Source: Candidatus Spongiisociaceae bacterium | GTDB taxonomy: Bacteria; Actinomycetota; Acidimicrobiia; Spongiisociales; Spongiisociaceae | NCBI GenBank assembly: GCA_965219685.1 | Contig: CBDCOH010000002.1 | Location: 3,744,001 to 3,808,000 of the forward strand | Direction: 5' to 3' | DNA length: 64,000 bases | Part shown: positions 1 to 64,000 of the stretch, one piece after another | Numbering within the stretch: position 1 is the stretch's first letter | Layout: each line of letters opens with the position of its first letter | The notes under the pieces: generated by a model | The model's database searches: none | Told to the model about the DNA's origin: nothing | Seen by the model: the letters and a program-made list of their open reading frames with translations, nothing else | Translations under genes and position numbers: made by a program

Positions 1-1
1 C

Positions 2-508
2 GGGGTGTCCACCAACGATCACGAGCCCGATTCGGTGCTGCGCCTGTTGGAGTCGGGACTGGTGGACACCGTGCAGGTGATCTACAACCTCTTCGACCAG
101 TCGGCACGCGAGCGCCTGCTGCCCCGATGCGAGGAACTCGACATCGGCGTGATCGCCCGCTCTCCATTCGACGAGGGCGGCCTCACCGGTGCCCTCCGCT
201 CCGACGCCGTGTTCGCGGCCGGTGACTGGCGCCGCGGCTACTTCAAAGGCGGCCGCCTGGCCGAGACCGTAGCCCGGGCCGGAGCAGTAGCGGAGACCCT
301 CGCCGAGCACGCCTCCAGCCTCGCCGAAGGCGCACTGCGCTTCTGCCTCAGCGAGGACGCGGTGTCCACCGTTATCCCGGGGATGCGCTCGCCGGCTCAT
401 GTGGACCAGAATTGCGCCGTCTCAGACGGGCGGCTGCTGGTGTCCGAGGTGCTCGAGAAATTGCGGGACCACTCATGGCCGCGCAACTTCTACGCCGATG
501 CGTGGTGA
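2..508 (+). CDS. Aldo/keto reductase, C-terminal part (5' truncated by window)
   Basis: GVS..., QVIYNLFDQ, IGVIARSPFDEGGL and VIPGMRSPAHVDQN are AKR C-terminal motifs; the frame is open from the window edge. Confidence 0.85.
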   Translation, partial: GVSTNDHEPDSVLRLLESGLVDTVQVIYNLFDQSARERLLPRCEELDIGVIARSPFDEGGLTGALRSDAVFAAGDWRRGYFKGGRLAETVARAGAVAETLAEHASSLAEGALRFCLSEDAVSTVIPGMRSPAHVDQNCAVSDGRLLVSEVLEKLRDHSWPRNFYADAW

Positions 509-519
509 GGGGAAGACCG

Positions 520-651
520 ATGTTTGACATCGTCGTGCGCGGCGGCTTCGTCGTAGACGGAACGGGAGCTCCCGGCCGCAACGCCCACATCACATTGAGC
601 CACGAGCACCTGCTGCTCGACACCTCTCATCTGTTCTGGGAGGAGCCTTGA
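520..651 (+). pseudogene. 43-aa chimeric amidohydrolase remnant (D-aminoacylase-like start joined to phosphotriesterase-like HEH segment)
   Basis: MFDIVVRGGFVVDGTGAPG followed by ITLSHEHLLLD and an early TGA. Confidence 0.6.
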
Positions 652-719
652 CGCCGAGGTCATCCGGTGGAATCTCGCCGAGCACGGTACGGACCGTGGC
701 CATGAGTTAACAGCTTCCC

Positions 720-1622
720 TCAGTTCTGCTGATCCTCATCGGAGACGTCGAGTTGGAGGAGGCGGGCTGCGTTGTTGCCGAGGTAGGCGTCGATGTCGTC
801 GTCGGTGAGGTCGGGGAGGCCGGGGGCGATGTTGAGCTCTCTGGCGAGGCGGGGGAAGGACTTGATGTAGGGGACGTCTTCGCGGCAGTCGTAGTTGTCG
901 GTGCCCCAGAGACACTTGTCGAGGACCTTGAAGTGCTTGGCGTACTTCAAGAACCGCACATTGGCCTCCAACGGCTGGAGGAAACCCCACCAGCCGGTCC
1001 CGGCGTACATGTTGCGGTTCTTCAGCATCATCATCACGACCTCTTCGTAGTAGTTGAATCCGGCGTGGACCACGATCAGCTTCAAGTCGGGGAACCGAAC
1101 CGAAACTCTGTCCAGATGCAGGGGATGCTGCTGGCTCAACAAGTCGTATCCGGCCCACCCGGTGTGGACCTGGATGATCATCCCGAGCTCCTCGGCCTTC
1201 TCGTAGATGGGCATGATCCGCTCGTCGTCGAGGTTCATGTCGTAGTCAGGCGCCGGTGTGATCTTCATACCGATGAGACCCATGTCTACGATCTCCTCCA
1301 TCTCCCGCAGGGCGGGGAGGCCGCCGAGGAGGTCGACGCTACCCATGCCGATCAGCCGATCGGGGAATTTGGCCACCTCGCCCGCCACGAACTCGGACGG
1401 CACGTGGGCGTTCAGATGAGGCATCTTGATCGCGTGACTAATGGCTTTGTCGACGCCTGCTTCGTCCATACGGGCGACCATCTCTTCGCCGCTCATGCCC
1501 TGGTTCAGGCCCGTCTTCTCACCGATCTCGGTCCAACCGGCGGCGATCATCGCGTCGTCCATCATGGTCAGGTCGCCCCAACTGTTCGGCTCCGATAGCC
1601 AGACGTGGGTGTCAATGATCAT
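720..1622 (-). CDS. Amidohydrolase_2 family protein
   Basis: IIDTH start, HTG, HAG and GTD motifs; GGGGAG RBS before ATG 1622. Confidence 0.85.
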   Translation of the reverse strand: MIIDTHVWLSEPNSWGDLTMMDDAMIAAGWTEIGEKTGLNQGMSGEEMVARMDEAGVDKAISHAIKMPHLNAHVPSEFVAGEVAKFPDRLIGMGSVDLLGGLPALREMEEIVDMGLIGMKITPAPDYDMNLDDERIMPIYEKAEELGMIIQVHTGWAGYDLLSQQHPLHLDRVSVRFPDLKLIVVHAGFNYYEEVVMMMLKNRNMYAGTGWWGFLQPLEANVRFLKYAKHFKVLDKCLWGTDNYDCREDVPYIKSFPRLARELNIAPGLPDLTDDDIDAYLGNNAARLLQLDVSDEDQQN

Positions 1623-1698
1623 GGACACTCCCCATTCAAGCGATTGCGCGTACTCTGCCCGGATCGCAAGCGCCGATACCGAGCCGCGCTCACCATAC

Positions 1699-1942
1699 CT
1701 ATGTGATTAGTTCCTAGTCGGTAGTCAGTAGTCAGTAGTCAGCAATCGGTAGTTACCGTTAGGTCGGATCACTTGCCATCCTCCATAGCATTGTTCGGGT
1801 CTCGCGGTTTACACCCGGGGGGGTGAGGGGTCCGAGTCCAGAAACAGACGTATAACAAGTTGCAGATGTATTGTACGGCGTTGTATAGCACATAGTAGAG
1901 TACGGTCGCTTCCGGTTAGATCCCTTGGAACTACTCGTCTAG
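1699..1942. mobile_element. MITE-like dispersed element, copy A (inverted relative to copy B)
   Basis: Three blocks of 19/19, 30/31 and 19/19 identity to 16885-17163; imperfect 19-bp inverted ends; internal TAGTCRG heptamers. Confidence 0.65.
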
Positions 1943-2281
1943 CTCGCATGGGCGGCACGTAGCGGGCAGGTCTGCGAGTGATCACGGAGTCGAAAGTGCA
2001 AGTGGTGGCCACCGGCCTGGACCTCAAGGGCGCCAGACGTCGGGGTTGAGACTGAGACTCCTCCATCCGGATCCAACACTCCGGGCCGGAACACGGGCGG
2101 ATACGCTTGCGTGACCAAGGCGAACTCGACCTCAACGGCCAAAACGCGCTGCGCACCAGGGGAAACCCTCATTGTCAGGGGTCGACCAGCTCGTCGGACC
2201 CGCATCAACCCGTCAAAACCAGTTGCGCGTACTACCTGCCTAGTGGATAATCCACCTAGCGACCCGAGGAGGAGGGTGCTC

Positions 2282-3520
2282 ATGGCAGAAGGCCGCGATC
2301 CGATCAGCAGGAGGGACTTCGTAAAGCTAGCCGGCAAGGGGGCGGTCGTAGCGGGCGCCATGCCGGCCGTGCTGGCCGCCTGCGGTGAGGATGCTCCACC
2401 CGAGACGGTGGTCGTGACATCGATCGTCACCGAGATCGAAGAGAAGATCGTCACCGAGACCGAGACGATTATCGAGACCGTAGTCGAGGAAGCGCCCACC
2501 ACCACCCTCAGCCCGCGTGACGCAGGGTTGGCCGCGGAGAACGGTGCCGACCTCCTCATCTACGCCCCGCCCGGGCGGGAGATCCCGACGCAGTGGCCGG
2601 GTTACCTCGGCAGGTTCCCGGAGCCGCAGTTCGCAGCGACCGCCGGAAGCTTCGCCTCGCTCGGTGAGTTGCAGCTGGGCGCCATCGAGCCTGACATCTG
2701 GAACCCGTGCTTCGCGGTGTTCGATACTGCGGTGAGCGAGGGTTTGGTGCAGGCGTGGGATACGGACCTGATCCCCAACTTCGCGGACCTGAACCCGAAC
2801 CTGACCGCGGCAACCTCGCGCGACGGCAACCAGTACGCCATTCCGCTGCTGTACGGCCTGGCGATCCCCATCTACCGGGCAGACCTGTACACGCCGAAGG
2901 AGAACTCCTACTCCATCCTCTTCGACGAGGATCTGGCGGGGAAGGTCACCTGGACGGACTCGGCCGAGTGGTTCGTGGTAGCCGGCAAGCTTCCGGAGAA
3001 CAACGTGGCCAACCCCCTGGATCCGACCGAGGAGGAACTGGACCGCCTCGTCGAGTTCATGAAGAGAAAGATCAGGATTGTTCCGGCCGCTCTGTACAGC
3101 GATCTGGCCACCAACCAGACCGATCTGGCTACGGGCAACATCGTGGCCTCGTACGTCGCGCCTACCCAGTGGATCGAGTTGACCAAGCAGGGTGTCGACA
3201 TCGCCTTCATCACCCCGGACGAGGGCTTCATCGGGTTCTCGTGCGGCTATTTCCTGATGGCCGGCGCCGATCAGTACTACCACGCCCACGAGTGGGTCAA
3301 TGCGGCGGTCAGTGTCGAGGCGGCCCTGACCATCTCGAACAAGTTCAACTTCGGGAACTCCAACCTGAAGGCGACTGCGGTCGACAACCCGTTGCTGGTG
3401 GACGTGATGGGACTGGGTAACCCCTCCGCTCTGGACGGGGTCTCGCTGCTCGACAAGATGCAGAACATCGACCGGCTGAACGACGCGTGGATCGAGGTTA
3501 AGGCGGCAGCCGGAGTCTGA
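2282..3520 (+). CDS. PotD/PotF-like ABC substrate-binding lipoprotein, Tat signal
   Basis: SRRDFVK twin-arginine motif, LAAC lipobox, IPNFADLNP and YAIPL motifs; GGAGG RBS; heads a Pot-type operon. Confidence 0.85.
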   Translation: MAEGRDPISRRDFVKLAGKGAVVAGAMPAVLAACGEDAPPETVVVTSIVTEIEEKIVTETETIIETVVEEAPTTTLSPRDAGLAAENGADLLIYAPPGREIPTQWPGYLGRFPEPQFAATAGSFASLGELQLGAIEPDIWNPCFAVFDTAVSEGLVQAWDTDLIPNFADLNPNLTAATSRDGNQYAIPLLYGLAIPIYRADLYTPKENSYSILFDEDLAGKVTWTDSAEWFVVAGKLPENNVANPLDPTEEELDRLVEFMKRKIRIVPAALYSDLATNQTDLATGNIVASYVAPTQWIELTKQGVDIAFITPDEGFIGFSCGYFLMAGADQYYHAHEWVNAAVSVEAALTISNKFNFGNSNLKATAVDNPLLVDVMGLGNPSALDGVSLLDKMQNIDRLNDAWIEVKAAAGV

Positions 3521-3545
3521 TCCACACCCGAGCCAACGAGTTCAG

Positions 3546-3641
3546 GAGGGTGCCGGGTTACCGACGGTCTCAGGCGACTGGTGAGAACCCGTCTCTGTCC
3601 GGCACCCTCTCGGGTCGGTAGGCCATGAAACCTGCCGACCC
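3546..3641 (+). other. Two GC-rich intercistronic stem-loops after the SBP gene
   Basis: GAGGGTGCCGG...CCGGCACCCTC and GGGTCGGTAGG...CCTGCCGACCC inverted repeats; no U-tract. Confidence 0.55.
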
Positions 3642-3647
3642 CTACCA

Positions 3648-4571
3648 TTGAGTTCCGTGGTCTCAGAGAACGACGCTTCCGGGAAGAAAGGTCGCGTAGC
3701 CAGCCTGGCGCGCCGCCGTCACCGGGTGACGCGCTCCCTGCTGGCGCTGCCGCTCGGCTGGCTGCTGCTGTTCTTCGTGATCCCGGTGTCACTGGTCGTC
3801 CTCTATAGCGTCGGGATACTGGCCACCTTCACCAAGGAGGAGGGGGTCAGCCTGGAGAGTTGGAGGCTGTTCCTCACCGGCGAGAACGTCTACATGCTGC
3901 TGTTCATCAAGTCGTTCCGCATGGCTCTCATCGTGGCGGTGGTCGTGGTGATCCTCGCCTACCCGATCGCCTACTTCCTGGCGATGATCGCCGACAAGTA
4001 CAAGTACTCGTTGTTGCTCCTGATGATCGCCCCCTTCATGACCAACTTCTTCATGCGGGTGATGGCGTGGAAGGTGCTGCTGGGCAGGCAGGGGGTGATC
4101 AACTCCTTCCTGTTCTGGTCGGGTCTGCGCGAGGAGGGGAATCCCATCGAGGGCCTCGCCTTCGGGGAGATCCCGGTCATGATCGTGCTGGGATACGTGT
4201 GGATCCCGTTCGTCATGCTGCCGATGTTCGCAGCGATGATCAGCATGGACCGCCGGCTGCTGGAGGCCGCCGCCGACCTGGGAGCGAGCCGGTGGCGGGC
4301 CTTCTGGAAGGTGACCTTCCCGCTCAGCCTCCCCGGAGTGGTGGCGTCCTTCTTCTTCGTGTTCATCCCGACCATCGGAGAGTTCGTGGTGCCCAAGCTG
4401 GTGGGCGGAACCCGGGGCTACATGTTCGGGAGCGCCATCGACGACCTGTTCGGTATGGGTCTCGACTGGCGGACAGGATCCGTGCTGTCCCTCTGGCTCG
4501 TGATGGCGGTGTTCGTCCTGGCGCTGTTGTTCATGCGCTTGGTGCGTTTCGGGAGGCTGGCCGAATCATGA
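3648..4571 (+). CDS. ABC permease, PotB-like
   Basis: Multiple TM segments; LLEAAADLGAS EAA motif. Confidence 0.9.
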   Translation: MSSVVSENDASGKKGRVASLARRRHRVTRSLLALPLGWLLLFFVIPVSLVVLYSVGILATFTKEEGVSLESWRLFLTGENVYMLLFIKSFRMALIVAVVVVILAYPIAYFLAMIADKYKYSLLLLMIAPFMTNFFMRVMAWKVLLGRQGVINSFLFWSGLREEGNPIEGLAFGEIPVMIVLGYVWIPFVMLPMFAAMISMDRRLLEAAADLGASRWRAFWKVTFPLSLPGVVASFFFVFIPTIGEFVVPKLVGGTRGYMFGSAIDDLFGMGLDWRTGSVLSLWLVMAVFVLALLFMRLVRFGRLAES

Positions 4572-5449
4572 TCGACATCGCCACTTCCAAGCTGGCCAAA
4601 TGGGTCCTGATCGGGATATTCATCCTCGAGATCATCTTCCTCTACGCCCCCGTCACCCTGCTCTACATCTTCTCGTTCAACCAGGGAAGCGTCGTCGGCT
4701 TCCCCTTCTCCGGGTTCACGTTCGACTGGTACGAGACGGCTTTCACCAACCGCGGCCTCCTGCTCTCGATCCGTACCAGCGCGACGATCGCCCTCATGTC
4801 AAGCACCGCCTCCATCGTGGTGGGCCTACTGATGGCCATTCCCCTGGCCCGGCGCAAGTTCAAGGCCAAGACGCCGATCATGGCCCTCGTACTGAGCCCG
4901 CTGGTGGTGCCCCACCTGGTGTTCGGCGTCGCGTTGCTGATCACCTTCCGGAGTGTCTCCCTCGTCACGAACGACGCCATCGAGTTCCCCTTGTCGTTGC
5001 CGGCCGTGGCTATCGGGCATGTTGTCGTCCTGATGCCGCTGATCGTCCTGATCCTGATACCCCGCCTGCAACGTATCGACGCCCACCTCGAGGAGGCGGC
5101 CCAGGACTTGGGGGCCAGCGGTTGGCGGACCTTCCGAACCATCATTCTTCCCCTCATAGCGCCGGCCCTAGCGGCTGCCTACGTGATCTCCTTCATCATC
5201 TCGTTCAACGAGTACGCGGTGGCCGTGTTCGTGAGCGGTCCTACCACCACCTTCCCGATCTACGTTCTGAACGAGTTGCAGGTTCCCGTGAGAGTGCCGC
5301 AGATAATCGCGATCTCGGTGATCGTCGTGACCATCTCGCTGCTGGTAGTGGTCGGCGCCGAATTGATGCGCCGCGTCTTCGAGCGCCGGTACCGGGTACT
5401 CAGCCAGACCGCGGGGTTGCTCGGTGTGGCCGACGCGGATACGGAGTGA
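4568..5449 (+). CDS. ABC permease, PotC-like
   Basis: ATGA overlap with the previous gene; SFN...GFTFDWY and LEEAAQDLGAS motifs. Confidence 0.9.
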   Translation: MIDIATSKLAKWVLIGIFILEIIFLYAPVTLLYIFSFNQGSVVGFPFSGFTFDWYETAFTNRGLLLSIRTSATIALMSSTASIVVGLLMAIPLARRKFKAKTPIMALVLSPLVVPHLVFGVALLITFRSVSLVTNDAIEFPLSLPAVAIGHVVVLMPLIVLILIPRLQRIDAHLEEAAQDLGASGWRTFRTIILPLIAPALAAAYVISFIISFNEYAVAVFVSGPTTTFPIYVLNELQVPVRVPQIIAISVIVVTISLLVVVGAELMRRVFERRYRVLSQTAGLLGVADADTE

Positions 5450-5480
5450 GGATGAGATCGGGGCGAGGGACGGAGGTGTG

Positions 5481-7232
5481 ATGTCGGATCAGGCTTCGTT
5501 GCGCCAGCCCTACTCACGGCGAGTTCACTCCTGGGCGGGCGTGGATCTCGAACGCAACGTCGAGATGCAGACCAGGGACGGTGTGACCTTGCGGAGCGAC
5601 ATCTACCGGCCGCTGGGCAAGGGTCCCTGGCCGGTGCTCATCCACCGCACCCCCTACGGCAAGGACTTCGTGCACGATGGTCACTACCTGCACCCGGGCT
5701 GGTACGTGCGGCACGGTTTCGTGGTGGTGGTGCAGGACGTGCGGGGCAGGTTCGGGTCGGACGGCGTATTCGTGCCGTACCTCAACGAACTGGAGGACGG
5801 CTACGACACGGTTGAGTGGGCGGCCGGCCTGGAGGGTTCCAACGGGCGGGTCGGCATGTACGGGGCCAGCTATCCCGGGATGGTGCAGTACCTGGCGGCG
5901 GTCGAGACTCCCCCGAGCCTGGGAGCGATCTCACCCACGGTGGCCGCGGCCGACCTCTACAGCCACTGGACCTACGAGGGAGGCGCCCTCCGCCTGTTCG
6001 TTCCCCACTGGACGGCTGGTCTCCTGATGGAGATCGGTGTGCGTCGAGGCGACCCGGCTCTGACAACTCGCGGCCGGGGTATTCGGGCAGTACCGGCGCA
6101 GGCGGGGGCCTGGCTGGGCTCGGCTGCGCCGGTCGATCTGGACCCACTGGAGCACGCCGAGTTCTACAGGGAGTGGCTCGAGCACCCCACCAACGACGAC
6201 TTCTGGAAGGAACGCAGCGCCCTTCACCGGATGGACTCGGTGCAGTGCGCCGTGCTGCACATCGGTGCGTGGTTCGACACCTTCCTCGAGGGCGCCTTGG
6301 TCGCCTACCACGAGTTGGCGGCCCGGGCGGACGGTCCCGAGCAGTGGCTGGTCCTCGGTCCGTGGGGACACCTCCCCGGCGGTGAGTGCATCGGGGACCT
6401 GATCCTGGGCCCGCAGGCCAGGGGCACGGTCCCCCTCGACCAACTCCAGGTCGACTTCTTCCATCGCCATCTCGACGGAGAGGCTCCGGAGACCGGTGAG
6501 AGCCGGGTCCGCTACTACGTGCTGTTCGAGAACCGCTGGCACGACGTCCCGTCCTGGCCCCCGCCCGGTGCCGAGACCACCCTTTACCTGCGCTCGGATG
6601 GGACGGCCAACACGGTGGGCGGCGACGGTCGTCTCGACGAGTCTCCCCCGGAGCAGCCGGAGCCGGCCGACCTGTACCACTTCGTCCCCCGGATCCCCGT
6701 GGCGGCGGCGGGCGGGCACACCTGCTGCGACGAGAACGCCATGCCCGCCGGCCCACGTAGCCAGCACTTCCTGGAGAGGCTGCCGGAGATCCTCGTCTAC
6801 TCGACCGAGCCCTTCACCGAGGAGGTCACCATCGCCGGTCCGGTCACCGCCCGTCTGTGGACGGCCACCGAGGCGGTCTCAGCCGACTACGTCACCCGGT
6901 TGTGCCTGGTCCACAACGGCCGGTCGCTCAACATCAGCGACGGGATAAGGCGGATGACGGCGGAAGATCTGGCCGATGCTCGGGACGAGGACGGGGTGGC
7001 CGAGGTGGAGATCCGGATGCAGTCCACCGCCGCGCTCATCCGCCCCGGCGACGAACTGCGCCTCCACGTCACCAGCGGCGCCTTCCCTGCCTTCGACATC
7101 AACCCCCAGACCGGGGATCTGCCCGCCATGACCCCGACCTGGGACGGGATAGCGGCGATGCACGGGATCTGCCACGAACCTGGACGGGAATCATCGGTAA
7201 CCTTCACGCTGCACCAAGGAGAGGGATCATGA
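5481..7232 (+). CDS. CocE/NonD family serine hydrolase
   Basis: RDGVTLRSDIYRP, RTPYGK, QDVRGRFGSDG, GASYPG (Ser), WFD and GPWGH. Confidence 0.9.
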   Translation: MSDQASLRQPYSRRVHSWAGVDLERNVEMQTRDGVTLRSDIYRPLGKGPWPVLIHRTPYGKDFVHDGHYLHPGWYVRHGFVVVVQDVRGRFGSDGVFVPYLNELEDGYDTVEWAAGLEGSNGRVGMYGASYPGMVQYLAAVETPPSLGAISPTVAAADLYSHWTYEGGALRLFVPHWTAGLLMEIGVRRGDPALTTRGRGIRAVPAQAGAWLGSAAPVDLDPLEHAEFYREWLEHPTNDDFWKERSALHRMDSVQCAVLHIGAWFDTFLEGALVAYHELAARADGPEQWLVLGPWGHLPGGECIGDLILGPQARGTVPLDQLQVDFFHRHLDGEAPETGESRVRYYVLFENRWHDVPSWPPPGAETTLYLRSDGTANTVGGDGRLDESPPEQPEPADLYHFVPRIPVAAAGGHTCCDENAMPAGPRSQHFLERLPEILVYSTEPFTEEVTIAGPVTARLWTATEAVSADYVTRLCLVHNGRSLNISDGIRRMTAEDLADARDEDGVAEVEIRMQSTAALIRPGDELRLHVTSGAFPAFDINPQTGDLPAMTPTWDGIAAMHGICHEPGRESSVTFTLHQGEGS

Positions 7233-8347
7233 CGGCTAGCTCCTCGTTGAAGTCCGAGGTCGGGATCCACCTCGAGGGCATCACCAAGACCTTCGGTGAG
7301 GTGGTGGCGGTCGACGACGTCGACATCGTCATACGAGAAGGAGAGTTCTTCTCCTTGCTGGGGCCGAGCGGGTGCGGCAAGACGACCAGCCTGCGCATGA
7401 TCGCCGGCTTCGAGGTACCGGACGCGGGCCGGGTTCTGCTGCGCGACAAGGACGTGAGCGGTGACCTGCCCAGCAAGCGCAACGTCAACATGGTCTTCCA
7501 GCACTACGCGCTGTTCCCGCATATGAACGTCGAGGAGAACGTGATGTTCGGGCTGCGCGTGTCCGGCGTGAGGAAGAAGGAGCGCGTCAGGCGCGTAGCC
7601 GAGATACTCGAGATCGTTCGCCTGCCCGGTTTCCAGAAACGCAAGCCCTGGCAGTTGTCCGGGGGTCAGCAGCAGCGGGTGGCCCTGGCCCGGGCGCTCG
7701 TGAACCGTCCGTCGGCCCTGCTGCTCGACGAGCCGCTGGGCGCCCTCGACGTGAAGCTGCGCCGCGAGATGCAGTTGGAGTTGAAGGCCATCCAGCACGA
7801 GTTGGGCACCACCTTCGTCTACGTGACCCACGACCAGGAGGAAGCCCTCACCATGTCCGACCGCATCGCGGTCATGAACCTGGGCCGGGTCGAGCAGACC
7901 GGGACACCACGGGAGATCTACGAGAACCCGGGGTCCTCCTTCGTGGCCGGCTTCATCGGCTCCCTCAACGCCATGGACCTCACGGTGGAGCAGAGGCCGG
8001 AGGGAACCGGTGTCATGTCGGTCGGCGAAGGCCGGGTAATGGCTCGGGTGGGAGCTTCGGTCCACGTCGGAACCGCGGTCCGGGCAGCGGTCCGCCCCGA
8101 ACGCATAGCCCTCGGCCCGGCGAGCGCCCCCGTCCACCCCGAGGGGTCGGTGGTTTTCGGAACGGTCGAGGAAGTGATCTACCTAGGAGCCGTGAGCCTG
8201 TTCCACCTCGACATCCCGGGCCTGGGCCAGTTGGTGAGCCAGCGCATGTCCCACGAGGACGAGTCTGCTTTCCAAACCGGCGACCCGGTGTCGGCCTCCT
8301 GGGAACCTGCCCACACCCTCGTGCTTGAGGTGAACCCCGACGCCTGA
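7229..8347 (+). CDS. ABC ATP-binding protein, PotA-like
   Basis: GPSGCGKT, LSGGQQQR, LLLDEP; TOBE-like tail. Confidence 0.92.
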   Translation: MTASSSLKSEVGIHLEGITKTFGEVVAVDDVDIVIREGEFFSLLGPSGCGKTTSLRMIAGFEVPDAGRVLLRDKDVSGDLPSKRNVNMVFQHYALFPHMNVEENVMFGLRVSGVRKKERVRRVAEILEIVRLPGFQKRKPWQLSGGQQQRVALARALVNRPSALLLDEPLGALDVKLRREMQLELKAIQHELGTTFVYVTHDQEEALTMSDRIAVMNLGRVEQTGTPREIYENPGSSFVAGFIGSLNAMDLTVEQRPEGTGVMSVGEGRVMARVGASVHVGTAVRAAVRPERIALGPASAPVHPEGSVVFGTVEEVIYLGAVSLFHLDIPGLGQLVSQRMSHEDESAFQTGDPVSASWEPAHTLVLEVNPDA

Positions 8348-8464
8348 CCACCGGTCGGTCCGGCGCCCTCTTCGTCCGGCGCCGATACGAGTTGCCAGAA
8401 CGATGCTTCCGGCTTGTCGGATGACCTGGCTTAGGCCAGAATCCGGACGATCTGTCTGGGGGTC

Positions 8465-9439
8465 GTGACAATGGGACCGGAGAAGCGACCGGTAGTTGTA
8501 ATCGCCGAGGTGTTGGCGGCAAGTTGTGCGGACTATCTGCAGGAGAGTTGCGAGGTGGTGACGGCGGCGGGAGAGCCCCGAGACCGTCTCATCGAACTCC
8601 TCACGGACGCCGAAGGGCTGGTGGTTCGCAGCGGCACCCGGGTCGACGGGGAACTGATGGCGGCGGCTCCACGGTTGCGGGTCGTGGGTCGGGCCGGGGT
8701 CGGGGTGGACAACATCGACCTCGACGAGGCCACGCGGCGGGGGATCCTGGTGGTCAACGCTCCGCTGGCGAACAGCGTCTCGGCGGCTGAGCACGCCTTC
8801 GGGCTGATGCTGTCCGTGGCCCGCAACATCGCCCGGGGGGACGCCTCCATACGGTCGGGAAGGTGGGACCGGGCCAAGTTCCGGGGCGTGGAGCTGGATG
8901 GCAAGACCCTCGGCCTAGTGGGCCTGGGGAGGATCGGAACCCTCGTGGCCCAACGTGCCCTGGCCTTCGGCATGAAGGTCCTCGCCTACGATCCCTACAT
9001 CACCGCCGAGCAGGCCCGGGCCGCAGGCGGGGAGCTGAGGGATCTCGACTCGCTACTGGCAGACTCCGATTTCATCTCTCTCCACCTCCCGCGCACCCCG
9101 GAGACGGAGAACCTCCTGGGCAGGGAGGCCTTCGCGAAGGCCAAGCGGGGGATAAGGATCATCAATGCATCCCGGGGCGGGATCATCGACGAGGAAGCCC
9201 TCGTGGAGGCCATCCGGGATGGTCAGGTGGCCGGAGCGGCGCTGGATGTCTACGCCGAGGAGCCGATGACGTCCGGACCCCTCACCGAGATGCCCGAAGT
9301 GGTGCTCACGCCCCATCTGGGAGCCTCCACGGTGGAGGCCCAGAACAAGGCCGGTTTGCACGTTGCGGAGTCGGTAGTGGCCGGCCTCGCGGGTGAACAG
9401 GTGATGGCGGCCGTCAATAAGGTAGTCGGTAGTCGGTAG
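8465..9439 (+). CDS. serA: D-3-phosphoglycerate dehydrogenase, short form without ACT domain
   Basis: RAGVGVDNID, GLGRIG, INASRGG, TPHLGASTVEAQ. Confidence 0.75.
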   Translation: MTMGPEKRPVVVIAEVLAASCADYLQESCEVVTAAGEPRDRLIELLTDAEGLVVRSGTRVDGELMAAAPRLRVVGRAGVGVDNIDLDEATRRGILVVNAPLANSVSAAEHAFGLMLSVARNIARGDASIRSGRWDRAKFRGVELDGKTLGLVGLGRIGTLVAQRALAFGMKVLAYDPYITAEQARAAGGELRDLDSLLADSDFISLHLPRTPETENLLGREAFAKAKRGIRIINASRGGIIDEEALVEAIRDGQVAGAALDVYAEEPMTSGPLTEMPEVVLTPHLGASTVEAQNKAGLHVAESVVAGLAGEQVMAAVNKVVGSR

Positions 9440-9504
9440 TCGGTAGTCGGTAGTCGGTAGTCGGTAGTCGGTAGTCGGTAGTCGGTAGTCGGTAGTCGGT
9501 AGTC
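9421..9504 (+). repeat. (GGTAGTC)12 perfect heptamer tandem repeat containing the serA stop
   Basis: 12 identical units counted directly; stop TAG at 9437-9439. Confidence 0.97.
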
Positions 9505-9536
9505 AGCGGGATCAGGTACGACTAGGCTACCAAGCA

Positions 9537-9561
9537 CTAACAACTATAGACTATTAACTAG
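9537..9561 (-). repeat. Degenerate heptamer array, opposite orientation
   Basis: CTAACAA CTATAGA CTATTAA CTAG. Confidence 0.6.
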
Positions 9562-9577
9562 AGCCTACGGATCAATT

Positions 9578-9611
9578 TGCATGAATATGCAGACACACGT
9601 ATGATCATGCA
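9578..9611 (+). promoter_or_regulatory. Tandem ARG boxes (ArgR operator)
   Basis: TGCATGAATATGCA and CGTATGATCATGCA, starts 20 bp apart, directly before argC. Confidence 0.85.
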
Positions 9612-9614
9612 GTC

Positions 9615-10634
9615 ATGGGAGTAGCCGCCGCCGTACTGGGGGCCTCCGGGTACGCCGGAGGCGAGTTGGTCAGGATCCTCGACGAGCATCCGTCGTTCGA
9701 GGTCGCCTATCTGGGCGCCTATACGCAGGCCGGTTCGACGCTCGGCGAGGTACATCCGCACCTGCCCGGGTCGGACCGGCTTCTGGAGCCTATAGATGTG
9801 GATCTGCTCACCGGTGCGGACGTGGTCTTCCTGGCTCTCCCGCACGGTGCGTCCTGGGAAGCGGGCCATCGGCTGGCGGAGGCCGGGGTGGCTGTCTTCG
9901 ATCTTGGAAGCGACTATCGGATGGACACCCCCCAGCGCTACGAGTTCGCCTACGGAGGGCTTCACCCGCTCCCTGACCAGCTGGGAGTCTGGGTGTACGG
10001 ACTTCCGGAGTTGTTCGGAGCCTCTCTCCCCGGAGCTGGAAGGGTGGCGGTACCCGGGTGTTACCCCACCTCGGCGCTGCTCGGTTTGGCGCCCATCGTG
10101 GCTGCCGGGCTCATCGAGGGCCCGATAGTGGTCGACTCGATGTCCGGTGTGACGGGAGCGGGCCGGGGGCTCAAGGCCGGTCTCACCTTCGGTGCGGTCG
10201 ACGAGAGCGTCAAGGCCTACGGTCTGGCCACCCATCGCCACCGGCCGGAGATCGAGATGGGCCTCGAGGCGTTCGCCGGAGGACCGGTGACCGTGCAGTT
10301 CACCCCTCACCTGGTCCCCATGCAGCGAGGAATACTCTCCACCTGCTCCGCCGACCTGGTAGAAGCCGGCAGGATCGGCGGCGCCCTACGGGACGCATAC
10401 GCCAAGTCACCCTTCGTCGATGTCCTGGACCAGCCACCCCAGACCCGCTGGGTGGTGGGATCCAACCGGGTTCTCATCCACGCCGTCGAGGATCACCACG
10501 CCGGCCGCGCGATCGTCACGGTTGCAATCGACAATCTCGGCAAGGGCGCTGCCGGCCAGGCTGTGCAATGCGCCAACCTGGCGCTGGGGTTCCCGGAGAC
10601 GGCCGGACTCACCACTGCCGGGTGGCTCCCGTGA
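9615..10634 (+). CDS. argC: N-acetyl-gamma-glutamyl-phosphate reductase
   Basis: GASGYAG, PGCYPT, SGVTGAG, DNLGKGAAGQAVQ. Confidence 0.96.
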   Translation: MGVAAAVLGASGYAGGELVRILDEHPSFEVAYLGAYTQAGSTLGEVHPHLPGSDRLLEPIDVDLLTGADVVFLALPHGASWEAGHRLAEAGVAVFDLGSDYRMDTPQRYEFAYGGLHPLPDQLGVWVYGLPELFGASLPGAGRVAVPGCYPTSALLGLAPIVAAGLIEGPIVVDSMSGVTGAGRGLKAGLTFGAVDESVKAYGLATHRHRPEIEMGLEAFAGGPVTVQFTPHLVPMQRGILSTCSADLVEAGRIGGALRDAYAKSPFVDVLDQPPQTRWVVGSNRVLIHAVEDHHAGRAIVTVAIDNLGKGAAGQAVQCANLALGFPETAGLTTAGWLP

Positions 10635-11791
10635 GCGTCACCGCGGCCGGGGGTTTCATGGCCACCGGTCTTGCCTGCGGGGTGAAGCCATCCGATGTTC
10701 CCGACCTGGCGCTGATAACCACCTGGGCTCCGGTTCCCGCCGCGGCGGTGTTCACTACGTCCACGACCGCCGCGCCGGTGATCGAGATGGGGCGCCAAGC
10801 TCTGTCCGACGGTCGTCTGCAGGCGGTGCTGGTCGTTTCAGGGTGCGCCAATGCGGTGACCGGAGCCGCCGGGGCCGCCGCCGCCGAACGCGTCGTCAAG
10901 AAGGCAGCCGACCTGCTGGGGATAGACGAAGCGAACGTCCTGCTCTCGACGACCGGCCCGATCGGGAAGCTGCTGCCCGTACTCGAGGTCTACGAGGGGC
11001 TGGAGCGGGCGTTCCCGGCCCTGGGGGAAGGCTCGGATGACGGCAAGGCGGCTGCCTCGGGCATCCTCACCACCGACACGGTCACCAAGGAAGCAGTGGT
11101 GGAGGGGGAAGGCTACGTGGTCGGGGGCATGGCCAAGGGATCGGGCATGGTGCGACCCGACATGGCCACCATGCTGGCCTATCTCACCACGGACGCGGTG
11201 GTCCATCCCGAGGTGCTGCGGTCGTCGCTCCGGGAGGCGGTCGCACCGACCTTCAACAGCCTGAACATCGACGGCTGCCAGTCCACCAATGACACGGTTG
11301 TCGTGATGGCGTCCGGAGCGAGCGGCGTCGAGCCCGACCCGGAGTCCTTCACCGCTGACCTGACGGAAGCCTGCCGGAGTCTGGCAATGCAGATGATGCG
11401 GGACGCCGAGGGCGCATCCCGGGTGGTGACGCTGCGGATTGTGGGGGCGACCGACGATGCCGCAGCCCGGGAGATCGGCAAGGCGGTCGCCGACGCGGCA
11501 CGGGTACGGACATCGTTCTACAAGGAGGATCCCAACTGGGGAAGGTTGGCGGCTGCCGCCGGTGTCAGCGGCCATGAAGTGTCTCCCTTCCACATAGGCG
11601 TCCGCTACGGGCAGACGACGTTGGCCTGGCACGGGATACCCATGGCCCATAGCGTCGAAGGTGTCCGCAGGCAGATGGCCGGGGACTTCACCATCGAGAT
11701 GCGGGTGGGCCTGGGCCTCGGCAAGGCGACCATCCTGACCTGCGACTTGACGCCCGAGTATGCGGTCCTCGACGGTGGGATGCGGGTCTGA
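10631..11791 (+). CDS. argJ: Ornithine acetyltransferase (divergent)
   Basis: KGSGMVRPDMATML autoproteolysis motif, STNDT, DPNWGR; GTGA overlap. Confidence 0.9.
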   Translation: MSVTAAGGFMATGLACGVKPSDVPDLALITTWAPVPAAAVFTTSTTAAPVIEMGRQALSDGRLQAVLVVSGCANAVTGAAGAAAAERVVKKAADLLGIDEANVLLSTTGPIGKLLPVLEVYEGLERAFPALGEGSDDGKAAASGILTTDTVTKEAVVEGEGYVVGGMAKGSGMVRPDMATMLAYLTTDAVVHPEVLRSSLREAVAPTFNSLNIDGCQSTNDTVVVMASGASGVEPDPESFTADLTEACRSLAMQMMRDAEGASRVVTLRIVGATDDAAAREIGKAVADAARVRTSFYKEDPNWGRLAAAAGVSGHEVSPFHIGVRYGQTTLAWHGIPMAHSVEGVRRQMAGDFTIEMRVGLGLGKATILTCDLTPEYAVLDGGMRV

Positions 11792-12696
11792 TGGTCACCG
11801 GTCACACGGCCCCGACCGTGCGCCGCTCTCGCATCGCCTCTGCCATGGCCAAGGCCAGGGTCCTCACCGAGGCCATGCCCTACATTCAGGCGTTTTCAGG
11901 GGAGACGGTCGTGATCAAGTACGGCGGATCCGCGATGGTCGACGACGATCTGCGTGCGAGCTTCGCCCGTGACATCGCCCTCCTGGTGCTGATGGGCCTC
12001 AGGCCGGTCGTGGTCCACGGAGGCGGACCACATATCACCCGGGCCATGGCCGACGCTGGTCTGGAGCCGCGGTGGGTGGACGGTCTGCGGGTGACGGACG
12101 AGGCGACGCTCGGGGTCGTGGTGGCGACGCTGGCAGGCGCGATCAATCCCGACATCGTTCGGCTTCTGCAGAGTCACGATACCCCTGCGGAAGGTTTCGG
12201 GAGCCTCGGCAGCGGCTTGTTCACCGCCAGCCAACGGCACCCCGACCTGGGCTTCGTGGGCCGGATCGAGCGGGTGAACGCGCATGGAATCAACGAGTTG
12301 CTAGACCAGAGCATCGTGCCGGTGGTGGCGCCCCTGGCGAGCGGCAAGGACGGGAGTGTCTACAACATCAACGCCGACACCGCCGCAGGCTCTCTGGCCC
12401 GGACGCTCGAGGCGCGCAAGCTCATTTACCTCACCGACGTCGAGGGTCTGTACCGGGATCTCGACGACGAGGACAGCCTTATCGAAGCCATGTTCCTAGG
12501 CGAACTGCGAGAGATACTGGGGAGCGGTAGTATCTCGGCCGGGATGTTTCCCAAGCTGGAGTCCTGCATCGAAGCGTTGGAGAACGGCGTTCCCCAGGCC
12601 CACATACTGGACGGACGGATCCAGCACGCGGTGCTGCTGGAGATTTTCACACCGGAAGGAATTGGAACGATGATCACACCGGGAGAGAAGTGGTGA
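11791..12696 (+). CDS. argB: Acetylglutamate kinase
   Basis: IKYGGSAM, VHGGGP, GLRVTD, NINAD. Confidence 0.96.
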   Translation: MVTGHTAPTVRRSRIASAMAKARVLTEAMPYIQAFSGETVVIKYGGSAMVDDDLRASFARDIALLVLMGLRPVVVHGGGPHITRAMADAGLEPRWVDGLRVTDEATLGVVVATLAGAINPDIVRLLQSHDTPAEGFGSLGSGLFTASQRHPDLGFVGRIERVNAHGINELLDQSIVPVVAPLASGKDGSVYNINADTAAGSLARTLEARKLIYLTDVEGLYRDLDDEDSLIEAMFLGELREILGSGSISAGMFPKLESCIEALENGVPQAHILDGRIQHAVLLEIFTPEGIGTMITPGEKW

Positions 12697-13868
12697 CCCC
12701 GTCTCCGACCATCGCCGATCGGGAGGCCGCCGCCGTCCTCCAGACCTACGGGCGGGCGCCGGTCACGTTCGTACGTGGCGACGGCTGCCGGCTCTACGAC
12801 GAGGACGGGAAGGACTACCTGGACTGCCTCGCGGGGATAGCGGTGGTGTCGGTGGGCCACGCCAACGCGGCAGTGGCCGCGGCGGTGGCCCGGCAGATGA
12901 CCCGGTTGGTCCACACGTCGAATCTCTACTACACGGTTCCGCAGGTGGAGTTGGCCGAACGTCTCAAGGCTCTGTCGGGGCTGGACCGGGTCTTCTTCGC
13001 CAACTGCGGGGCCACCGCCAACGAGGCGGCTATCAAGCTGGCCCGCCGGTGGGGCCAGAAGCGGCGCGGCCACGACTGTTACGAGGTCATCTCGCTGATC
13101 GACTCCTTCCACGGCCGGACCCTGGCGGCGCTGGCGGCGACCGGCCAGCCCCACAAGCAGGAGGTCTTCGCTCCGCTCCCGCCCGGGTTCCCGCAGGTGC
13201 CGGCCGGTGACATCGACGCCATGGCCGATGCCGTTGGACCGCAGACCGCCGGAGTGTTGATCGAGACCACCCAGGGTGAGGGAGGGGTGGTTCCCCTGAA
13301 CCGGAGGTACCTCCAAGAGCTCAGGGCTCTCTGCGACGAGCGCGAGGTGCTGCTCATGTTCGACGATGTCCAGGCGGGAATCGGCCGCACCGGTTCGTGG
13401 TTCTCCTGGCAGCAGTTAGGTGTGGAGCCGGACATCGCGACGCTGGCCAAAGCTCTCGCCAACGGGCTTCCCATCGGTGCCTGCCTCTCCACGGAGCGGG
13501 CTGCAGCCTTCGACTACGGCGATCATGCCACCACGTTCGGAGGGGGGCCGGTGATCACGTCGGCCGCCCTCGCCGTTCTCGACGAGATCGAGAACCGTGA
13601 CCTGCTGGCCAACTGCCGGGAGCGAGGCGCACAGTTCGTGGAACGTCTCAAGGCAGTGGACGGCGTGATCGACGTACGCGGTCGGGGACTGCTGGTCGGA
13701 GCCGTGCTCGAATCGGACCGGGCCGCCGAGGTCACGCAGACCGCGATGGCCAACGGCCTGCTGGTCAACAACGTGGTGCCGGACACGGTCCGTTTCGCTC
13801 CGCCCCTGACCATCAGTCCCGACGAGGTAGACGAGGCGGTCTCCAAGTTCGAGGCATCCCTCGGGTAG
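12690..13868 (+). CDS. argD: Acetylornithine aminotransferase
   Basis: SFHGRT, QGEGG, DDVQAGIGRTG, AKALANGLPIG, HATTFGG. Confidence 0.93.
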   Translation: MVTPSPTIADREAAAVLQTYGRAPVTFVRGDGCRLYDEDGKDYLDCLAGIAVVSVGHANAAVAAAVARQMTRLVHTSNLYYTVPQVELAERLKALSGLDRVFFANCGATANEAAIKLARRWGQKRRGHDCYEVISLIDSFHGRTLAALAATGQPHKQEVFAPLPPGFPQVPAGDIDAMADAVGPQTAGVLIETTQGEGGVVPLNRRYLQELRALCDEREVLLMFDDVQAGIGRTGSWFSWQQLGVEPDIATLAKALANGLPIGACLSTERAAAFDYGDHATTFGGGPVITSAALAVLDEIENRDLLANCRERGAQFVERLKAVDGVIDVRGRGLLVGAVLESDRAAEVTQTAMANGLLVNNVVPDTVRFAPPLTISPDEVDEAVSKFEASLG

Positions 13869-14061
13869 CCGACCCGGCTCATTTCCGATTTAGCCTTACC
13901 GGCCCCGTCCTCGGTGAGGCTCCGGGTTACCGGACCGCCCTCAGCAACTCTGTCCGCGGTGAGTATGTCGCCCGCTTCGGGTCAGGAGGGGCGATCGGTC
14001 GTCGGGCTGGATGAGCGCGCGGTATCTCACGGATCGCGACCCTCTACCGTTTACCAGATAG

Positions 14062-14520
14062 ATGAACCTGCCGCCGTTCCAGACGCTCGTCGACGAGCAC
14101 TCCCGTCCGCTCCATCGATTTCTGATCGGGATGGTGGGTCCGGTCGCGGCCGACGACTGCCTCCAGGAGACCCTGCTGGCCGCGCTTCGCTCCTACGGGC
14201 GCCTACGGCATGACCGGAACCTGAGAGGCTGGCTGTTCACGATCGCCCATCGCAAGGGAATCGACTACCTGCGAAAAAGCTCCAGGGAGCAGCCCTTCGC
14301 TTCCCCACCGGACCAAGCGTCGCAGCCTGAGCCGATACGCGACGCGGCACTTTGGGGCCGGGTGGCAGCGCTACCTGACAAACAGCGGGCCGCCGTGACC
14401 CTGCGCTATCTCGGCGACCTTGCATACGCGGATGTCGCAGCCGTGATGGCGATCAGCGAGCCCGCCGCCCGGCAGAACGTGCGTGCCGGCCTGTCCTCAC
14501 TCCGGAAGGAATACTCATGA
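14062..14520 (+). CDS. ECF RNA polymerase sigma factor
   Basis: ADDCLQET, WLFTIAH (region 2); LPDKQRAAVTLRY (region 4). Confidence 0.9.
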   Translation: MNLPPFQTLVDEHSRPLHRFLIGMVGPVAADDCLQETLLAALRSYGRLRHDRNLRGWLFTIAHRKGIDYLRKSSREQPFASPPDQASQPEPIRDAALWGRVAALPDKQRAAVTLRYLGDLAYADVAAVMAISEPAARQNVRAGLSSLRKEYS

Positions 14521-15119
14521 GCAACGTCGCCGAGAGGATCAGGAATCTGGAGTCCGCTTCGACGGAAGATGCCGTCAGGCGCTTCGCCAACCGAGCGTTC
14601 ACGGAAGGAGCGGCGCGAGTCGCCTTCGGCATGGTGCCCTCTCCGATAGGTGATCTGACAGCTCTGGTGACAGGCCATGGCCTCCTCGCCCTGGCCTTCG
14701 AGACGGACGACCTCGATGAGATCATGAGGTCGGTGGCGAGGAAGGTGTCCCCGGCCATCATCCGGTTGCCGTCGGCGGTCGGGCCGGTCCACTCCTGGGT
14801 GGATGCCTACTTCGGCGCCCGGCCCGTGCCCGAACTACCCCTCGATCGTTCTCTGATCACGCCCTTCCAGGACCGGGTCTTGGTAGCGACCGCCGGAATA
14901 CCGCCGGGCGAGGTCCGCACCTACGGGCAGGTGGCGGCGCTGGCCGGGAACTCGAAGGCGGCTCGGGCGACGGGGAGAGCGTTGGGGGCCAACCCGATCC
15001 CCATCGTGCTCCCCTGCCATCGCGTGGTAGCCGCTGACGGCAGCCTCCACGGTTATGCCGGCGGTCTCGACATCAAGAGACTGCTGCTCGACCATGAGCG
15101 GACAATATGTCCGGTCTGA
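14517..15119 (+). CDS. ogt: Methylated-DNA-[protein]-cysteine S-methyltransferase
   Basis: NPIPIVLPCHRV active site, GYAGG. Confidence 0.92.
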   Translation: MSNVAERIRNLESASTEDAVRRFANRAFTEGAARVAFGMVPSPIGDLTALVTGHGLLALAFETDDLDEIMRSVARKVSPAIIRLPSAVGPVHSWVDAYFGARPVPELPLDRSLITPFQDRVLVATAGIPPGEVRTYGQVAALAGNSKAARATGRALGANPIPIVLPCHRVVAADGSLHGYAGGLDIKRLLLDHERTICPV

Positions 15120-15445
15120 AGCTCCTATTCGATCAGAACCTATCTGCCGAGCTAAAGGACGAACTGCGAGATCTCTTTCCCGGGTCCCTCCACATTAGTG
15201 ACGTTGGACTCCTAAACGCCGACGACGAGGAGATCTGGGAATATGCCAGGAGTCGTGCATTTGCTACAGCTTCTACGGACTCCGACTTTCGTACACTGAG
15301 TTGCGAGCGTGGACATCCGCCTAAGGCCATTTGGATCCGGCCTGGCAACTTGAAGTCGCAGGAGATCGTACGGATCCTCCGTGAACGGCATCATGATCTG
15401 CTCGCATTCCATAAGAGCGAAGAAGGTCTTCTCGAACTGAGCTGA
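15107..15445 (+). CDS. DUF5615 / PIN-like (VapC45-type) protein without adjacent antitoxin
   Basis: KLLFDQNLS, DEEIWEYA, DSDF, PPKAIWIR; visibly lower GC. Confidence 0.75.
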   Translation: MSGLKLLFDQNLSAELKDELRDLFPGSLHISDVGLLNADDEEIWEYARSRAFATASTDSDFRTLSCERGHPPKAIWIRPGNLKSQEIVRILRERHHDLLAFHKSEEGLLELS

Positions 15446-15461
15446 GCTGTTGGCCTGTCGC

Positions 15462-15512
15462 GGCTACGCCGGAGGTCTCGACCGCACACGACTTCTTCTC
15501 GAACACGAGCGG
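15462..15512 (+). pseudogene. Orphan second copy of the ogt 3' end
   Basis: GYAGGLDRTRLLLEHER vs GYAGGLDIKRLLLDHER (15051-15101). Confidence 0.8.
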
Positions 15513-15585
15513 GAAACGACCACCCGCCGCGGACGGTTATTACGCACCCCGGCTGGGCCTGATCGCCGGGCGAGCGTAGCTCCGG

Positions 15586-16848
15586 CTATTCGAACAGGAC
15601 CGTCTCGACCGTCTCGATACGTCCGTCCGGGGTGAAGCGCCAGACCTCGATGTGGCCTCGTCGCAGGTCACCATTCCCGTCCCAATCCAGCGAGGAGGCG
15701 ACTCCTTCGTAGTCGACCTCCCGGCCGTCGGCCAGCAGCCGCAGCGCCTCCGCCACTCCCGCCGCGGTGCCGAGAACGACCTCGCCCGGTGGACCGCCGA
15801 TGTCTCGCAGACGGTCGCGGATGGCGGCGCCGTCGAGACTCCCGGCGGCCTGCGCCGCGAGGGCCAGCGCGACGGTGGCGTCGTAGGTCTCCCTGACGTA
15901 GGTCATGACAGGCAGTGCGCCGAACTCAGCCAGGAACGAGGCCTCCCAGGCGGGGCCGGCGACGCTGTCGGGGCTCGGCGCTCCGGCCGTACCGTACATG
16001 CCCCCCAGCACGTCGCCTCCGATCTCCTCGACCAGCCGGGGCCTCCTGGCGGCGTCGCCGAACAGGAAGTGGGTGAAGATACCCTCGTCGAGGGCCTCGC
16101 GGACGATGCCGAGAGCGTGACTGCCGAAGGTCACGACCACCAGCGCCTGCGCTCCGGCGCTGGCACTCTGTCGCAACTCGGGCAGGTAGGACGGCTGGCC
16201 GTCGACGACTGCCACAGCCTCAAGCCCTCCGTCCCATGCCTCCGCGAAGCTACCCGCCAGCCCTCGTCCATAAGGGTCGTCGAAATAGATGAGGCCAACG
16301 TTGTCGAAGCCCCGATCCCTGGTGACCCGCGCCAGCACCGGGCCCTGGGCCGTGTCGGAGAGGGTGGTGCGGAAGAAGAAGTCGCTGTCCGCAGCTTCCG
16401 TCAGCCGGGGAGAGGTCGCCGATGGGCTGATGGTGGGAATGGCGGCGGGGCCGGTCACGTTCTCCACGACTGCCAGGGACGCCGCACTCGAGTTGGGGCC
16501 GACGATGGCGTGGACGCCGTCGGCGATCAGGCCCTGCGCCGCCTCGATCGCCGGACCCGGGGTGCGGGTTGCGTCCCGGATCAATCCCTCCACCGGATGG
16601 CCGAGCACCCCGCCTCCGTCGTTGATGTGCCGGATGGCCAGGTCGAAGCCGCGCTGCCGGTCGGCCGAGACGTCGGGAGCGCCGGAGTAGTCGAGCATGA
16701 GGGCGATCTTCATCGGTTCGGACCGGTCCGCCCGGTCGCAACCGGGAACGAGCAGAGCGACCAACATGGCGCAGACGGTTACCCAGCGAGTCAGGCGCAA
16801 TCTACCTACGGACACACCCGCCCTCCCGTACGCCGGTTCCGATAACAA
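15586..16848 (-). CDS. LivJ-like ABC substrate-binding lipoprotein (start uncertain)
   Basis: INDGGGVLG, ISPSATSP, FFFRT, YGRGLA, YDA. Confidence 0.85.
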   Translation of the reverse strand: MLSEPAYGRAGVSVGRLRLTRWVTVCAMLVALLVPGCDRADRSEPMKIALMLDYSGAPDVSADRQRGFDLAIRHINDGGGVLGHPVEGLIRDATRTPGPAIEAAQGLIADGVHAIVGPNSSAASLAVVENVTGPAAIPTISPSATSPRLTEAADSDFFFRTTLSDTAQGPVLARVTRDRGFDNVGLIYFDDPYGRGLAGSFAEAWDGGLEAVAVVDGQPSYLPELRQSASAGAQALVVVTFGSHALGIVREALDEGIFTHFLFGDAARRPRLVEEIGGDVLGGMYGTAGAPSPDSVAGPAWEASFLAEFGALPVMTYVRETYDATVALALAAQAAGSLDGAAIRDRLRDIGGPPGEVVLGTAAGVAEALRLLADGREVDYEGVASSLDWDGNGDLRRGHIEVWRFTPDGRIETVETVLFE

Positions 16849-16884
16849 ACGAGGACGCCGAACACCATGATCGCTCCTGCAACT

Positions 16885-17163
16885 CTAGACGAGTAGTTCC
16901 AAGCCATCCCGGCCGGAAGTGATCACACTAACCTAGCGGTGTACAACGCCGCACAACACAGCTGTGACTCGTATGTGTCAGTCTATCTTGCCACCGGTCA
17001 CCCATCTTCCATCCCGGGGGCTGCCACTTCGTGAAGAGTCACCCGCGGCGCAAGGCGCGAGACCCGAACAGTGCTATGGAGGATGGTAAATAATTCGATC
17101 CAGGTTTAACCATCGGAAACCAACTAGAAACTACAGACTACCGACTAGGAACTATTCATCTAG
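16885..17163. mobile_element. MITE-like dispersed element, copy B
   Basis: Ends CTAGACGAGTAGTTCCAAG and CTAGGAACTATTCATCTAG are inverted (16/19); homologous to 1699-1942. Confidence 0.7.
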
Positions 17164-17265
17164 TTCTCCTACCACCACCCCCTGTGGCCCGAGGTCCGCG
17201 GACATCCGTTCCCCCGGCAGTCGGGGGCGGTCAAGCCTGGCGCATTCCGGCGGTAGCCTGGCGCT

Positions 17266-17901
17266 ATGCGGCCCACCGTGATGATGAAGGCGGCGATGAC
17301 CCTGGATGGTCAGTTGGCCGCCGCCGACGGAACCTCCCAGTGGATCAGTTCGCCTGAGGCCCGCCGCGATGCTCACCGGCTGAGGGCCGAGGTCGATGCC
17401 GTGATGGTGGGAGCCGGCACGGTCAGGGCCGACGACCCACGGCTGACGGTGAGGCTCGATACCAGCAGCGAGAACGGGACCGAGCAGCCGGTCCCGGTGA
17501 TCGTCGCAGGGCGGCAAGGGTTGCCTCCCGGGGCGCACCTGTTCGGGCGGGATCCGATCGTGCTGGCGCCCGGTCCTCTTCAGGTTCCCGGCCGGGTGAT
17601 CGTGGCGCCAGACGACTCGGCCGACAGTGTGGACCTGGCGACGGGTCTGGGCAGGCTCGGCCCGCTCGGCGTGGGGTCGGTCATGGTCGAGGGGGGAGCG
17701 ATGCTGTTCCGCTCTTTGCTGGACGCCGGTCTCGTCGACCGCGGCGTTCTCTATTACGGTCCGATGCTTGCCGGTGGCGTGGGCGCCCCGCTGTTCCGGG
17801 GTACGTGGAAAACCCTGGCGGATGCCCGGCCGGTCCGGGTCAGGGCAATCCGGCGCCTGGGCGAGTCGATCAGGGTCGACATCGAGATCGGGAAGGGGTA
17901 G
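17266..17901 (+). CDS. RibD C-terminal (reductase-only) protein
   Basis: KAAMTLDG, SQWIS, GAGTVRADDPRLTVR, VEGGA; no deaminase domain. Confidence 0.85.
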   Translation: MRPTVMMKAAMTLDGQLAAADGTSQWISSPEARRDAHRLRAEVDAVMVGAGTVRADDPRLTVRLDTSSENGTEQPVPVIVAGRQGLPPGAHLFGRDPIVLAPGPLQVPGRVIVAPDDSADSVDLATGLGRLGPLGVGSVMVEGGAMLFRSLLDAGLVDRGVLYYGPMLAGGVGAPLFRGTWKTLADARPVRVRAIRRLGESIRVDIEIGKG

Positions 17902-17996
17902 CAGCGCGACGTGCTGCCCCGGAGGCGGGGCCGATCCCGCTGGGGCGCAATCAACTGCACCAGCCTGCCACGCCTTCCCCAGATGGTCCGTTCTCG

Positions 17997-18908
17997 TCAG
18001 GGGGTGTCCGTCCGTAGGTCGCTTCGTGGCACTCCGGAAGCGGCGGGGGCCGGTCCCGTCGACGCAGCGACGGGAGGGCGAGCCAGGCTCCGGAACCAGT
18101 ACAGGTCTCTTCCCCCGGCCCGCGGCACGCGTTCCGCCCTCACTCCGAACACGGGTTCCAGCACCTCCGGTACCAAGACCGCCTCGGTAGCCCCGGCCGC
18201 TCGGACGCGACCACCCTGCAGCACGACGATGTGATCGCAGTACTCCGCCGCCAGATTCACGTCATGGATCGATATGAGGGTGGTCACGCCCACGGAACGG
18301 ACGAGATCGAGGACCTCCAGTTGGTAGCGGATGTCGAGGTGGTTGGTGGGTTCGTCGAGGATCAAAACGCGCGCCTCCTGGACGAGAGCGCGCGCGACCA
18401 GCGCCCGTTGCTTCTCCCCCCCGGACAGGGTGCCGAACGACCGAATCGCCAGCGCCGCAATGCCCACCTGAGCGAGAGCGTCGTCGACGCGTCTGCGGTC
18501 CTCGGCGGATTCCCCGGCGAAGGCCGGCTGGTACGGGCTGCGTCCCATCGCGACCACTTCCCGCACGGTGAACTCGAAGTCGGTCCTCGGCTCCTGCACG
18601 ACGACGGCGATGCGCCTGGCGGCTTCGAGCGGGCGCAACTCCCACAGGTCGTCCTCGCCCACCACTACGTGCCCGAGCCGCGGTCGCAGCATCCGGTACG
18701 CGGCTCTTAGCAGCGTGGTCTTGCCGCTGCCGTTCGGCCCGACGATCCCCACGACCTGGCCAGGGTCGACCGCCAGGCTGACCTCGGAGCAGATCTCGAC
18801 CGAGCCCACCGCCACCGTCACGCCGGACAGCCTCAGCGACAGTGGGGTGGGCCCGGCATCGTTCGGCGGTGGCTCGGGAATGCCGGCCTCCGAGTGGTCA
18901 CCGGGCAT
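17997..18908 (-). CDS. Siderophore/cobalamin-type ABC ATPase (FepC-like)
   Basis: GPNGSGKT, LSGGEKQR, LDEPTNHLD. Confidence 0.9.
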   Translation of the reverse strand: MPGDHSEAGIPEPPPNDAGPTPLSLRLSGVTVAVGSVEICSEVSLAVDPGQVVGIVGPNGSGKTTLLRAAYRMLRPRLGHVVVGEDDLWELRPLEAARRIAVVVQEPRTDFEFTVREVVAMGRSPYQPAFAGESAEDRRRVDDALAQVGIAALAIRSFGTLSGGEKQRALVARALVQEARVLILDEPTNHLDIRYQLEVLDLVRSVGVTTLISIHDVNLAAEYCDHIVVLQGGRVRAAGATEAVLVPEVLEPVFGVRAERVPRAGGRDLYWFRSLARPPVAASTGPAPAASGVPRSDLRTDTP

Positions 18909-20001
18909 GGCCGGATCCTCGTAGCCGGGAGCGGAGGAGCAGGGCGAAGACCGGCGCGCCGACAAGGGCGGTTATCACCCCGATAGGCAGCTCGCGTGGC
19001 GCGATCACCAGCCGCGCGACCACGTCCGACCACAGCAGGAAGAGCGCCCCGACGAGGGCCGCGAGCGGGAGGGCCCGGCGGTGGTCGGATCCCACCACCA
19101 TCCGCGCCGCATGCGGTATGACGAGCCCCACGAACCCCACCCCGCCGGCCAGCGCGACCGAGGTGCCGGTCAGGAGCGCGACGACCACGAAGAGAACGCG
19201 GCGGAGACGATCCGGGGGCACACCCATGCTCGTCGCAGTCTCGTCGCCGAAGAGAAGCAGGTTCAGCGCCCGAGCCCGGGCCAGGAGATAGACGAGCCCG
19301 ATGACGAGGAGAACGGCCGGCAGCCCCAGCCGGTCCCACCGCGCGCCGCCCAGCGCGCCGAGCATCCAGAAGAGCGCGAGGCGTGCCGTCTGGCTCTGCT
19401 CGCTGATGAAGATGAGCATGCTGGTGAGGGCCGAGAAGAGGAAGCTCACCGCGATCCCGGCGAGCACCATGCGCAACGGACTGAGGCCACCCGACGAATT
19501 CGCCAGCAGGAACGCCAGTCCGTAGCCGACGAGGCCACCCGCGAACGCGGCAACCGGCAGCGTGTAGGTTCCCGCAAACGCCCAGCCGAGCACCATGACG
19601 CTCACTGCGCCGACTGCTGCGCCAGACGTCCCTCCGAGGATCGTGGGGTCAGCCAGCGGGTTCCGCACCATCGCCTGGAGCACTGCGCCGACCACGGCGA
19701 GCGTTGCCCCGACCAGCACGGCGAGGAGCGCGCGCGGGAGACGGACGTACCACACGATCCGCTCGTGAGCGGCCAGCCAGTCGGCCGGTACCGCGTCGGG
19801 CCGGAGCTGGTGGATCCCGATCCGCCACGCCGTCCCGGGGGAGATGTCCGCCGGCCCCAGGGTCACTGCCAGCACGATCGACAAGGCCAGGGCGACGCAG
19901 AGCGCCACCAGCACCGCCGCCAAGCCGAGCCCCGCCATCCCGCGACGGCGCCCGACGTCGTCCTGTGAACGGGCCGGCCCGGTTCTCTGGGATGACCTCA
20001 T
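18898..20001 (-). CDS. FecCD family permease
   Basis: RLPR, RNPLADP, GFVGLVIPH, ELPIG. Confidence 0.9.
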   Translation of the reverse strand: MRSSQRTGPARSQDDVGRRRGMAGLGLAAVLVALCVALALSIVLAVTLGPADISPGTAWRIGIHQLRPDAVPADWLAAHERIVWYVRLPRALLAVLVGATLAVVGAVLQAMVRNPLADPTILGGTSGAAVGAVSVMVLGWAFAGTYTLPVAAFAGGLVGYGLAFLLANSSGGLSPLRMVLAGIAVSFLFSALTSMLIFISEQSQTARLALFWMLGALGGARWDRLGLPAVLLVIGLVYLLARARALNLLLFGDETATSMGVPPDRLRRVLFVVVALLTGTSVALAGGVGFVGLVIPHAARMVVGSDHRRALPLAALVGALFLLWSDVVARLVIAPRELPIGVITALVGAPVFALLLRSRLRGSGHAR

Positions 20002-21329
20002 AATTCGGCCGTCCGCCAGGTCCCCTGGCGGTAGCGCCACCAGGCCCCGGCACTCCGCATCGCGAAGTAGGCGATCCCTGCGATGTAGATGCCGGGAAGA
20101 CCCCAACCGGCCTCGACGGCGAGCAGCCACGCCAGCGGCACCATTACCAGGTAGCTGGAAGCCGTTGACGTGTAGAAGACCCACTTCGAGTCACCGGCGG
20201 CGCGCAGCACCGCGGCCAGCACCATACTCGTGGCCATGAGCGGCACCTGCATAGCCAGGAAGGGAAGGGCCCGCACGGCCTGCGCCACCACTTCTCCATC
20301 GGGGGTCAGCAGGTGCAGGATCGTGGACGGCGCGACGAGCACCGGCGCCAGGACGATCGCCGGCAGCGCGATCATCAGCAGCAACCCGGCCCGCTCGGTC
20401 AGCGCCACCGAGCGCTCGTCGAGGCTGCCGAGGCTCTGCCCGACGAGGATGGACACGCCTGTCGAGAGCGCCCAGATCATCGTCCAGAGAACGTGCTGTA
20501 CGTTGGCGACTACCTGCATACCGGCGATGACCACGGTGCCGAGCGACGCGACGGTCCCGAGCACGAGGACGTTGCTGACGTAGCCCAGGAAGAGCATGAC
20601 CGTCTCGGGCCAACCGATCGACCACAGCCGGGGAAGCACCGTCCGAGCCTCGTGCAGGTGCGCGATTCGGAACAGCTCGTATCTGACCCGGAACCTCGTC
20701 CAGCCGAACCGGGCCATGTAGGCGCAGCCGACGGTCACGGCGATCACGGTCCCGACACCGGCGCCGAGGAGATCCCAGCCGACCACGAAGATCAGGACGT
20801 AGTTCAGCGGGACGTTGATCAGGTTTACGAGGAGCGTCATACGCATTGCCACCTTGGTCTCCCCCACGCCCGCGTAGACGGCGCGGAACATGGCCGTGAC
20901 GGCCGCGAGGGGTGCGGCGAGGGCGAGCACACGGAGATACGGCACACCCTCGGCCCGTACAGCCTCGCTCACATCGAACACTGCGAGGAGGGAACCCGCG
21001 CCGATGCTCAGGGCGAGGAGGACCAGGAGGCCGGCGCCGAGACCGACGACCATCGACACGTCCAGCAACTGCCCCACGGCGGCCGGACGACTCTCGCCGT
21101 ACCGTCGGGCGGCGATCGCCTGTGCGGCGGTCGCCCACCCGCTGAACAGCATGCCCGCCGCGATGTTCACGGACGAGGCGACGGCCGCTGCCGCCAGTGC
21201 CTCGGTGGAGACACGGCTGATCATGGCGGTGTCGACGACTCCGAGCAGGATCTGCGACAGGTTGCCGACGATGATCGGCGAACTCAGGGCGAGGACGCGC
21301 TTCAGCGCGGCTCCCTGAGGCGTCGTCAC
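19998..21329 (-). CDS. MATE family efflux transporter
   Basis: VDTAMI, NVPLNYVLIF, GQSLG, LRAAGD; many TM segments. Confidence 0.88.
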   Translation of the reverse strand: MTTPQGAALKRVLALSSPIIVGNLSQILLGVVDTAMISRVSTEALAAAAVASSVNIAAGMLFSGWATAAQAIAARRYGESRPAAVGQLLDVSMVVGLGAGLLVLLALSIGAGSLLAVFDVSEAVRAEGVPYLRVLALAAPLAAVTAMFRAVYAGVGETKVAMRMTLLVNLINVPLNYVLIFVVGWDLLGAGVGTVIAVTVGCAYMARFGWTRFRVRYELFRIAHLHEARTVLPRLWSIGWPETVMLFLGYVSNVLVLGTVASLGTVVIAGMQVVANVQHVLWTMIWALSTGVSILVGQSLGSLDERSVALTERAGLLLMIALPAIVLAPVLVAPSTILHLLTPDGEVVAQAVRALPFLAMQVPLMATSMVLAAVLRAAGDSKWVFYTSTASSYLVMVPLAWLLAVEAGWGLPGIYIAGIAYFAMRSAGAWWRYRQGTWRTAEL

Positions 21330-21414
21330 CGTGACGGCGGCTTCGACGGAGGTGGCGAGTGCTCAGTCGTCCGGATGAGCGGAGACTCAGTCCTGCGGTG
21401 ACGCCTGCCGCCGG

Positions 21415-22548
21415 CTAACGAGCGGCGCTCACACTGCGCACCGCGGTCGCCACCTTTGTGAGGCCGTCGAGATTCTGTGGGCCGGGCACGCTCTGGAGAA
21501 ACGTCAGCGTCACGTAATGACCGTTCACGACCGCCGGCATGCCTGACAGGGCCGGGTTGGACTCGAGGAAGTCGCGGTTCGCAGCCGGACCACCGAAGCC
21601 GTAGTCGACGAGAATGATCAGTTCCGGGTCGCCCTCGACGACGCTCTCCCATTCCACCGTGCCCCACGTACCGCTGGCGTCCGCGAGGATGTTCACACCG
21701 CCGGCGCGGCTGATGATGTCCGACATCACGGAGCCGCCGAGCGCTGTGAACGGAGCCTCCTCACCCGAGTCGAAGTAGAAGACGCGGACCTGCTCGCCGG
21801 CGGGGATGGCCGCGGCGACGTCCTCGATCTGGCGCTCCCACGCGGCGATGAGTTCCTCGCCGCGGTCCTCGACCCCGAAGATCTGCGCCACGGCGCGGAC
21901 GTCGTTGAACATGACTTCGAGCGTGACCTTGCCCGCGAAGTCGGGGCAGGCCTCCGTGAACGAGAAACTGTGCACATCGGCGTCGCGCAGGTTCTGCGCC
22001 GTGAGACCCGCGCCCTCGTTGAATCCGTAGCTGAACACCAGATCGGGCCCGGGGGCGAGGACCGCCTCCAGCGAGGGGTACGGGAAGCTGCCACCCAGCC
22101 GCTCGACCAGCGCTGCTCGGGCCTGGTGCTGCGGTTGGAGCCGGTCGGGGGTGCCTCCGAAGTACCCGATGACGTGACCCTGCAACCCGAGAGACATCAA
22201 CACTTCCAGAGCGCTCGTGTCGGTGGCGACCACACGCTGCGGAACCGCGTCGTAGACGGTCTCCACGCTGCAGTTGCTGATCGTCACGCCGGGCGGATCG
22301 GGCATGGCGGTGGTCGTGGTGATCTGCGCCGTAGTCGTTGGCGTCGTCGTTGTGGTCGTCGGCTCGGGCATGGCGGTGGTCGTGGTGTTCTGCGTAGTCG
22401 AGGTCACGGCCGCCGCGGTGGGGGCGGGGGTTGCTGCCGTCTCCTCGCCGTCCGAGCAGGCCGCGGCGAAGAGCGCGATCATCAGGCTCAGCCCTCCCAG
22501 CAGCGCCAGTGGCTTGCGGCCGGATCGGTCCCATACTCTGTTCTTCAT
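21415..22548 (-). CDS. TroA-fold siderophore/cobalamin-type binding lipoprotein
   Basis: AAAC lipobox, Thr-rich linker, PQRVVA, AGGVNI, WESV; AGGAG RBS. Confidence 0.85.
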   Translation of the reverse strand: MKNRVWDRSGRKPLALLGGLSLMIALFAAACSDGEETAATPAPTAAAVTSTTQNTTTTAMPEPTTTTTTPTTTAQITTTTAMPDPPGVTISNCSVETVYDAVPQRVVATDTSALEVLMSLGLQGHVIGYFGGTPDRLQPQHQARAALVERLGGSFPYPSLEAVLAPGPDLVFSYGFNEGAGLTAQNLRDADVHSFSFTEACPDFAGKVTLEVMFNDVRAVAQIFGVEDRGEELIAAWERQIEDVAAAIPAGEQVRVFYFDSGEEAPFTALGGSVMSDIISRAGGVNILADASGTWGTVEWESVVEGDPELIILVDYGFGGPAANRDFLESNPALSGMPAVVNGHYVTLTFLQSVPGPQNLDGLTKVATAVRSVSAAR

Positions 22549-22628
22549 GTCTCCTCGACTTCGCTGTTGGCACCCCGGCGGCGTCCCGGCTTCCATCGGG
22601 CAGGCGCCGAGGACTGCCGGAGTATCAG

Positions 22629-22643
22629 GAATGATAATCATTC
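22629..22643. promoter_or_regulatory. Fur-family box
   Basis: Perfect palindrome GAATGAT-A-ATCATTC upstream of the SBP gene. Confidence 0.7.
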
Positions 22644-22686
22644 TAAATGATACAGGAAATGGAGGACGGAGGACCAGCGACGGAGA

Positions 22687-23499
22687 TCAACTCCGGCCGG
22701 GGCCGATCGGCAGGCAGATCACCCGACCGGATTCGGGGTCGGTGAAGATCTTCGCTGCTACCCCGAAGACCGTTCGCATCAGTTCGACGGTGAGCACTGC
22801 GGCGGGCGGACCGTCCGCCACGATCCGGCCACTGTCCACCACGACGACACGGTCTGCATAGTTCGCTGCGTGCAGGAGGTCGTGGAGCACCATGACGACC
22901 GTCATGTCGCCGCTCGCGCAGAGGGACGCAACGAGGTCGAGAACCTCGAACTGGTGCCGGATGTCGAGGAATGTGGTCGGCTCGTCCAGAAGCAGGGTGC
23001 CGGCGCCTTGCGCGAGAGCGAGCGCGATCCATGCGCGCTGGCGTTCGCCCCCGGAGAGTTCGTCCACGGGTCGCTCCGCGAAATCGGTCAAGCCGGTAAG
23101 CGTGAGCGCAGACTCCACGGCGAGTGTGCCCTCGGCGCCGAGTCGTCCGAACAGCCCGGTATGGGGGAAGCGGCCCAGCTCGACGAGCTCGCGAACGGTG
23201 AGGCCCGGTGGGCTCGATGGAGATTGGGGAAGGACGGATACCAGGCGGGCGATATCGCGGGATCCGAAGCTCCGGATGTCCTGCCCGTCGAGGAGCACGA
23301 CGCCGCTCCGCGCCGGAAGCAGCCGGGCCATCGCCCGGATCACCGTGGACTTCCCCGACCCGTTCGGCCCGACGATGGCGGTGATAGTGCCCTGCTGCAG
23401 CCCCAGGTCGAGGCCGTCGAGCACGATCCGCTTCCCGTAGCCGGCGCTGACCTGTGCCAGCTTGATGGGTTTGGCGTCGTTGATCCGGGGATGGTTCAT
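22687..23499 (-). CDS. Siderophore ABC ATPase (FhuC/FepC-like)
   Basis: GPNGSGKS, LSGGERQRAW, LDEPTTFLD. Confidence 0.9.
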   Translation of the reverse strand: MNHPRINDAKPIKLAQVSAGYGKRIVLDGLDLGLQQGTITAIVGPNGSGKSTVIRAMARLLPARSGVVLLDGQDIRSFGSRDIARLVSVLPQSPSSPPGLTVRELVELGRFPHTGLFGRLGAEGTLAVESALTLTGLTDFAERPVDELSGGERQRAWIALALAQGAGTLLLDEPTTFLDIRHQFEVLDLVASLCASGDMTVVMVLHDLLHAANYADRVVVVDSGRIVADGPPAAVLTVELMRTVFGVAAKIFTDPESGRVICLPIGPGRS

Positions 23500-24521
23500 C
23501 TGGTGCTCCGCCGGATCAGGAAAATGAGCAGTGGCGCCCCGAAGACGGCCAGGACGGCCCCGACCGGAAGGCCCACCCGGTAGGCCGAGGAGGGAATCGG
23601 TGGCTTGATGGAGAACGATTGGGCGACGAGGTCAGCCGCCAGCAGGAGCACGCAGCCGATGAGGGCGGCCAGCGGCAGGACACGGCGCGCGTCGGCGCCG
23701 ACGATGGCCCGGGCGGCGTTGGGCGCCATCAGGCCGACGAATGCGATAGCTCCGGAGACACTTACCGCCCCGGCGGCCAAGGCCGCGGCCAGCCCGAATA
23801 GCGCGACTCGGGCAGGCTGCAACGGGAGGCCGAGAGCGCGGCCTGACTCGTCGTCGAGCTGGAGCAGGTTCGCGGCCCGGGCGGCCAGCAACCCGGCTGC
23901 GATGCCGACGGCGGCCCATGGCAGCGCCAGCCAGACGTCGTCCCAGATGCGGCCATGCAGCGACCCGATGAGCCAGGAGAGGATGTTTCCAAGGGCGTAC
24001 GAAGAGCGCAGCATCACGATCGCGGTCAGCGATCCGAGGATCGCGTTGACGATTACTGCCGTGAGGATCAGTCGCAAGGGATCGATGCGTCCGCGCGCCG
24101 AACTCGCGAAGAGCACCAGTATCCCTCCCGCCAGGGCGCCGAGCAGCACGACGAACGGAAGCAACCGGCCGGGTTGAGGCAGGCCCCATGTGCCCGCGAG
24201 GAAGAGGACCGCAGCGAGAATCCCCCCGGTGGAGACACCGGTGAGTCCGGGCTCGGCGAGGCGATTGCGCATGACTACCTGCAGCAATGCCCCCGAGAGG
24301 CCCAGCATGCAACCCACCAGGAGTCCGAGGATCGCGCGAGGCAGCCGCAGATCCCAGACGATGGTCCGGTCCGTGGGGTCCGTCAATCCGTCCACGAGGG
24401 CGAGGATGACACGATCCGGTGGGATCCAGACGGTGCCCAGTCCGAGGTGGAGGATGAAGAGGGCGACTGCCGCAGCGCCGGCCGCCAGCATGAGGGCCAC
24501 GAACGAACGCGTCGATGTCAC
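23496..24521 (-). CDS. FecCD family permease
   Basis: LRLPR, RNRLAEP, FVGLMAP. Confidence 0.9.
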   Translation of the reverse strand: MTSTRSFVALMLAAGAAAVALFILHLGLGTVWIPPDRVILALVDGLTDPTDRTIVWDLRLPRAILGLLVGCMLGLSGALLQVVMRNRLAEPGLTGVSTGGILAAVLFLAGTWGLPQPGRLLPFVVLLGALAGGILVLFASSARGRIDPLRLILTAVIVNAILGSLTAIVMLRSSYALGNILSWLIGSLHGRIWDDVWLALPWAAVGIAAGLLAARAANLLQLDDESGRALGLPLQPARVALFGLAAALAAGAVSVSGAIAFVGLMAPNAARAIVGADARRVLPLAALIGCVLLLAADLVAQSFSIKPPIPSSAYRVGLPVGAVLAVFGAPLLIFLIRRSTR

Positions 24522-24522
24522 G

Positions 24523-25560
24523 TCAACGGGTCAGTCTCAGATTCGGGCGGCGGAGGAGCACGAGGATCATCGGAGCGGCCAGGAGGGTCGTGCACAGCCC
24601 CACGGGAAGCTCGCCCGGGTAGATCACGACCTTGGCAAGCACGTCGGACGCCACCAACAGCAGCGCGCCGATCAATGTGGCCGCCGGAAAGAGAAGCCTC
24701 GCATCCGGCCGTACGACTATCAGCCGAGCGATGTGTGGCGTCAGGAGCCCGACCCAGGCGATCGGCCCGGCGACGGCCACGATGCTCCCTACGAGCAACG
24801 CCGCCAGCGCGACGAAGACGCCGCGCATCCGCCTTGCCGGCATCCCCAGCGACGAGGTGACATCCTCGTCCAACTGGAGCACGTTGGCGCCCCGAGCGAG
24901 GAGGAAGGCTATCGGGATCCCCGCCAGCACCCACGGCCACACGAGCCGGACATGATCCCATGTCCTGCCCGAGAGGTTGCCGACCGTGAAGAGGAAGAAG
25001 ACCCGCACGGCGCCGGACGAGGCGGCGAGGCCGATTGTCGCCAGGATGATCCCGTGGAGGAGCGCCGCAACCGCGACACCGGTCAGCGCGGCTTCTACCG
25101 GTGATCGCGCGCCCCGCGATGCCACGAGGACGATCAGGCCTCCGCCGAGTCCCCCGGCAAGGGCCACCACGGGATGAAGCGCGAACAGGACCGGTGCGTT
25201 CAGCAGCAGGATGATCGCCATTGCCAGCGATGCGCCGGCCGACACGCCGAGCAGCCCCGGCGAGGCCAGCGGGTTCCTGAGAACGACCTGGAGGATGGCC
25301 CCGGATAGCCCGAGCGCCGCGCCGGCGAGCAGTGCCAGGATCAGGCGCGGCAGCCCCAACTCACGGACCACGAGCCGTTCGATCCGGCCGCCGGACTCGC
25401 CGAGCAGGATGCCGGGAAGTTGCCCTGGCGCCACTCTCGGCTCGACCATGCTCAGGTGGATCACGGCGAGGGCGGCAAGTGCCGCGAGGATCGCTCCGAC
25501 GGCGATCAGCCGTAACCAGGACCAGCCCGGAGCCGCTGCCGCGCCCGGGGGCGTGATCAA
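24523..25560 (-). CDS. FecCD family permease
   Basis: LPR, RNPLASP, WVGLLTPH, ELPVG. Confidence 0.9.
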   Translation of the reverse strand: MITPPGAAAAPGWSWLRLIAVGAILAALAALAVIHLSMVEPRVAPGQLPGILLGESGGRIERLVVRELGLPRLILALLAGAALGLSGAILQVVLRNPLASPGLLGVSAGASLAMAIILLLNAPVLFALHPVVALAGGLGGGLIVLVASRGARSPVEAALTGVAVAALLHGIILATIGLAASSGAVRVFFLFTVGNLSGRTWDHVRLVWPWVLAGIPIAFLLARGANVLQLDEDVTSSLGMPARRMRGVFVALAALLVGSIVAVAGPIAWVGLLTPHIARLIVVRPDARLLFPAATLIGALLLVASDVLAKVVIYPGELPVGLCTTLLAAPMILVLLRRPNLRLTR

Positions 25561-26795
25561 GGCAGAGGGGCCGGGAACGCCTCCGGGTAGATCTTCGGCA
25601 TCGCCTCGTCCAGCACGAAGTTCGTACCGTTGATGCCTCGGGAGGTACCCCAGATGAAGAAGTCCACCTCGTGTACCTCGCCATTCTGGACTGCCACGAG
25701 CTCTCTCCAGATCACATTGTCCACGAGCTGCTCGGACACCGGCTCCGGGGGTGTAGGCCCGAATCCGTAGGTCTGGACGAAGATGACATCGGGATCGACA
25801 GCTAGCAACTGCTCCACGGAGAAGCTCACGAACGGATTGTGGACATCACAGCTGGTGAACTCCGGGGGGTATGCCGTTGCGTGAGCCAGCGCATCTATGG
25901 CCGGCGTGCACACCGTTTCGGCGCCGATATTGACATCGGACCCGTACACCACCATGACGGACCTCTCGGTGGTGACTCCCGCAACGTACTGCTCGAGCCG
26001 GGCCTCGAATGCCGCCACCGCGTCCTCAGCCTCGTGTTCCATTCCGAGGAGGATTCCGACCTCGACGACATGAGCGAGCATTCCTTCGACGCCGATCGGG
26101 TTGACGATGAACAGGGGTGCGATGCTCTCGAGGGCGGCGCGCAGCCCGTCATGAACGCCGCCGAGTCCGATGACTATGTCGGGCTCCGCATGCGCGATGT
26201 CTTCCAGGCTCGGCTCGAAGAAGGATCCGCTGATGGGCCCGATCTCGTTCTCGTCCGGTCCCCAGTAGGCGGGATCCCGGTGTAGCAGGTCATTGGCGGC
26301 AACCGGCTTGATCCCGAGTACGAACAGAGTGTCGACGCAGAGTCCCGTGAGGCAGACAACCCGGACCGCCGGCGCCTCCAGCGTGACCATCTCACCGGTA
26401 GCGTCTTCGACGGTGCGGGGCTGATCAGACATCGCCCCATCCGCGTGGTCGTCGTCTTCGTGGTCATGGTCCGCGTGGTCGTCGTCGTGGTCGTCGTCGT
26501 CGTGGTTGTCGTCTTCGTGGTCATGGTCCGCGTGGTCGTCGTCTTCGTGTTCGTCGTCGTCGTCGGCGTGGTCGTCTTCGTGTTCGTCGTCTTCTTCTTC
26601 GTGGTCGTGTTCGTCGGTTGTCGGGGGTGCAGAGGTGGTGGTTGTGGTCTCGGCCATCACGGTGGTTGCCACCGTGATGTCGCTCGCGTCATCCCCGCCG
26701 CAGGCCGTTGCTACCAAGAACAGCGCAAACATCGCGGCGGCGGCCCGGGCAATCCGACCGGGTCCGGCCTTGGGTCCCTGGACACGCGACATCAC
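25557..26795 (-). CDS. Iron-siderophore-type binding lipoprotein with His/Asp-rich linker
   Basis: TAC lipobox; DEHDHEEEDDEH... tract; PSLEDI..EPD and AVQNGEV motifs. Confidence 0.85.
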   Translation of the reverse strand: MMSRVQGPKAGPGRIARAAAAMFALFLVATACGGDDASDITVATTVMAETTTTTSAPPTTDEHDHEEEDDEHEDDHADDDDEHEDDDHADHDHEDDNHDDDDHDDDHADHDHEDDDHADGAMSDQPRTVEDATGEMVTLEAPAVRVVCLTGLCVDTLFVLGIKPVAANDLLHRDPAYWGPDENEIGPISGSFFEPSLEDIAHAEPDIVIGLGGVHDGLRAALESIAPLFIVNPIGVEGMLAHVVEVGILLGMEHEAEDAVAAFEARLEQYVAGVTTERSVMVVYGSDVNIGAETVCTPAIDALAHATAYPPEFTSCDVHNPFVSFSVEQLLAVDPDVIFVQTYGFGPTPPEPVSEQLVDNVIWRELVAVQNGEVHEVDFFIWGTSRGINGTNFVLDEAMPKIYPEAFPAPLP

Positions 26796-26840
26796 GACCC
26801 TCCTTCGCTGGGTTTCTCCTCCGCTCGACTATGGTAACGG

Positions 26841-26855
26841 GAGTGATTCTCATTC
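26841..26855. promoter_or_regulatory. Fur-family-like box in divergent promoter
   Basis: GAGTGATTCTCATTC (rc GAATGAGAATCACTC) resembles the boxes at 22629 and 30576. Confidence 0.6.
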
Positions 26856-26904
26856 GCAATAGGGACTCGTGCCGATACCGGCGGCGGAGGAGCGAGGACC
26901 GCAT

Positions 26905-28641
26905 ATGATGATCCACAGGCGAATCGTGGGGCTGACTGCCGGCGTGCGTCGGCTCCTTCTCCTCTCCATCGCGCTCGGCCTGGCCGTCTCCGCGACCTGG
27001 GTCGTCCAGGGGACGCTCATCGCGCTCGTCGTGCGCCGGATCCTCGACGGCGGCGGCTGGGATGCGATCGCCGGCTTCGTCGCCGCCGTCGCCGGCCTGA
27101 CCCTGCTCCGCGCGGTGCTGATCTTTGCCGGCGAAGTCCTGGCAAAGAACGTCTCAGCCGCCGTCAAGACCAAGCTGCGCCGCCGGCTGTTCGCTCAGCT
27201 GCTCCTGCTCGGACCCGGTTACCTGGAGCATACGGAAACGGGCAAGGTTCAAGCGACGTTGGTCGATGGGGTCGAAGCACTCGAGTCGTATGTCGGCTAC
27301 TACCTGCCCCATGCGGTGGTGTCGGTCGTAGTTCCCGTCTGCATCTTCGGCGTCATCGTGTCTCTCGATCCACTCATCGGCGTGGTGGTCCTGGCCTTCG
27401 CGCTGGCTGTGCCGCTCATCCCCCGCATCTGGGACCGCATCCTGGGGGAGTACGGCCAGCGGCACTGGGCGGCGTATTCGTCGCTGGATGCCCAGTTCGT
27501 CGACTCCATGCAGGGCATGGTCACGCTGAAAGCGCTGAACGCGAGCGAACGGCGGGGGGAACAACTCCGCGCTGCAAGCCAGACGCTCTACCGAGCCACC
27601 ATGGCGCAGCTCTCGATCTCGATGATCCGGAATGGACTGGTCGGGTTCGCGATGAGCGCCGGCGTCGCGCTCGCCGTCGGCATCGGGAGCTTCCAGGTCG
27701 TGGCCGGCGACCTGGACATCGCCGGGCTGCTGATCGTCCTCTTCCTCTCGGCCGAGTGCTTTCGACCCCTCGTCGAACTGGATGCCTACTGGCATGCCGG
27801 CTACATGGGCATCTCGGCTTCGACGGGCATATTCGAGCTGCTCGACACCGAACCGGGGATTCGTGACGCGGCCGCCGGGGGGACCGGCGTCGCCACATCG
27901 CCCGGCGGAGCGATCGCCCTGCACGACGTTACGTTTCGCTACTCGAGTGATGCCCGTCCGGCCCTCGAGGATGTATCCCTGAAGATTCGCGAGGGTGAGA
28001 CCCTCGCGATCGTCGGCAGCTCCGGTGCGGGAAAGACCACGGTCGCATCACTCCTGCTCCGGTTCTTCGATCCGCAGGAGGGTCGGCTGACGTTCGGTGA
28101 GACGGACTTCCGCGACATCCCACTGGACGACCTGCGGCGGTCCATCGGCTACGTCTCCCAGGACACGTATCTATTCGGTGGGACCATCGAGGAAAACCTC
28201 CGGATCGGCCGGCCCGACGCCACACCGGAGGCGATCCGGGACGCGGCCGCCAAGGCGAACATCCACGCCTTCATCCAGGCGCTTCCGGACGGCTACGACA
28301 CCATCGTGGGCGAGCGAGGCGCGAAGCTGTCGGGCGGCGAACGCCAGCGCATCGCCATCGCCCGGGCGCTCCTGAAGGACGCGCCGGTGCTCATCCTCGA
28401 CGAGGCCACCTCGAACCTCGACGGCGCCAACGAGGCGGCGATCCGCCAGGCACTCAGCCTCCTCACCAGGGGGCGGACCACCATCATCATCGCCCATCGC
28501 CTCTCGACGGTCGTGAACGCGGACCGAATCGTGGCGCTCGACAACGGCCGGGTCGCGGAGTCGGGCCGGCACGGGGATCTCGTGTCGCGCGGCGGCCACT
28601 ACGCGCAGTTGGTGCGCGCGCAGCGGGAAGGCGTCTCATGA
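26905..28641 (+). CDS. ABC half-transporter, exporter fold (IrtA/YbtP/CydD-like)
   Basis: TMD plus GSSGAGKT, LSGGERQR, LDEAT. Confidence 0.88.
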   Translation: MMIHRRIVGLTAGVRRLLLLSIALGLAVSATWVVQGTLIALVVRRILDGGGWDAIAGFVAAVAGLTLLRAVLIFAGEVLAKNVSAAVKTKLRRRLFAQLLLLGPGYLEHTETGKVQATLVDGVEALESYVGYYLPHAVVSVVVPVCIFGVIVSLDPLIGVVVLAFALAVPLIPRIWDRILGEYGQRHWAAYSSLDAQFVDSMQGMVTLKALNASERRGEQLRAASQTLYRATMAQLSISMIRNGLVGFAMSAGVALAVGIGSFQVVAGDLDIAGLLIVLFLSAECFRPLVELDAYWHAGYMGISASTGIFELLDTEPGIRDAAAGGTGVATSPGGAIALHDVTFRYSSDARPALEDVSLKIREGETLAIVGSSGAGKTTVASLLLRFFDPQEGRLTFGETDFRDIPLDDLRRSIGYVSQDTYLFGGTIEENLRIGRPDATPEAIRDAAAKANIHAFIQALPDGYDTIVGERGAKLSGGERQRIAIARALLKDAPVLILDEATSNLDGANEAAIRQALSLLTRGRTTIIIAHRLSTVVNADRIVALDNGRVAESGRHGDLVSRGGHYAQLVRAQREGVS

Positions 28642-30449
28642 CCACGACGGGCGACCCGAGGACCGCGCCGGCGCAGGCCGGACGGAAGGCGACCCGGTTC
28701 TCGTCCGGGTTCTGGCAACTCCTCTGGATGATCCGGGGTTACTTCGGCCTCATGGCGGTCACGATCGTGACGGGCGTGTTGAACCAGGGCGCCACGATTG
28801 CCGCCGCGGCGCTCGGCGCCTACATGGTCGGCCAGGTTGCGGTCGGCGCCACTGCGGCCGAGCTTCGCACGCCTGCGGTTGCGCTGGGGGCCGCCGTCAT
28901 CCTCCGGGCCGTGATGGCGTGGGCCGAGATGTGGGTAGCGCATGATCTGGCCTACCGGATCCTGGCCGAACTGCGCGGCCATCTCTACTCAGCTCTCGAA
29001 CGGCTCGCCCCCGGCTACCTGATCCAGCGGCGGTCCGGCGACGTGGCGTCCACTGCCATGGCCGACATCGAAACCGCTGAGTGGTTCTATGCCCACACCG
29101 TCGGAACGTTCGTCGTGGCCGTCGTGGTTCCGTTCCTGGCGTTCGCCACCCTGGGAGCGATGCACTGGACCCTTGCGCTCGTGCTTCTGCCGTTCGCGGT
29201 TCTGGTCGCCGGCGCGCCACTCGTGCTGCGGCGTCGCGCCGCCAGGCAGGGCGACGCGCTGAGGGCCGACCTCGGCAATCTGAACGCGGAGGTTGTGGAC
29301 GGCGTGCAGGGCCTGCGCGAGCTGGTGGCCTTCGGCTCCCAGCGGAGGTACCTCGCCAACCTCGAGTCCCACAGCAAGCGGCTCGTCCGCTCGCAACTGG
29401 TCTATGGAATGCGGGCAGGGGTCGAGCAGGGCGCCGTGGTGGCGTTCATGAGCGGTGGCATGCTGAGCGTCGTTGCGGTTGCGGCAAACCACGTTTCGCG
29501 TGGTGACCTCGACCCTGCCTACTACCCCGTGGCGATCACGCTCGCCATCTTTGTCTTCGTCCCGATTCTCGCCGTTGCGAAGGTGGCCCAGAGTCTCGGG
29601 ATCGTCTTCGCGTCGGCCGACCGCGCCTTCCACCTGTTGCGTGAACCGGCGCCGGTCAAGGACGCCCCGGGGGCCACTCCGCCGGATTCCGAGGTGGAGC
29701 CCCGAGTCACTTTCACCGGAGTGACGTTCGGCTACCCCGGCGGCGGGGCTCCCGCCTTGCAGGATGTTTCACTCGAGATCGCGCCCGGGGAAACCGTGGC
29801 GCTCGTGGGCCATTCCGGGGCGGGGAAGACCACTTGCGCGAGCCTGCTCATGCGCTTCTGGGATGTAGGCGCCGGAACCATTGCCATCGGGGGCCACGAC
29901 GTACGCCACCTGCCCCAGCGCTTCCTCCGAGAGATCATCGCGTGGGTGCCGCAGGACATCTATCTCTTCAATACGAGCCTGCGGGAGAACATTCGCATGG
30001 CACGCCCCCGAGCCACCGACGCCGAGGTCGAGAACGCAGCACGGACGGCCCTGGCGCACGAGTTCATCACCGATATGCCCCGCGGCTACGACACCGTCGC
30101 AGGGGAGCGCGGCGTTCAGATGTCCGGTGGCCAGCGCCAGCGCATCGCGATCGCCCGGGCCCTGCTGAAGGACTCACCGGTCCTCGTACTCGACGAAGCG
30201 GTGTCGAGTCTCGACACTCGCAACGAGCAGGAACTCAACCTGGCGCTCCATGCTGTCCGCCAGGGGCGGGCGACCCTCGTCATCGCTCACCGGCTGTCGA
30301 CGATTCGCAGCGCCGACCGGATCGTCGTCCTCGAGGAAGGGCGTGTGGTGGAACAGGGCACCCATGACGACCTCCTTGGTCACGGCCGCGTCTACCGCTC
30401 GCTGATCGCCGCACAGACCGAGGCGGCCCACCGTGTCTCCACCGGGTAG
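28638..30449 (+). CDS. ABC half-transporter, exporter fold (IrtB/YbtQ/CydC-like)
   Basis: TMD plus GHSGAGKT, MSGGQRQR; ATGA overlap. Confidence 0.88.
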   Translation: MTTTGDPRTAPAQAGRKATRFSSGFWQLLWMIRGYFGLMAVTIVTGVLNQGATIAAAALGAYMVGQVAVGATAAELRTPAVALGAAVILRAVMAWAEMWVAHDLAYRILAELRGHLYSALERLAPGYLIQRRSGDVASTAMADIETAEWFYAHTVGTFVVAVVVPFLAFATLGAMHWTLALVLLPFAVLVAGAPLVLRRRAARQGDALRADLGNLNAEVVDGVQGLRELVAFGSQRRYLANLESHSKRLVRSQLVYGMRAGVEQGAVVAFMSGGMLSVVAVAANHVSRGDLDPAYYPVAITLAIFVFVPILAVAKVAQSLGIVFASADRAFHLLREPAPVKDAPGATPPDSEVEPRVTFTGVTFGYPGGGAPALQDVSLEIAPGETVALVGHSGAGKTTCASLLMRFWDVGAGTIAIGGHDVRHLPQRFLREIIAWVPQDIYLFNTSLRENIRMARPRATDAEVENAARTALAHEFITDMPRGYDTVAGERGVQMSGGQRQRIAIARALLKDSPVLVLDEAVSSLDTRNEQELNLALHAVRQGRATLVIAHRLSTIRSADRIVVLEEGRVVEQGTHDDLLGHGRVYRSLIAAQTEAAHRVSTG

Positions 30450-30575
30450 GCGCCTCGCCCCCGACGCGACCTGGGTCAGGACGCACAGCCGCGGTGGGCG
30501 AGGAACATCGGTTCCGGGGGCCGTGGCGGCATCCGCCCGGATCGGCCCGGTGTGTAGCCCGGTTGCCGTTACAAA

Positions 30576-30590
30576 TGAGAATCATTATCA
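30576..30590. promoter_or_regulatory. Zur/Fur-like 7-1-7 box
   Basis: TGAGAAT-C-ATTATCA (one mismatch from palindrome) upstream of the Zn ABC operon. Confidence 0.7.
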
Positions 30591-30639
30591 TTCATTTGCC
30601 TCATGACAGCCGTCGAGTGACCGAGAAGGAGGACTTGGA

Positions 30640-33030
30640 GTGTTGACAATGCCGGATCGTAAGACAGGCTTAGGACGTATGGCCCGGGTATTGACTGCGG
30701 GCCTCGTCATGTTCGTTGTGGCTCTCCTGGCTGCCTGCGGGGATGACCCGGACACGCAGACGACGGAAGCGTCGGCAACAACTGCCGCCGTCGAGAGCGC
30801 CACACCCTCCGGCCCGCCGATCCAGGTGGTGGCAACCACCAACTTCGTGGCTGACTGGGCTCGAGTCGTGGGTGGAGAGAGGGTCGAGGTCTTCGGCCTG
30901 CTGCAACCGGGTGGTGATCCGCACTCATTCCAGCCGGGAGCGCGCGACGTTGCCAGGGTGGCGGATGCGGATGTCGTGTTCACTGTCGGTCTCGGTCTGG
31001 AAGCAGATTGGCTGGACGATCTGTTACGCAGTGCCAGCGCGGATGAGTCCCGGATTGTCGCGCTTGGCGACTTTGTGGATCCCATCGAGTTCGCGGACGA
31101 CATGCACGATGATCATGCGGATCACGACGATGACCACGCGGATCACGCGGATGATCATATGGATCACGATGATCACGAGGATGATCATGCGGATCACGAC
31201 GACCACGCGGATGACGCCCATGGCGAGATGATCGCGGGCCGCCTGGTCGTGGCGGATGCGGCAGAAGCGCACCTTTCGGTCATCGATCTGTCGACTGATG
31301 ACGTTGACAGCGGGATCTTCGAGGTCGCCGCGCCCGGCGCGACCGTGTATCCCAGTCCCACCCATCGCTACGCCATCGTCCTCGCCCGCGGGCCGGAGGA
31401 CAGCGACGACCGCATCCATGTCTTCGACGGCGGGGTGTTCCTCGTCCCGCACGGCGATCACTACGACCTGGTCAGCGAGCCCGTGTCACGCCACTCGCTC
31501 GAGATCGCCGAGGAAATGCCGGTCCATTACGTCAACACCCACGGCTGGACCACGATCTTCGCCGACGCCGAGGGCCACGTGATCCTGATCAACGAGCAAG
31601 ATCTGGCCAACTCGACGGGCGACTATGAACCGATCGTGCTCGAGGCCGGGCCGCAACATGGCGCAGCTCTGGTGATCTCAGAGGGACACATCGCCGTCAC
31701 GACTCCGCATCCGGAGTACGCCGAAAACCCCGATTTCTGGAACATTCTTCCAGAAGGTGTTGAAGTGCGTACGTTTGACAACGAACTCGTCTTCGACGCG
31801 GGCGAATGCCATCGCCTGCACGGCGAATCGCATAACGCGCACGGCGCCGTCTTCGGATGCTGGGACGGGACGCTCTTCCTGGACGCGCACGACGGCGAGT
31901 ACGAGCGTGAGCTCATCCCATATCCACCGGAGGCCGGCGAATACGGAGAGTTCGCGATCGGCCAGTACTTCGGTCATCATCACAGCGACCACTTCTTCGG
32001 CCAGTCGACCCTCTTCCCCGGCGGGGAGTGTTGTGTCCAGGGCGGCGTCTGGCTGGTGGACGTGGCCCACGGCGAAATGAGCGAGGTGTTCGCTGAGCCC
32101 AGTGCTGCGGCTGCGTTCTCCAGCGACGGCGAAACCTTCTACATGCTCGCGGCTGACGGCGTGCTGCGCGCGTTCGACGCCCATGACGGCGAACTGATCG
32201 GCACCATGCAGTTGGTGGACCCGTTCGAGATGGTGTTCGGGAGTCCCTCGCCCGCGATCGTCGTCGTCGGCGACATGATGTACGTCGCCGACCCGAACAG
32301 CGGTCATGTCCTCGGGGTCCATCTCACGCACATGGAGATCGAAGAGGAATGGCACGTCGGCGGCGCGCCGTCGAGCCTGGCCTTCGTCGGTATCGCCGAC
32401 TCGGGCGACGCACACGAAGATGAGCACGCGCACGAAGATGAGCACGCGCACGAAGATGAACACGGGCACGAAGAGGACGGCCACGCTCACCACGATCACG
32501 GCCCTCATGATCCGCACTTCTGGTTCGATCCGATCCGGGTGAAGGTCGCAGTCAACGAGATAGCCATGCGGTTTGCGGCCTTAGACCCCGCGAACGCAGA
32601 CACCTACTTCCAGAACGCCGCGGAATACGCGCAAGAGCTGGACGAGCTTCACGCCTGGACCCAGGAGCAGGTCAGCATGGTGCCGCCGGAGCGCAGACAA
32701 CTGGTCACGTCACATGACAGCCTTTCCTACTTCGCAAGCCTCTATGGGTTCGAGATAGTTGGTCTAGTGATACCTTCCCTGTCTCCTGATGTGGAGCCCT
32801 CCGCGGAGCACATTGCGGGACTGGTCGACGTGATACGGGAGCACAACGTGCCGGCATTGTTCGGCGAGACGACGGTCAGCGACAAGCTGGCGCAAGCCGT
32901 GGCGAGGGAGACCGGTGCGATCCTGGTCCAGCTCTACTCGGGCTCGCTCGGGGCGGAAGGCAGCGGCGCCGACACGTACCTCGGCATGGTGCGGGCAAAC
33001 GTGGAACGTATTGTTGAGGCATTGAAGTGA
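30640..33030 (+). CDS. ZnuA/AztC-type metal-binding lipoprotein with nested AztD-like domain
   Basis: LAAC; GGDPHSFQP and GLGLE; His-rich tract; HGDH/LHGE/FGC insert; second His-rich tract; DPHFWFDP, TSHDS. Confidence 0.85.
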   Translation: MLTMPDRKTGLGRMARVLTAGLVMFVVALLAACGDDPDTQTTEASATTAAVESATPSGPPIQVVATTNFVADWARVVGGERVEVFGLLQPGGDPHSFQPGARDVARVADADVVFTVGLGLEADWLDDLLRSASADESRIVALGDFVDPIEFADDMHDDHADHDDDHADHADDHMDHDDHEDDHADHDDHADDAHGEMIAGRLVVADAAEAHLSVIDLSTDDVDSGIFEVAAPGATVYPSPTHRYAIVLARGPEDSDDRIHVFDGGVFLVPHGDHYDLVSEPVSRHSLEIAEEMPVHYVNTHGWTTIFADAEGHVILINEQDLANSTGDYEPIVLEAGPQHGAALVISEGHIAVTTPHPEYAENPDFWNILPEGVEVRTFDNELVFDAGECHRLHGESHNAHGAVFGCWDGTLFLDAHDGEYERELIPYPPEAGEYGEFAIGQYFGHHHSDHFFGQSTLFPGGECCVQGGVWLVDVAHGEMSEVFAEPSAAAAFSSDGETFYMLAADGVLRAFDAHDGELIGTMQLVDPFEMVFGSPSPAIVVVGDMMYVADPNSGHVLGVHLTHMEIEEEWHVGGAPSSLAFVGIADSGDAHEDEHAHEDEHAHEDEHGHEEDGHAHHDHGPHDPHFWFDPIRVKVAVNEIAMRFAALDPANADTYFQNAAEYAQELDELHAWTQEQVSMVPPERRQLVTSHDSLSYFASLYGFEIVGLVIPSLSPDVEPSAEHIAGLVDVIREHNVPALFGETTVSDKLAQAVARETGAILVQLYSGSLGAEGSGADTYLGMVRANVERIVEALK

Positions 33031-33782
33031 CCACCGGTCCGACCTCACACAGGGCGAGCATGTCGCTTCAGGGCGTGACTGTCGAGTTCGGCGGGCACCA
33101 GGCCCTGAGCAACGTCACCTTCGACGTGGATGCGGGGACCCTGATGGGAGTTGTCGGACCGAATGGAGCCGGCAAGAGCACCCTCTTCAATGCCATTGCA
33201 GGCCTCCTCCCGGTTCGCCAGGGCACGGTGACCCTTCACCGCGGGGGGCAGGAGAGCGGAGCGTTGGCATACGTGCCTCAACAAGAAAGCGTCAACTGGC
33301 GGCTGCCTGTGACCGCGATGGACGTTGTGATGATGGGCCGCTGCTGCAGGATGGGATGGTTCCGGCGGCCCGGGAAGAAAGACCGAGAGATCGTCAATGC
33401 GTGCCTGGGCCGGGTGGGTCTGTGGGACCATCGCTCTGCTCTGATGACGGAGCTTTCGGGAGGGCAGAGGCAGAGGGTGTTCATCGGCAGGGCGCTGGCC
33501 CAGGAGGCAAGCGTGCTCCTGCTGGACGAGGCCTTCAGCGGCGTTGACGCGGGCGCCCAGGAAGCCCTGGTCGGGGTCCTCCGGACCCTGCGGGATGAAG
33601 GGCGAATCATCCTTCTGGCGACCCACGACCTCACCAACCTGGCCGGCCGCTTCGACGAGGTGCTGTGTCTGAACCGCCACGTGTGCGCCTGCGGTCCTCC
33701 CGACGAGGTGTTCACGTCCGAGGTCATGGAGCAGTTGTACGGCGCCCACGGTGTGTGCCTCACCATGGACGGGGAGAGCTAA
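33027..33782 (+). CDS. Zn/Mn ABC ATPase (ZnuC-like)
   Basis: GPNGAGKS, YVPQ, LSGGQRQR. Confidence 0.9.
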   Translation: MTTGPTSHRASMSLQGVTVEFGGHQALSNVTFDVDAGTLMGVVGPNGAGKSTLFNAIAGLLPVRQGTVTLHRGGQESGALAYVPQQESVNWRLPVTAMDVVMMGRCCRMGWFRRPGKKDREIVNACLGRVGLWDHRSALMTELSGGQRQRVFIGRALAQEASVLLLDEAFSGVDAGAQEALVGVLRTLRDEGRIILLATHDLTNLAGRFDEVLCLNRHVCACGPPDEVFTSEVMEQLYGAHGVCLTMDGES

Positions 33783-33791
33783 CAGCTCGAC

Positions 33792-34610
33792 GTGATAGAT
33801 TTCGTTGTCGTACCCCTAGAGCACGGCTTCATGGTGAGAGCCCTCATCGGCTCGATCCTCGTGGGCGTGATGTGTCCGCTGGTCGGCGCGTACGCCGTCA
33901 CCAGGAACCTCGCCTTCATCGGGGACGCTCTCGCCCACGCCGTGCTTCCGGGATTGGTGCTCGGGTTCATAGTCGGCATCAACCCGGCGATAGTCGCAGT
34001 CCCGGTCGGGGTCTCCGTTGCGGTGCTGGTCAGGACGGTGAGCCGGCGTGCGGGCCTCAGCCCGGATACCTCCATAGGCATTCTGTTCGCGACCATGTTT
34101 GCCCTAGGACTAGTAATGCTGGCTACTTCAAGGACGATTACGGTCGACATTGAAGACCTGCTCCTGGGGCAGATCCTGGCAATAACCCCCACCGGCATCT
34201 ACGTGTCCCTCGGGATAACCGTGATGGTCATCCTGGGGCTATTCGCCTTCCACCATTGGCTGCTATTCGCCAGCTTCGACCCCCTGGGGGCGCAGGTCAT
34301 CGGCATGCGCGCAAAGTTCGCAGACTACGCCTTTCTGGTCATGCTCGCCCTCGTCATCGTGATAGGAATCCAAGCGGCGGGCATCGTCCTGGTCATGGCA
34401 ATGCTGGTGATACCCGCCGCCACGGCGTACCTGTTGGCGAGGCGTTTCGTCCCGGTCATGATGACGGCCGCGGCGTTGGGGACCGTGGCCGCCGTCACGG
34501 GCCTCTATTCCTCCTACTACTTCAACCTGCCGGCCGGTCCCGCCATGACCCTGGTGGCAAGCGCGCTGTTCCTGCTGGTCGTCGCATTCAGACGACGAGC
34601 CCCGGCCTGA
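33792..34610 (+). CDS. Zn/Mn ABC permease (ZnuB-like)
   Basis: GDALAHAVLPG, SFDP, IPAATA. Confidence 0.9.
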   Translation: MIDFVVVPLEHGFMVRALIGSILVGVMCPLVGAYAVTRNLAFIGDALAHAVLPGLVLGFIVGINPAIVAVPVGVSVAVLVRTVSRRAGLSPDTSIGILFATMFALGLVMLATSRTITVDIEDLLLGQILAITPTGIYVSLGITVMVILGLFAFHHWLLFASFDPLGAQVIGMRAKFADYAFLVMLALVIVIGIQAAGIVLVMAMLVIPAATAYLLARRFVPVMMTAAALGTVAAVTGLYSSYYFNLPAGPAMTLVASALFLLVVAFRRRAPA

Positions 34611-34793
34611 GAATCTCCTCTATCGAGAGCGGCCCCCCGTTGTCCAGGGAGCGTCGTCTAAAGGGGCATCCGTGACGGCCTTCTCCCTCATAGCCACGCG
34701 GGAGGGCAGAGAGGCTTGGTCGTCGGTTGCCAAGATCCGGGGCGGTTCGGCGATCTTGCGGCGGTACTAATCTGCGCCTTCTTGCGGAGAATC

Positions 34794-36377
34794 ATGCAAT
34801 ACGAGTGGTGGCACGAAGCCGTCATCTACCAGATCTACCCCCGGAGCTTCATGGATTCGAACGGGGACGGGATCGGTGATCTGGCCGGCATCACCTCCAA
34901 GCTCGACTACCTGGCCGAAACGCTCGGGGTCGACGCCATCTGGATCTCGCCGTTCTACAAGTCGCCGATGGCGGACTTCGGCTACGACGTGGCCGACTAC
35001 GTGGATGTGGATCCCATGTTCGGCACCCTCGACGACTTCGACGCACTGGTGGACCGTGCCCACGCGCTCGACCTCCGGGTGATCGTCGACTGGGTTCCCA
35101 ACCACTCCTCTTCCATGCATCCCTGGTTCGTGGAGTCCCGCTCGTCCCGTGACAACCCCAAGCGCGACTGGTACGTGTGGAAGGACCCTGCACCGGACGG
35201 CTCGGAGCCCAACAACTGGATCTCGGTGTTCAGCGGCCCGGCATGGACCTTCGACGAGCACACCGGGCAGTACTACCTGCACAGCTTCCTGTCCAGCCAG
35301 CCCGACCTGAACTGGCGGAACCCGGCTCTGGCCGAGGCCATGCTGGACACCCTCCGCTTCTGGTTGCGCCGCGGCGTTGACGGCTTCAGACTGGACGCCT
35401 GCCACTTCGCGATGAAGGACCCCCTGTATCGGTCCAATCCCGTGCTGGAACGTCCGGCGCACGGCTACAAGGACCTCGGGGAGTACGACCGCCTGGTCCA
35501 CCTCTACGACCGGGGACATCCGGACATCCATGGACTGTTCAGGGACGTCAGGGCGGTACTCGATGCCTTCTCGGAGGAACGGCCGAGGTTCTCGGTCGGT
35601 GAGATCCACCTCGAAGGGGAGGAGTGGGCGTCCTACTACGGCGACGGCGACGAACTCCACATGCCTTACCACTTCGGAATGCTCAACGGGGACTGGACCG
35701 CCGCATGGGCCCGGGGCGTGGTCGAGAGCCAGGAAGCTGTCCTCCCCGCCGGGGCGTGGCCCAACTACGTGCTGGGCAACCACGACGAGATCCGGATCGC
35801 CACCAGGTACGGCGACCGGCGGGCCCGGATGGCCACCCTCATGCTCCTCACCCTGCGGGGAACGCCCACCCTGTATTACGGCGACGAACTGGGGATGGTC
35901 CAGGCCGACATCCCACCGGACCGCCAGCAGGACCCCTGGGGCCGGCGGCAGCCGGGCCTCGGCCGGGACGGATGCCGCACCCCGATGCAGTGGGAGGCGG
36001 GACCCGGCGGTGGCTTCACATCCGCACGCCCATGGCTGGGCACCGTGGATCCGGATCGTGTCCTGAACGTGGAGGCACAGCTGGCCGATCCTGGTTCCAT
36101 GCTCAACCTCACACGCCGTCTCCTCGAGGTCCGCAAGGGTTCGAGGGCGCTGCGCGTCGGCTGCTACGAAGCCATACAGGGCCTGCCGGAGACTGTCTTC
36201 GGCTATCACCGCCGGGTCGATGGAGAGTCCGTGTCCGTCTACCTGAACTTCGGGGACCATCCGGTCGAGGTGCCGGCTGACGGACGGGTTCTCGTGGCCA
36301 CAGGCCCGGGCATCCGCGGCCGCGTCGACGGCGCCCTCTCGCTGGACGCCATTGACGGAGCTGTACTGGGTTCGTGA
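34794..36377 (+). CDS. GH13 alpha-glucosidase
   Basis: YQIYPRSF, DFGYD, VPNH, GFRLDA, NHD. Confidence 0.92.
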   Translation: MQYEWWHEAVIYQIYPRSFMDSNGDGIGDLAGITSKLDYLAETLGVDAIWISPFYKSPMADFGYDVADYVDVDPMFGTLDDFDALVDRAHALDLRVIVDWVPNHSSSMHPWFVESRSSRDNPKRDWYVWKDPAPDGSEPNNWISVFSGPAWTFDEHTGQYYLHSFLSSQPDLNWRNPALAEAMLDTLRFWLRRGVDGFRLDACHFAMKDPLYRSNPVLERPAHGYKDLGEYDRLVHLYDRGHPDIHGLFRDVRAVLDAFSEERPRFSVGEIHLEGEEWASYYGDGDELHMPYHFGMLNGDWTAAWARGVVESQEAVLPAGAWPNYVLGNHDEIRIATRYGDRRARMATLMLLTLRGTPTLYYGDELGMVQADIPPDRQQDPWGRRQPGLGRDGCRTPMQWEAGPGGGFTSARPWLGTVDPDRVLNVEAQLADPGSMLNLTRRLLEVRKGSRALRVGCYEAIQGLPETVFGYHRRVDGESVSVYLNFGDHPVEVPADGRVLVATGPGIRGRVDGALSLDAIDGAVLGS

Positions 36378-37705
36378 CGCTCCGCTTTCCGGACGGTTTC
36401 ATATGGGGGGCGGCCACCTCCTCCTATCAGATAGAGGGGGCGGTGGCCGAGGACGGGCGGTCGGAGAGTGTCTGGGACCGCTTCTGCCGGACTCCCGGAC
36501 GGGTGCTGAACGGCGACACGGGCGATGTGGCCTGCGACCACTACCACCGGTGGCGCGACGACATCCGGATCATGAAGGATCTGGGACTCGCGGCCTACCG
36601 GTTCTCGGTGGCCTGGCCAAGGGTCGTACCGGAGGGACAGGGACCCGTCAACCAGGCCGGCCTGGACTTCTACGACCGGCTGGTGGACGGCCTGCTCGAG
36701 GCAGGGATCGAGCCCTTCGTCACCCTGTACCACTGGGACCATCCCCAGCGCATCGAGGAGGCCGGAGGCTGGAGGGTTCGGGAAACCGCCCACGCCTTCG
36801 CACGCTATGCGGCAGCCGTCGGGAGCCGGCTCGGAGATCGAGTCACCCACTGGATGACCCTCAATGAACCCTGGGTGGTGGCGCACCTGGGTCACCGGAC
36901 AGGTCAGCACGCGCCGGGTCTGGTGAACTCCGGGACCGAACTCGATGTGATCCATCACCAGCTCCTGGGGCACGGGCTGGCGTCGCAGGCGTTGCGATCC
37001 GGGCGCGCCGGCCCGGAGATCGGCGTAGCTCTCAACCTCGAACCTCGGACGGCGCGCTCCGAGCATCCGCTGGATCGGGATGCGGCCGCTCTCGAGGAGG
37101 GCCTGATGAACCGGTGGTTTCTCGACCCCCTTCTCGGTCGGGGGTATCCGGCCGACCTGCTCGAGCTGACCCGCTGGAAGGCTTCGGTGATCACCGACGG
37201 CGACCTGGACACCATCGCCCAGCCCTTGGACGCGGTGGGCCTGAACTACTACCGGACCGAGGTGGTCGGGTATCCGGGGCTGAGAGACTGTGATCGGCCG
37301 CTACCGCTCCGCGAACCTCCCGCCGAGGTAACCGAGATGGGCTGGCCGGTGACCCCGGAAGGTCTGGGCACGATGCTCCGGATGCTGGAAGGCTACGGCG
37401 TCGGCGCCATCTACATCACCGAGAGCGGGGCCGCCTATCCCGACAAGGCTTACGACGGGCAGAGAATCCAGGACGAGGATCGCCGCTCGTACCTGGAGAG
37501 GCACCTGGTCGAAGCCGCCCGCGCCATCGACGACGGGGTGCCGTTGAGGGGTTACTTCGCCTGGACCCTGCTGGACAACTTCGAGTGGAGCTTCGGGTAC
37601 TCGCGCCGTTTCGGGCTGGTCCACGTGGATCACGTCACCCAGCGGCGAACTCCCAAGGCTTCGGCCTACTGGTACCGGGATGTCATCGCCCGCAACGCCA
37701 TCTGA
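36374..37705 (+). CDS. GH1 beta-glucosidase
   Basis: ATSSYQIEG, TLNEP, ITESG, DNFEW. Confidence 0.93.
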   Translation: MTLRFPDGFIWGAATSSYQIEGAVAEDGRSESVWDRFCRTPGRVLNGDTGDVACDHYHRWRDDIRIMKDLGLAAYRFSVAWPRVVPEGQGPVNQAGLDFYDRLVDGLLEAGIEPFVTLYHWDHPQRIEEAGGWRVRETAHAFARYAAAVGSRLGDRVTHWMTLNEPWVVAHLGHRTGQHAPGLVNSGTELDVIHHQLLGHGLASQALRSGRAGPEIGVALNLEPRTARSEHPLDRDAAALEEGLMNRWFLDPLLGRGYPADLLELTRWKASVITDGDLDTIAQPLDAVGLNYYRTEVVGYPGLRDCDRPLPLREPPAEVTEMGWPVTPEGLGTMLRMLEGYGVGAIYITESGAAYPDKAYDGQRIQDEDRRSYLERHLVEAARAIDDGVPLRGYFAWTLLDNFEWSFGYSRRFGLVHVDHVTQRRTPKASAYWYRDVIARNAI

Positions 37706-37781
37706 CTGGCCAGTTGCCAGTTGCCACCGTAAGCCAGTACTAATAACTACCGACTAGCCTTTAGCAACTAACGACTAGTTA
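37706..37781. repeat. Opposed heptamer arrays between convergent genes; contains the ExeM stop
   Basis: CCAGTTG x2, then CTAATAA CTACCGA CTAGCCT TTAGCAA CTAACGA CTAGTTA. Confidence 0.7.
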
Positions 37782-40449
37782 CCGCCCGGTAGGCCCTGGC
37801 CAGGAACGACGCCATCTGCTGGCGGGTCGTGCAGGCGTCGGGGGAGAAGGTCGTCCGGGATGTGCCTTCCGTCACTCCGAGCCCGAAGATGCGGCCGATG
37901 TCACCGCTCGCCGAGGTCACTTCCCCGCCCAGGTCCGTGAACGGTGTCGCGCCTACCGGAGCGAGGCTGCCTGTCACCAAGGTGTAGAACCTGGCCAGCA
38001 GGGTCGCCATCCGGCCACGGGACACGCAGGCATCGGAGGAGACGGTCGCGAACGGCGCGTCTGCGATGATCCCGAGTCCGTAGATGCGGCGGATGTCGTC
38101 GCGGTGGGCGTCCGAAGTGTTGCCGAGGTCGGCGTACGGTGGCTCGACGACCGGCGGATCCTCGCCCACCACGGCTTCGTAGAGCCGGGCGAGGAAGGAG
38201 GCCGTCTGTTGCAGTGACGCGGGCATGCGCGGGGAGAAGGTCGTCGGGGATGTGCCTTTCGTGATTCCGAGTCCGTGGATGCGGCGTATGTGGTCGCGGT
38301 GGGCGTCCGAGGCGTCCGCGAGGTCGGTGAACGGCGTCTCTGTCACCGGAGCCTCGCCGGCCGGAGCCCGTCTGCCCGCGGTGGGGCTCTTCCCGAGTCG
38401 AAGACCGACGATCACCGGATCGTGGTCCGATGAACGGAACGCGTTGGCCTCGTAGATGGGCAGCGCCGCCGACTCCCGCTGGTAGGCCCGCTCACCCGGG
38501 TCGTGGACATCGTCGTTGTAATCGAACAGCGGTGGCTCGTCGGCGTTGATCTGCCACGCGGCCACCCCGGTGACCTGGCGCAGCAGCGACGGGCTGGCCA
38601 GGGCGTAGTCCAGGTATCCGAGTTGGCCGTCGAAAAGGTAGCCGTAGGCGTCGGCGCCGACGAACCGCCTTATCAGGTCGGTGTAGCCTGCTGTCTCCAA
38701 CGCCCTGATCGGATCTTCCCGGGCGTAAGCGTTCAGATCGCCGATTATCAGGATGTCGGGGTCGCCGCCGGCCGTCGGATCAGTGGCGAGGTACCGGGCG
38801 AGGGCTTCGGCGGCCGCGGTCCGGGTGGCGTTGCAGTTGCCCTGGCCGTCGCGGCGGTCCGGATCGCCTAGTTCTTCGCAGCTCGATCCCTTCGACTTGA
38901 GATGGTTGACCGCGACCGTGAAGCGCTCGCCGGTCGCCACCTCCTCGAAGGTCTGGATCAGGCCGGGCCGGTTCTTCGTGTCGGCGAACGCCGTGTCGAC
39001 CGACGAATCGATGATGATGTGAGTCCCGACGGGGGTCACCCACTCGGGTTGGTAGATCAGCCCGACTTTGATGACGTCGCTTCCGATGGCCGCAGTGTCC
39101 ACGTAGGCATACCGGTCGGGCTCCGCGGCGGAGTTCAGACCGGCTACCAGGTCGGCGAGCGAGGCCGAGTCGTCGTTCTCGATCTCCACCACGCCGAAGA
39201 CATGGGCGCCGATCGCGACCATCGCGGCGACGATCTTGTCCCGCTGCCGGTCCAGTTCCGCCGCCGAGTCGGCACCCCGGCAGCCGAGGTCGCCACCCGG
39301 CCCGCAGAGCGGTGTCCCGTCATCGATCGTGTTGAAGTAGTTCAGAACGTTGAAGCCGACCACCTTGAGGCGGCCGCCCACCTCCGCGGGAGCCGCGGGC
39401 CGCGGGTTGTCCGCATCGAACGTGTAGTCGAACCGCTCGGGTACGGGCTGGATCCTCCAGGCGTCGAATGCCCAGTGCATCACCCCGGTAAGGCCTCTGA
39501 TCGAGTCGCCGCCCCGGAAGCGATTGGTGATGCTCAGCCCGCCTTCGGGATACGGATAGGCCTCGTCCTCCGCCTGCGGGGGGTTGATGGCCTCGTTCTG
39601 GTCGGCGTTGCCGTCGTCGAGGACTATCCGCCTTGTAGCGAGGTCGGCCAGAAAAGCTGCGTATCCCGTGGTGCTCGGCGGGTGTCGATGGGTGAACTGG
39701 TACGGCCGGGACCCGTCGGTGAGGACGATCTCGCCGTACCGGGCGAGCCAGTAGTACTCGCTGACCACCAGCTTGCCCGGGAACGTTACGACCATGGCTT
39801 CGACGTTCTCGAAGGTTCCCGCCGCCCGTGTGCTGCCCGAGGCGGGAAGCGACAGCACCGTCGGGGCCGGAAGATCGTTTCCCGACGAGCGGACCGTGAC
39901 GCTGCCTTCGGATGCGTCGATCTGGCTCGCGCCGCCGAACTCCCCCGCCACCCCCACCACCGTCACCCCGTCGCCCACCGCCAGGCCGTCGGGGCACGCG
40001 GTCGAGCAGTGGACGTAGATTCCCTCGGAGGTGGCCGGGTCGCCATCGCGGTCGGCGTCCTCCTCCTGGAGGGAGAATCCGCTCAGCCGGTCATCGTGCT
40101 CGAACAGCGAGGTGACTATCGCCTCGACCGTGACCGGTCCTGCGATCGCAACGGTGGCTCCGTTGCCCTGTACTTGGGAAATGCGCAGCAACTCGGGCGT
40201 CCCGGTCGGGGCGGCCGGCGGGTCGGGATCCCGAGTCTGGTCGATGGATGCCGGTCCGGCTGCAAGGGCGGGCGCGGCGCCGGCCGCGACTAACCATCCG
40301 ACCACCAGGACCAGGGTGGCCCGGACGGTTGTGGAGAGGGGTGTCAAGTCAGTGTCTCCCGAGAAGCGTGTGTGGGCGCGGATCCGATCGTAGACACGTC
40401 GTCGATGCCGGTCGTGGAACGACCCTGCCCGGGCTCCTGTGCTCGTCAT
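37768..40449 (-). CDS. ExeM/NucH extracellular endonuclease with C-terminal SLH-like repeats (start uncertain)
   Basis: TSEGIYV, FNVLNYF, NHLKSKG, GDLNAY, SSDHDP; three PFTD...GI..G...FSP-type repeats. Confidence 0.9.
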   Translation of the reverse strand: MTSTGARAGSFHDRHRRRVYDRIRAHTRFSGDTDLTPLSTTVRATLVLVVGWLVAAGAAPALAAGPASIDQTRDPDPPAAPTGTPELLRISQVQGNGATVAIAGPVTVEAIVTSLFEHDDRLSGFSLQEEDADRDGDPATSEGIYVHCSTACPDGLAVGDGVTVVGVAGEFGGASQIDASEGSVTVRSSGNDLPAPTVLSLPASGSTRAAGTFENVEAMVVTFPGKLVVSEYYWLARYGEIVLTDGSRPYQFTHRHPPSTTGYAAFLADLATRRIVLDDGNADQNEAINPPQAEDEAYPYPEGGLSITNRFRGGDSIRGLTGVMHWAFDAWRIQPVPERFDYTFDADNPRPAAPAEVGGRLKVVGFNVLNYFNTIDDGTPLCGPGGDLGCRGADSAAELDRQRDKIVAAMVAIGAHVFGVVEIENDDSASLADLVAGLNSAAEPDRYAYVDTAAIGSDVIKVGLIYQPEWVTPVGTHIIIDSSVDTAFADTKNRPGLIQTFEEVATGERFTVAVNHLKSKGSSCEELGDPDRRDGQGNCNATRTAAAEALARYLATDPTAGGDPDILIIGDLNAYAREDPIRALETAGYTDLIRRFVGADAYGYLFDGQLGYLDYALASPSLLRQVTGVAAWQINADEPPLFDYNDDVHDPGERAYQRESAALPIYEANAFRSSDHDPVIVGLRLGKSPTAGRRAPAGEAPVTETPFTDLADASDAHRDHIRRIHGLGITKGTSPTTFSPRMPASLQQTASFLARLYEAVVGEDPPVVEPPYADLGNTSDAHRDDIRRIYGLGIIADAPFATVSSDACVSRGRMATLLARFYTLVTGSLAPVGATPFTDLGGEVTSASGDIGRIFGLGVTEGTSRTTFSPDACTTRQQMASFLARAYRAVTSR

Positions 40450-40522
40450 TCGCCGGAAGGGACCGCAGCCCGAAGGTGCCCCGACCCGGCGGCCGGGGCA
40501 CCTTCTCGGGAGGTGCGGATGC

Positions 40523-42475
40523 TTAGAACATGAAGGGGACCCGCAGGACCCAGCCGATGTGGATCAGATCAGGGTTGGTCAGGGCCCGGCCGTCGGCCTG
40601 GGTGACGCCCTTGTTGAGCTCGAAGATCTCCATCCACCGGTTCTCGTCGCCGAGTTCGTCCATGGCGATCTTCCGTAGGGTGTCGCCCGCCCGGACGATC
40701 ACCTCGGTGGTCTCGGGTTCGGGTTCCAGGGCGACGATCCTGCCGCCACCACCGGCGGGGTAGTCGGCAGCCGTGATCGTGCCGCCGAGGTCCATCGATA
40801 TGTAATTGGCCAAGGCCTGCTGGTAGCTGACCCCAAGCTTGGTGAAGGCGATGTCCGCCAAGGGGTAGCAGTCCCCACCGTTGGCGAGGAAGTCGATGGT
40901 GGCCAGCACCACCGGATCGCCCGCCACGACCTGCCCGTCGCTGACGATGACCGTGCCGTCGTCGAGCACGACCTCCCTGACCCGCTCCCCGGGGTTGCCG
41001 ACCAGGGAGCAGTCGCCGTCGCGGGCGATCTCCCTGGCGGGGGCGGCCGGATCGTAGGTGAGCGTGAAGCCCGAAACCTGGGCGAACTGGCCCCCGGCGC
41101 CCGGCAGGCGGTCCAAGCCCTGTTCGAGCAGGACGTGGAAGGTGTCGCGGGGGACCTCGGCGACCACGACGAAGTTCCTGAACGGAGCGATGTCCCAGGT
41201 GGTCCCGACGGTGATCTCCCCCGGCGGGATCAGAGAACTGTTGCGGATGCCTCCGCCGTTCTGGATCGCCACATCGGGCACGGGGGTTCCGAACTCATCG
41301 GCCAGGTTGGTGGCGGTGGCGCGGAGGGCGTCGGCCATCAGGTTGCCCTCGTTGGTCGCCATGATGCGGATCTCCGGCCTGCGACCGTCCAGGGCCACCT
41401 TGCTGGTTCCGATGACCTCGGCGTCGATCAGCGCCACCGCCTCGGACAGGGGCTTGATGACATCGGCCTGTACATCGGGATCGGGCTCGACATCGAAGCC
41501 CACACCGATCGAGCGGCCTTCCGCCGCGGTCACGTTGCCGTCGGCGTCGAAGGTGACGTTCAGTTCGCCGATGCAGCGGTACCCGCCGGGCGCGGTGATT
41601 ACCGGAACCATCGTCCCGGTGGCGTCTTCCACCATGATCGGGTAGGGCGCCACTGCCTCCTCCTCTGCCAGGCAGGTGTCGCCCTCGTTCTTCAGGAGGT
41701 CGTCGCCTCCGCCGGCGATGACCACATCCACACCCGAGAGGCTCGCCACCAATTCGATCTCCTCGGCCACGTCCTGAAGATGGCTGACCAGGATGATCTT
41801 GTTTACTCCGTCGGCTGCCATGTCCTCCACCGCCGCCATCACGGCCGGTAGCACCGGGGACACGACGGCATTGCGGGGAGTGGAGATGTTGGGCAGCATC
41901 GGGGTGACCGCGCCGATCACACCGATCTGCTCGCCTCCGGTCTCTATCACCGTGCCACCGGCGATCAGGCCATCCTCCACCAACGCTTGCAGCATCGGCT
42001 CGCCCGTGAAGTCCACGTTGGCGGACAGGAAGATCACCGGAGGGGAGAAACCGGTCACGAACCGGGCGGTTACCTCCGGTCCGAGATCGAAGTCGTGGTT
42101 ACCCAACGCCATGGCGTCGTAGAGGCCCCTCAAGGCTATGGAGTCGTAGAGCGGACCCTCGCGGCCCAGGGATACGCCCAACTCCTGGGAGGCCAGGAAG
42201 TTGTCACCGGAAGTCAGCGTCACGACCCCCACACCGGAGGCCGCGGCCTGTAGCTGCTTCATCAGGGCCACGAAGCGGGCCACGCCCGGATCGGCGTTCT
42301 CGTCGGGGAGAAGCTTCGACTCGCCGTCGTTGTTGTGCAGGATGGTGAGGGTGAACCCCCCGCTGTCCTCGGTATCCTGCGCACTCCCGGCAACGGGAAG
42401 GGATACCAGCATCCCGGTCACTACCGCCAGGACGGCGAGAATGGCAAGGGGTGGCCTCAAGCGGGTACTCGTCAT
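40523..42475 (-). CDS. 5'-nucleotidase-type metallophosphoesterase with C-terminal LysM
   Basis: GDNF, GNHDFD, NGGGIR, QVSG; GDTLRKIA...NPDLIHIGWVL. Confidence 0.88.
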   Translation of the reverse strand: MTSTRLRPPLAILAVLAVVTGMLVSLPVAGSAQDTEDSGGFTLTILHNNDGESKLLPDENADPGVARFVALMKQLQAAASGVGVVTLTSGDNFLASQELGVSLGREGPLYDSIALRGLYDAMALGNHDFDLGPEVTARFVTGFSPPVIFLSANVDFTGEPMLQALVEDGLIAGGTVIETGGEQIGVIGAVTPMLPNISTPRNAVVSPVLPAVMAAVEDMAADGVNKIILVSHLQDVAEEIELVASLSGVDVVIAGGGDDLLKNEGDTCLAEEEAVAPYPIMVEDATGTMVPVITAPGGYRCIGELNVTFDADGNVTAAEGRSIGVGFDVEPDPDVQADVIKPLSEAVALIDAEVIGTSKVALDGRRPEIRIMATNEGNLMADALRATATNLADEFGTPVPDVAIQNGGGIRNSSLIPPGEITVGTTWDIAPFRNFVVVAEVPRDTFHVLLEQGLDRLPGAGGQFAQVSGFTLTYDPAAPAREIARDGDCSLVGNPGERVREVVLDDGTVIVSDGQVVAGDPVVLATIDFLANGGDCYPLADIAFTKLGVSYQQALANYISMDLGGTITAADYPAGGGGRIVALEPEPETTEVIVRAGDTLRKIAMDELGDENRWMEIFELNKGVTQADGRALTNPDLIHIGWVLRVPFMF

Positions 42476-42579
42476 GTGTGCTCCTTGATCCATTTGTCTA
42501 CTCTCCTAGATTACGTAACGGGATGACCGTATGCATCCGAGAACGCGTGTTTAGAGAACGGGGATAGGAGGTCGCGAAG

Positions 42580-43668
42580 TTGGCAGGTGGTTCGGTCCGC
42601 TACGGGATCATCGGTACAGGGATGATGGGCATCGAGCACATCGGCAACATCCTCGCTATGCGAAACGCGGCGGTCACGGCCGTGGCGGATCCCTACCCAC
42701 CCTCCCGTGAGGCGGCTCGGGAGGCGCTAGACGGGCAGCGGTTCGCGGTCTTCGGCAACCATCGGGAACTGATCGAGTCGAAGCTGTGCGACGCGGTGGT
42801 GGTGTCGACACCCAACATGACCCACATAGACCTCCTCCGTGACCTCCTGGAAACCGATCTACACCTCCTGGTGGAGAAGCCGCTCTGCACCACGGTCGAG
42901 GACTGCCGCCGGGTGGTCGACGCCCAGCGTGATCGCGACGCTGTCCTGTGGGTCGGGATGGAGTACCGCTACATGCCCGCCATCGCCCGGCTGATCGCGG
43001 AGGTCCGGAGGGGCACCGTCGGCGACCTGAAGATGCTGGCGATCCGGGAGCACCGCTTCCCGTTCCTCGAGAAGGTCAACGACTGGAACCGGTTCAACGC
43101 CAACTCGGGAGGCACCCTGGTGGAGAAGTGCTGCCACCACTTCGACCTGATGAACCACATCATCGGCAATCCCCCGGTCCGGGTGTACGCCTCGGGGAGC
43201 CAGGCGGTGAACCATCTGGACGAGCGCTACGGGGGGCGCCAACCCGATATCCTCGACAACGCCTACGTGATCGTGGACTACCGGGACGGGCAGCGGGCCA
43301 TGCTGGACCTCTGCATGTTCGCGGAAGGCGGTGAGAACCAGGAGGAGTTGGTGGCGGTGGGCGACCGCGGCAAGGTGGAAGCCCGCCTACCCTCCGGCCT
43401 GGTGCTCACCGGCATGAGGGAAGGCGACTGGTTCTCCCCGAGGATCGAGACAGCCACCGACAGCCGGATCGCCCACACCGGCGCCCATCACGGCGCGTCG
43501 TACCTGGAACACCTGGAGTTCCTCAACGCTATCCGGAACGGAACCCCTCCGCAGGTCAACGCCTACGACGGCCTGCTGGCCGTCACCATGGGAGTCGCCG
43601 CTCAGCAGTCGATCGAGGAAGGTCGCCCGGTCGACATAGCCGAGATGGTCGAGCAGGACCTGAGGTGA
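42580..43668 (+). CDS. Gfo/Idh/MocA family oxidoreductase
   Basis: GIIGTGMMG, VEKP, EKCCHHFD. Confidence 0.9.
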   Translation: MAGGSVRYGIIGTGMMGIEHIGNILAMRNAAVTAVADPYPPSREAAREALDGQRFAVFGNHRELIESKLCDAVVVSTPNMTHIDLLRDLLETDLHLLVEKPLCTTVEDCRRVVDAQRDRDAVLWVGMEYRYMPAIARLIAEVRRGTVGDLKMLAIREHRFPFLEKVNDWNRFNANSGGTLVEKCCHHFDLMNHIIGNPPVRVYASGSQAVNHLDERYGGRQPDILDNAYVIVDYRDGQRAMLDLCMFAEGGENQEELVAVGDRGKVEARLPSGLVLTGMREGDWFSPRIETATDSRIAHTGAHHGASYLEHLEFLNAIRNGTPPQVNAYDGLLAVTMGVAAQQSIEEGRPVDIAEMVEQDLR

Positions 43669-43772
43669 GTGGACAGGCTGTCCCGTCGTTATAGCGGCAA
43701 CAAGCATGGGTGGCCGTTCGGGGAACTGGCGACCGGAACCTACCCGATCTAACGCTACTCATCCTTTACCAG

Positions 43773-43812
43773 ATAATAACTAGCAACTAACAACTAGAAA
43801 CTAGCTATCTAG
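43773..43812 (-). repeat. Degenerate heptamer array at the AAA gene stop
   Basis: ATAATAA CTAGCAA CTAACAA CTAGAAA CTAGCTAT CTAG. Confidence 0.7.
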
Positions 43813-45095
43813 GGACCCAGCACGGTGATAGGCATGACTTGGACACCGTCAGGGCGGAGGTAACCGAAACCGGTGGCGGTCACCACCACCAGGTTGGAAG
43901 GCTTTCCGACATGTTCTGGATCTACCTTGTCCCGAAGTCTCAGCAAGGCCGACGCAGCCCTGTCGGTGGCATCGTTTCCCCCCAGTTTGACCTCTATCGC
44001 GATCCAGGCTCCGTCCCGACGTTCAACGATCGCGTCGATCTCCAATCCGGCGCTGTCTCGATAGTGAGCCACTCGGGCCCGGACAGACTGGGCATATGTC
44101 CGCAGGTCCCTGACCACCATCGATTCGAACAGAAGACCGAACGTCTTCAGGTCGCGCCAGAGCCGCTCGGGGTCCGCGTGAAGAGCCGCCGCTGCCAAGG
44201 AGGGGTCTACCAGGTGGCGCTTGGCGGATTGCCGAAGGAAGGTCCGCGAGCGAAGTCGTGTCGACCATGCCGGCTGGTCTTCGACCACATACACCCTCCG
44301 AAGCGCCTCGAGGTACGCCGCGACCGTACGCGGATCGAGCGGTTTCTCACCTCCCGCGTCGCGAGCGAGGGCGCGCTGCGATGCTTCGGTGGATACATTC
44401 CGGGCAAGAGAGCGTAGTAGGCGGTCTACCCCGATCGGATCACGTGATGGTCCGCCGAGTAGCGGGATGTCGGCGCGGCAGATCTCGCTCAGGTACGAGA
44501 CTGCGTAGTCCTGAGCTGCGCTGGTATCCAGATCGATGGATGCAGGCCAGCCTCCCCGGCAAGCCGCCTCCATCAAGTCTGGCAGGGCGGCATCAGGTCG
44601 CTCCACGTAGCCGACCGGCGAGGCGAACAGGTCTGCCAGAGACACTTCTCCCGTCGAGAGACCCGACTCGTAGAGGGACAACGGACGCATCCGGACACGA
44701 GTGATCCGGCCCGCACCGCTGTGCCGGATGACGTCGTCCGCCGGCACAGCGGATCCGGTGAGGATGAACCTGCCAGGCCGACGACCGTCATCGCCCGCCG
44801 CTCGCACCTGATTCCAGACTTGGGGCGCCAGTTGCCACTCATCCAGCAGGCGCGGCTCCGGACCATCCAGTATCGCCTCCGGATGGATCTGCGCCACCAG
44901 TCGGGCAGCGGTGTCCGAGCCGAACATCACCTCGCTGCGTGCGTGTTCACGCCCGGTTGTTGTCTTGCCACAGGCGCGCGGGCCCTCGATGACCACGGCG
45001 GGAACGGAACGAAGTGCGGCCACAACCTCGGAGTCGACAACGCGTGGAACGTACCCGTCCAACCTTCTAACAACACTCGATCCAACTCCTGACAC
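43809..45095 (-). CDS. AAA_14 ATPase with DUF4143 (PD-(D/E)xK-like) tail
   Basis: GPRACGKT, LLDEWQ, ILTGS, GGWP, EIDAI...AIEVK. Confidence 0.85.
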   Translation of the reverse strand: MSGVGSSVVRRLDGYVPRVVDSEVVAALRSVPAVVIEGPRACGKTTTGREHARSEVMFGSDTAARLVAQIHPEAILDGPEPRLLDEWQLAPQVWNQVRAAGDDGRRPGRFILTGSAVPADDVIRHSGAGRITRVRMRPLSLYESGLSTGEVSLADLFASPVGYVERPDAALPDLMEAACRGGWPASIDLDTSAAQDYAVSYLSEICRADIPLLGGPSRDPIGVDRLLRSLARNVSTEASQRALARDAGGEKPLDPRTVAAYLEALRRVYVVEDQPAWSTRLRSRTFLRQSAKRHLVDPSLAAAALHADPERLWRDLKTFGLLFESMVVRDLRTYAQSVRARVAHYRDSAGLEIDAIVERRDGAWIAIEVKLGGNDATDRAASALLRLRDKVDPEHVGKPSNLVVVTATGFGYLRPDGVQVMPITVLGP

Positions 45096-45103
45096 CTGGT
45101 CAG

Positions 45104-45159
45104 TGTATCAAATATCGGAGTGCCAATGTAACAAACGTTGTATACATGATGTATCAAAC
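45104..45159. promoter_or_regulatory. Three TGTAWCAAA direct repeats at 23-bp period upstream of the AAA gene
   Basis: Copies start at 45104, 45127 and 45150. Confidence 0.6.
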
Positions 45160-45171
45160 GCTGACCTTAAG

Positions 45172-45498
45172 GAGAACCAGGAGGAACTGGTGGCGGTCGG
45201 TGACCGGGGCAAGATGGATGCCCGCCTACCGTCCGGCCTGGTCTTCACCGGCATACGGGAATGTGAGTGGTTAGCACCGACTGTCGAGACAGCGGCCGCC
45301 GGCCGCATCGCTCAACCCTGGCGCCGATCACGGCGCCTCCTACCTGGAACATATGGAGTTCCTGGTGGTGAGCCGCGACGGAACCTTACCCGGGTAAGCG
45401 GCAACGACGGCCTCCTGACGGTAGCCATGGGAGTAGTCACCCAGCGCCCTGTCGAGGACTGAGGTGCTGTCCCGATCGTCGAGGTGATTGGACCCTGA
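45172..45498 (+). pseudogene. Degenerate second copy of the Gfo/Idh/MocA 3' end
   Basis: ENQEELVAVGDRGKMDARLPSGLV... matches 43333 onward, with frameshifts and a stop. Confidence 0.85.
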
Positions 45499-45513
45499 GC
45501 CCGGCGCGAACGA

Positions 45514-48500
45514 TTAGGTAGTCCCCTCGTCATCCGAGGTGATCAGCATGTCCCCGCGCCGCACCAGTTGTCCGTTGTCGATTAGCCAACCGACCCGCTG
45601 ATTGAGACGGGCTTTGATCTTCGGTCCGGCCTTCTGATAGCCGAACTGACGGGCCGTCTCGCGTACGAGGTCGTCTCGCGGTGCACCAAAGGTCTTGCGA
45701 GCGATCAGTAGCAGGCCCTCGTCGATCTCAGCTTCAGCGATGAGGTTTATCGTGCGACCTCCGGTCCGCCTTGGCCGCTGTGGACCTGTCTTGCCCGCCA
45801 GGTGCAGGAAGAGTCCGTTGGTGCCCTCTCGGCCCACAGTCCCATAAGCGATAGCCTGTTCAATTGCTCCTTCGATGTGTTGACGGATAACCTTGCCCGC
45901 TTTCGCATCGTCGTAGATGGTCACCACATGGCTGATTACTTTGTTGACGTGGACCGGCTGCTCTACCGCCACGATCTCTGTCACCAGCTTCGCGAGGCGA
46001 CTTAAAGGAGCATTGAGTACTCTACCCCAGCGACGCTTGCCCTCGAAACAGTGGTACTCGTCGAATAGCTGCGCTGGTCGGGAGGGCTGTAGCACTGGAC
46101 GAGTGTCGTCTCCGTCCTGCAGTGGGGCCGACCGTGACACTTCCGCGGTGCTTTCGCTGGCTGGCTGCGCGTGCTCAGGCGGGTCTTCGCTCCGGGCCCG
46201 TTCAAGAGCTTCCTCGATCGTTCTGATCTCAGTCTCCCGATCGCGGATCCACGCGGTGGACCACACGCGATGAATGTGCCACCCGAGACCTTCGAGCACC
46301 TGCTGCCGTAGCCAATCACGGTCTCGGGCAGCCGGTGACCGGTGGTACGTCGCTCCGTCGCATTCGATGCCCAGATCGAACCGTTCTCCGTCCTCAGCCT
46401 TGATCGCGAGGTCGATGCGATAACCCGATACACCTACCTGAGCCTCAACTCGATGGCCACGCTCGCGTAGCGCTGTGAGCACGGCCTCCTCGAATGGGCT
46501 CTCGGGCTCACCGACGCGGGAAACGGCAGCTTCAAGGGCTTGCTCCGGGTTTCGGACGTACTCGAGATAGCGACGCAGTTGGCGAGCCCCAGGCGATGTT
46601 GATGTGATGTCCTCGGCGCGCAACGAATGAACCACGGTCATCGACTGGCGTGCCCTTGTCACAGCCACGTTGAGTCTCCGCTCACCGCCTTCCTGGTTTA
46701 TCGGTCCGAAACGGTTCGGAACCGCACCCGCGGAGGTGGGTCCGTAACCGACGGAGAGGACCATGTGGTCTCGTTCGTCCCCTTGGACGTTTTCGAGGTT
46801 CTTGACGAAGAAGCGTTCGTCGACATCGCTGCTGAATCGATCATCCAAATGGCGACTGATCAGCCGACGTTCTTCGATCAGGGTCTCGATGAGGTCGGCC
46901 TGCGAACGCGACAGCGCCACCACCCCGATACTCTCATCCCGAGGCTGTGTCTCCAGCAGATCGAAGACGATGTCGGTCACGCGCTCGGCTTCCTCACGAT
47001 TGGTCCGGCGGCCCCCTGCGTCGTAGATGGCTCCCGAGAGGTATACATCCCGGACGGCCGCAGCGGATGGATCTGGATCGGGGAAGGTCAGGAGGCGGTC
47101 TTCGTAGAAGGCATGATTAGAGAATCGGATCAGACTCTCACTGCGGCTCCGATAGTGTACCGTCAAGTACCGTTCTTCGACGCGGTTGCCCACCTGTCCC
47201 ACCATGACGTCGAGAATGCTCTCGCGTCCCTCGAAACTATCACTGGTCTCGTCATCCTCGTCACGGTGGTCGGCGTCGTCCGCGAGGCTACGCCGAAAGA
47301 AAGTGGTGGGCGGGAGTTGGAGTCGATCGCCTACTACGATGACCTGCCTCCCGCGTTCGATGGCTGGGAGCGCATCCTCTGGTAGCACCTGTGAGGCCTC
47401 GTCAAAGATGACCGCATCGAACTCGATTCGGTCGCTCTCCAGTGGTCCGGCAGGCAAGTATTGACTCACTGCGAGGGGGCTCATGAGAAAGCATGGCTTG
47501 AGCGTCTGGAGCAAGTCCGGGATCCGTCGAATGAGACGGCGAACGGGCATCTGCCGACGTTTCTTGGAGAGTTCGCCGTTGAGTATGCCCACTTGCCCTG
47601 CTTGTAAGGGTGTAACGTTTTGCTCCGGGTACTTGCCGAACACCTGTTCCCGGACCCTTCTGCGGGCAGCAACAGGGAACAGGTTGTCGAGACTCCTGAA
47701 CCGCTCTCGGATATCCTCATGATCCACCCTATTGAACATACGCAGATCAGGCTCGATGGCGTACACCTCCTCCAGCCAAACGTCGTAAGCACGGCGTTTG
47801 ACGATGTCCGGTACATCCTTGGCCAGCTTTGTCAGACGGCGGACCTTGTCGGTCGACCCTGTCCCTAGAAGTTCGTCGAAGGAGCTAACGGCGTCCTGAT
47901 ATGCGACCCACGCTGGGGCATCGTCCGCGTTATCGAGAAGGTCAACGGCCCATCCTTCAAGAGCAGTCAAGCTCGGTTCATCCCACGAGTCCCATCCCGT
48001 CGACGCGAGATCAAACCGTTGGTCCAGTAATTCCAACTCCTGCCTGACAGCTTTGATAGCGGTGTCAACTAACTCCGCTCGTTTGGTGTATTCGAACCGC
48101 GGTCGAGGGTTGCTCGCATGGTTCGAGAGTTCTTGGCTGACCTTTCCGTTGGCAGCCTTCACCAAACCCTCCGTCCAGTCGAGAGCTTCCAGGATCAGCG
48201 TCCACTGGGTGGTGTCGCCTTCGAAGAAGTGGCCGAAGTCCGCGGCGAGAGTGGAAGCCAGCCGCTCATCTTCCTCTCTGATCGCCATCAGCCCGACGCC
48301 GACTTCGACGAGTTCTGTCAGCTTCAGCGCGTCGAAGTCGGAAAGCCTCCTTGCGAGACTGCCAATAAGTGGATGGGTAGCACCGCTGACGCGGCGGAGT
48401 GGCGTCACGGCTCGGCGCATGGCCTCGGCGGAGCGCGCAATGTCGAGCGTCGGGCCGGACAACGGCTTGTGACCGACTCGACTCGCGGCCGAGTGGTAGT

Positions 48501-51500
48501 GGTCCAGCGATCTGAGGATCTGATGCTGTGCAGACGAGAGGGCCGAACGTCGTAGTCCATCGGCTTCTGTCGTCGTAAGTTCTCGAAGGATGGCGTCGTC
48601 TACTATTTGGTAGCCCGTAGCCTCGACAGCACCAATGTAGCCTTGCAGGCGACTTCTATCTGCAGACCAGTCATCCCTTAGTCGGTGGACCGTCTCGAAG
48701 TCCCCCAGTACACGCTCCCAATCGGTCCTCCGGCCTCGAAAGCGTCTGCCCAGCTTGACCCTTATATCCGACTTCAGCTCATCCCACCTCTCCCGCATTT
48801 GCTTGATCTCGTGGGCTTGCCGGACAGCTTGCAGGGACTCGGCCACTGTCAGTTTGCGCGGGTCGTTCAGCTGGCCCCGGAGAGTTCGCTGATCATCTCG
48901 GTAAGCCTTGCCGAGGCGTCTCCAAGTACTTTGGTGGTCGGTGCGATATCGGACCAGCATCTCCTCGTCGACGAGATCTACGAGCCGGTCGGAAAAGTCC
49001 ATGCTGAGTTGGATCTCGGCCTGTTCGAGTTGGTTGAGCAGAGACTGTGCATCCTCTAAGGAACGCTTCAACTGGTCAGGCGAAGCGTGCGTGAGCCAAA
49101 GGTCGGGAACCGGTTCGAGGTTGAGAATCCGGCTTGTCAGGCTACACAGACCCTCGACCTTGCCTAGCGTCCGGATTGATGATGACGGTCTCGTGAGCAC
49201 TTCAGCCATCTCCAACACTCGTGTGAGCAGATCGTCAAGTTCTGCGGAGAGGGCACCAACTCCATCCGACAGCCCAACCGGATCCTCGCCGATACGAGTG
49301 CGCCAGCTATCACCTACAACAGCCTCGATATCCTCCACCTCGTCAGGCGTGAGTGCCATGGCCTTCCTGATGGCTCGGTAGTCGAGTGTGGGAGGTTCGC
49401 CAGCAAACGCTGCGGACAGCTTCTCCTCTCGGAGTTGCCGCTCACATTGTTGTGCAGCTTGTCCGCGCGCTAAAGGCCGGAGTCTTTGTACAGCTCTGTG
49501 CCCGAGCCAAGCGACGGGGATGCCTGTAGGCGCGTGTGAGAGCAGCCCGAGAAGTCGAACTATGGTGTGAGCATCGTTGGCCGACTTGATCGGGGGTACT
49601 CCGAGCCAATCCGATTGCGGATCAACGGCGGCGCGTAGTTGATCGACAGCTGACAGCACGACTGTCATGTCGTTACGGATCAGATCGGGAAGAGACAGCG
49701 TCTGCTGCGGTGTGCGAAGCGGTATCCAGCGGCTTGTAGTGTGACAAGTGAACTCGGCGGGTCGGAGCGCGATACGTCGGGCTGCTTCGGTGGCGGCGGA
49801 CAACCAACGATGAGTCAATCGACTGAGGTGCGGGATCTCCAATGAGGTGAATCGCGGCAGATGGCGCAGGCTGGCGAATCTGCCCTGAATCTCGAAAACG
49901 GACTTGCCTAGCGGATCACGCCTCTTGTGGAGCAGTCGAACGATCCTGTTGAGTTGCTTGCGCAGTACAACGAGTTCGCCCAACGGAATGTCTGGCGCGC
50001 CCCCTTCGCGGCTATCGGACAGTGAGCGCTTCAGCTGTTTGTAAACCTGACTCTTCCTCCCGCGGTCGCTGTGCAGATCGAGACAGAAGATACCGAGGCC
50101 GCACTCCTCAAGCCGTCGTTTCACGACGTCGAGGGCAGCGGTCTTTTCACTGACAAACAAGACACGCTTCCCTCCGGCGAGGAGCGTCGCTATAAGGTTC
50201 GTGATCGTCTGGCTCTTGCCGGTGCCTGGAGGGCCGTGTATAACGAGGTGGGAACCCTTTCTGACCGAGTCGATGGCGCGTAACTGGCTAAAGTCCGCCG
50301 GTAACACCGTATACTGGTCACTGATCTCCAATAGGTCGTCCAACTGTCCACCAGCGAGGTCGCGATCCATTGGCGTAGCTGAATGCGTAGGGTTGTCAGT
50401 TCTGTTTGTTTCATTCCCGGCCAGAAGGAGCGTCAGATCGCTCCGCACGCCGTTCTCGAGCATCCGGGTCAGGTCTTCATACATCGCCAGCTTCGTGTAG
50501 GAGAACGTGCCGAGAGTGATCTCACGATCGATGTACCAGCCCTCACGGTCGCCGACTAGCTTCTTGACTTCGCTGAGGTACTCTTCGATGGATGTTTCCG
50601 TCCCAACGTACTCGTCGGCTAGTGCAGGAAGCTCAAGATCTAGCCGCGAGAGGTAGTGACGCAGGGTCGGATTGACGACCGAATCGTCATCCTCACGTTG
50701 CAAGCGGAAGGGGTCGCCCGGTGATCGGCGGTCGAGATCGCAAGGAATCAGCACAAGCGGTGAACACGCCCGCTCATCGTCTTGGTCGATCCAGTACAAG
50801 AACCCCATGGCTAGGAAGAGGACGTTGAGACCTTGTTCCTCCTCCCACTCACGATCTTTGCGTTGGAGATTACGAAGTCGGCGTTGGAGGTCAAGGGGTT
50901 CACAGTTCGTTTTCAGATCGCCTTTGACGACTCGTGGTCGCTCATCGGCACCAGGATCGTCCGTAGTGGCGAATCCGCGTCTCCGTTTCCGACGACGTGC
51001 TGCATAAGGGAAACGAAGTCCAGTGCGAGACTTCTGGAGCCGCTTGTCTAGCTCGTCGGGGGCTATGCCGGTGATGCCAACCGCGCTGCGCCCGGGTTTG
51101 AAGTAGAGCAGGTTGTTTCGCCGATTCAGTTGGAGGAGGCGTGTTTGCCACTCGGCGATCCGGCGATCGATCAGCTTGCTCGGGTGTGTGGTCTGTTTCT
51201 GTCTTGGGCTCCGTCTACTTCTCGCGGCAGTCGTTGGCAGCCTCTCTACTGTCACGGTGGGAGACAACGCACTAGGGGTTGTGGGTGTGGTGGAGGCTTC
51301 GGCGAGACATACGTCCCTTCCGCCGCCGGTCTCCATATCTCGGCCAGTCCCTAGTCCCCACGCGCAATCGGTGCATAGGTAGACATCTACGTCGTGATGT
51401 CCGTTGCCGACGGCACAACCGTCACAATCCCAGTCCGGGACTTCCGGAGCGACCGCGCAGTCAGGACAGGGGTCGGAGTCGGTGGATGGGGCCGAAGTCA

Positions 51501-51615
51501 GGAAGGTCCGAAGTTCAAGAACGCAGTTGCAGCAAAGAAGACGGAGACTATGACCCTCGGGATATCCGCAAGCGCAGCACGGCCTGTAACCGTTCTCCTT
51601 CGTAGGCCGTTGCAT
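45514..51615 (-). CDS. DUF4011 / SF1 helicase / Vsr-like nuclease / DUF3320-type protein (Hhe-like defence candidate) with Cys-rich N-terminus
   Basis: RRNNLL, GPPGTGKSQT, FDEASQ, GDRLQLPP, QGDERD, RRLNVAVTRA, IDLA..GIECDG..YH..ARDRD; less GC-biased codons. Confidence 0.85.
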   Translation of the reverse strand: MQRPTKENGYRPCCACGYPEGHSLRLLCCNCVLELRTFLTSAPSTDSDPCPDCAVAPEVPDWDCDGCAVGNGHHDVDVYLCTDCAWGLGTGRDMETGGGRDVCLAEASTTPTTPSALSPTVTVERLPTTAARSRRSPRQKQTTHPSKLIDRRIAEWQTRLLQLNRRNNLLYFKPGRSAVGITGIAPDELDKRLQKSRTGLRFPYAARRRKRRRGFATTDDPGADERPRVVKGDLKTNCEPLDLQRRLRNLQRKDREWEEEQGLNVLFLAMGFLYWIDQDDERACSPLVLIPCDLDRRSPGDPFRLQREDDDSVVNPTLRHYLSRLDLELPALADEYVGTETSIEEYLSEVKKLVGDREGWYIDREITLGTFSYTKLAMYEDLTRMLENGVRSDLTLLLAGNETNRTDNPTHSATPMDRDLAGGQLDDLLEISDQYTVLPADFSQLRAIDSVRKGSHLVIHGPPGTGKSQTITNLIATLLAGGKRVLFVSEKTAALDVVKRRLEECGLGIFCLDLHSDRGRKSQVYKQLKRSLSDSREGGAPDIPLGELVVLRKQLNRIVRLLHKRRDPLGKSVFEIQGRFASLRHLPRFTSLEIPHLSRLTHRWLSAATEAARRIALRPAEFTCHTTSRWIPLRTPQQTLSLPDLIRNDMTVVLSAVDQLRAAVDPQSDWLGVPPIKSANDAHTIVRLLGLLSHAPTGIPVAWLGHRAVQRLRPLARGQAAQQCERQLREEKLSAAFAGEPPTLDYRAIRKAMALTPDEVEDIEAVVGDSWRTRIGEDPVGLSDGVGALSAELDDLLTRVLEMAEVLTRPSSSIRTLGKVEGLCSLTSRILNLEPVPDLWLTHASPDQLKRSLEDAQSLLNQLEQAEIQLSMDFSDRLVDLVDEEMLVRYRTDHQSTWRRLGKAYRDDQRTLRGQLNDPRKLTVAESLQAVRQAHEIKQMRERWDELKSDIRVKLGRRFRGRRTDWERVLGDFETVHRLRDDWSADRSRLQGYIGAVEATGYQIVDDAILRELTTTEADGLRRSALSSAQHQILRSLDHYHSAASRVGHKPLSGPTLDIARSAEAMRRAVTPLRRVSGATHPLIGSLARRLSDFDALKLTELVEVGVGLMAIREEDERLASTLAADFGHFFEGDTTQWTLILEALDWTEGLVKAANGKVSQELSNHASNPRPRFEYTKRAELVDTAIKAVRQELELLDQRFDLASTGWDSWDEPSLTALEGWAVDLLDNADDAPAWVAYQDAVSSFDELLGTGSTDKVRRLTKLAKDVPDIVKRRAYDVWLEEVYAIEPDLRMFNRVDHEDIRERFRSLDNLFPVAARRRVREQVFGKYPEQNVTPLQAGQVGILNGELSKKRRQMPVRRLIRRIPDLLQTLKPCFLMSPLAVSQYLPAGPLESDRIEFDAVIFDEASQVLPEDALPAIERGRQVIVVGDRLQLPPTTFFRRSLADDADHRDEDDETSDSFEGRESILDVMVGQVGNRVEERYLTVHYRSRSESLIRFSNHAFYEDRLLTFPDPDPSAAAVRDVYLSGAIYDAGGRRTNREEAERVTDIVFDLLETQPRDESIGVVALSRSQADLIETLIEERRLISRHLDDRFSSDVDERFFVKNLENVQGDERDHMVLSVGYGPTSAGAVPNRFGPINQEGGERRLNVAVTRARQSMTVVHSLRAEDITSTSPGARQLRRYLEYVRNPEQALEAAVSRVGEPESPFEEAVLTALRERGHRVEAQVGVSGYRIDLAIKAEDGERFDLGIECDGATYHRSPAARDRDWLRQQVLEGLGWHIHRVWSTAWIRDRETEIRTIEEALERARSEDPPEHAQPASESTAEVSRSAPLQDGDDTRPVLQPSRPAQLFDEYHCFEGKRRWGRVLNAPLSRLAKLVTEIVAVEQPVHVNKVISHVVTIYDDAKAGKVIRQHIEGAIEQAIAYGTVGREGTNGLFLHLAGKTGPQRPRRTGGRTINLIAEAEIDEGLLLIARKTFGAPRDDLVRETARQFGYQKAGPKIKARLNQRVGWLIDNGQLVRRGDMLITSDDEGTT

Positions 51616-51974
51616 TGGCTAACCTGTCCTAGTATGGGGGTATCATGAATTCTTCTCTCCTAGATTAGCCTCTCTTCGCGTAACAGTCGCGTAGAGAGCG
51701 GGCTATCACCGGGTCCGTAGGGCGCTACGTGAAGAAATGAGCACGAACTCAACGTTAGTGGGGGTCGTGGCACTCCTAGTCGCTCGAGAAATGCACGGTT
51801 AGTCCTACATCCTTCCGACAGTTGACAATACGCGCAGAGGTCAGTCCCCATCGGGTACTCAGTGCCGACGGATGCCCTCGCTGACAGCCGGTGGGAGGGA
51901 ACCCCTGCTTTGCTTCTGGGGGACACCGACCTCGTGGTACATCACCCACGTGCACCCATCGGTGAAGGGCCGAC

Positions 51975-52925
51975 TCAGCCCTTCACCGAGCCGGCCAGGA
52001 TTCCGGTGACGAAGAAGCGTTGCAGCGCGAAGAACACGATGATCGGTAGCAGGGTCGATAGGAACGCGCCGGCGGTCAGCAGGTGTTCGGCCTGGCCGAA
52101 CTCTCCTGACAGGGCCGCGATGCGGGCGGTGGCCGGGAAGTTCGCGCCGGCGCCTCCCAGCATGGTGACCGCGATGAGGTAGTCGTTGTAGGTCCACAGG
52201 AACTGGAAGATCGCGAAGGCCGCCAGTACCGGCACGGAGAGCGGGATGACCAGCCGCCAGAAGATCTTGAAGTGGTCGGCGCCGTCGATCACTGCCGACT
52301 CGAAGATGTCCTTCGGTAGCCCGCTTATGTAGTTGTGCAGCAGGAAGATGGCGAAGGGCAGCGCGAAGCCGGTATGGGTCAGCCAGACCGATACGTGTCT
52401 CCCGGCGAGGTCGAGGTCGGGGAACAAGGTGAGGGTCTTCTCCAGGAAGGGAAGGGTGAGGTGCCCCCCGCCGCTGTAGAGCTGGAGGAGGGGGATCAGC
52501 GACATCTGGGCCGGAATGGCCAGCAGCGAGACGGTGGCGATGAACAGCCACTCGCGGCCCTTGAAGTCGATCCAGGCGAAGGCGTAGGCGGCGAACGCCG
52601 CGAAGGCGATCGGTATGACAGTGGCGGGCAGTGCGATGGCCAGCGAGTTGAGGAGCGCTCGCCATAGACCTCCCTGGGCGCCGGCCGAGAGGATGTCGAT
52701 GTAGTTGTCGAAGGTCAGGTTCTCGGAGTAGTTCTCGAACGGGAAGTGCCACCAGCCGCTGGCCCGCTGAGCGTTGCGGGTCCGGAAGGAGTTCACGAAC
52801 AGGCCGAGGCTCGGGATCGTCCAGAGGACGACCAGCAACCAGAGCACCCAGGTCGGGATGGAGCGGAGGAACGCGTAGGTCCGCTTACCGAGGCCAGGGC
52901 CACCTGTGCTGGAGAGTACGGTCAT
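51975..52925 (-). CDS. Carbohydrate ABC permease (AglG-like)
   Basis: ESAVIDGA, FQFLWTYND, LAGSVKG; TGATG overlap. Confidence 0.9.
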   Translation of the reverse strand: MTVLSSTGGPGLGKRTYAFLRSIPTWVLWLLVVLWTIPSLGLFVNSFRTRNAQRASGWWHFPFENYSENLTFDNYIDILSAGAQGGLWRALLNSLAIALPATVIPIAFAAFAAYAFAWIDFKGREWLFIATVSLLAIPAQMSLIPLLQLYSGGGHLTLPFLEKTLTLFPDLDLAGRHVSVWLTHTGFALPFAIFLLHNYISGLPKDIFESAVIDGADHFKIFWRLVIPLSVPVLAAFAIFQFLWTYNDYLIAVTMLGGAGANFPATARIAALSGEFGQAEHLLTAGAFLSTLLPIIVFFALQRFFVTGILAGSVKG

Positions 52926-55075
52926 CAGGTCGCCGCTTTCTGCATCCGTCGGATATTGATGAAGAGGATGGGCAGCACCGCGATGAACAGGACCACGGCC
53001 AGCGCCGATCCGAGGCCGAAGTTCAACTCGGTGAAGGCGCGTTGCCACATCTCGTTGGCGATGACCTGGGTGCCGAAGTTGCCGTTGGTCATCACCTTCA
53101 CGATGTCGAAGACCTTCATAACCAGCACTATCAGGGTGGTGATTACCACCCCGATGGTCGGGTAGATGTGGGGGATGATCACCCGCCAGAAGGTCTGGGA
53201 CTCGGACGCGCCGTCCACCCGGGCCGCCTCGATGAAGTCGGCCGGGACCGCTTTGATTGCGGCCGAGAAAATCACCATGGTGAAGCCGGTCTGAATCCAG
53301 ATCAGCACCAGCATCAGCCAGATGTTGTTGTACGGGGCCTTCTGCACGAACTGGATGGTTGAGGCGACCACGTCCCCGTTGTCGCGTACCTCGAAGCCGC
53401 CCACACCTCGCCATAGGGCATAGGCGAACCAGATGAGCGGCAGCGAGCAGATCGCCGCGCCCACCCCCACGGTGCGTTCGCCGGTCTTCCAGGCCCGGAT
53501 TCCCAGACGGATCAGGAGCCCTGCCAGCACCAGGCACACGATCACCGCTGTGAAGAATCCCGGCCCGCGCGAGAGGCTCAGATTGCCGATCGCGACCCAG
53601 ACCGTGTTCAGCACCCCGGTCTGGGGCTTGGAAACATCGCGCGCCAGGTACATGAACCGCCATATGACTCCGGCTCCCACGAAGGAGATGGCCATCGGCA
53701 TGAAGATCAGCGACTTGGCGAACGACTCCCACTTGGCCCGGTCCGCCAGCACCGCGATGGCCAGCCCGGCGGAGGTGGACAGGACCGTGACGGTGAACAC
53801 CCACCAGAGGTTGTTGAAAATCGTACCCCGCAGGGCGGCGAAGACGGCGAAAGCGATCAGGACCACCCCCACGGCGGTGCCGCCGCCGGTGCCCGGCGAG
53901 AAGCGGATGGCGTAGCCGGTGCGGCGGCCCACCATGACCGACACGATGAGCCCGATGAGTACCAGGGCGATGCCCACCAGGAAGAGCTTGCTGCCGAAGA
54001 TCCCGGCCCATCCCTCGACGTTGAAGATGTTGGGGCTCGAGAAGACGTCCTGGTAGTTGACGAACCCCACGTATTCCTGGCCCCGCGTGTCGTGGAAGGA
54101 GAGGAACAGGGTGCGCAAGGTCGGGACGATGAGGGTGGCGGCGATGAACCCCAGCGCCGGGACCAGGAAGATGTAGGCACGCGAGGATGCTTCGATGCGG
54201 CCCCGCTGCGTATGGTCTGGAATCGGTTTGAGGCCGATCAACGCTCCGAAGCCCAATCCCACCCCGATGGAAGCTATCAGCGCGTCCGTCTTGGTTCCCG
54301 AACCGAGGCTCGGAAGCAGCCAGCCGCCGAAGAGGAATCCGATCGTGGCGCCGAGTATCAGGGGCTGAACCAGTGGGTTCCTGCGCCCCCTGACCTGCCA
54401 CAGCAGGAGCCCGATCACGGCTCCGACCAGGGTGGCGCCTGCCAGGACGCCGTAGTCGATGTAGGGAAGGACCGGCCACAACTCGAAGGTCCCCTGCTCG
54501 AGTTCGAACACCAGGATCACTTTCCGCATCCCGGAGGCGGCCAGCGCGCCCAGGGCCGCTCCGGCGCCGATCCCGATCGCCAACCGGGCCCACCTGTGGT
54601 GGACCGTTCCCAGCAGGTAGCCGGCGATCGCCCCGAGCAGGGTTGCGATGACCGTGCGCAGTACGGGGTCGTCGATGGCTCTGTTACCCCATAGCAAGGC
54701 GTACACCACGAGTGTCCCGCCCGCGCCGACTACGGTGGTGTACGTCGACCAGCGGTCGGGTGCCAGGTCGAAGAGTTTGTTGGCGGCTATGAAGATGACC
54801 GCGCTGGCCAGTATCGACACCACCACCCCGCGGGCGGTGGTCTCGAGTTTCTCCACCACGTCGGAGACCAGCGTATCGTCTACATCCAGCAGCGCCGCGA
54901 GTGCGGCCGGCGTGAACAGCACCGACAGGGCAGCGAGGCAGAGAACCACGAAGGTCGCCACGGCAATCCCTCGACGGGTCTTCGAATCTGAACCGCTCCG
55001 GTCGATCCAGAAAGCGATCCCTCCGGCGATGCCGATCACCATGAGGACGTTTATCAGCGCGTTGACGGCTACCAC
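52925..55075 (-). CDS. Carbohydrate ABC permease (AglF-like) with long N-terminal membrane extension
   Basis: MPMAISFVGA, WIQTGF, EAARVDGA, KVFDIV. Confidence 0.85.
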   Translation of the reverse strand: MVAVNALINVLMVIGIAGGIAFWIDRSGSDSKTRRGIAVATFVVLCLAALSVLFTPAALAALLDVDDTLVSDVVEKLETTARGVVVSILASAVIFIAANKLFDLAPDRWSTYTTVVGAGGTLVVYALLWGNRAIDDPVLRTVIATLLGAIAGYLLGTVHHRWARLAIGIGAGAALGALAASGMRKVILVFELEQGTFELWPVLPYIDYGVLAGATLVGAVIGLLLWQVRGRRNPLVQPLILGATIGFLFGGWLLPSLGSGTKTDALIASIGVGLGFGALIGLKPIPDHTQRGRIEASSRAYIFLVPALGFIAATLIVPTLRTLFLSFHDTRGQEYVGFVNYQDVFSSPNIFNVEGWAGIFGSKLFLVGIALVLIGLIVSVMVGRRTGYAIRFSPGTGGGTAVGVVLIAFAVFAALRGTIFNNLWWVFTVTVLSTSAGLAIAVLADRAKWESFAKSLIFMPMAISFVGAGVIWRFMYLARDVSKPQTGVLNTVWVAIGNLSLSRGPGFFTAVIVCLVLAGLLIRLGIRAWKTGERTVGVGAAICSLPLIWFAYALWRGVGGFEVRDNGDVVASTIQFVQKAPYNNIWLMLVLIWIQTGFTMVIFSAAIKAVPADFIEAARVDGASESQTFWRVIIPHIYPTIGVVITTLIVLVMKVFDIVKVMTNGNFGTQVIANEMWQRAFTELNFGLGSALAVVLFIAVLPILFINIRRMQKAAT

Positions 55076-55172
55076 CGGCCGGTCCTCTGCGAGCCGGCTG
55101 GATCGTTCATGATTCGGGTCTGGGCTCTGCGCGGCATCCCGCTCCCGGTCCGTCTAGTGCATCCGGTTGGCG

Positions 55173-55202
55173 GGTGGGCGCCCCGTCTCCGGGGCGCCCA
55201 CC
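55173..55202 (-). other. Intercistronic hairpin after the sugar SBP gene
   Basis: GGTGGGCGCCCCG-TCTC-CGGGGCGCCCACC perfect 13-bp stem. Confidence 0.7.
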
Positions 55203-55238
55203 GCCGTTGTCGTCTATCCGTGTTTCAGGCTAACCGGC

Positions 55239-56714
55239 TCAGGGCCACGAGTTCTCGATGGCCTGAGTGGCCTCCTCCACCGTCTTGTCGCCGTTGACCG
55301 CGCTCGTCGCCTCGGACCAGAAGGTCCCCGCGCCCACCGCGGCGGGCATGAGATCGGACCCGTCGAAGCGGACCACCTCGGCGGTGAACAGGATGTCCAG
55401 GAAGGACTGCTCCAAGGGCTGGTAGAGATCCAGGTTGGCGTTGATGTTGGGCGACAGGAAGCCGCTCAGCACCGCTCCGCCGCCCTTTGACAGGTTCTGG
55501 AACCGCTGCCGGTTATCCGCGTACTCGGGAGTGGCGTAGTACTCCATCACGGCCCACACCTCGGGGGCGTCACGGAAGGCAGCCACCAGCGTCCCGGCGC
55601 CGAGCACCGGGCGGTCGCCCGTTACCGACGGGAAGTAGAAGACATCCACTCCGTCGGGGCCGAAACCCGTCCCGTCCGGGAAGAAAGCCGAGAAGAAGGA
55701 AGCCTGGCGATGCATCATGCAGTCGCCCTCCACCAGCGGGCGTCCGTTGTCACCGAAGAAGGTGGAGGCGATGGTCCCACCCTCCGCGTAAACGGCGCCC
55801 GGAGTGTTCCACAGGGCGAGGATCTCGTTCCAGATGGAGTTCATCTCGGGCGTGTTGAACGGAATCGTGTGGGCCACCCACTCGTCGTAGAAGTCCGCGC
55901 CCTGGTAGCGCAGGGTCAGGTCCTCCACCCAGTCGGTGAACGCCCATCCGGTAGCGCCTCCGGACTCGATTCCCACGCACCATGGCACGTTGCCGTCGTC
56001 GATCATCTGCTGGGTCAGCGCCTTCAGATCGCCCCAAGTGGTCGGGACCGAGTAACCGTTGGCCGCGAAGTCGGCCGGCCGGTACCAAACCAACGACTTG
56101 AGGTCGGCCTTGGTCGGGATGGCGTACTGGACGCCGTCCACGTTGCCGAACGCGTTCCAGGCCGCACCGATGTTGGCGTTCATAGTCGCCTGCACGTCGT
56201 CGGGAATGGGCAGTAGCCATCCCTCACGGGCGAAGTCGGCTATCTTCCCGGGCTGCGGGAACACCGCGATGTCGGGTGGGTTACCACCCGCCGCCTGGGC
56301 GTTGATCAGGTCGGAGAAGCTCCGCTCCCCGGTGTACTGGATCGTCATGCCGTTCTGGGCCGCGAAGATGTCCAGGGCCGCCTGATGGGATCCTGCCTCC
56401 GCATCGGAACTCTCCGGTCCGAACACGGTCACGGTGGTGCCGGCGAGGGGGTTCATCGCCTCCACCTCGACCTCGACCTCCACGGGGACCGTGACCTCTA
56501 CCTCGACCTCGACGGTCTCTGTGACGGTTTCGGTGACCGTCTCGGTAACAACGGATGTGACGGTCTCGGTGATGGTCTCTGTCTCCGTGACGATCGATGT
56601 CACGACCACGGTCTCGGGCGGCGGCGGGGGCGCTTCTTCGGTGTCCCCGCACGCAGCTGCCACGAGAGCCAGCGCCGCCATAAGCGCAAAGATCCTGGTG
56701 AGTTTTCTCGTCAT
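55239..56714 (-). CDS. Carbohydrate ABC substrate-binding lipoprotein (AglE-like)
   Basis: AAAC lipobox; PQPG, KSLVWY, WCVGIESGGATGW, FDGSDLMP. Confidence 0.9.
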   Translation of the reverse strand: MTRKLTRIFALMAALALVAAACGDTEEAPPPPPETVVVTSIVTETETITETVTSVVTETVTETVTETVEVEVEVTVPVEVEVEVEAMNPLAGTTVTVFGPESSDAEAGSHQAALDIFAAQNGMTIQYTGERSFSDLINAQAAGGNPPDIAVFPQPGKIADFAREGWLLPIPDDVQATMNANIGAAWNAFGNVDGVQYAIPTKADLKSLVWYRPADFAANGYSVPTTWGDLKALTQQMIDDGNVPWCVGIESGGATGWAFTDWVEDLTLRYQGADFYDEWVAHTIPFNTPEMNSIWNEILALWNTPGAVYAEGGTIASTFFGDNGRPLVEGDCMMHRQASFFSAFFPDGTGFGPDGVDVFYFPSVTGDRPVLGAGTLVAAFRDAPEVWAVMEYYATPEYADNRQRFQNLSKGGGAVLSGFLSPNINANLDLYQPLEQSFLDILFTAEVVRFDGSDLMPAAVGAGTFWSEATSAVNGDKTVEEATQAIENSWP

Positions 56715-57011
56715 GGTCCTCCTTCTTTCTTACGGTCCGCCGGGCGACTTGGTTGGGCCACCCCTGATGCTCGATTGGGAAACACGTGACCCGCCGCTCG
56801 TGCGCCACCCCACGCGTGCACTCCCCCGATCCTGCCCCGAATTCGGGAGCCGGGAGGAATCCGGAAGTCTATGCGGGTGTTCGCGACTAAGGCCTGCTAG
56901 CCATGGAAAAAAACTCCCCGGGCAGCCCTTGGCCGCCGACCGTGCCTCCGACCGTGACAGCGGGCCCGGTGGCTCCCTGGGTCACCTGCCCGCCGAGTCT
57001 GGCACCCTGCG

Positions 57012-57031
57012 TATAATCTGTCCAACCGGAT
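57012..57031 (+). promoter_or_regulatory. -10 element overlapped by an imperfect palindrome (candidate operator)
   Basis: TATAAT at 57012 and ATCTG-N6-CGGAT at 57016-57031. Confidence 0.4.
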
Positions 57032-57063
57032 ACACGGATTTATCAAGGTAGGAGGCCAGTTCC

Positions 57064-58047
57064 GTGGTGACTGCCACCAAGGAGATATTCGAGCACCTGT
57101 CGGTCCTGTCGGACCTGACGCGGGTCCGGTTGCTCTCGGTGCTCGAGGACCACGAACTGACTGTGGGCGATCTCTGCCTGGTGCTCGACCTCCCACAGTC
57201 CACCACCAGCCGCCACCTGAGGATCCTGCTGGATCACGGCTGGGTGAACAGGCGCCGGGAGGGAACCCGGCGCTACTACAGCCTGGTCCCCGCCTCGCCG
57301 GATGAGGGAGGGCGGCGCTTGTGGGATCTCGTGGGCTCCGGTGCGGCGGACCTACCGTCGGTCCATGCGGACAACGCGAGGTTGGCGGAGGTTCTCTCCG
57401 CTCGCCGGACGGCCTCCGAGGCCTACTTCTCCAGGACCGGGGAGGCGTGGGCAAGGGTGAGGAAGGAGGTGTTCGGGGACCGGTTCGACCTGCTGGGCCT
57501 GCTGGGCCTGCTGGACCCGGCATGGACGCTCGGCGATCTCGGATGCGGGACCGCGAACGTGTCCCTGATGGTGGCGCCCTTCGTGGCGAAGGTGATCGCG
57601 GTGGACGGTTCGGAAGCCATGCTCGAGGCAGCCAGGAGCAACGTCTCCCGGCTGGGGAACGTGGAGGTCCGAGAGGGCGCACTCGAGGCTCTGCCCATCG
57701 CCGACCGGTCGCTGGATGTCGCAACCCTGTTCCTCGTACTGCACCATGTGGCTGACCCGGTCCACGTCATACGCGAGGCAGCAAGGGTCATGAAAGTGGG
57801 CGCCCGGTTGATGATCGTCGACATGGAGCAGCACGAGGACGAAGCGCTCGCCGGGCGGATGGGCCATGTGTGGCTGGGATTCGATCGTTCGAACATCGAG
57901 GCCATCCTCCACCGGGTGGGGTTCGAACGCGTCGTCACCCGATCGCTACCACCCGAGAGTTCCGCCAGCGGTCCCGGCCTCTTCGTGGCCGCGGGCCGGC
58001 GCGCCTGTCCGGCGCCAGCATCCGTATCCGCATCCGTATCCGGCTGA
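57064..58047 (+). CDS. ArsR-HTH plus SAM-methyltransferase-fold regulator (SahR-like)
   Basis: ELTVGDL..QSTTSRHL, then DLGCGT and LVLHH; directly upstream of ahcY. Confidence 0.85.
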   Translation: MVTATKEIFEHLSVLSDLTRVRLLSVLEDHELTVGDLCLVLDLPQSTTSRHLRILLDHGWVNRRREGTRRYYSLVPASPDEGGRRLWDLVGSGAADLPSVHADNARLAEVLSARRTASEAYFSRTGEAWARVRKEVFGDRFDLLGLLGLLDPAWTLGDLGCGTANVSLMVAPFVAKVIAVDGSEAMLEAARSNVSRLGNVEVREGALEALPIADRSLDVATLFLVLHHVADPVHVIREAARVMKVGARLMIVDMEQHEDEALAGRMGHVWLGFDRSNIEAILHRVGFERVVTRSLPPESSASGPGLFVAAGRRACPAPASVSASVSG

Positions 58048-58072
58048 GAGATAGACAAGGAGCAGATTCCAG

Positions 58073-59542
58073 ATGATGCAGAACGCCCCTGATAAGACGT
58101 TCGACTTCAAGGTCCGGGATCTCGGGCTGGCCGAGCGGGGCCGGCGCGAGATCGAGTTGGCGGAGCACGAGATGCCCGGCCTGATGGCGCTGCGCGACAA
58201 GTACGCATCCGCCCGACCCCTGGCGGGTGCCCGTATCTCCGGATCGCTGCACATGACCGTGCAGACCGCCGTGTTGATCGAGACCCTGGCGGCACTCGGC
58301 GCAGAGGTCCGCTGGGCCTCGTGCAACATCTTCTCCACCCAGGACCACGCCGCGGCGGCGGTGGTGGTGGGCCATCCGGACGCGGGTGGGACGCCGGACG
58401 ATCCCCGGGGTGTGCCCGTCTTCGCGTGGAAGGGCGAGACACTCGATGAGTACTGGTGGTGTACCGACCGCATGCTCGCGTGGAGCGGCTTCGCCGGCCC
58501 CACGCTGATCGTCGACGACGGCGGCGACGCCACCCTGCTGGTCCACAAGGGCGCTGAGTACGGTCGACTGGGCGCGGTCCCGTCCTTCGACCCGGCCAGC
58601 GAGTCTGAGGAGTGGGGGGTGATCCTGGACCTGTTGCGCGAGCGAATCGCTGACGACCCCGAGTACTTCATCAGCATGGCCGCCTCCGTTCGCGGCGTGA
58701 GCGAGGAGACGACTACCGGGGTCCACCGCCTCTACGAGATGCAGGAGATGGGAACCCTGGCCTTCCCGGCGATGAACGTGAACGACTCGGTGACCAAGTC
58801 CAAGTTCGACAACGTCTACGGATGCCGCCATAGCCTCGTGGACGGACTCAACCGCGCCACCGACGTCATGCTGGGTGGGAAGGTGGCCCTGGTGGCCGGC
58901 TACGGAGAGGTGGGCAAGGGATGTGCCCAGGCACTGCGAGGCCAGGGCTGCCGGGTGGTGGTCTCGGAGATCGACCCGATCTGTGCCCTACAGGCCGCCA
59001 TGGACGGCTACGAGGTCAGCACGGTGGAAAACGTGGTCGAGACAGCCGACATCTTCATCACCGCCACCGGCAACCGCGACGTGATCACCGCAGAACACAT
59101 GTCGAGGATGAAGGACAAGGCCATCGTCGGCAACATCGGGCACTTCGACCACGAGATCGACATCGCCGGCCTCAAGGCGACCGAGGGTGTGGTGAGGCGG
59201 AACATCAAGCCGCAGTACGACGAGTTCGTGTTCCCGGACGGCCACGGTGTGCTGGTACTCGCAGAGGGCCGGCTCCTGAATCTGGGCTGCGCCACCGGCC
59301 ATCCCAGCTTCGTGATGTCCACCTCCTTCACCAACCAGGTTCTCGCTCAGCTGGATCTGCACGAGAACGCCGACGAGTACGACCTGGAGGTGATGCGCCT
59401 GCCCAAGTACCTGGACGAGGAAGTGGCCCGCCTCCATCTCGATCATCTGGGCGCGGAACTGACCGAACTCACCAAGGACCAAGCCGATTACATAGGCGTA
59501 CCCGTCGACGGACCCTACAAGCGAGACGAATACCGGTATTAG
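58073..59542 (+). CDS. ahcY: Adenosylhomocysteinase
   Basis: [35 protein letters not shown]. Confidence 0.97.
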
Positions 59543-59682
59543 TGAGTGGTGAGTGGTGAGTGGTGGCGGCCTAGACGGTCGCTTGGTGCTTCGTGCCTTT
59601 CACTGTGCTGGGAATCGAGCGGCTTCCCGGAGCGAGCAACCGCCGTGTGTTACACCCTCACCACCATTCACCATTCACCATT
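59540..59682. repeat. Opposed heptamer arrays (TGAGTGG)3 ... (ACCATTC)3 flanking ~90 bp
   Basis: Read directly; starts at the ahcY stop. Confidence 0.75.
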
Positions 59683-59691
59683 CCCCAGCCT

Positions 59692-59725
59692 TGCATATTC
59701 ATTCACATATGTGCATAATCGTGCA
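59692..59725 (+). promoter_or_regulatory. Tandem ARG boxes
   Basis: TGCATATTCATTCA and TGCATAATCGTGCA, starts 20 bp apart, before argR. Confidence 0.85.
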
Positions 59726-59727
59726 CC

Positions 59728-60192
59728 ATGAACAGGACGAACTCTCGCCGGTGGGCCTTGCGGGCCATCCTCTCGGAGCAGGTGGTTTCGAGCCAGGCGC
59801 ATCTTGCTCGGCTGCTGGCCGAGCAGGGATTCGAGGTTACCCAGGCTACGGTGTCGAGGGACCTGCGAGCAGTCGGTGCGGTCAAGACCAGGCTGGCGGA
59901 CGGGACCATGCGTTACATGTGGGATACGTCTTCGCAGTCCTCCAATGCCAGGGAGGTCCTGGCGATGACGCTGTCCACATACGCAAAGTCGGTCACGGCA
60001 AGCGGCAACCTGGTGGTCGTCAAGACCCCTCCGGGCGCGGCCCATGTGGTCGCCGCCGCGGTTGACGATTCCGGGCTCGACGGCATCCTGGGAACGGTGG
60101 CCGGCGACGACACGATGCTCATCGTCGCCGATGAGGCAACCGGCGGCCGAGCGGTGGCCGAGTTGATCGAACAGATAGGAGTGCATGGATGA
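59728..60192 (+). CDS. argR: Arginine repressor
   Basis: [24 protein letters not shown]. Confidence 0.96.
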
Positions 60193-61385
60193 GCCGGGTA
60201 ATACTGGCGTACTCGGGAGGGCTGGACACGTCGGTCATCCTGAAGTGGCTGATCGAGGAGCGGGGCCACGAGGTCATCTGCTACACGGCGGATGTCGGCC
60301 AGGGCGAGGAGGTCGAGGAGGCGGTCGTCAAGGCGTACGCGACCGGAGCGGTCGAAGCCGTGGCCGAGGACCTGCGCGAGGAGTTCGTGGAGGACTACGT
60401 ATGGCCGGCCATCCGGGCCAACGCCGTGTACGAGAACTACTACCTGCTGGGTACGTCGCTCGCCCGGCCGGTGATCGCCAAGGGCCTGGTCCGGGCCGCG
60501 GAGACCTTCGAGGCCGAGGCGATATCCCACGGCGCGACCGGCAAGGGGAACGACCAGGTTCGGTTCGAACTGTCCGCCTACGCCCTGAAGCCCGATATCC
60601 GCGTCGTGGCTCCCTGGCGTGAGTGGAGCATGAGGGGCCGGGCCGACCTGGTGGCATACGCCGACAAGCACGACATCCCGGTTCCGGTGACCGCCGAGAA
60701 GCCCTACTCGACCGACGCCAACCTGCTCCACATCTCCTACGAGGGCGGCGTCCTGGAGGATCCGTGGGTGGGTCCTCCCGAGGGGATCTTCAACCTGACC
60801 GTGGATCCGGAGGATGCGCCGGACGAGGCTCAGGAGGTCATCGTGTCCTTCGAGAGGGGCACCCCGGTGGCGGTCGACGGCGCCGAGATGTCACCGGCGG
60901 AACTGCTCGCCCACTGCAACCGGATGGCGGGAGCCCACGGGATCGGGCGGGTGGACCTCGTCGAGAACCGCTTCGTCGGGATGAAGAACCGGGGAGTGTA
61001 CGAAACGCCTGGGGGAACCCTGCTCCATCACGCGCACCGGGCGGTGGAGTCGATAACCCTCGACCGCGAACTGGCCCACCTCCGCGACGAGCTGATGCCC
61101 CGGTATGCCGAGATGGTCTACTACGGGTTCTGGTTCTCACCCGAGCGCCGAGCGCTGCAAAACCTCATGGACGACCTGCAGTCCGGCGTCACGGGAGAAG
61201 CCCGGATGCGCCTCTACAAGGGCAGAGCCACGGTCGTCGGCCGCCGGTCGGACACCCACACGCTGTACGACCAGGAGACGGTGACCTTCGAGGAGGGCGG
61301 CACCTACGACCAGGCCGACGCCACCGGATTCATCAGGCTCAACGCGCTCCGGCTGCGGATGCAGGCCGGCCGGGGTCTGGGGTGA
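60189..61385 (+). CDS. argG: Argininosuccinate synthase
   Basis: [27 protein letters not shown]. Confidence 0.97.
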
Positions 61386-61431
61386 GCCCGATGAGGGGCG
61401 ATGCACCTCCCCGGAGTCCGGAGGCGTAGCG

Positions 61432-62793
61432 GTGGCCCAGATGTGGGGAGGCCGGTTTGCGGAGGGCCCCGACGAGCTGCTGTGGCGCTTCACGGTGGAC
61501 CACTCGGACCGACGCCTGCTGCTCGACGATGTCACCGGTTCGCTCGCACACGTAGCGATGCTCGGGTCCGCCGGGCTCCTGGATCCAGGAGAAGTCGAGG
61601 CTCTCACGCAGGGCCTGAAGACCATCGAGTCCGAGGCCGGAGCGGGTAGCTTCTCGTTCTACGACGTCGACGAGGATGTCCACTCCGCGGTGGAGCGGAG
61701 GCTGGGCGCACTGGTGGGAGAGGTGGCCGGCAAGCTCCACACCGGCCGCTCCCGCAACGATCAGGTGGCGCTGGATCTTCGCCTCTACCTGCGGCGCTCG
61801 GCGGAGGAGCGGGTGGCACAACTCCGGGACTTCGCGCTGACGATGGCGTCGGCTGCCGAATCCGTCGGGGAGACCGTGGTCGCCGGCTATACCCACCTCC
61901 AGCAGGCGCAGGCGGTGCCCCTGGCCCATCACCTGCTCGCCTACGCGTCGGCCGCGTTGAGGGACATCGAGAGATTCGAGGATCTGGGCGGGCGCCTCGA
62001 CGTCTCCCCGCTGGGCGCCGGGGCCTTGGGTGGCAGCAGCCTTCCCCTCGACCCGGACCGCTCCGCCGGGCTGCTGGGAATGGCGGGCAGGTTCGTCAAC
62101 TCGATGGACGCGGTGGCTGCCCGGGATCACGTATCCGAGTACGCCTTCGCCTGCTCCCAAGCGCTGCTTCACCTGTCCCGGTTGGCCGAGGAGTGCGTGC
62201 TGTGGACCACCACGGAGTTCGGATGGATCACCTTCAGCGACGCGCTCACCACCGGGTCGTCGGCCATGCCACACAAGAAGAACCCCGACATCGCCGAGCT
62301 CACCCGCGGCCGGGCGGCCATCGCCCTTGGGCACCTGGCAGGACTGATGGCCTTGCAGAAGGGCCTGCCCATGACCTACAACCGGGATCTGCAGGAGGAC
62401 AAGGCGGCGCTGTTCGCCATCGACGACGCCCTGGCGGGGGCGCTGGAGGCGATGGCCGCCCTGATCCGGAGCGCCGAGTTCCACCCGCCCCTTCCGGACT
62501 CGTCCGTAACCGCTCTCGACCTGGCCGAGGCTCTGGTCGAGAGGGGCGTTCCGTTCCGGGAAGCGCACGAGGCGGTCGGCGCGTTGCTGGCATCCCTCAT
62601 TGCGGACGGGAGGACGCTGTCGGCGGCCACCACGGAGGATCTGGACGCGATGGATGTCAGGTTCGAGCCGGCCGATCTGGCCCTGACCGAACCGGTCGAG
62701 TCGGTCCGCCGCCGGCGGTCGACAGGGGGGGCGAGCTTCGCCTCGGTGCGGGAGCAACTGCGGATGCTGAGGGATCGGCTGGGTAGTTGTTAG
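61432..62793 (+). CDS. argH: Argininosuccinate lyase
   Basis: WGGRF, HTGRSRNDQ, GSSAMPHKKNPD. Confidence 0.96.
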   Translation: MAQMWGGRFAEGPDELLWRFTVDHSDRRLLLDDVTGSLAHVAMLGSAGLLDPGEVEALTQGLKTIESEAGAGSFSFYDVDEDVHSAVERRLGALVGEVAGKLHTGRSRNDQVALDLRLYLRRSAEERVAQLRDFALTMASAAESVGETVVAGYTHLQQAQAVPLAHHLLAYASAALRDIERFEDLGGRLDVSPLGAGALGGSSLPLDPDRSAGLLGMAGRFVNSMDAVAARDHVSEYAFACSQALLHLSRLAEECVLWTTTEFGWITFSDALTTGSSAMPHKKNPDIAELTRGRAAIALGHLAGLMALQKGLPMTYNRDLQEDKAALFAIDDALAGALEAMAALIRSAEFHPPLPDSSVTALDLAEALVERGVPFREAHEAVGALLASLIADGRTLSAATTEDLDAMDVRFEPADLALTEPVESVRRRRSTGGASFASVREQLRMLRDRLGSC

Positions 62794-62869
62794 TTGCTAG
62801 TTGCTAGTTACAATGGTGAGCGATGGATTGAGTCATTTGCCATCCTTATTAGTGGTGCTTGGGCCTCAC
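62784..62869. repeat. Heptamer array (contains argH stop) plus partial, diverged copy C of the MITE-like element
   Basis: TAGTTGT TAGTTGC TAGTTGC TAGTTAC, then TGGATTGAGTCATTTGCCATCCT...GGGCCTCAC matching the A/B core. Confidence 0.6.
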
Positions 62870-63027
62870 AGGTAGGCCTTCGTCGACGGGTCTTGCAAGG
62901 GGCGCCGCTGCCGGCGGATGTCACACCGTTGCTTCACGGGCGGACTTGGGCCCTCTCCATAGCGGTCGCTGGAAGATGTGATCGGGTCCTGTAGTCTCAC
63001 TGGACCAACTCACCCCCGGAGGTTCCA

Positions 63028-63690
63028 GTGGCCGAGCAATCTGTGACCGTCAGCGTTCGGCCCGACGGTCCGTACATAGTCTCGGGATCCATACCTCTGA
63101 GGGTCAGGCGCCCGGTTACATCCGAGCACGGGGAACCGCTCACGTGGCAGGGCGACGAGCCGAGCGAACAAGGCCGGATCTACGCGCTGTGCAGGTGCGG
63201 CGAGTCCTCCAGCAAGCCGTATTGTGACGGTACCCACGCCAAGACGGGCTTCGACGGTACGGAAACGGCGGCGACCGACTCCTTCCGGGAGCGGTGTGCC
63301 GACCTCGGCGGGATCGGCATGCAGGTGTCGGACGACCGCAGCATCTGTGTCCATGCCGGGTTCTGCGGTAACCGGGTGTCCAACGTGTGGAAGATGACCG
63401 GCGAGACCGATGACAGCGTGGTCCGAGCCCAGGTGATGGCCATGGTCGAACGCTGCCCCTCAGGAGCCCTCACCTTCTCCGTGGACGGTGCCGAGATCGA
63501 GCCGGCGTTACCGGTCGAGATATCGGTGATCGCCGATGGACCGCTCTGGCTGACCGGCGGAATTGCGGTCGAACGAGCGGACGGGGAGCCGTTCGAGACC
63601 CGTAATCGGGTGACCCTGTGCCGCTGCGGTCAATCATCCAACAAGCCGCTCTGCGACGGATCGCACAAGAAAGTGGGGTTTGAGGGCTGA
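63028..63690 (+). CDS. CDGSH iron-sulfur protein (two CDGSH domains flanking a ferredoxin-like CxHxxxC...CPSGAL domain)
   Basis: CRCGESSSKPYCDGTH, CVHAGFC, CPSGAL, CRCGQSSNKPLCDGSH. Confidence 0.9.
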   Translation: MAEQSVTVSVRPDGPYIVSGSIPLRVRRPVTSEHGEPLTWQGDEPSEQGRIYALCRCGESSSKPYCDGTHAKTGFDGTETAATDSFRERCADLGGIGMQVSDDRSICVHAGFCGNRVSNVWKMTGETDDSVVRAQVMAMVERCPSGALTFSVDGAEIEPALPVEISVIADGPLWLTGGIAVERADGEPFETRNRVTLCRCGQSSNKPLCDGSHKKVGFEG

Positions 63691-63766
63691 CCGACCGGTC
63701 GCGTCCTTCCGTCCGGTGTAGGCGACGTAATGAGTTTCCGGTAGCGCTCGAGTTGACCGGATGTGA

Positions 63767-64000
<234 letters not shown>

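Follow-up and report, generated by a model that had tools for sequence, protein, structure and literature searches.

The window analyzed here is a 64,000-nt stretch of DNA from an Acidimicrobiia-like genome. Coding sequence occupies 91% of it, and gene identities were assigned by Pfam searches of 50 window open reading frames. Period-7 scans reveal ten arrays of tandem heptamers, hereafter called arms, at positions 1708 (+), 9423 (+), 9560 (-), 17154 (-), 37706 (+), 37777 (-), 43803 (-), 59540 (+), 59690 (-) and 62784 (+), and all ten are either intergenic or touch only the ends of genes (Table 1). Arrays with three T-R-G-T units at period 7 occur nine times in the window, whereas 200 block shuffles yield 0.015 on average and never more than one; the tenth arm is of a CAGT type and falls outside this set. 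The heptamer arrays are real, and they are non-random in both place and orientation. A first-pass annotation had reported such arrays at the ends of serA, ExeM, the AAA gene, ahcY and argH, as well as inside two MITE-like copies, and every one of these is present where it had been placed. No Rfam families, tRNAs or tmRNAs were detected in the window.

Table 1. Heptamer arms and MITE-like elements in the window
Feature	Position	Strand	Description
Element A	1699..1942 (244 nt)		Heptamer arm 1708-1756 (+); 16-nt terminal repeat at far end 1927-1942; left terminal repeat degenerate
Left arm, serA-argC pair	9421..9506	+	12 near-perfect TAGTC(G/A)G units; SerA last codons and TAG 9437-9439 (unit 3)
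Right arm, serA-argC pair	9519..9563	-	5-6 degenerate TAGT units directed back at serA; upstream of argC (5' end)
Element B	16885..17163 (279 nt)		16-nt terminal inverted repeats CTAGAyGArTAGTTCC; heptamer arm 17106-17154 (-)
GH1 arm (left arm, GH1-ExeM pair)	37706..37730	+	Stop-free CAGTTGC units directly after GH1's TGA
ExeM arm (right arm, GH1-ExeM pair)	37736..37780	-	Degenerate TAGT; ExeM last codons and TAG 37768-70
AAA/DUF4143 arm	43769..43812	-	Starts at the gene's CTAG stop; motif resembles terminal repeat of elements A and B
Left arm, ahcY-argR pair	59540..59567	+	T(A/G)GTGAG units; unit 1 is the ahcY TAG
Right arm, ahcY-argR pair	59660..59690	-	TGGTGAA units, upstream of argR
argH arm	62784..62850	+	Units 62784-62811; ArgH last codons and TAG (unit 2)

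Other features of the window were recorded alongside the arms. Palindromic TGCA...TGCA sites at 9578-9591, 59692-59705 and 59712-59725 lie upstream of argC and argR, directly after the arms, and resemble what we take to be ArgR operator boxes; a sigma-70-like site at 9576-9605 overlaps the one at argC. Beyond the AAA/DUF4143 gene there is a partial copy (77-81% identical) of the 3' part of a Gfo/Idh/MocA gene (43333-43545 and 45172-45385), and the AAA/DUF4143 gene sits as if within a local duplication. Beside it, 45514-51615 (-) encodes a 2033-aa protein with DUF4011, SF1 helicase and MTES_1575 nuclease domains, giving the region the look of a defense-like island. The ExeM-type nuclease has three coding repeats of 195 nt (37841-38362) in its S-layer-like C-terminal region, and His/Asp-rich coding repeats (26444-26616, 31105-31214 and 32408-32474) occur in iron-/zinc-binding ABC transporter components of a large metal-uptake cluster.

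The rule that governs the arms is one of geometry: the TAGT strand leaves the neighboring gene toward a complementary arm, and the outer edge of the array meets a stop or start codon. In 10 of 10 window arms (6 at gene ends and 4 at gene starts) the TAGT strand is directed away from the nearest gene. Because each TAGT strand is averted from its flanking gene, the two arms of a site are complementary and able to form a stem. Three facing pairs are present (serA-argC, GH1-ExeM and ahcY-argR) in addition to element B. On its outer side, none of the ten arms has a match that exceeds the shuffles. The AAA and argH arms have no partner arm within 300 nt.

This geometry is not confined to the window. 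A GTDB scan with the seed (TAGTCRG)x3 returned at least 124 loci, 80 of them with 2.5-kb flanks and 44 with about 300 nt, and the matches listed come from at least 14 phylum-level groups as labeled. Some genomes or families (Pyrinomonadaceae, Tychonema/Microcoleus) contribute several loci, and the loci are thus not independent. In 42 of the 124 matches listed an opposite arm follows the seed within 150 nt downstream, and in none does one lie upstream. When the overlapping loci L028, L064 and L075 are set aside, a complementary arm within 300 nt lies downstream in 56 of 121 listed loci and upstream in one, whereas no partner was detected in that range for 65 of the 121 seeds. The first-pass annotation had remarked that several arrays face an oppositely oriented array, and such pairs prove to be the rule.

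Clustering of 1113 ORFs near the GTDB arrays yielded no common cargo family. Individual loci have features of their own. At L027, an IS630-type transposase (HTH plus DDE_3, in two ORFs, 2497-3812) lies between two same-orientation arrays, as if inside one, and at L079 (2491-3323) differing heptamer and octamer arrays alternate in mosaic-like fashion with a repeated palindromic GCATTCC...GGAATGC unit. Two array-bearing loci (L034 and L050) have Klebsiella pneumoniae MAG labels that may be wrong.

Facing arms raise the question of folding. The ahcY-argR arms share a TGGTGA unit that is absent from other window arms, and they fold into a stem of about 27 bp that uses G-U pairs and scores -72.1 (z -3.66) on the sense (+) strand and -63.1 (z -2.76) on the antisense (-) strand. 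The serA-argC arms reach a complementarity score of 15-17 against a shuffle maximum of 11.5; this stem (z -1.41) and that of GH1-ExeM (z -0.54) are weak. The stronger sense-strand fold at ahcY is consistent with domesticated RNA hairpins, in which the stem would shield the upstream mRNA at its 3' end, or serve as an RNase III-type cut site or as an insulator ahead of the following promoter. Immediately beyond both co-directional pairs lie promoter-like or ARG-box-like sites, and stability roles have been proposed for STRR hairpins at hupS-hupL and hoxW (PMC2670836). However, among 21 GTDB pairs the sense strand gives the better fold in only 11, and the G-U versus A-C asymmetry is opposite to the prediction (18:53 versus 32:32), a difference that stems from a small number of long arrays in cyanobacteria. 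A scan of serA-argC and ahcY-argR for intrinsic terminators (a short GC stem plus a U tract) returned none at either site, and the weakness of the serA stem also speaks against a general role. The hairpin suggested in the first-pass annotation therefore retains a plausible geometry, but a function in sense-strand RNA is unsupported across the GTDB loci, and we consider this reading rather unlikely as an account of the arms. An RNA role at single sites such as ahcY is possible; it would be secondary and is compatible with the mobile-element reading developed below.

A second explanation begins with the stop codons. Of the six window genes that have an arm at the 3' end, five terminate with TAG, versus 5 of the 40 other genes (Fisher p=0.001), and five of these six arms carry stops in every frame of the gene's strand. 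The last 2-5 codons are drawn from the array in serA (...VVGSR*), ExeM (...VTSR*) and argH (...GSC*), which, as had been claimed, also take their stop from it. The stop triplet was said to recur every 7 nt, mostly as TAG, with a TAA unit in the ExeM array and TGA at ahcY. The TAA does lie at 37761-63, but the true stop of ahcY is the TAG at 59540-42, where the match to the Pfam model finishes (residues 11-488 of 489); its TGA triplets occupy unit positions 4-6 in another phase, and the position equivalent to TAG reads TGG in units 2-4. The arm that follows GH1, offered at the time as a counter-example, does lack stops.

Such observations could mean that 3' arrays are kept by selection as all-frame terminators that halt read-through or frameshifted ribosomes. 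The composition of the units does not favor this idea. Top-base fractions among 45 distinct window units are 0.84 for T1, 0.69 for A2, 0.78 for G3 and 0.82 for T4, with at most 0.47 at the remaining positions. The arms were bounded by hand here, with the GH1 arm placed one base out of register, and this misplacement reduces every value a little. The fourth base, which is outside the stop triplet, is conserved as strongly as the triplet itself, and position 2 alternates between A and G to give TGG. Placement was correctly expected to be non-random, whereas the expected conservation of the triplet above the rest of the unit is not seen. Nor are the arrays specific to 3' ends, even though TAG is enriched there: 4 of the 10 window arms are on the 5' side of their nearest gene (amidohydrolase, argC, ribD-C and argR), where TAG is on the strand directed away from the gene. 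Elements A and B each lie between divergent genes, and so there is no stop to rescue. Three units would suffice for a terminator, and serA, with 12, has many more.

The GTDB loci permit a broader view. Gene calls there were made with a heuristic of our own that missed 4 of 46 genes when applied to the window. Among 77 loci in the matches listed, the outer edge of the array is at a 3' end in 28, at a 5' end in 16 (16 of 44 assignable seeds) and at neither in 33, a 3' preference with p=0.10 against 50:50. In the 3'-end loci the gene stops before the array in 13 cases, at unit 1 in nine and deeper in six, so that 22 of 28 use the first unit at most, and stops in units 1:2:3 are distributed 9:3:1 (p=0.018). 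TAG is the stop in 20 of the 28 array-end genes versus 39 of the 159 genes that have no array at their end (p=3e-6), an enrichment to which the TAG in the search seed itself contributes. Partner arms offer the test with the least bias; in them, TAG units make up 43 of 90 at 3' ends, 15 of 23 at 5' ends and 41 of 74 where no end could be assigned, while all frames are closed by 7 of 18 partner arms at 3' ends and 2 of 5 at 5' ends. Partner arms thus show no 3' excess of TAG, with the 5' class being small (5 arms). Selection for all-frame termination is largely refuted by this test, and we regard it as very improbable. The milder wording in the same first-pass annotation, that arrays are tolerated at gene ends, fits the data.

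The terminator idea has one further point in its favor, since the C-terminal tails of SerA relatives suggest that an array took over termination in several of them. Of 120 relatives, labeled where labels exist as Acidimicrobiia or Actinomycetota, 70 are short forms and the others are proteins of about 525 aa with ASB and ACT domains. The window protein, encoded at 8471-9439, is a short D-3-phosphoglycerate dehydrogenase that lacks both regulatory domains, as does its whole clade of relatives, while other Acidimicrobiia have the form of about 525 aa; the short clade has likely lost feedback by serine. A comparison of orthologue C-termini, recommended earlier as a check on the arrays, was run for SerA at the protein level. 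Twenty-five of the 70 short proteins end in RV, two residues past AVN, and 23 among the closer relatives have variable tails of 3-6 residues (RVAGG ten times, KVVGSR, RVGGSR, SVVSG, SVASG, KVGDSR and others) that, judged from protein alone, read like translations of different heptamer variants. Because these tails look array-like, the serA arm is probably older than the window genome; its unit has probably drifted, and it probably came to supply the stop of a tail that the protein can do without. A recent expansion by slippage is suggested by the 12 perfect units at serA.

Elements A and B provide a different perspective on the arms. Both have the features of a MITE, namely terminal inverted repeats, a length within 70-300 bp, a non-coding sequence and multiple copies, here two. 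They share blocks with 88% (43 nt) and 74% (89 nt) identity. On one side of each, the 16-nt terminal repeat runs into the heptamer arm, and a similar motif begins at the stop of the AAA gene. Element B folds with its ends paired (z -2.8), and its end complementarity of 15.5 exceeds the shuffle maximum of 12.5; in element A the match between arm and far end is not above shuffles. The approximately 50 nt that follow the argH arm weakly resemble the inner end of A and B (score 49 versus a shuffle maximum of 50.5). CTAG is present at both ends of B. A fixed CTAG target was considered as a general rule and rejected, as the outermost unit is preceded by G in 99 of 121 seeds and by various bases in the partner arms. 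No IS transposase domain turned up among the 50 window ORFs scanned, so that no mobilizing enzyme was found in the window, and the DNA of element B has no match in plasmids or phages.

If these are mobile elements, one source of mobility might be a RAYT-type HUH transposase acting on a REP/REPIN family. The arms do resemble REPINs in that two inverted units able to form a hairpin lie near gene ends as facing doublets beside stops. At L069 a Y1_Tnp gene lies between facing arms, and the serA unit contains GTAG. However, this L069 gene is accompanied by a separate, inner set of inverted repeats bearing the GGGGWSAS motif described for TIRtrons (PMC3733652), and on that account it may be a passenger. 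Moreover, instead of palindromic units of 20-40 nt tagged GTAG or CGTC, the arms consist of tandem heptamers, with GTAG absent from most window units, and no Y1 or RAYT gene was found among the 50 window ORFs scanned. Mobilization by a RAYT-type enzyme is accordingly improbable.

More attention is due to a family of small genes. PF05635 is the 23S rRNA intervening-sequence protein or four-helix-bundle family, probably related to the Avd of DGRs. At L089 a complete PF05635 gene sits exactly between facing arms, much as intervening sequences carry a small gene within inverted flanks, although the L089-type gene is located between protein-coding genes and not in a 23S rRNA setting. At L123 such a gene, in a similar arrangement and orientation, ends just inside an arm. 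Facing arms could on this basis be the remnants of cassettes that enclose an IVP/Avd-like gene whose protein moves or processes the element, and the window would then contain emptied, decayed copies. Homologues of the L089 protein have C-termini consistent with this, because 33 of 120 end in peptides that the inner strand of an arm would encode (TTDN, LTTDY), whereas such peptides occur at none of 120 SerA-family C-termini and in 9 of 885 internal windows; these homologues are all close relatives, 68-77% identical to one query.

Against a cassette origin, a significant PF05635 match occurs in only 3 of the 124 GTDB loci listed and in none of the 80 with long flanks. The third of these genes, at L114, has flanking arrays in direct orientation, as do the arrays of L113, and a PF05635-type gene on a plasmid (L125) has no array by eye. 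In the window itself no interior was found to encode or derive from PF05635, in contrast to L089, L114 and L123. The interiors of A and B do end in an ETRT[MV]LWRM reading that, by eye, is positioned like the C-terminus of a four-helix bundle. A four-helix-bundle origin for these interiors was nonetheless rejected, as it received no support from profile, homologue or pairwise searches: neither NCBIfam (12 frames) nor Pfam gave a match, six-frame chunks did not match a profile of the 120 homologues, a homologue search gave nine candidates with none at E<=10, phmmer against 1.84 billion proteins returned only four repetitive multi-stretch hits, and the best of 30 pairwise shuffle comparisons stood at 10/300. 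The cassette origin is best treated as a tentative idea, somewhat doubtful but not to be neglected.

Much about the repeat units themselves is familiar. The window heptamers (Y-R-G-T-N-R-N) are a known kind of repeat, the STRR/TAACTGA type, and like these they form tandem 7-nt units far above chance. TAACTGA repeats occur in Beggiatoaceae, Cyanobacteria and Bacteroidetes, where they are oriented toward start codons (MacGregor 2015, PMC4679880). They too are mostly intergenic, their reverse complement is a YAGT-type unit, and their ACT strand points toward starts as it does at window argC, argR and ribD-C; this orientation holds in 4 of 4 window 5' arms and in 16 GTDB seeds. As presented in that account, the TAACTGA repeats have one exact unit, form mostly single arrays at start codons and carry their stops on the ACT strand, whereas the window arms have degenerate units, are paired face to face and, in this Acidimicrobiia-like genome, use stops on the TAGT strand. 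The same account notes that sets of these repeats have three-frame stops and that 13 overlap a stop, which it reads as tolerance. The three-frame property is therefore already published (PMC4679880), and it looks incidental.

Comparisons with other systems lead to similar conclusions. STRRs are 7-bp intergenic repeats capable of forming hairpins (PMC2670836), as the present arms are, and the (TAGTCRG)x3 scan retrieved the STRR unit from Tychonema and Microcoleus. STRRs have been described for filamentous cyanobacteria, whereas the arms are found in at least 14 phylum-level groups as labeled and are anchored at gene edges. Units of 7 nt were reported by Mrazek et al. 2007, as summarized in PMC4679880, to be the commonest long SSR, with slippage as the proposed cause; the heptameric LSSRs appear in that summary without a pairing rule, an orientation rule or a degenerate family. 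Geobacter heptamers use other units (PMC2700814). REPs/REPINs, TIRtrons and MITEs are comparable in their facing doublets near coding ends, their hairpin potential and their non-autonomous copies with terminal inverted repeats, as in A and B (PMC3733652, PMC5581495, 10.1101/279083), but REPs and REPINs are built of palindromes in place of tandem heptamer arms, and no dedicated transposase was found in the window. A literature search for facing heptamer arms with four-helix-bundle genes, or for a pairing rule across phyla, returned nothing, which is weak evidence of absence given limited coverage of subscription journals.

On balance, the arms are probably parts of small intergenic inverted-repeat elements, REPIN/MITE-like in form and built from STRR/TAACTGA-type heptamers, with the use of their stops being tolerated. 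Organization is by facing pairs, each able to form a stem around an interior of 10-250 nt that sometimes holds a small gene. Arms may gain and lose units by 7-nt slippage, the two arms at one site may tend toward a common unit variant, and their outward growth is presumably halted by coding or ribosome-binding sequence. Where an arm reaches a 3' end, the counts suggest that a TAG unit might stand in for the native stop or lengthen the protein by 2-5 codons without much penalty; given this low cost, such cases would persist and TAG would become enriched. All-frame stopping would follow as a by-product of period 7 and the presence of TAG in the unit. Elements A and B indicate that the unit is capable of being copied in MITE/REPIN-like form. 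The unpaired AAA and argH arms, together with the GTDB seeds that have no detected partner within 300 nt, count against a strictly paired element.

There are practical consequences of these repeats for annotation, because the arms add spurious-looking tails to proteins (VVGSR, LTTDY, TTDN) and produce false ORFs. The findings most worth following are the strict cross-phylum rule of facing pairs, the way in which these hug stop and start codons, and the link to four-helix-bundle genes. Together they make it possible to test an old question, namely why degenerate 7-mers are the commonest long tandem repeats of bacteria and what function they serve. A bolder and more speculative proposal, unlikely on present evidence, is that facing heptamer pairs constitute one pan-bacterial family that unites STRR, TAACTGA and heptameric LSSRs. 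Full copies would carry a four-helix-bundle gene, whose protein would recognize the arm duplex and help to copy or process it, and the window pairs would be emptied, non-autonomous copies. If this were true, the orphan PF05635 family would gain a substrate, and the dominance of 7-mers among bacterial tandem repeats would be explained.
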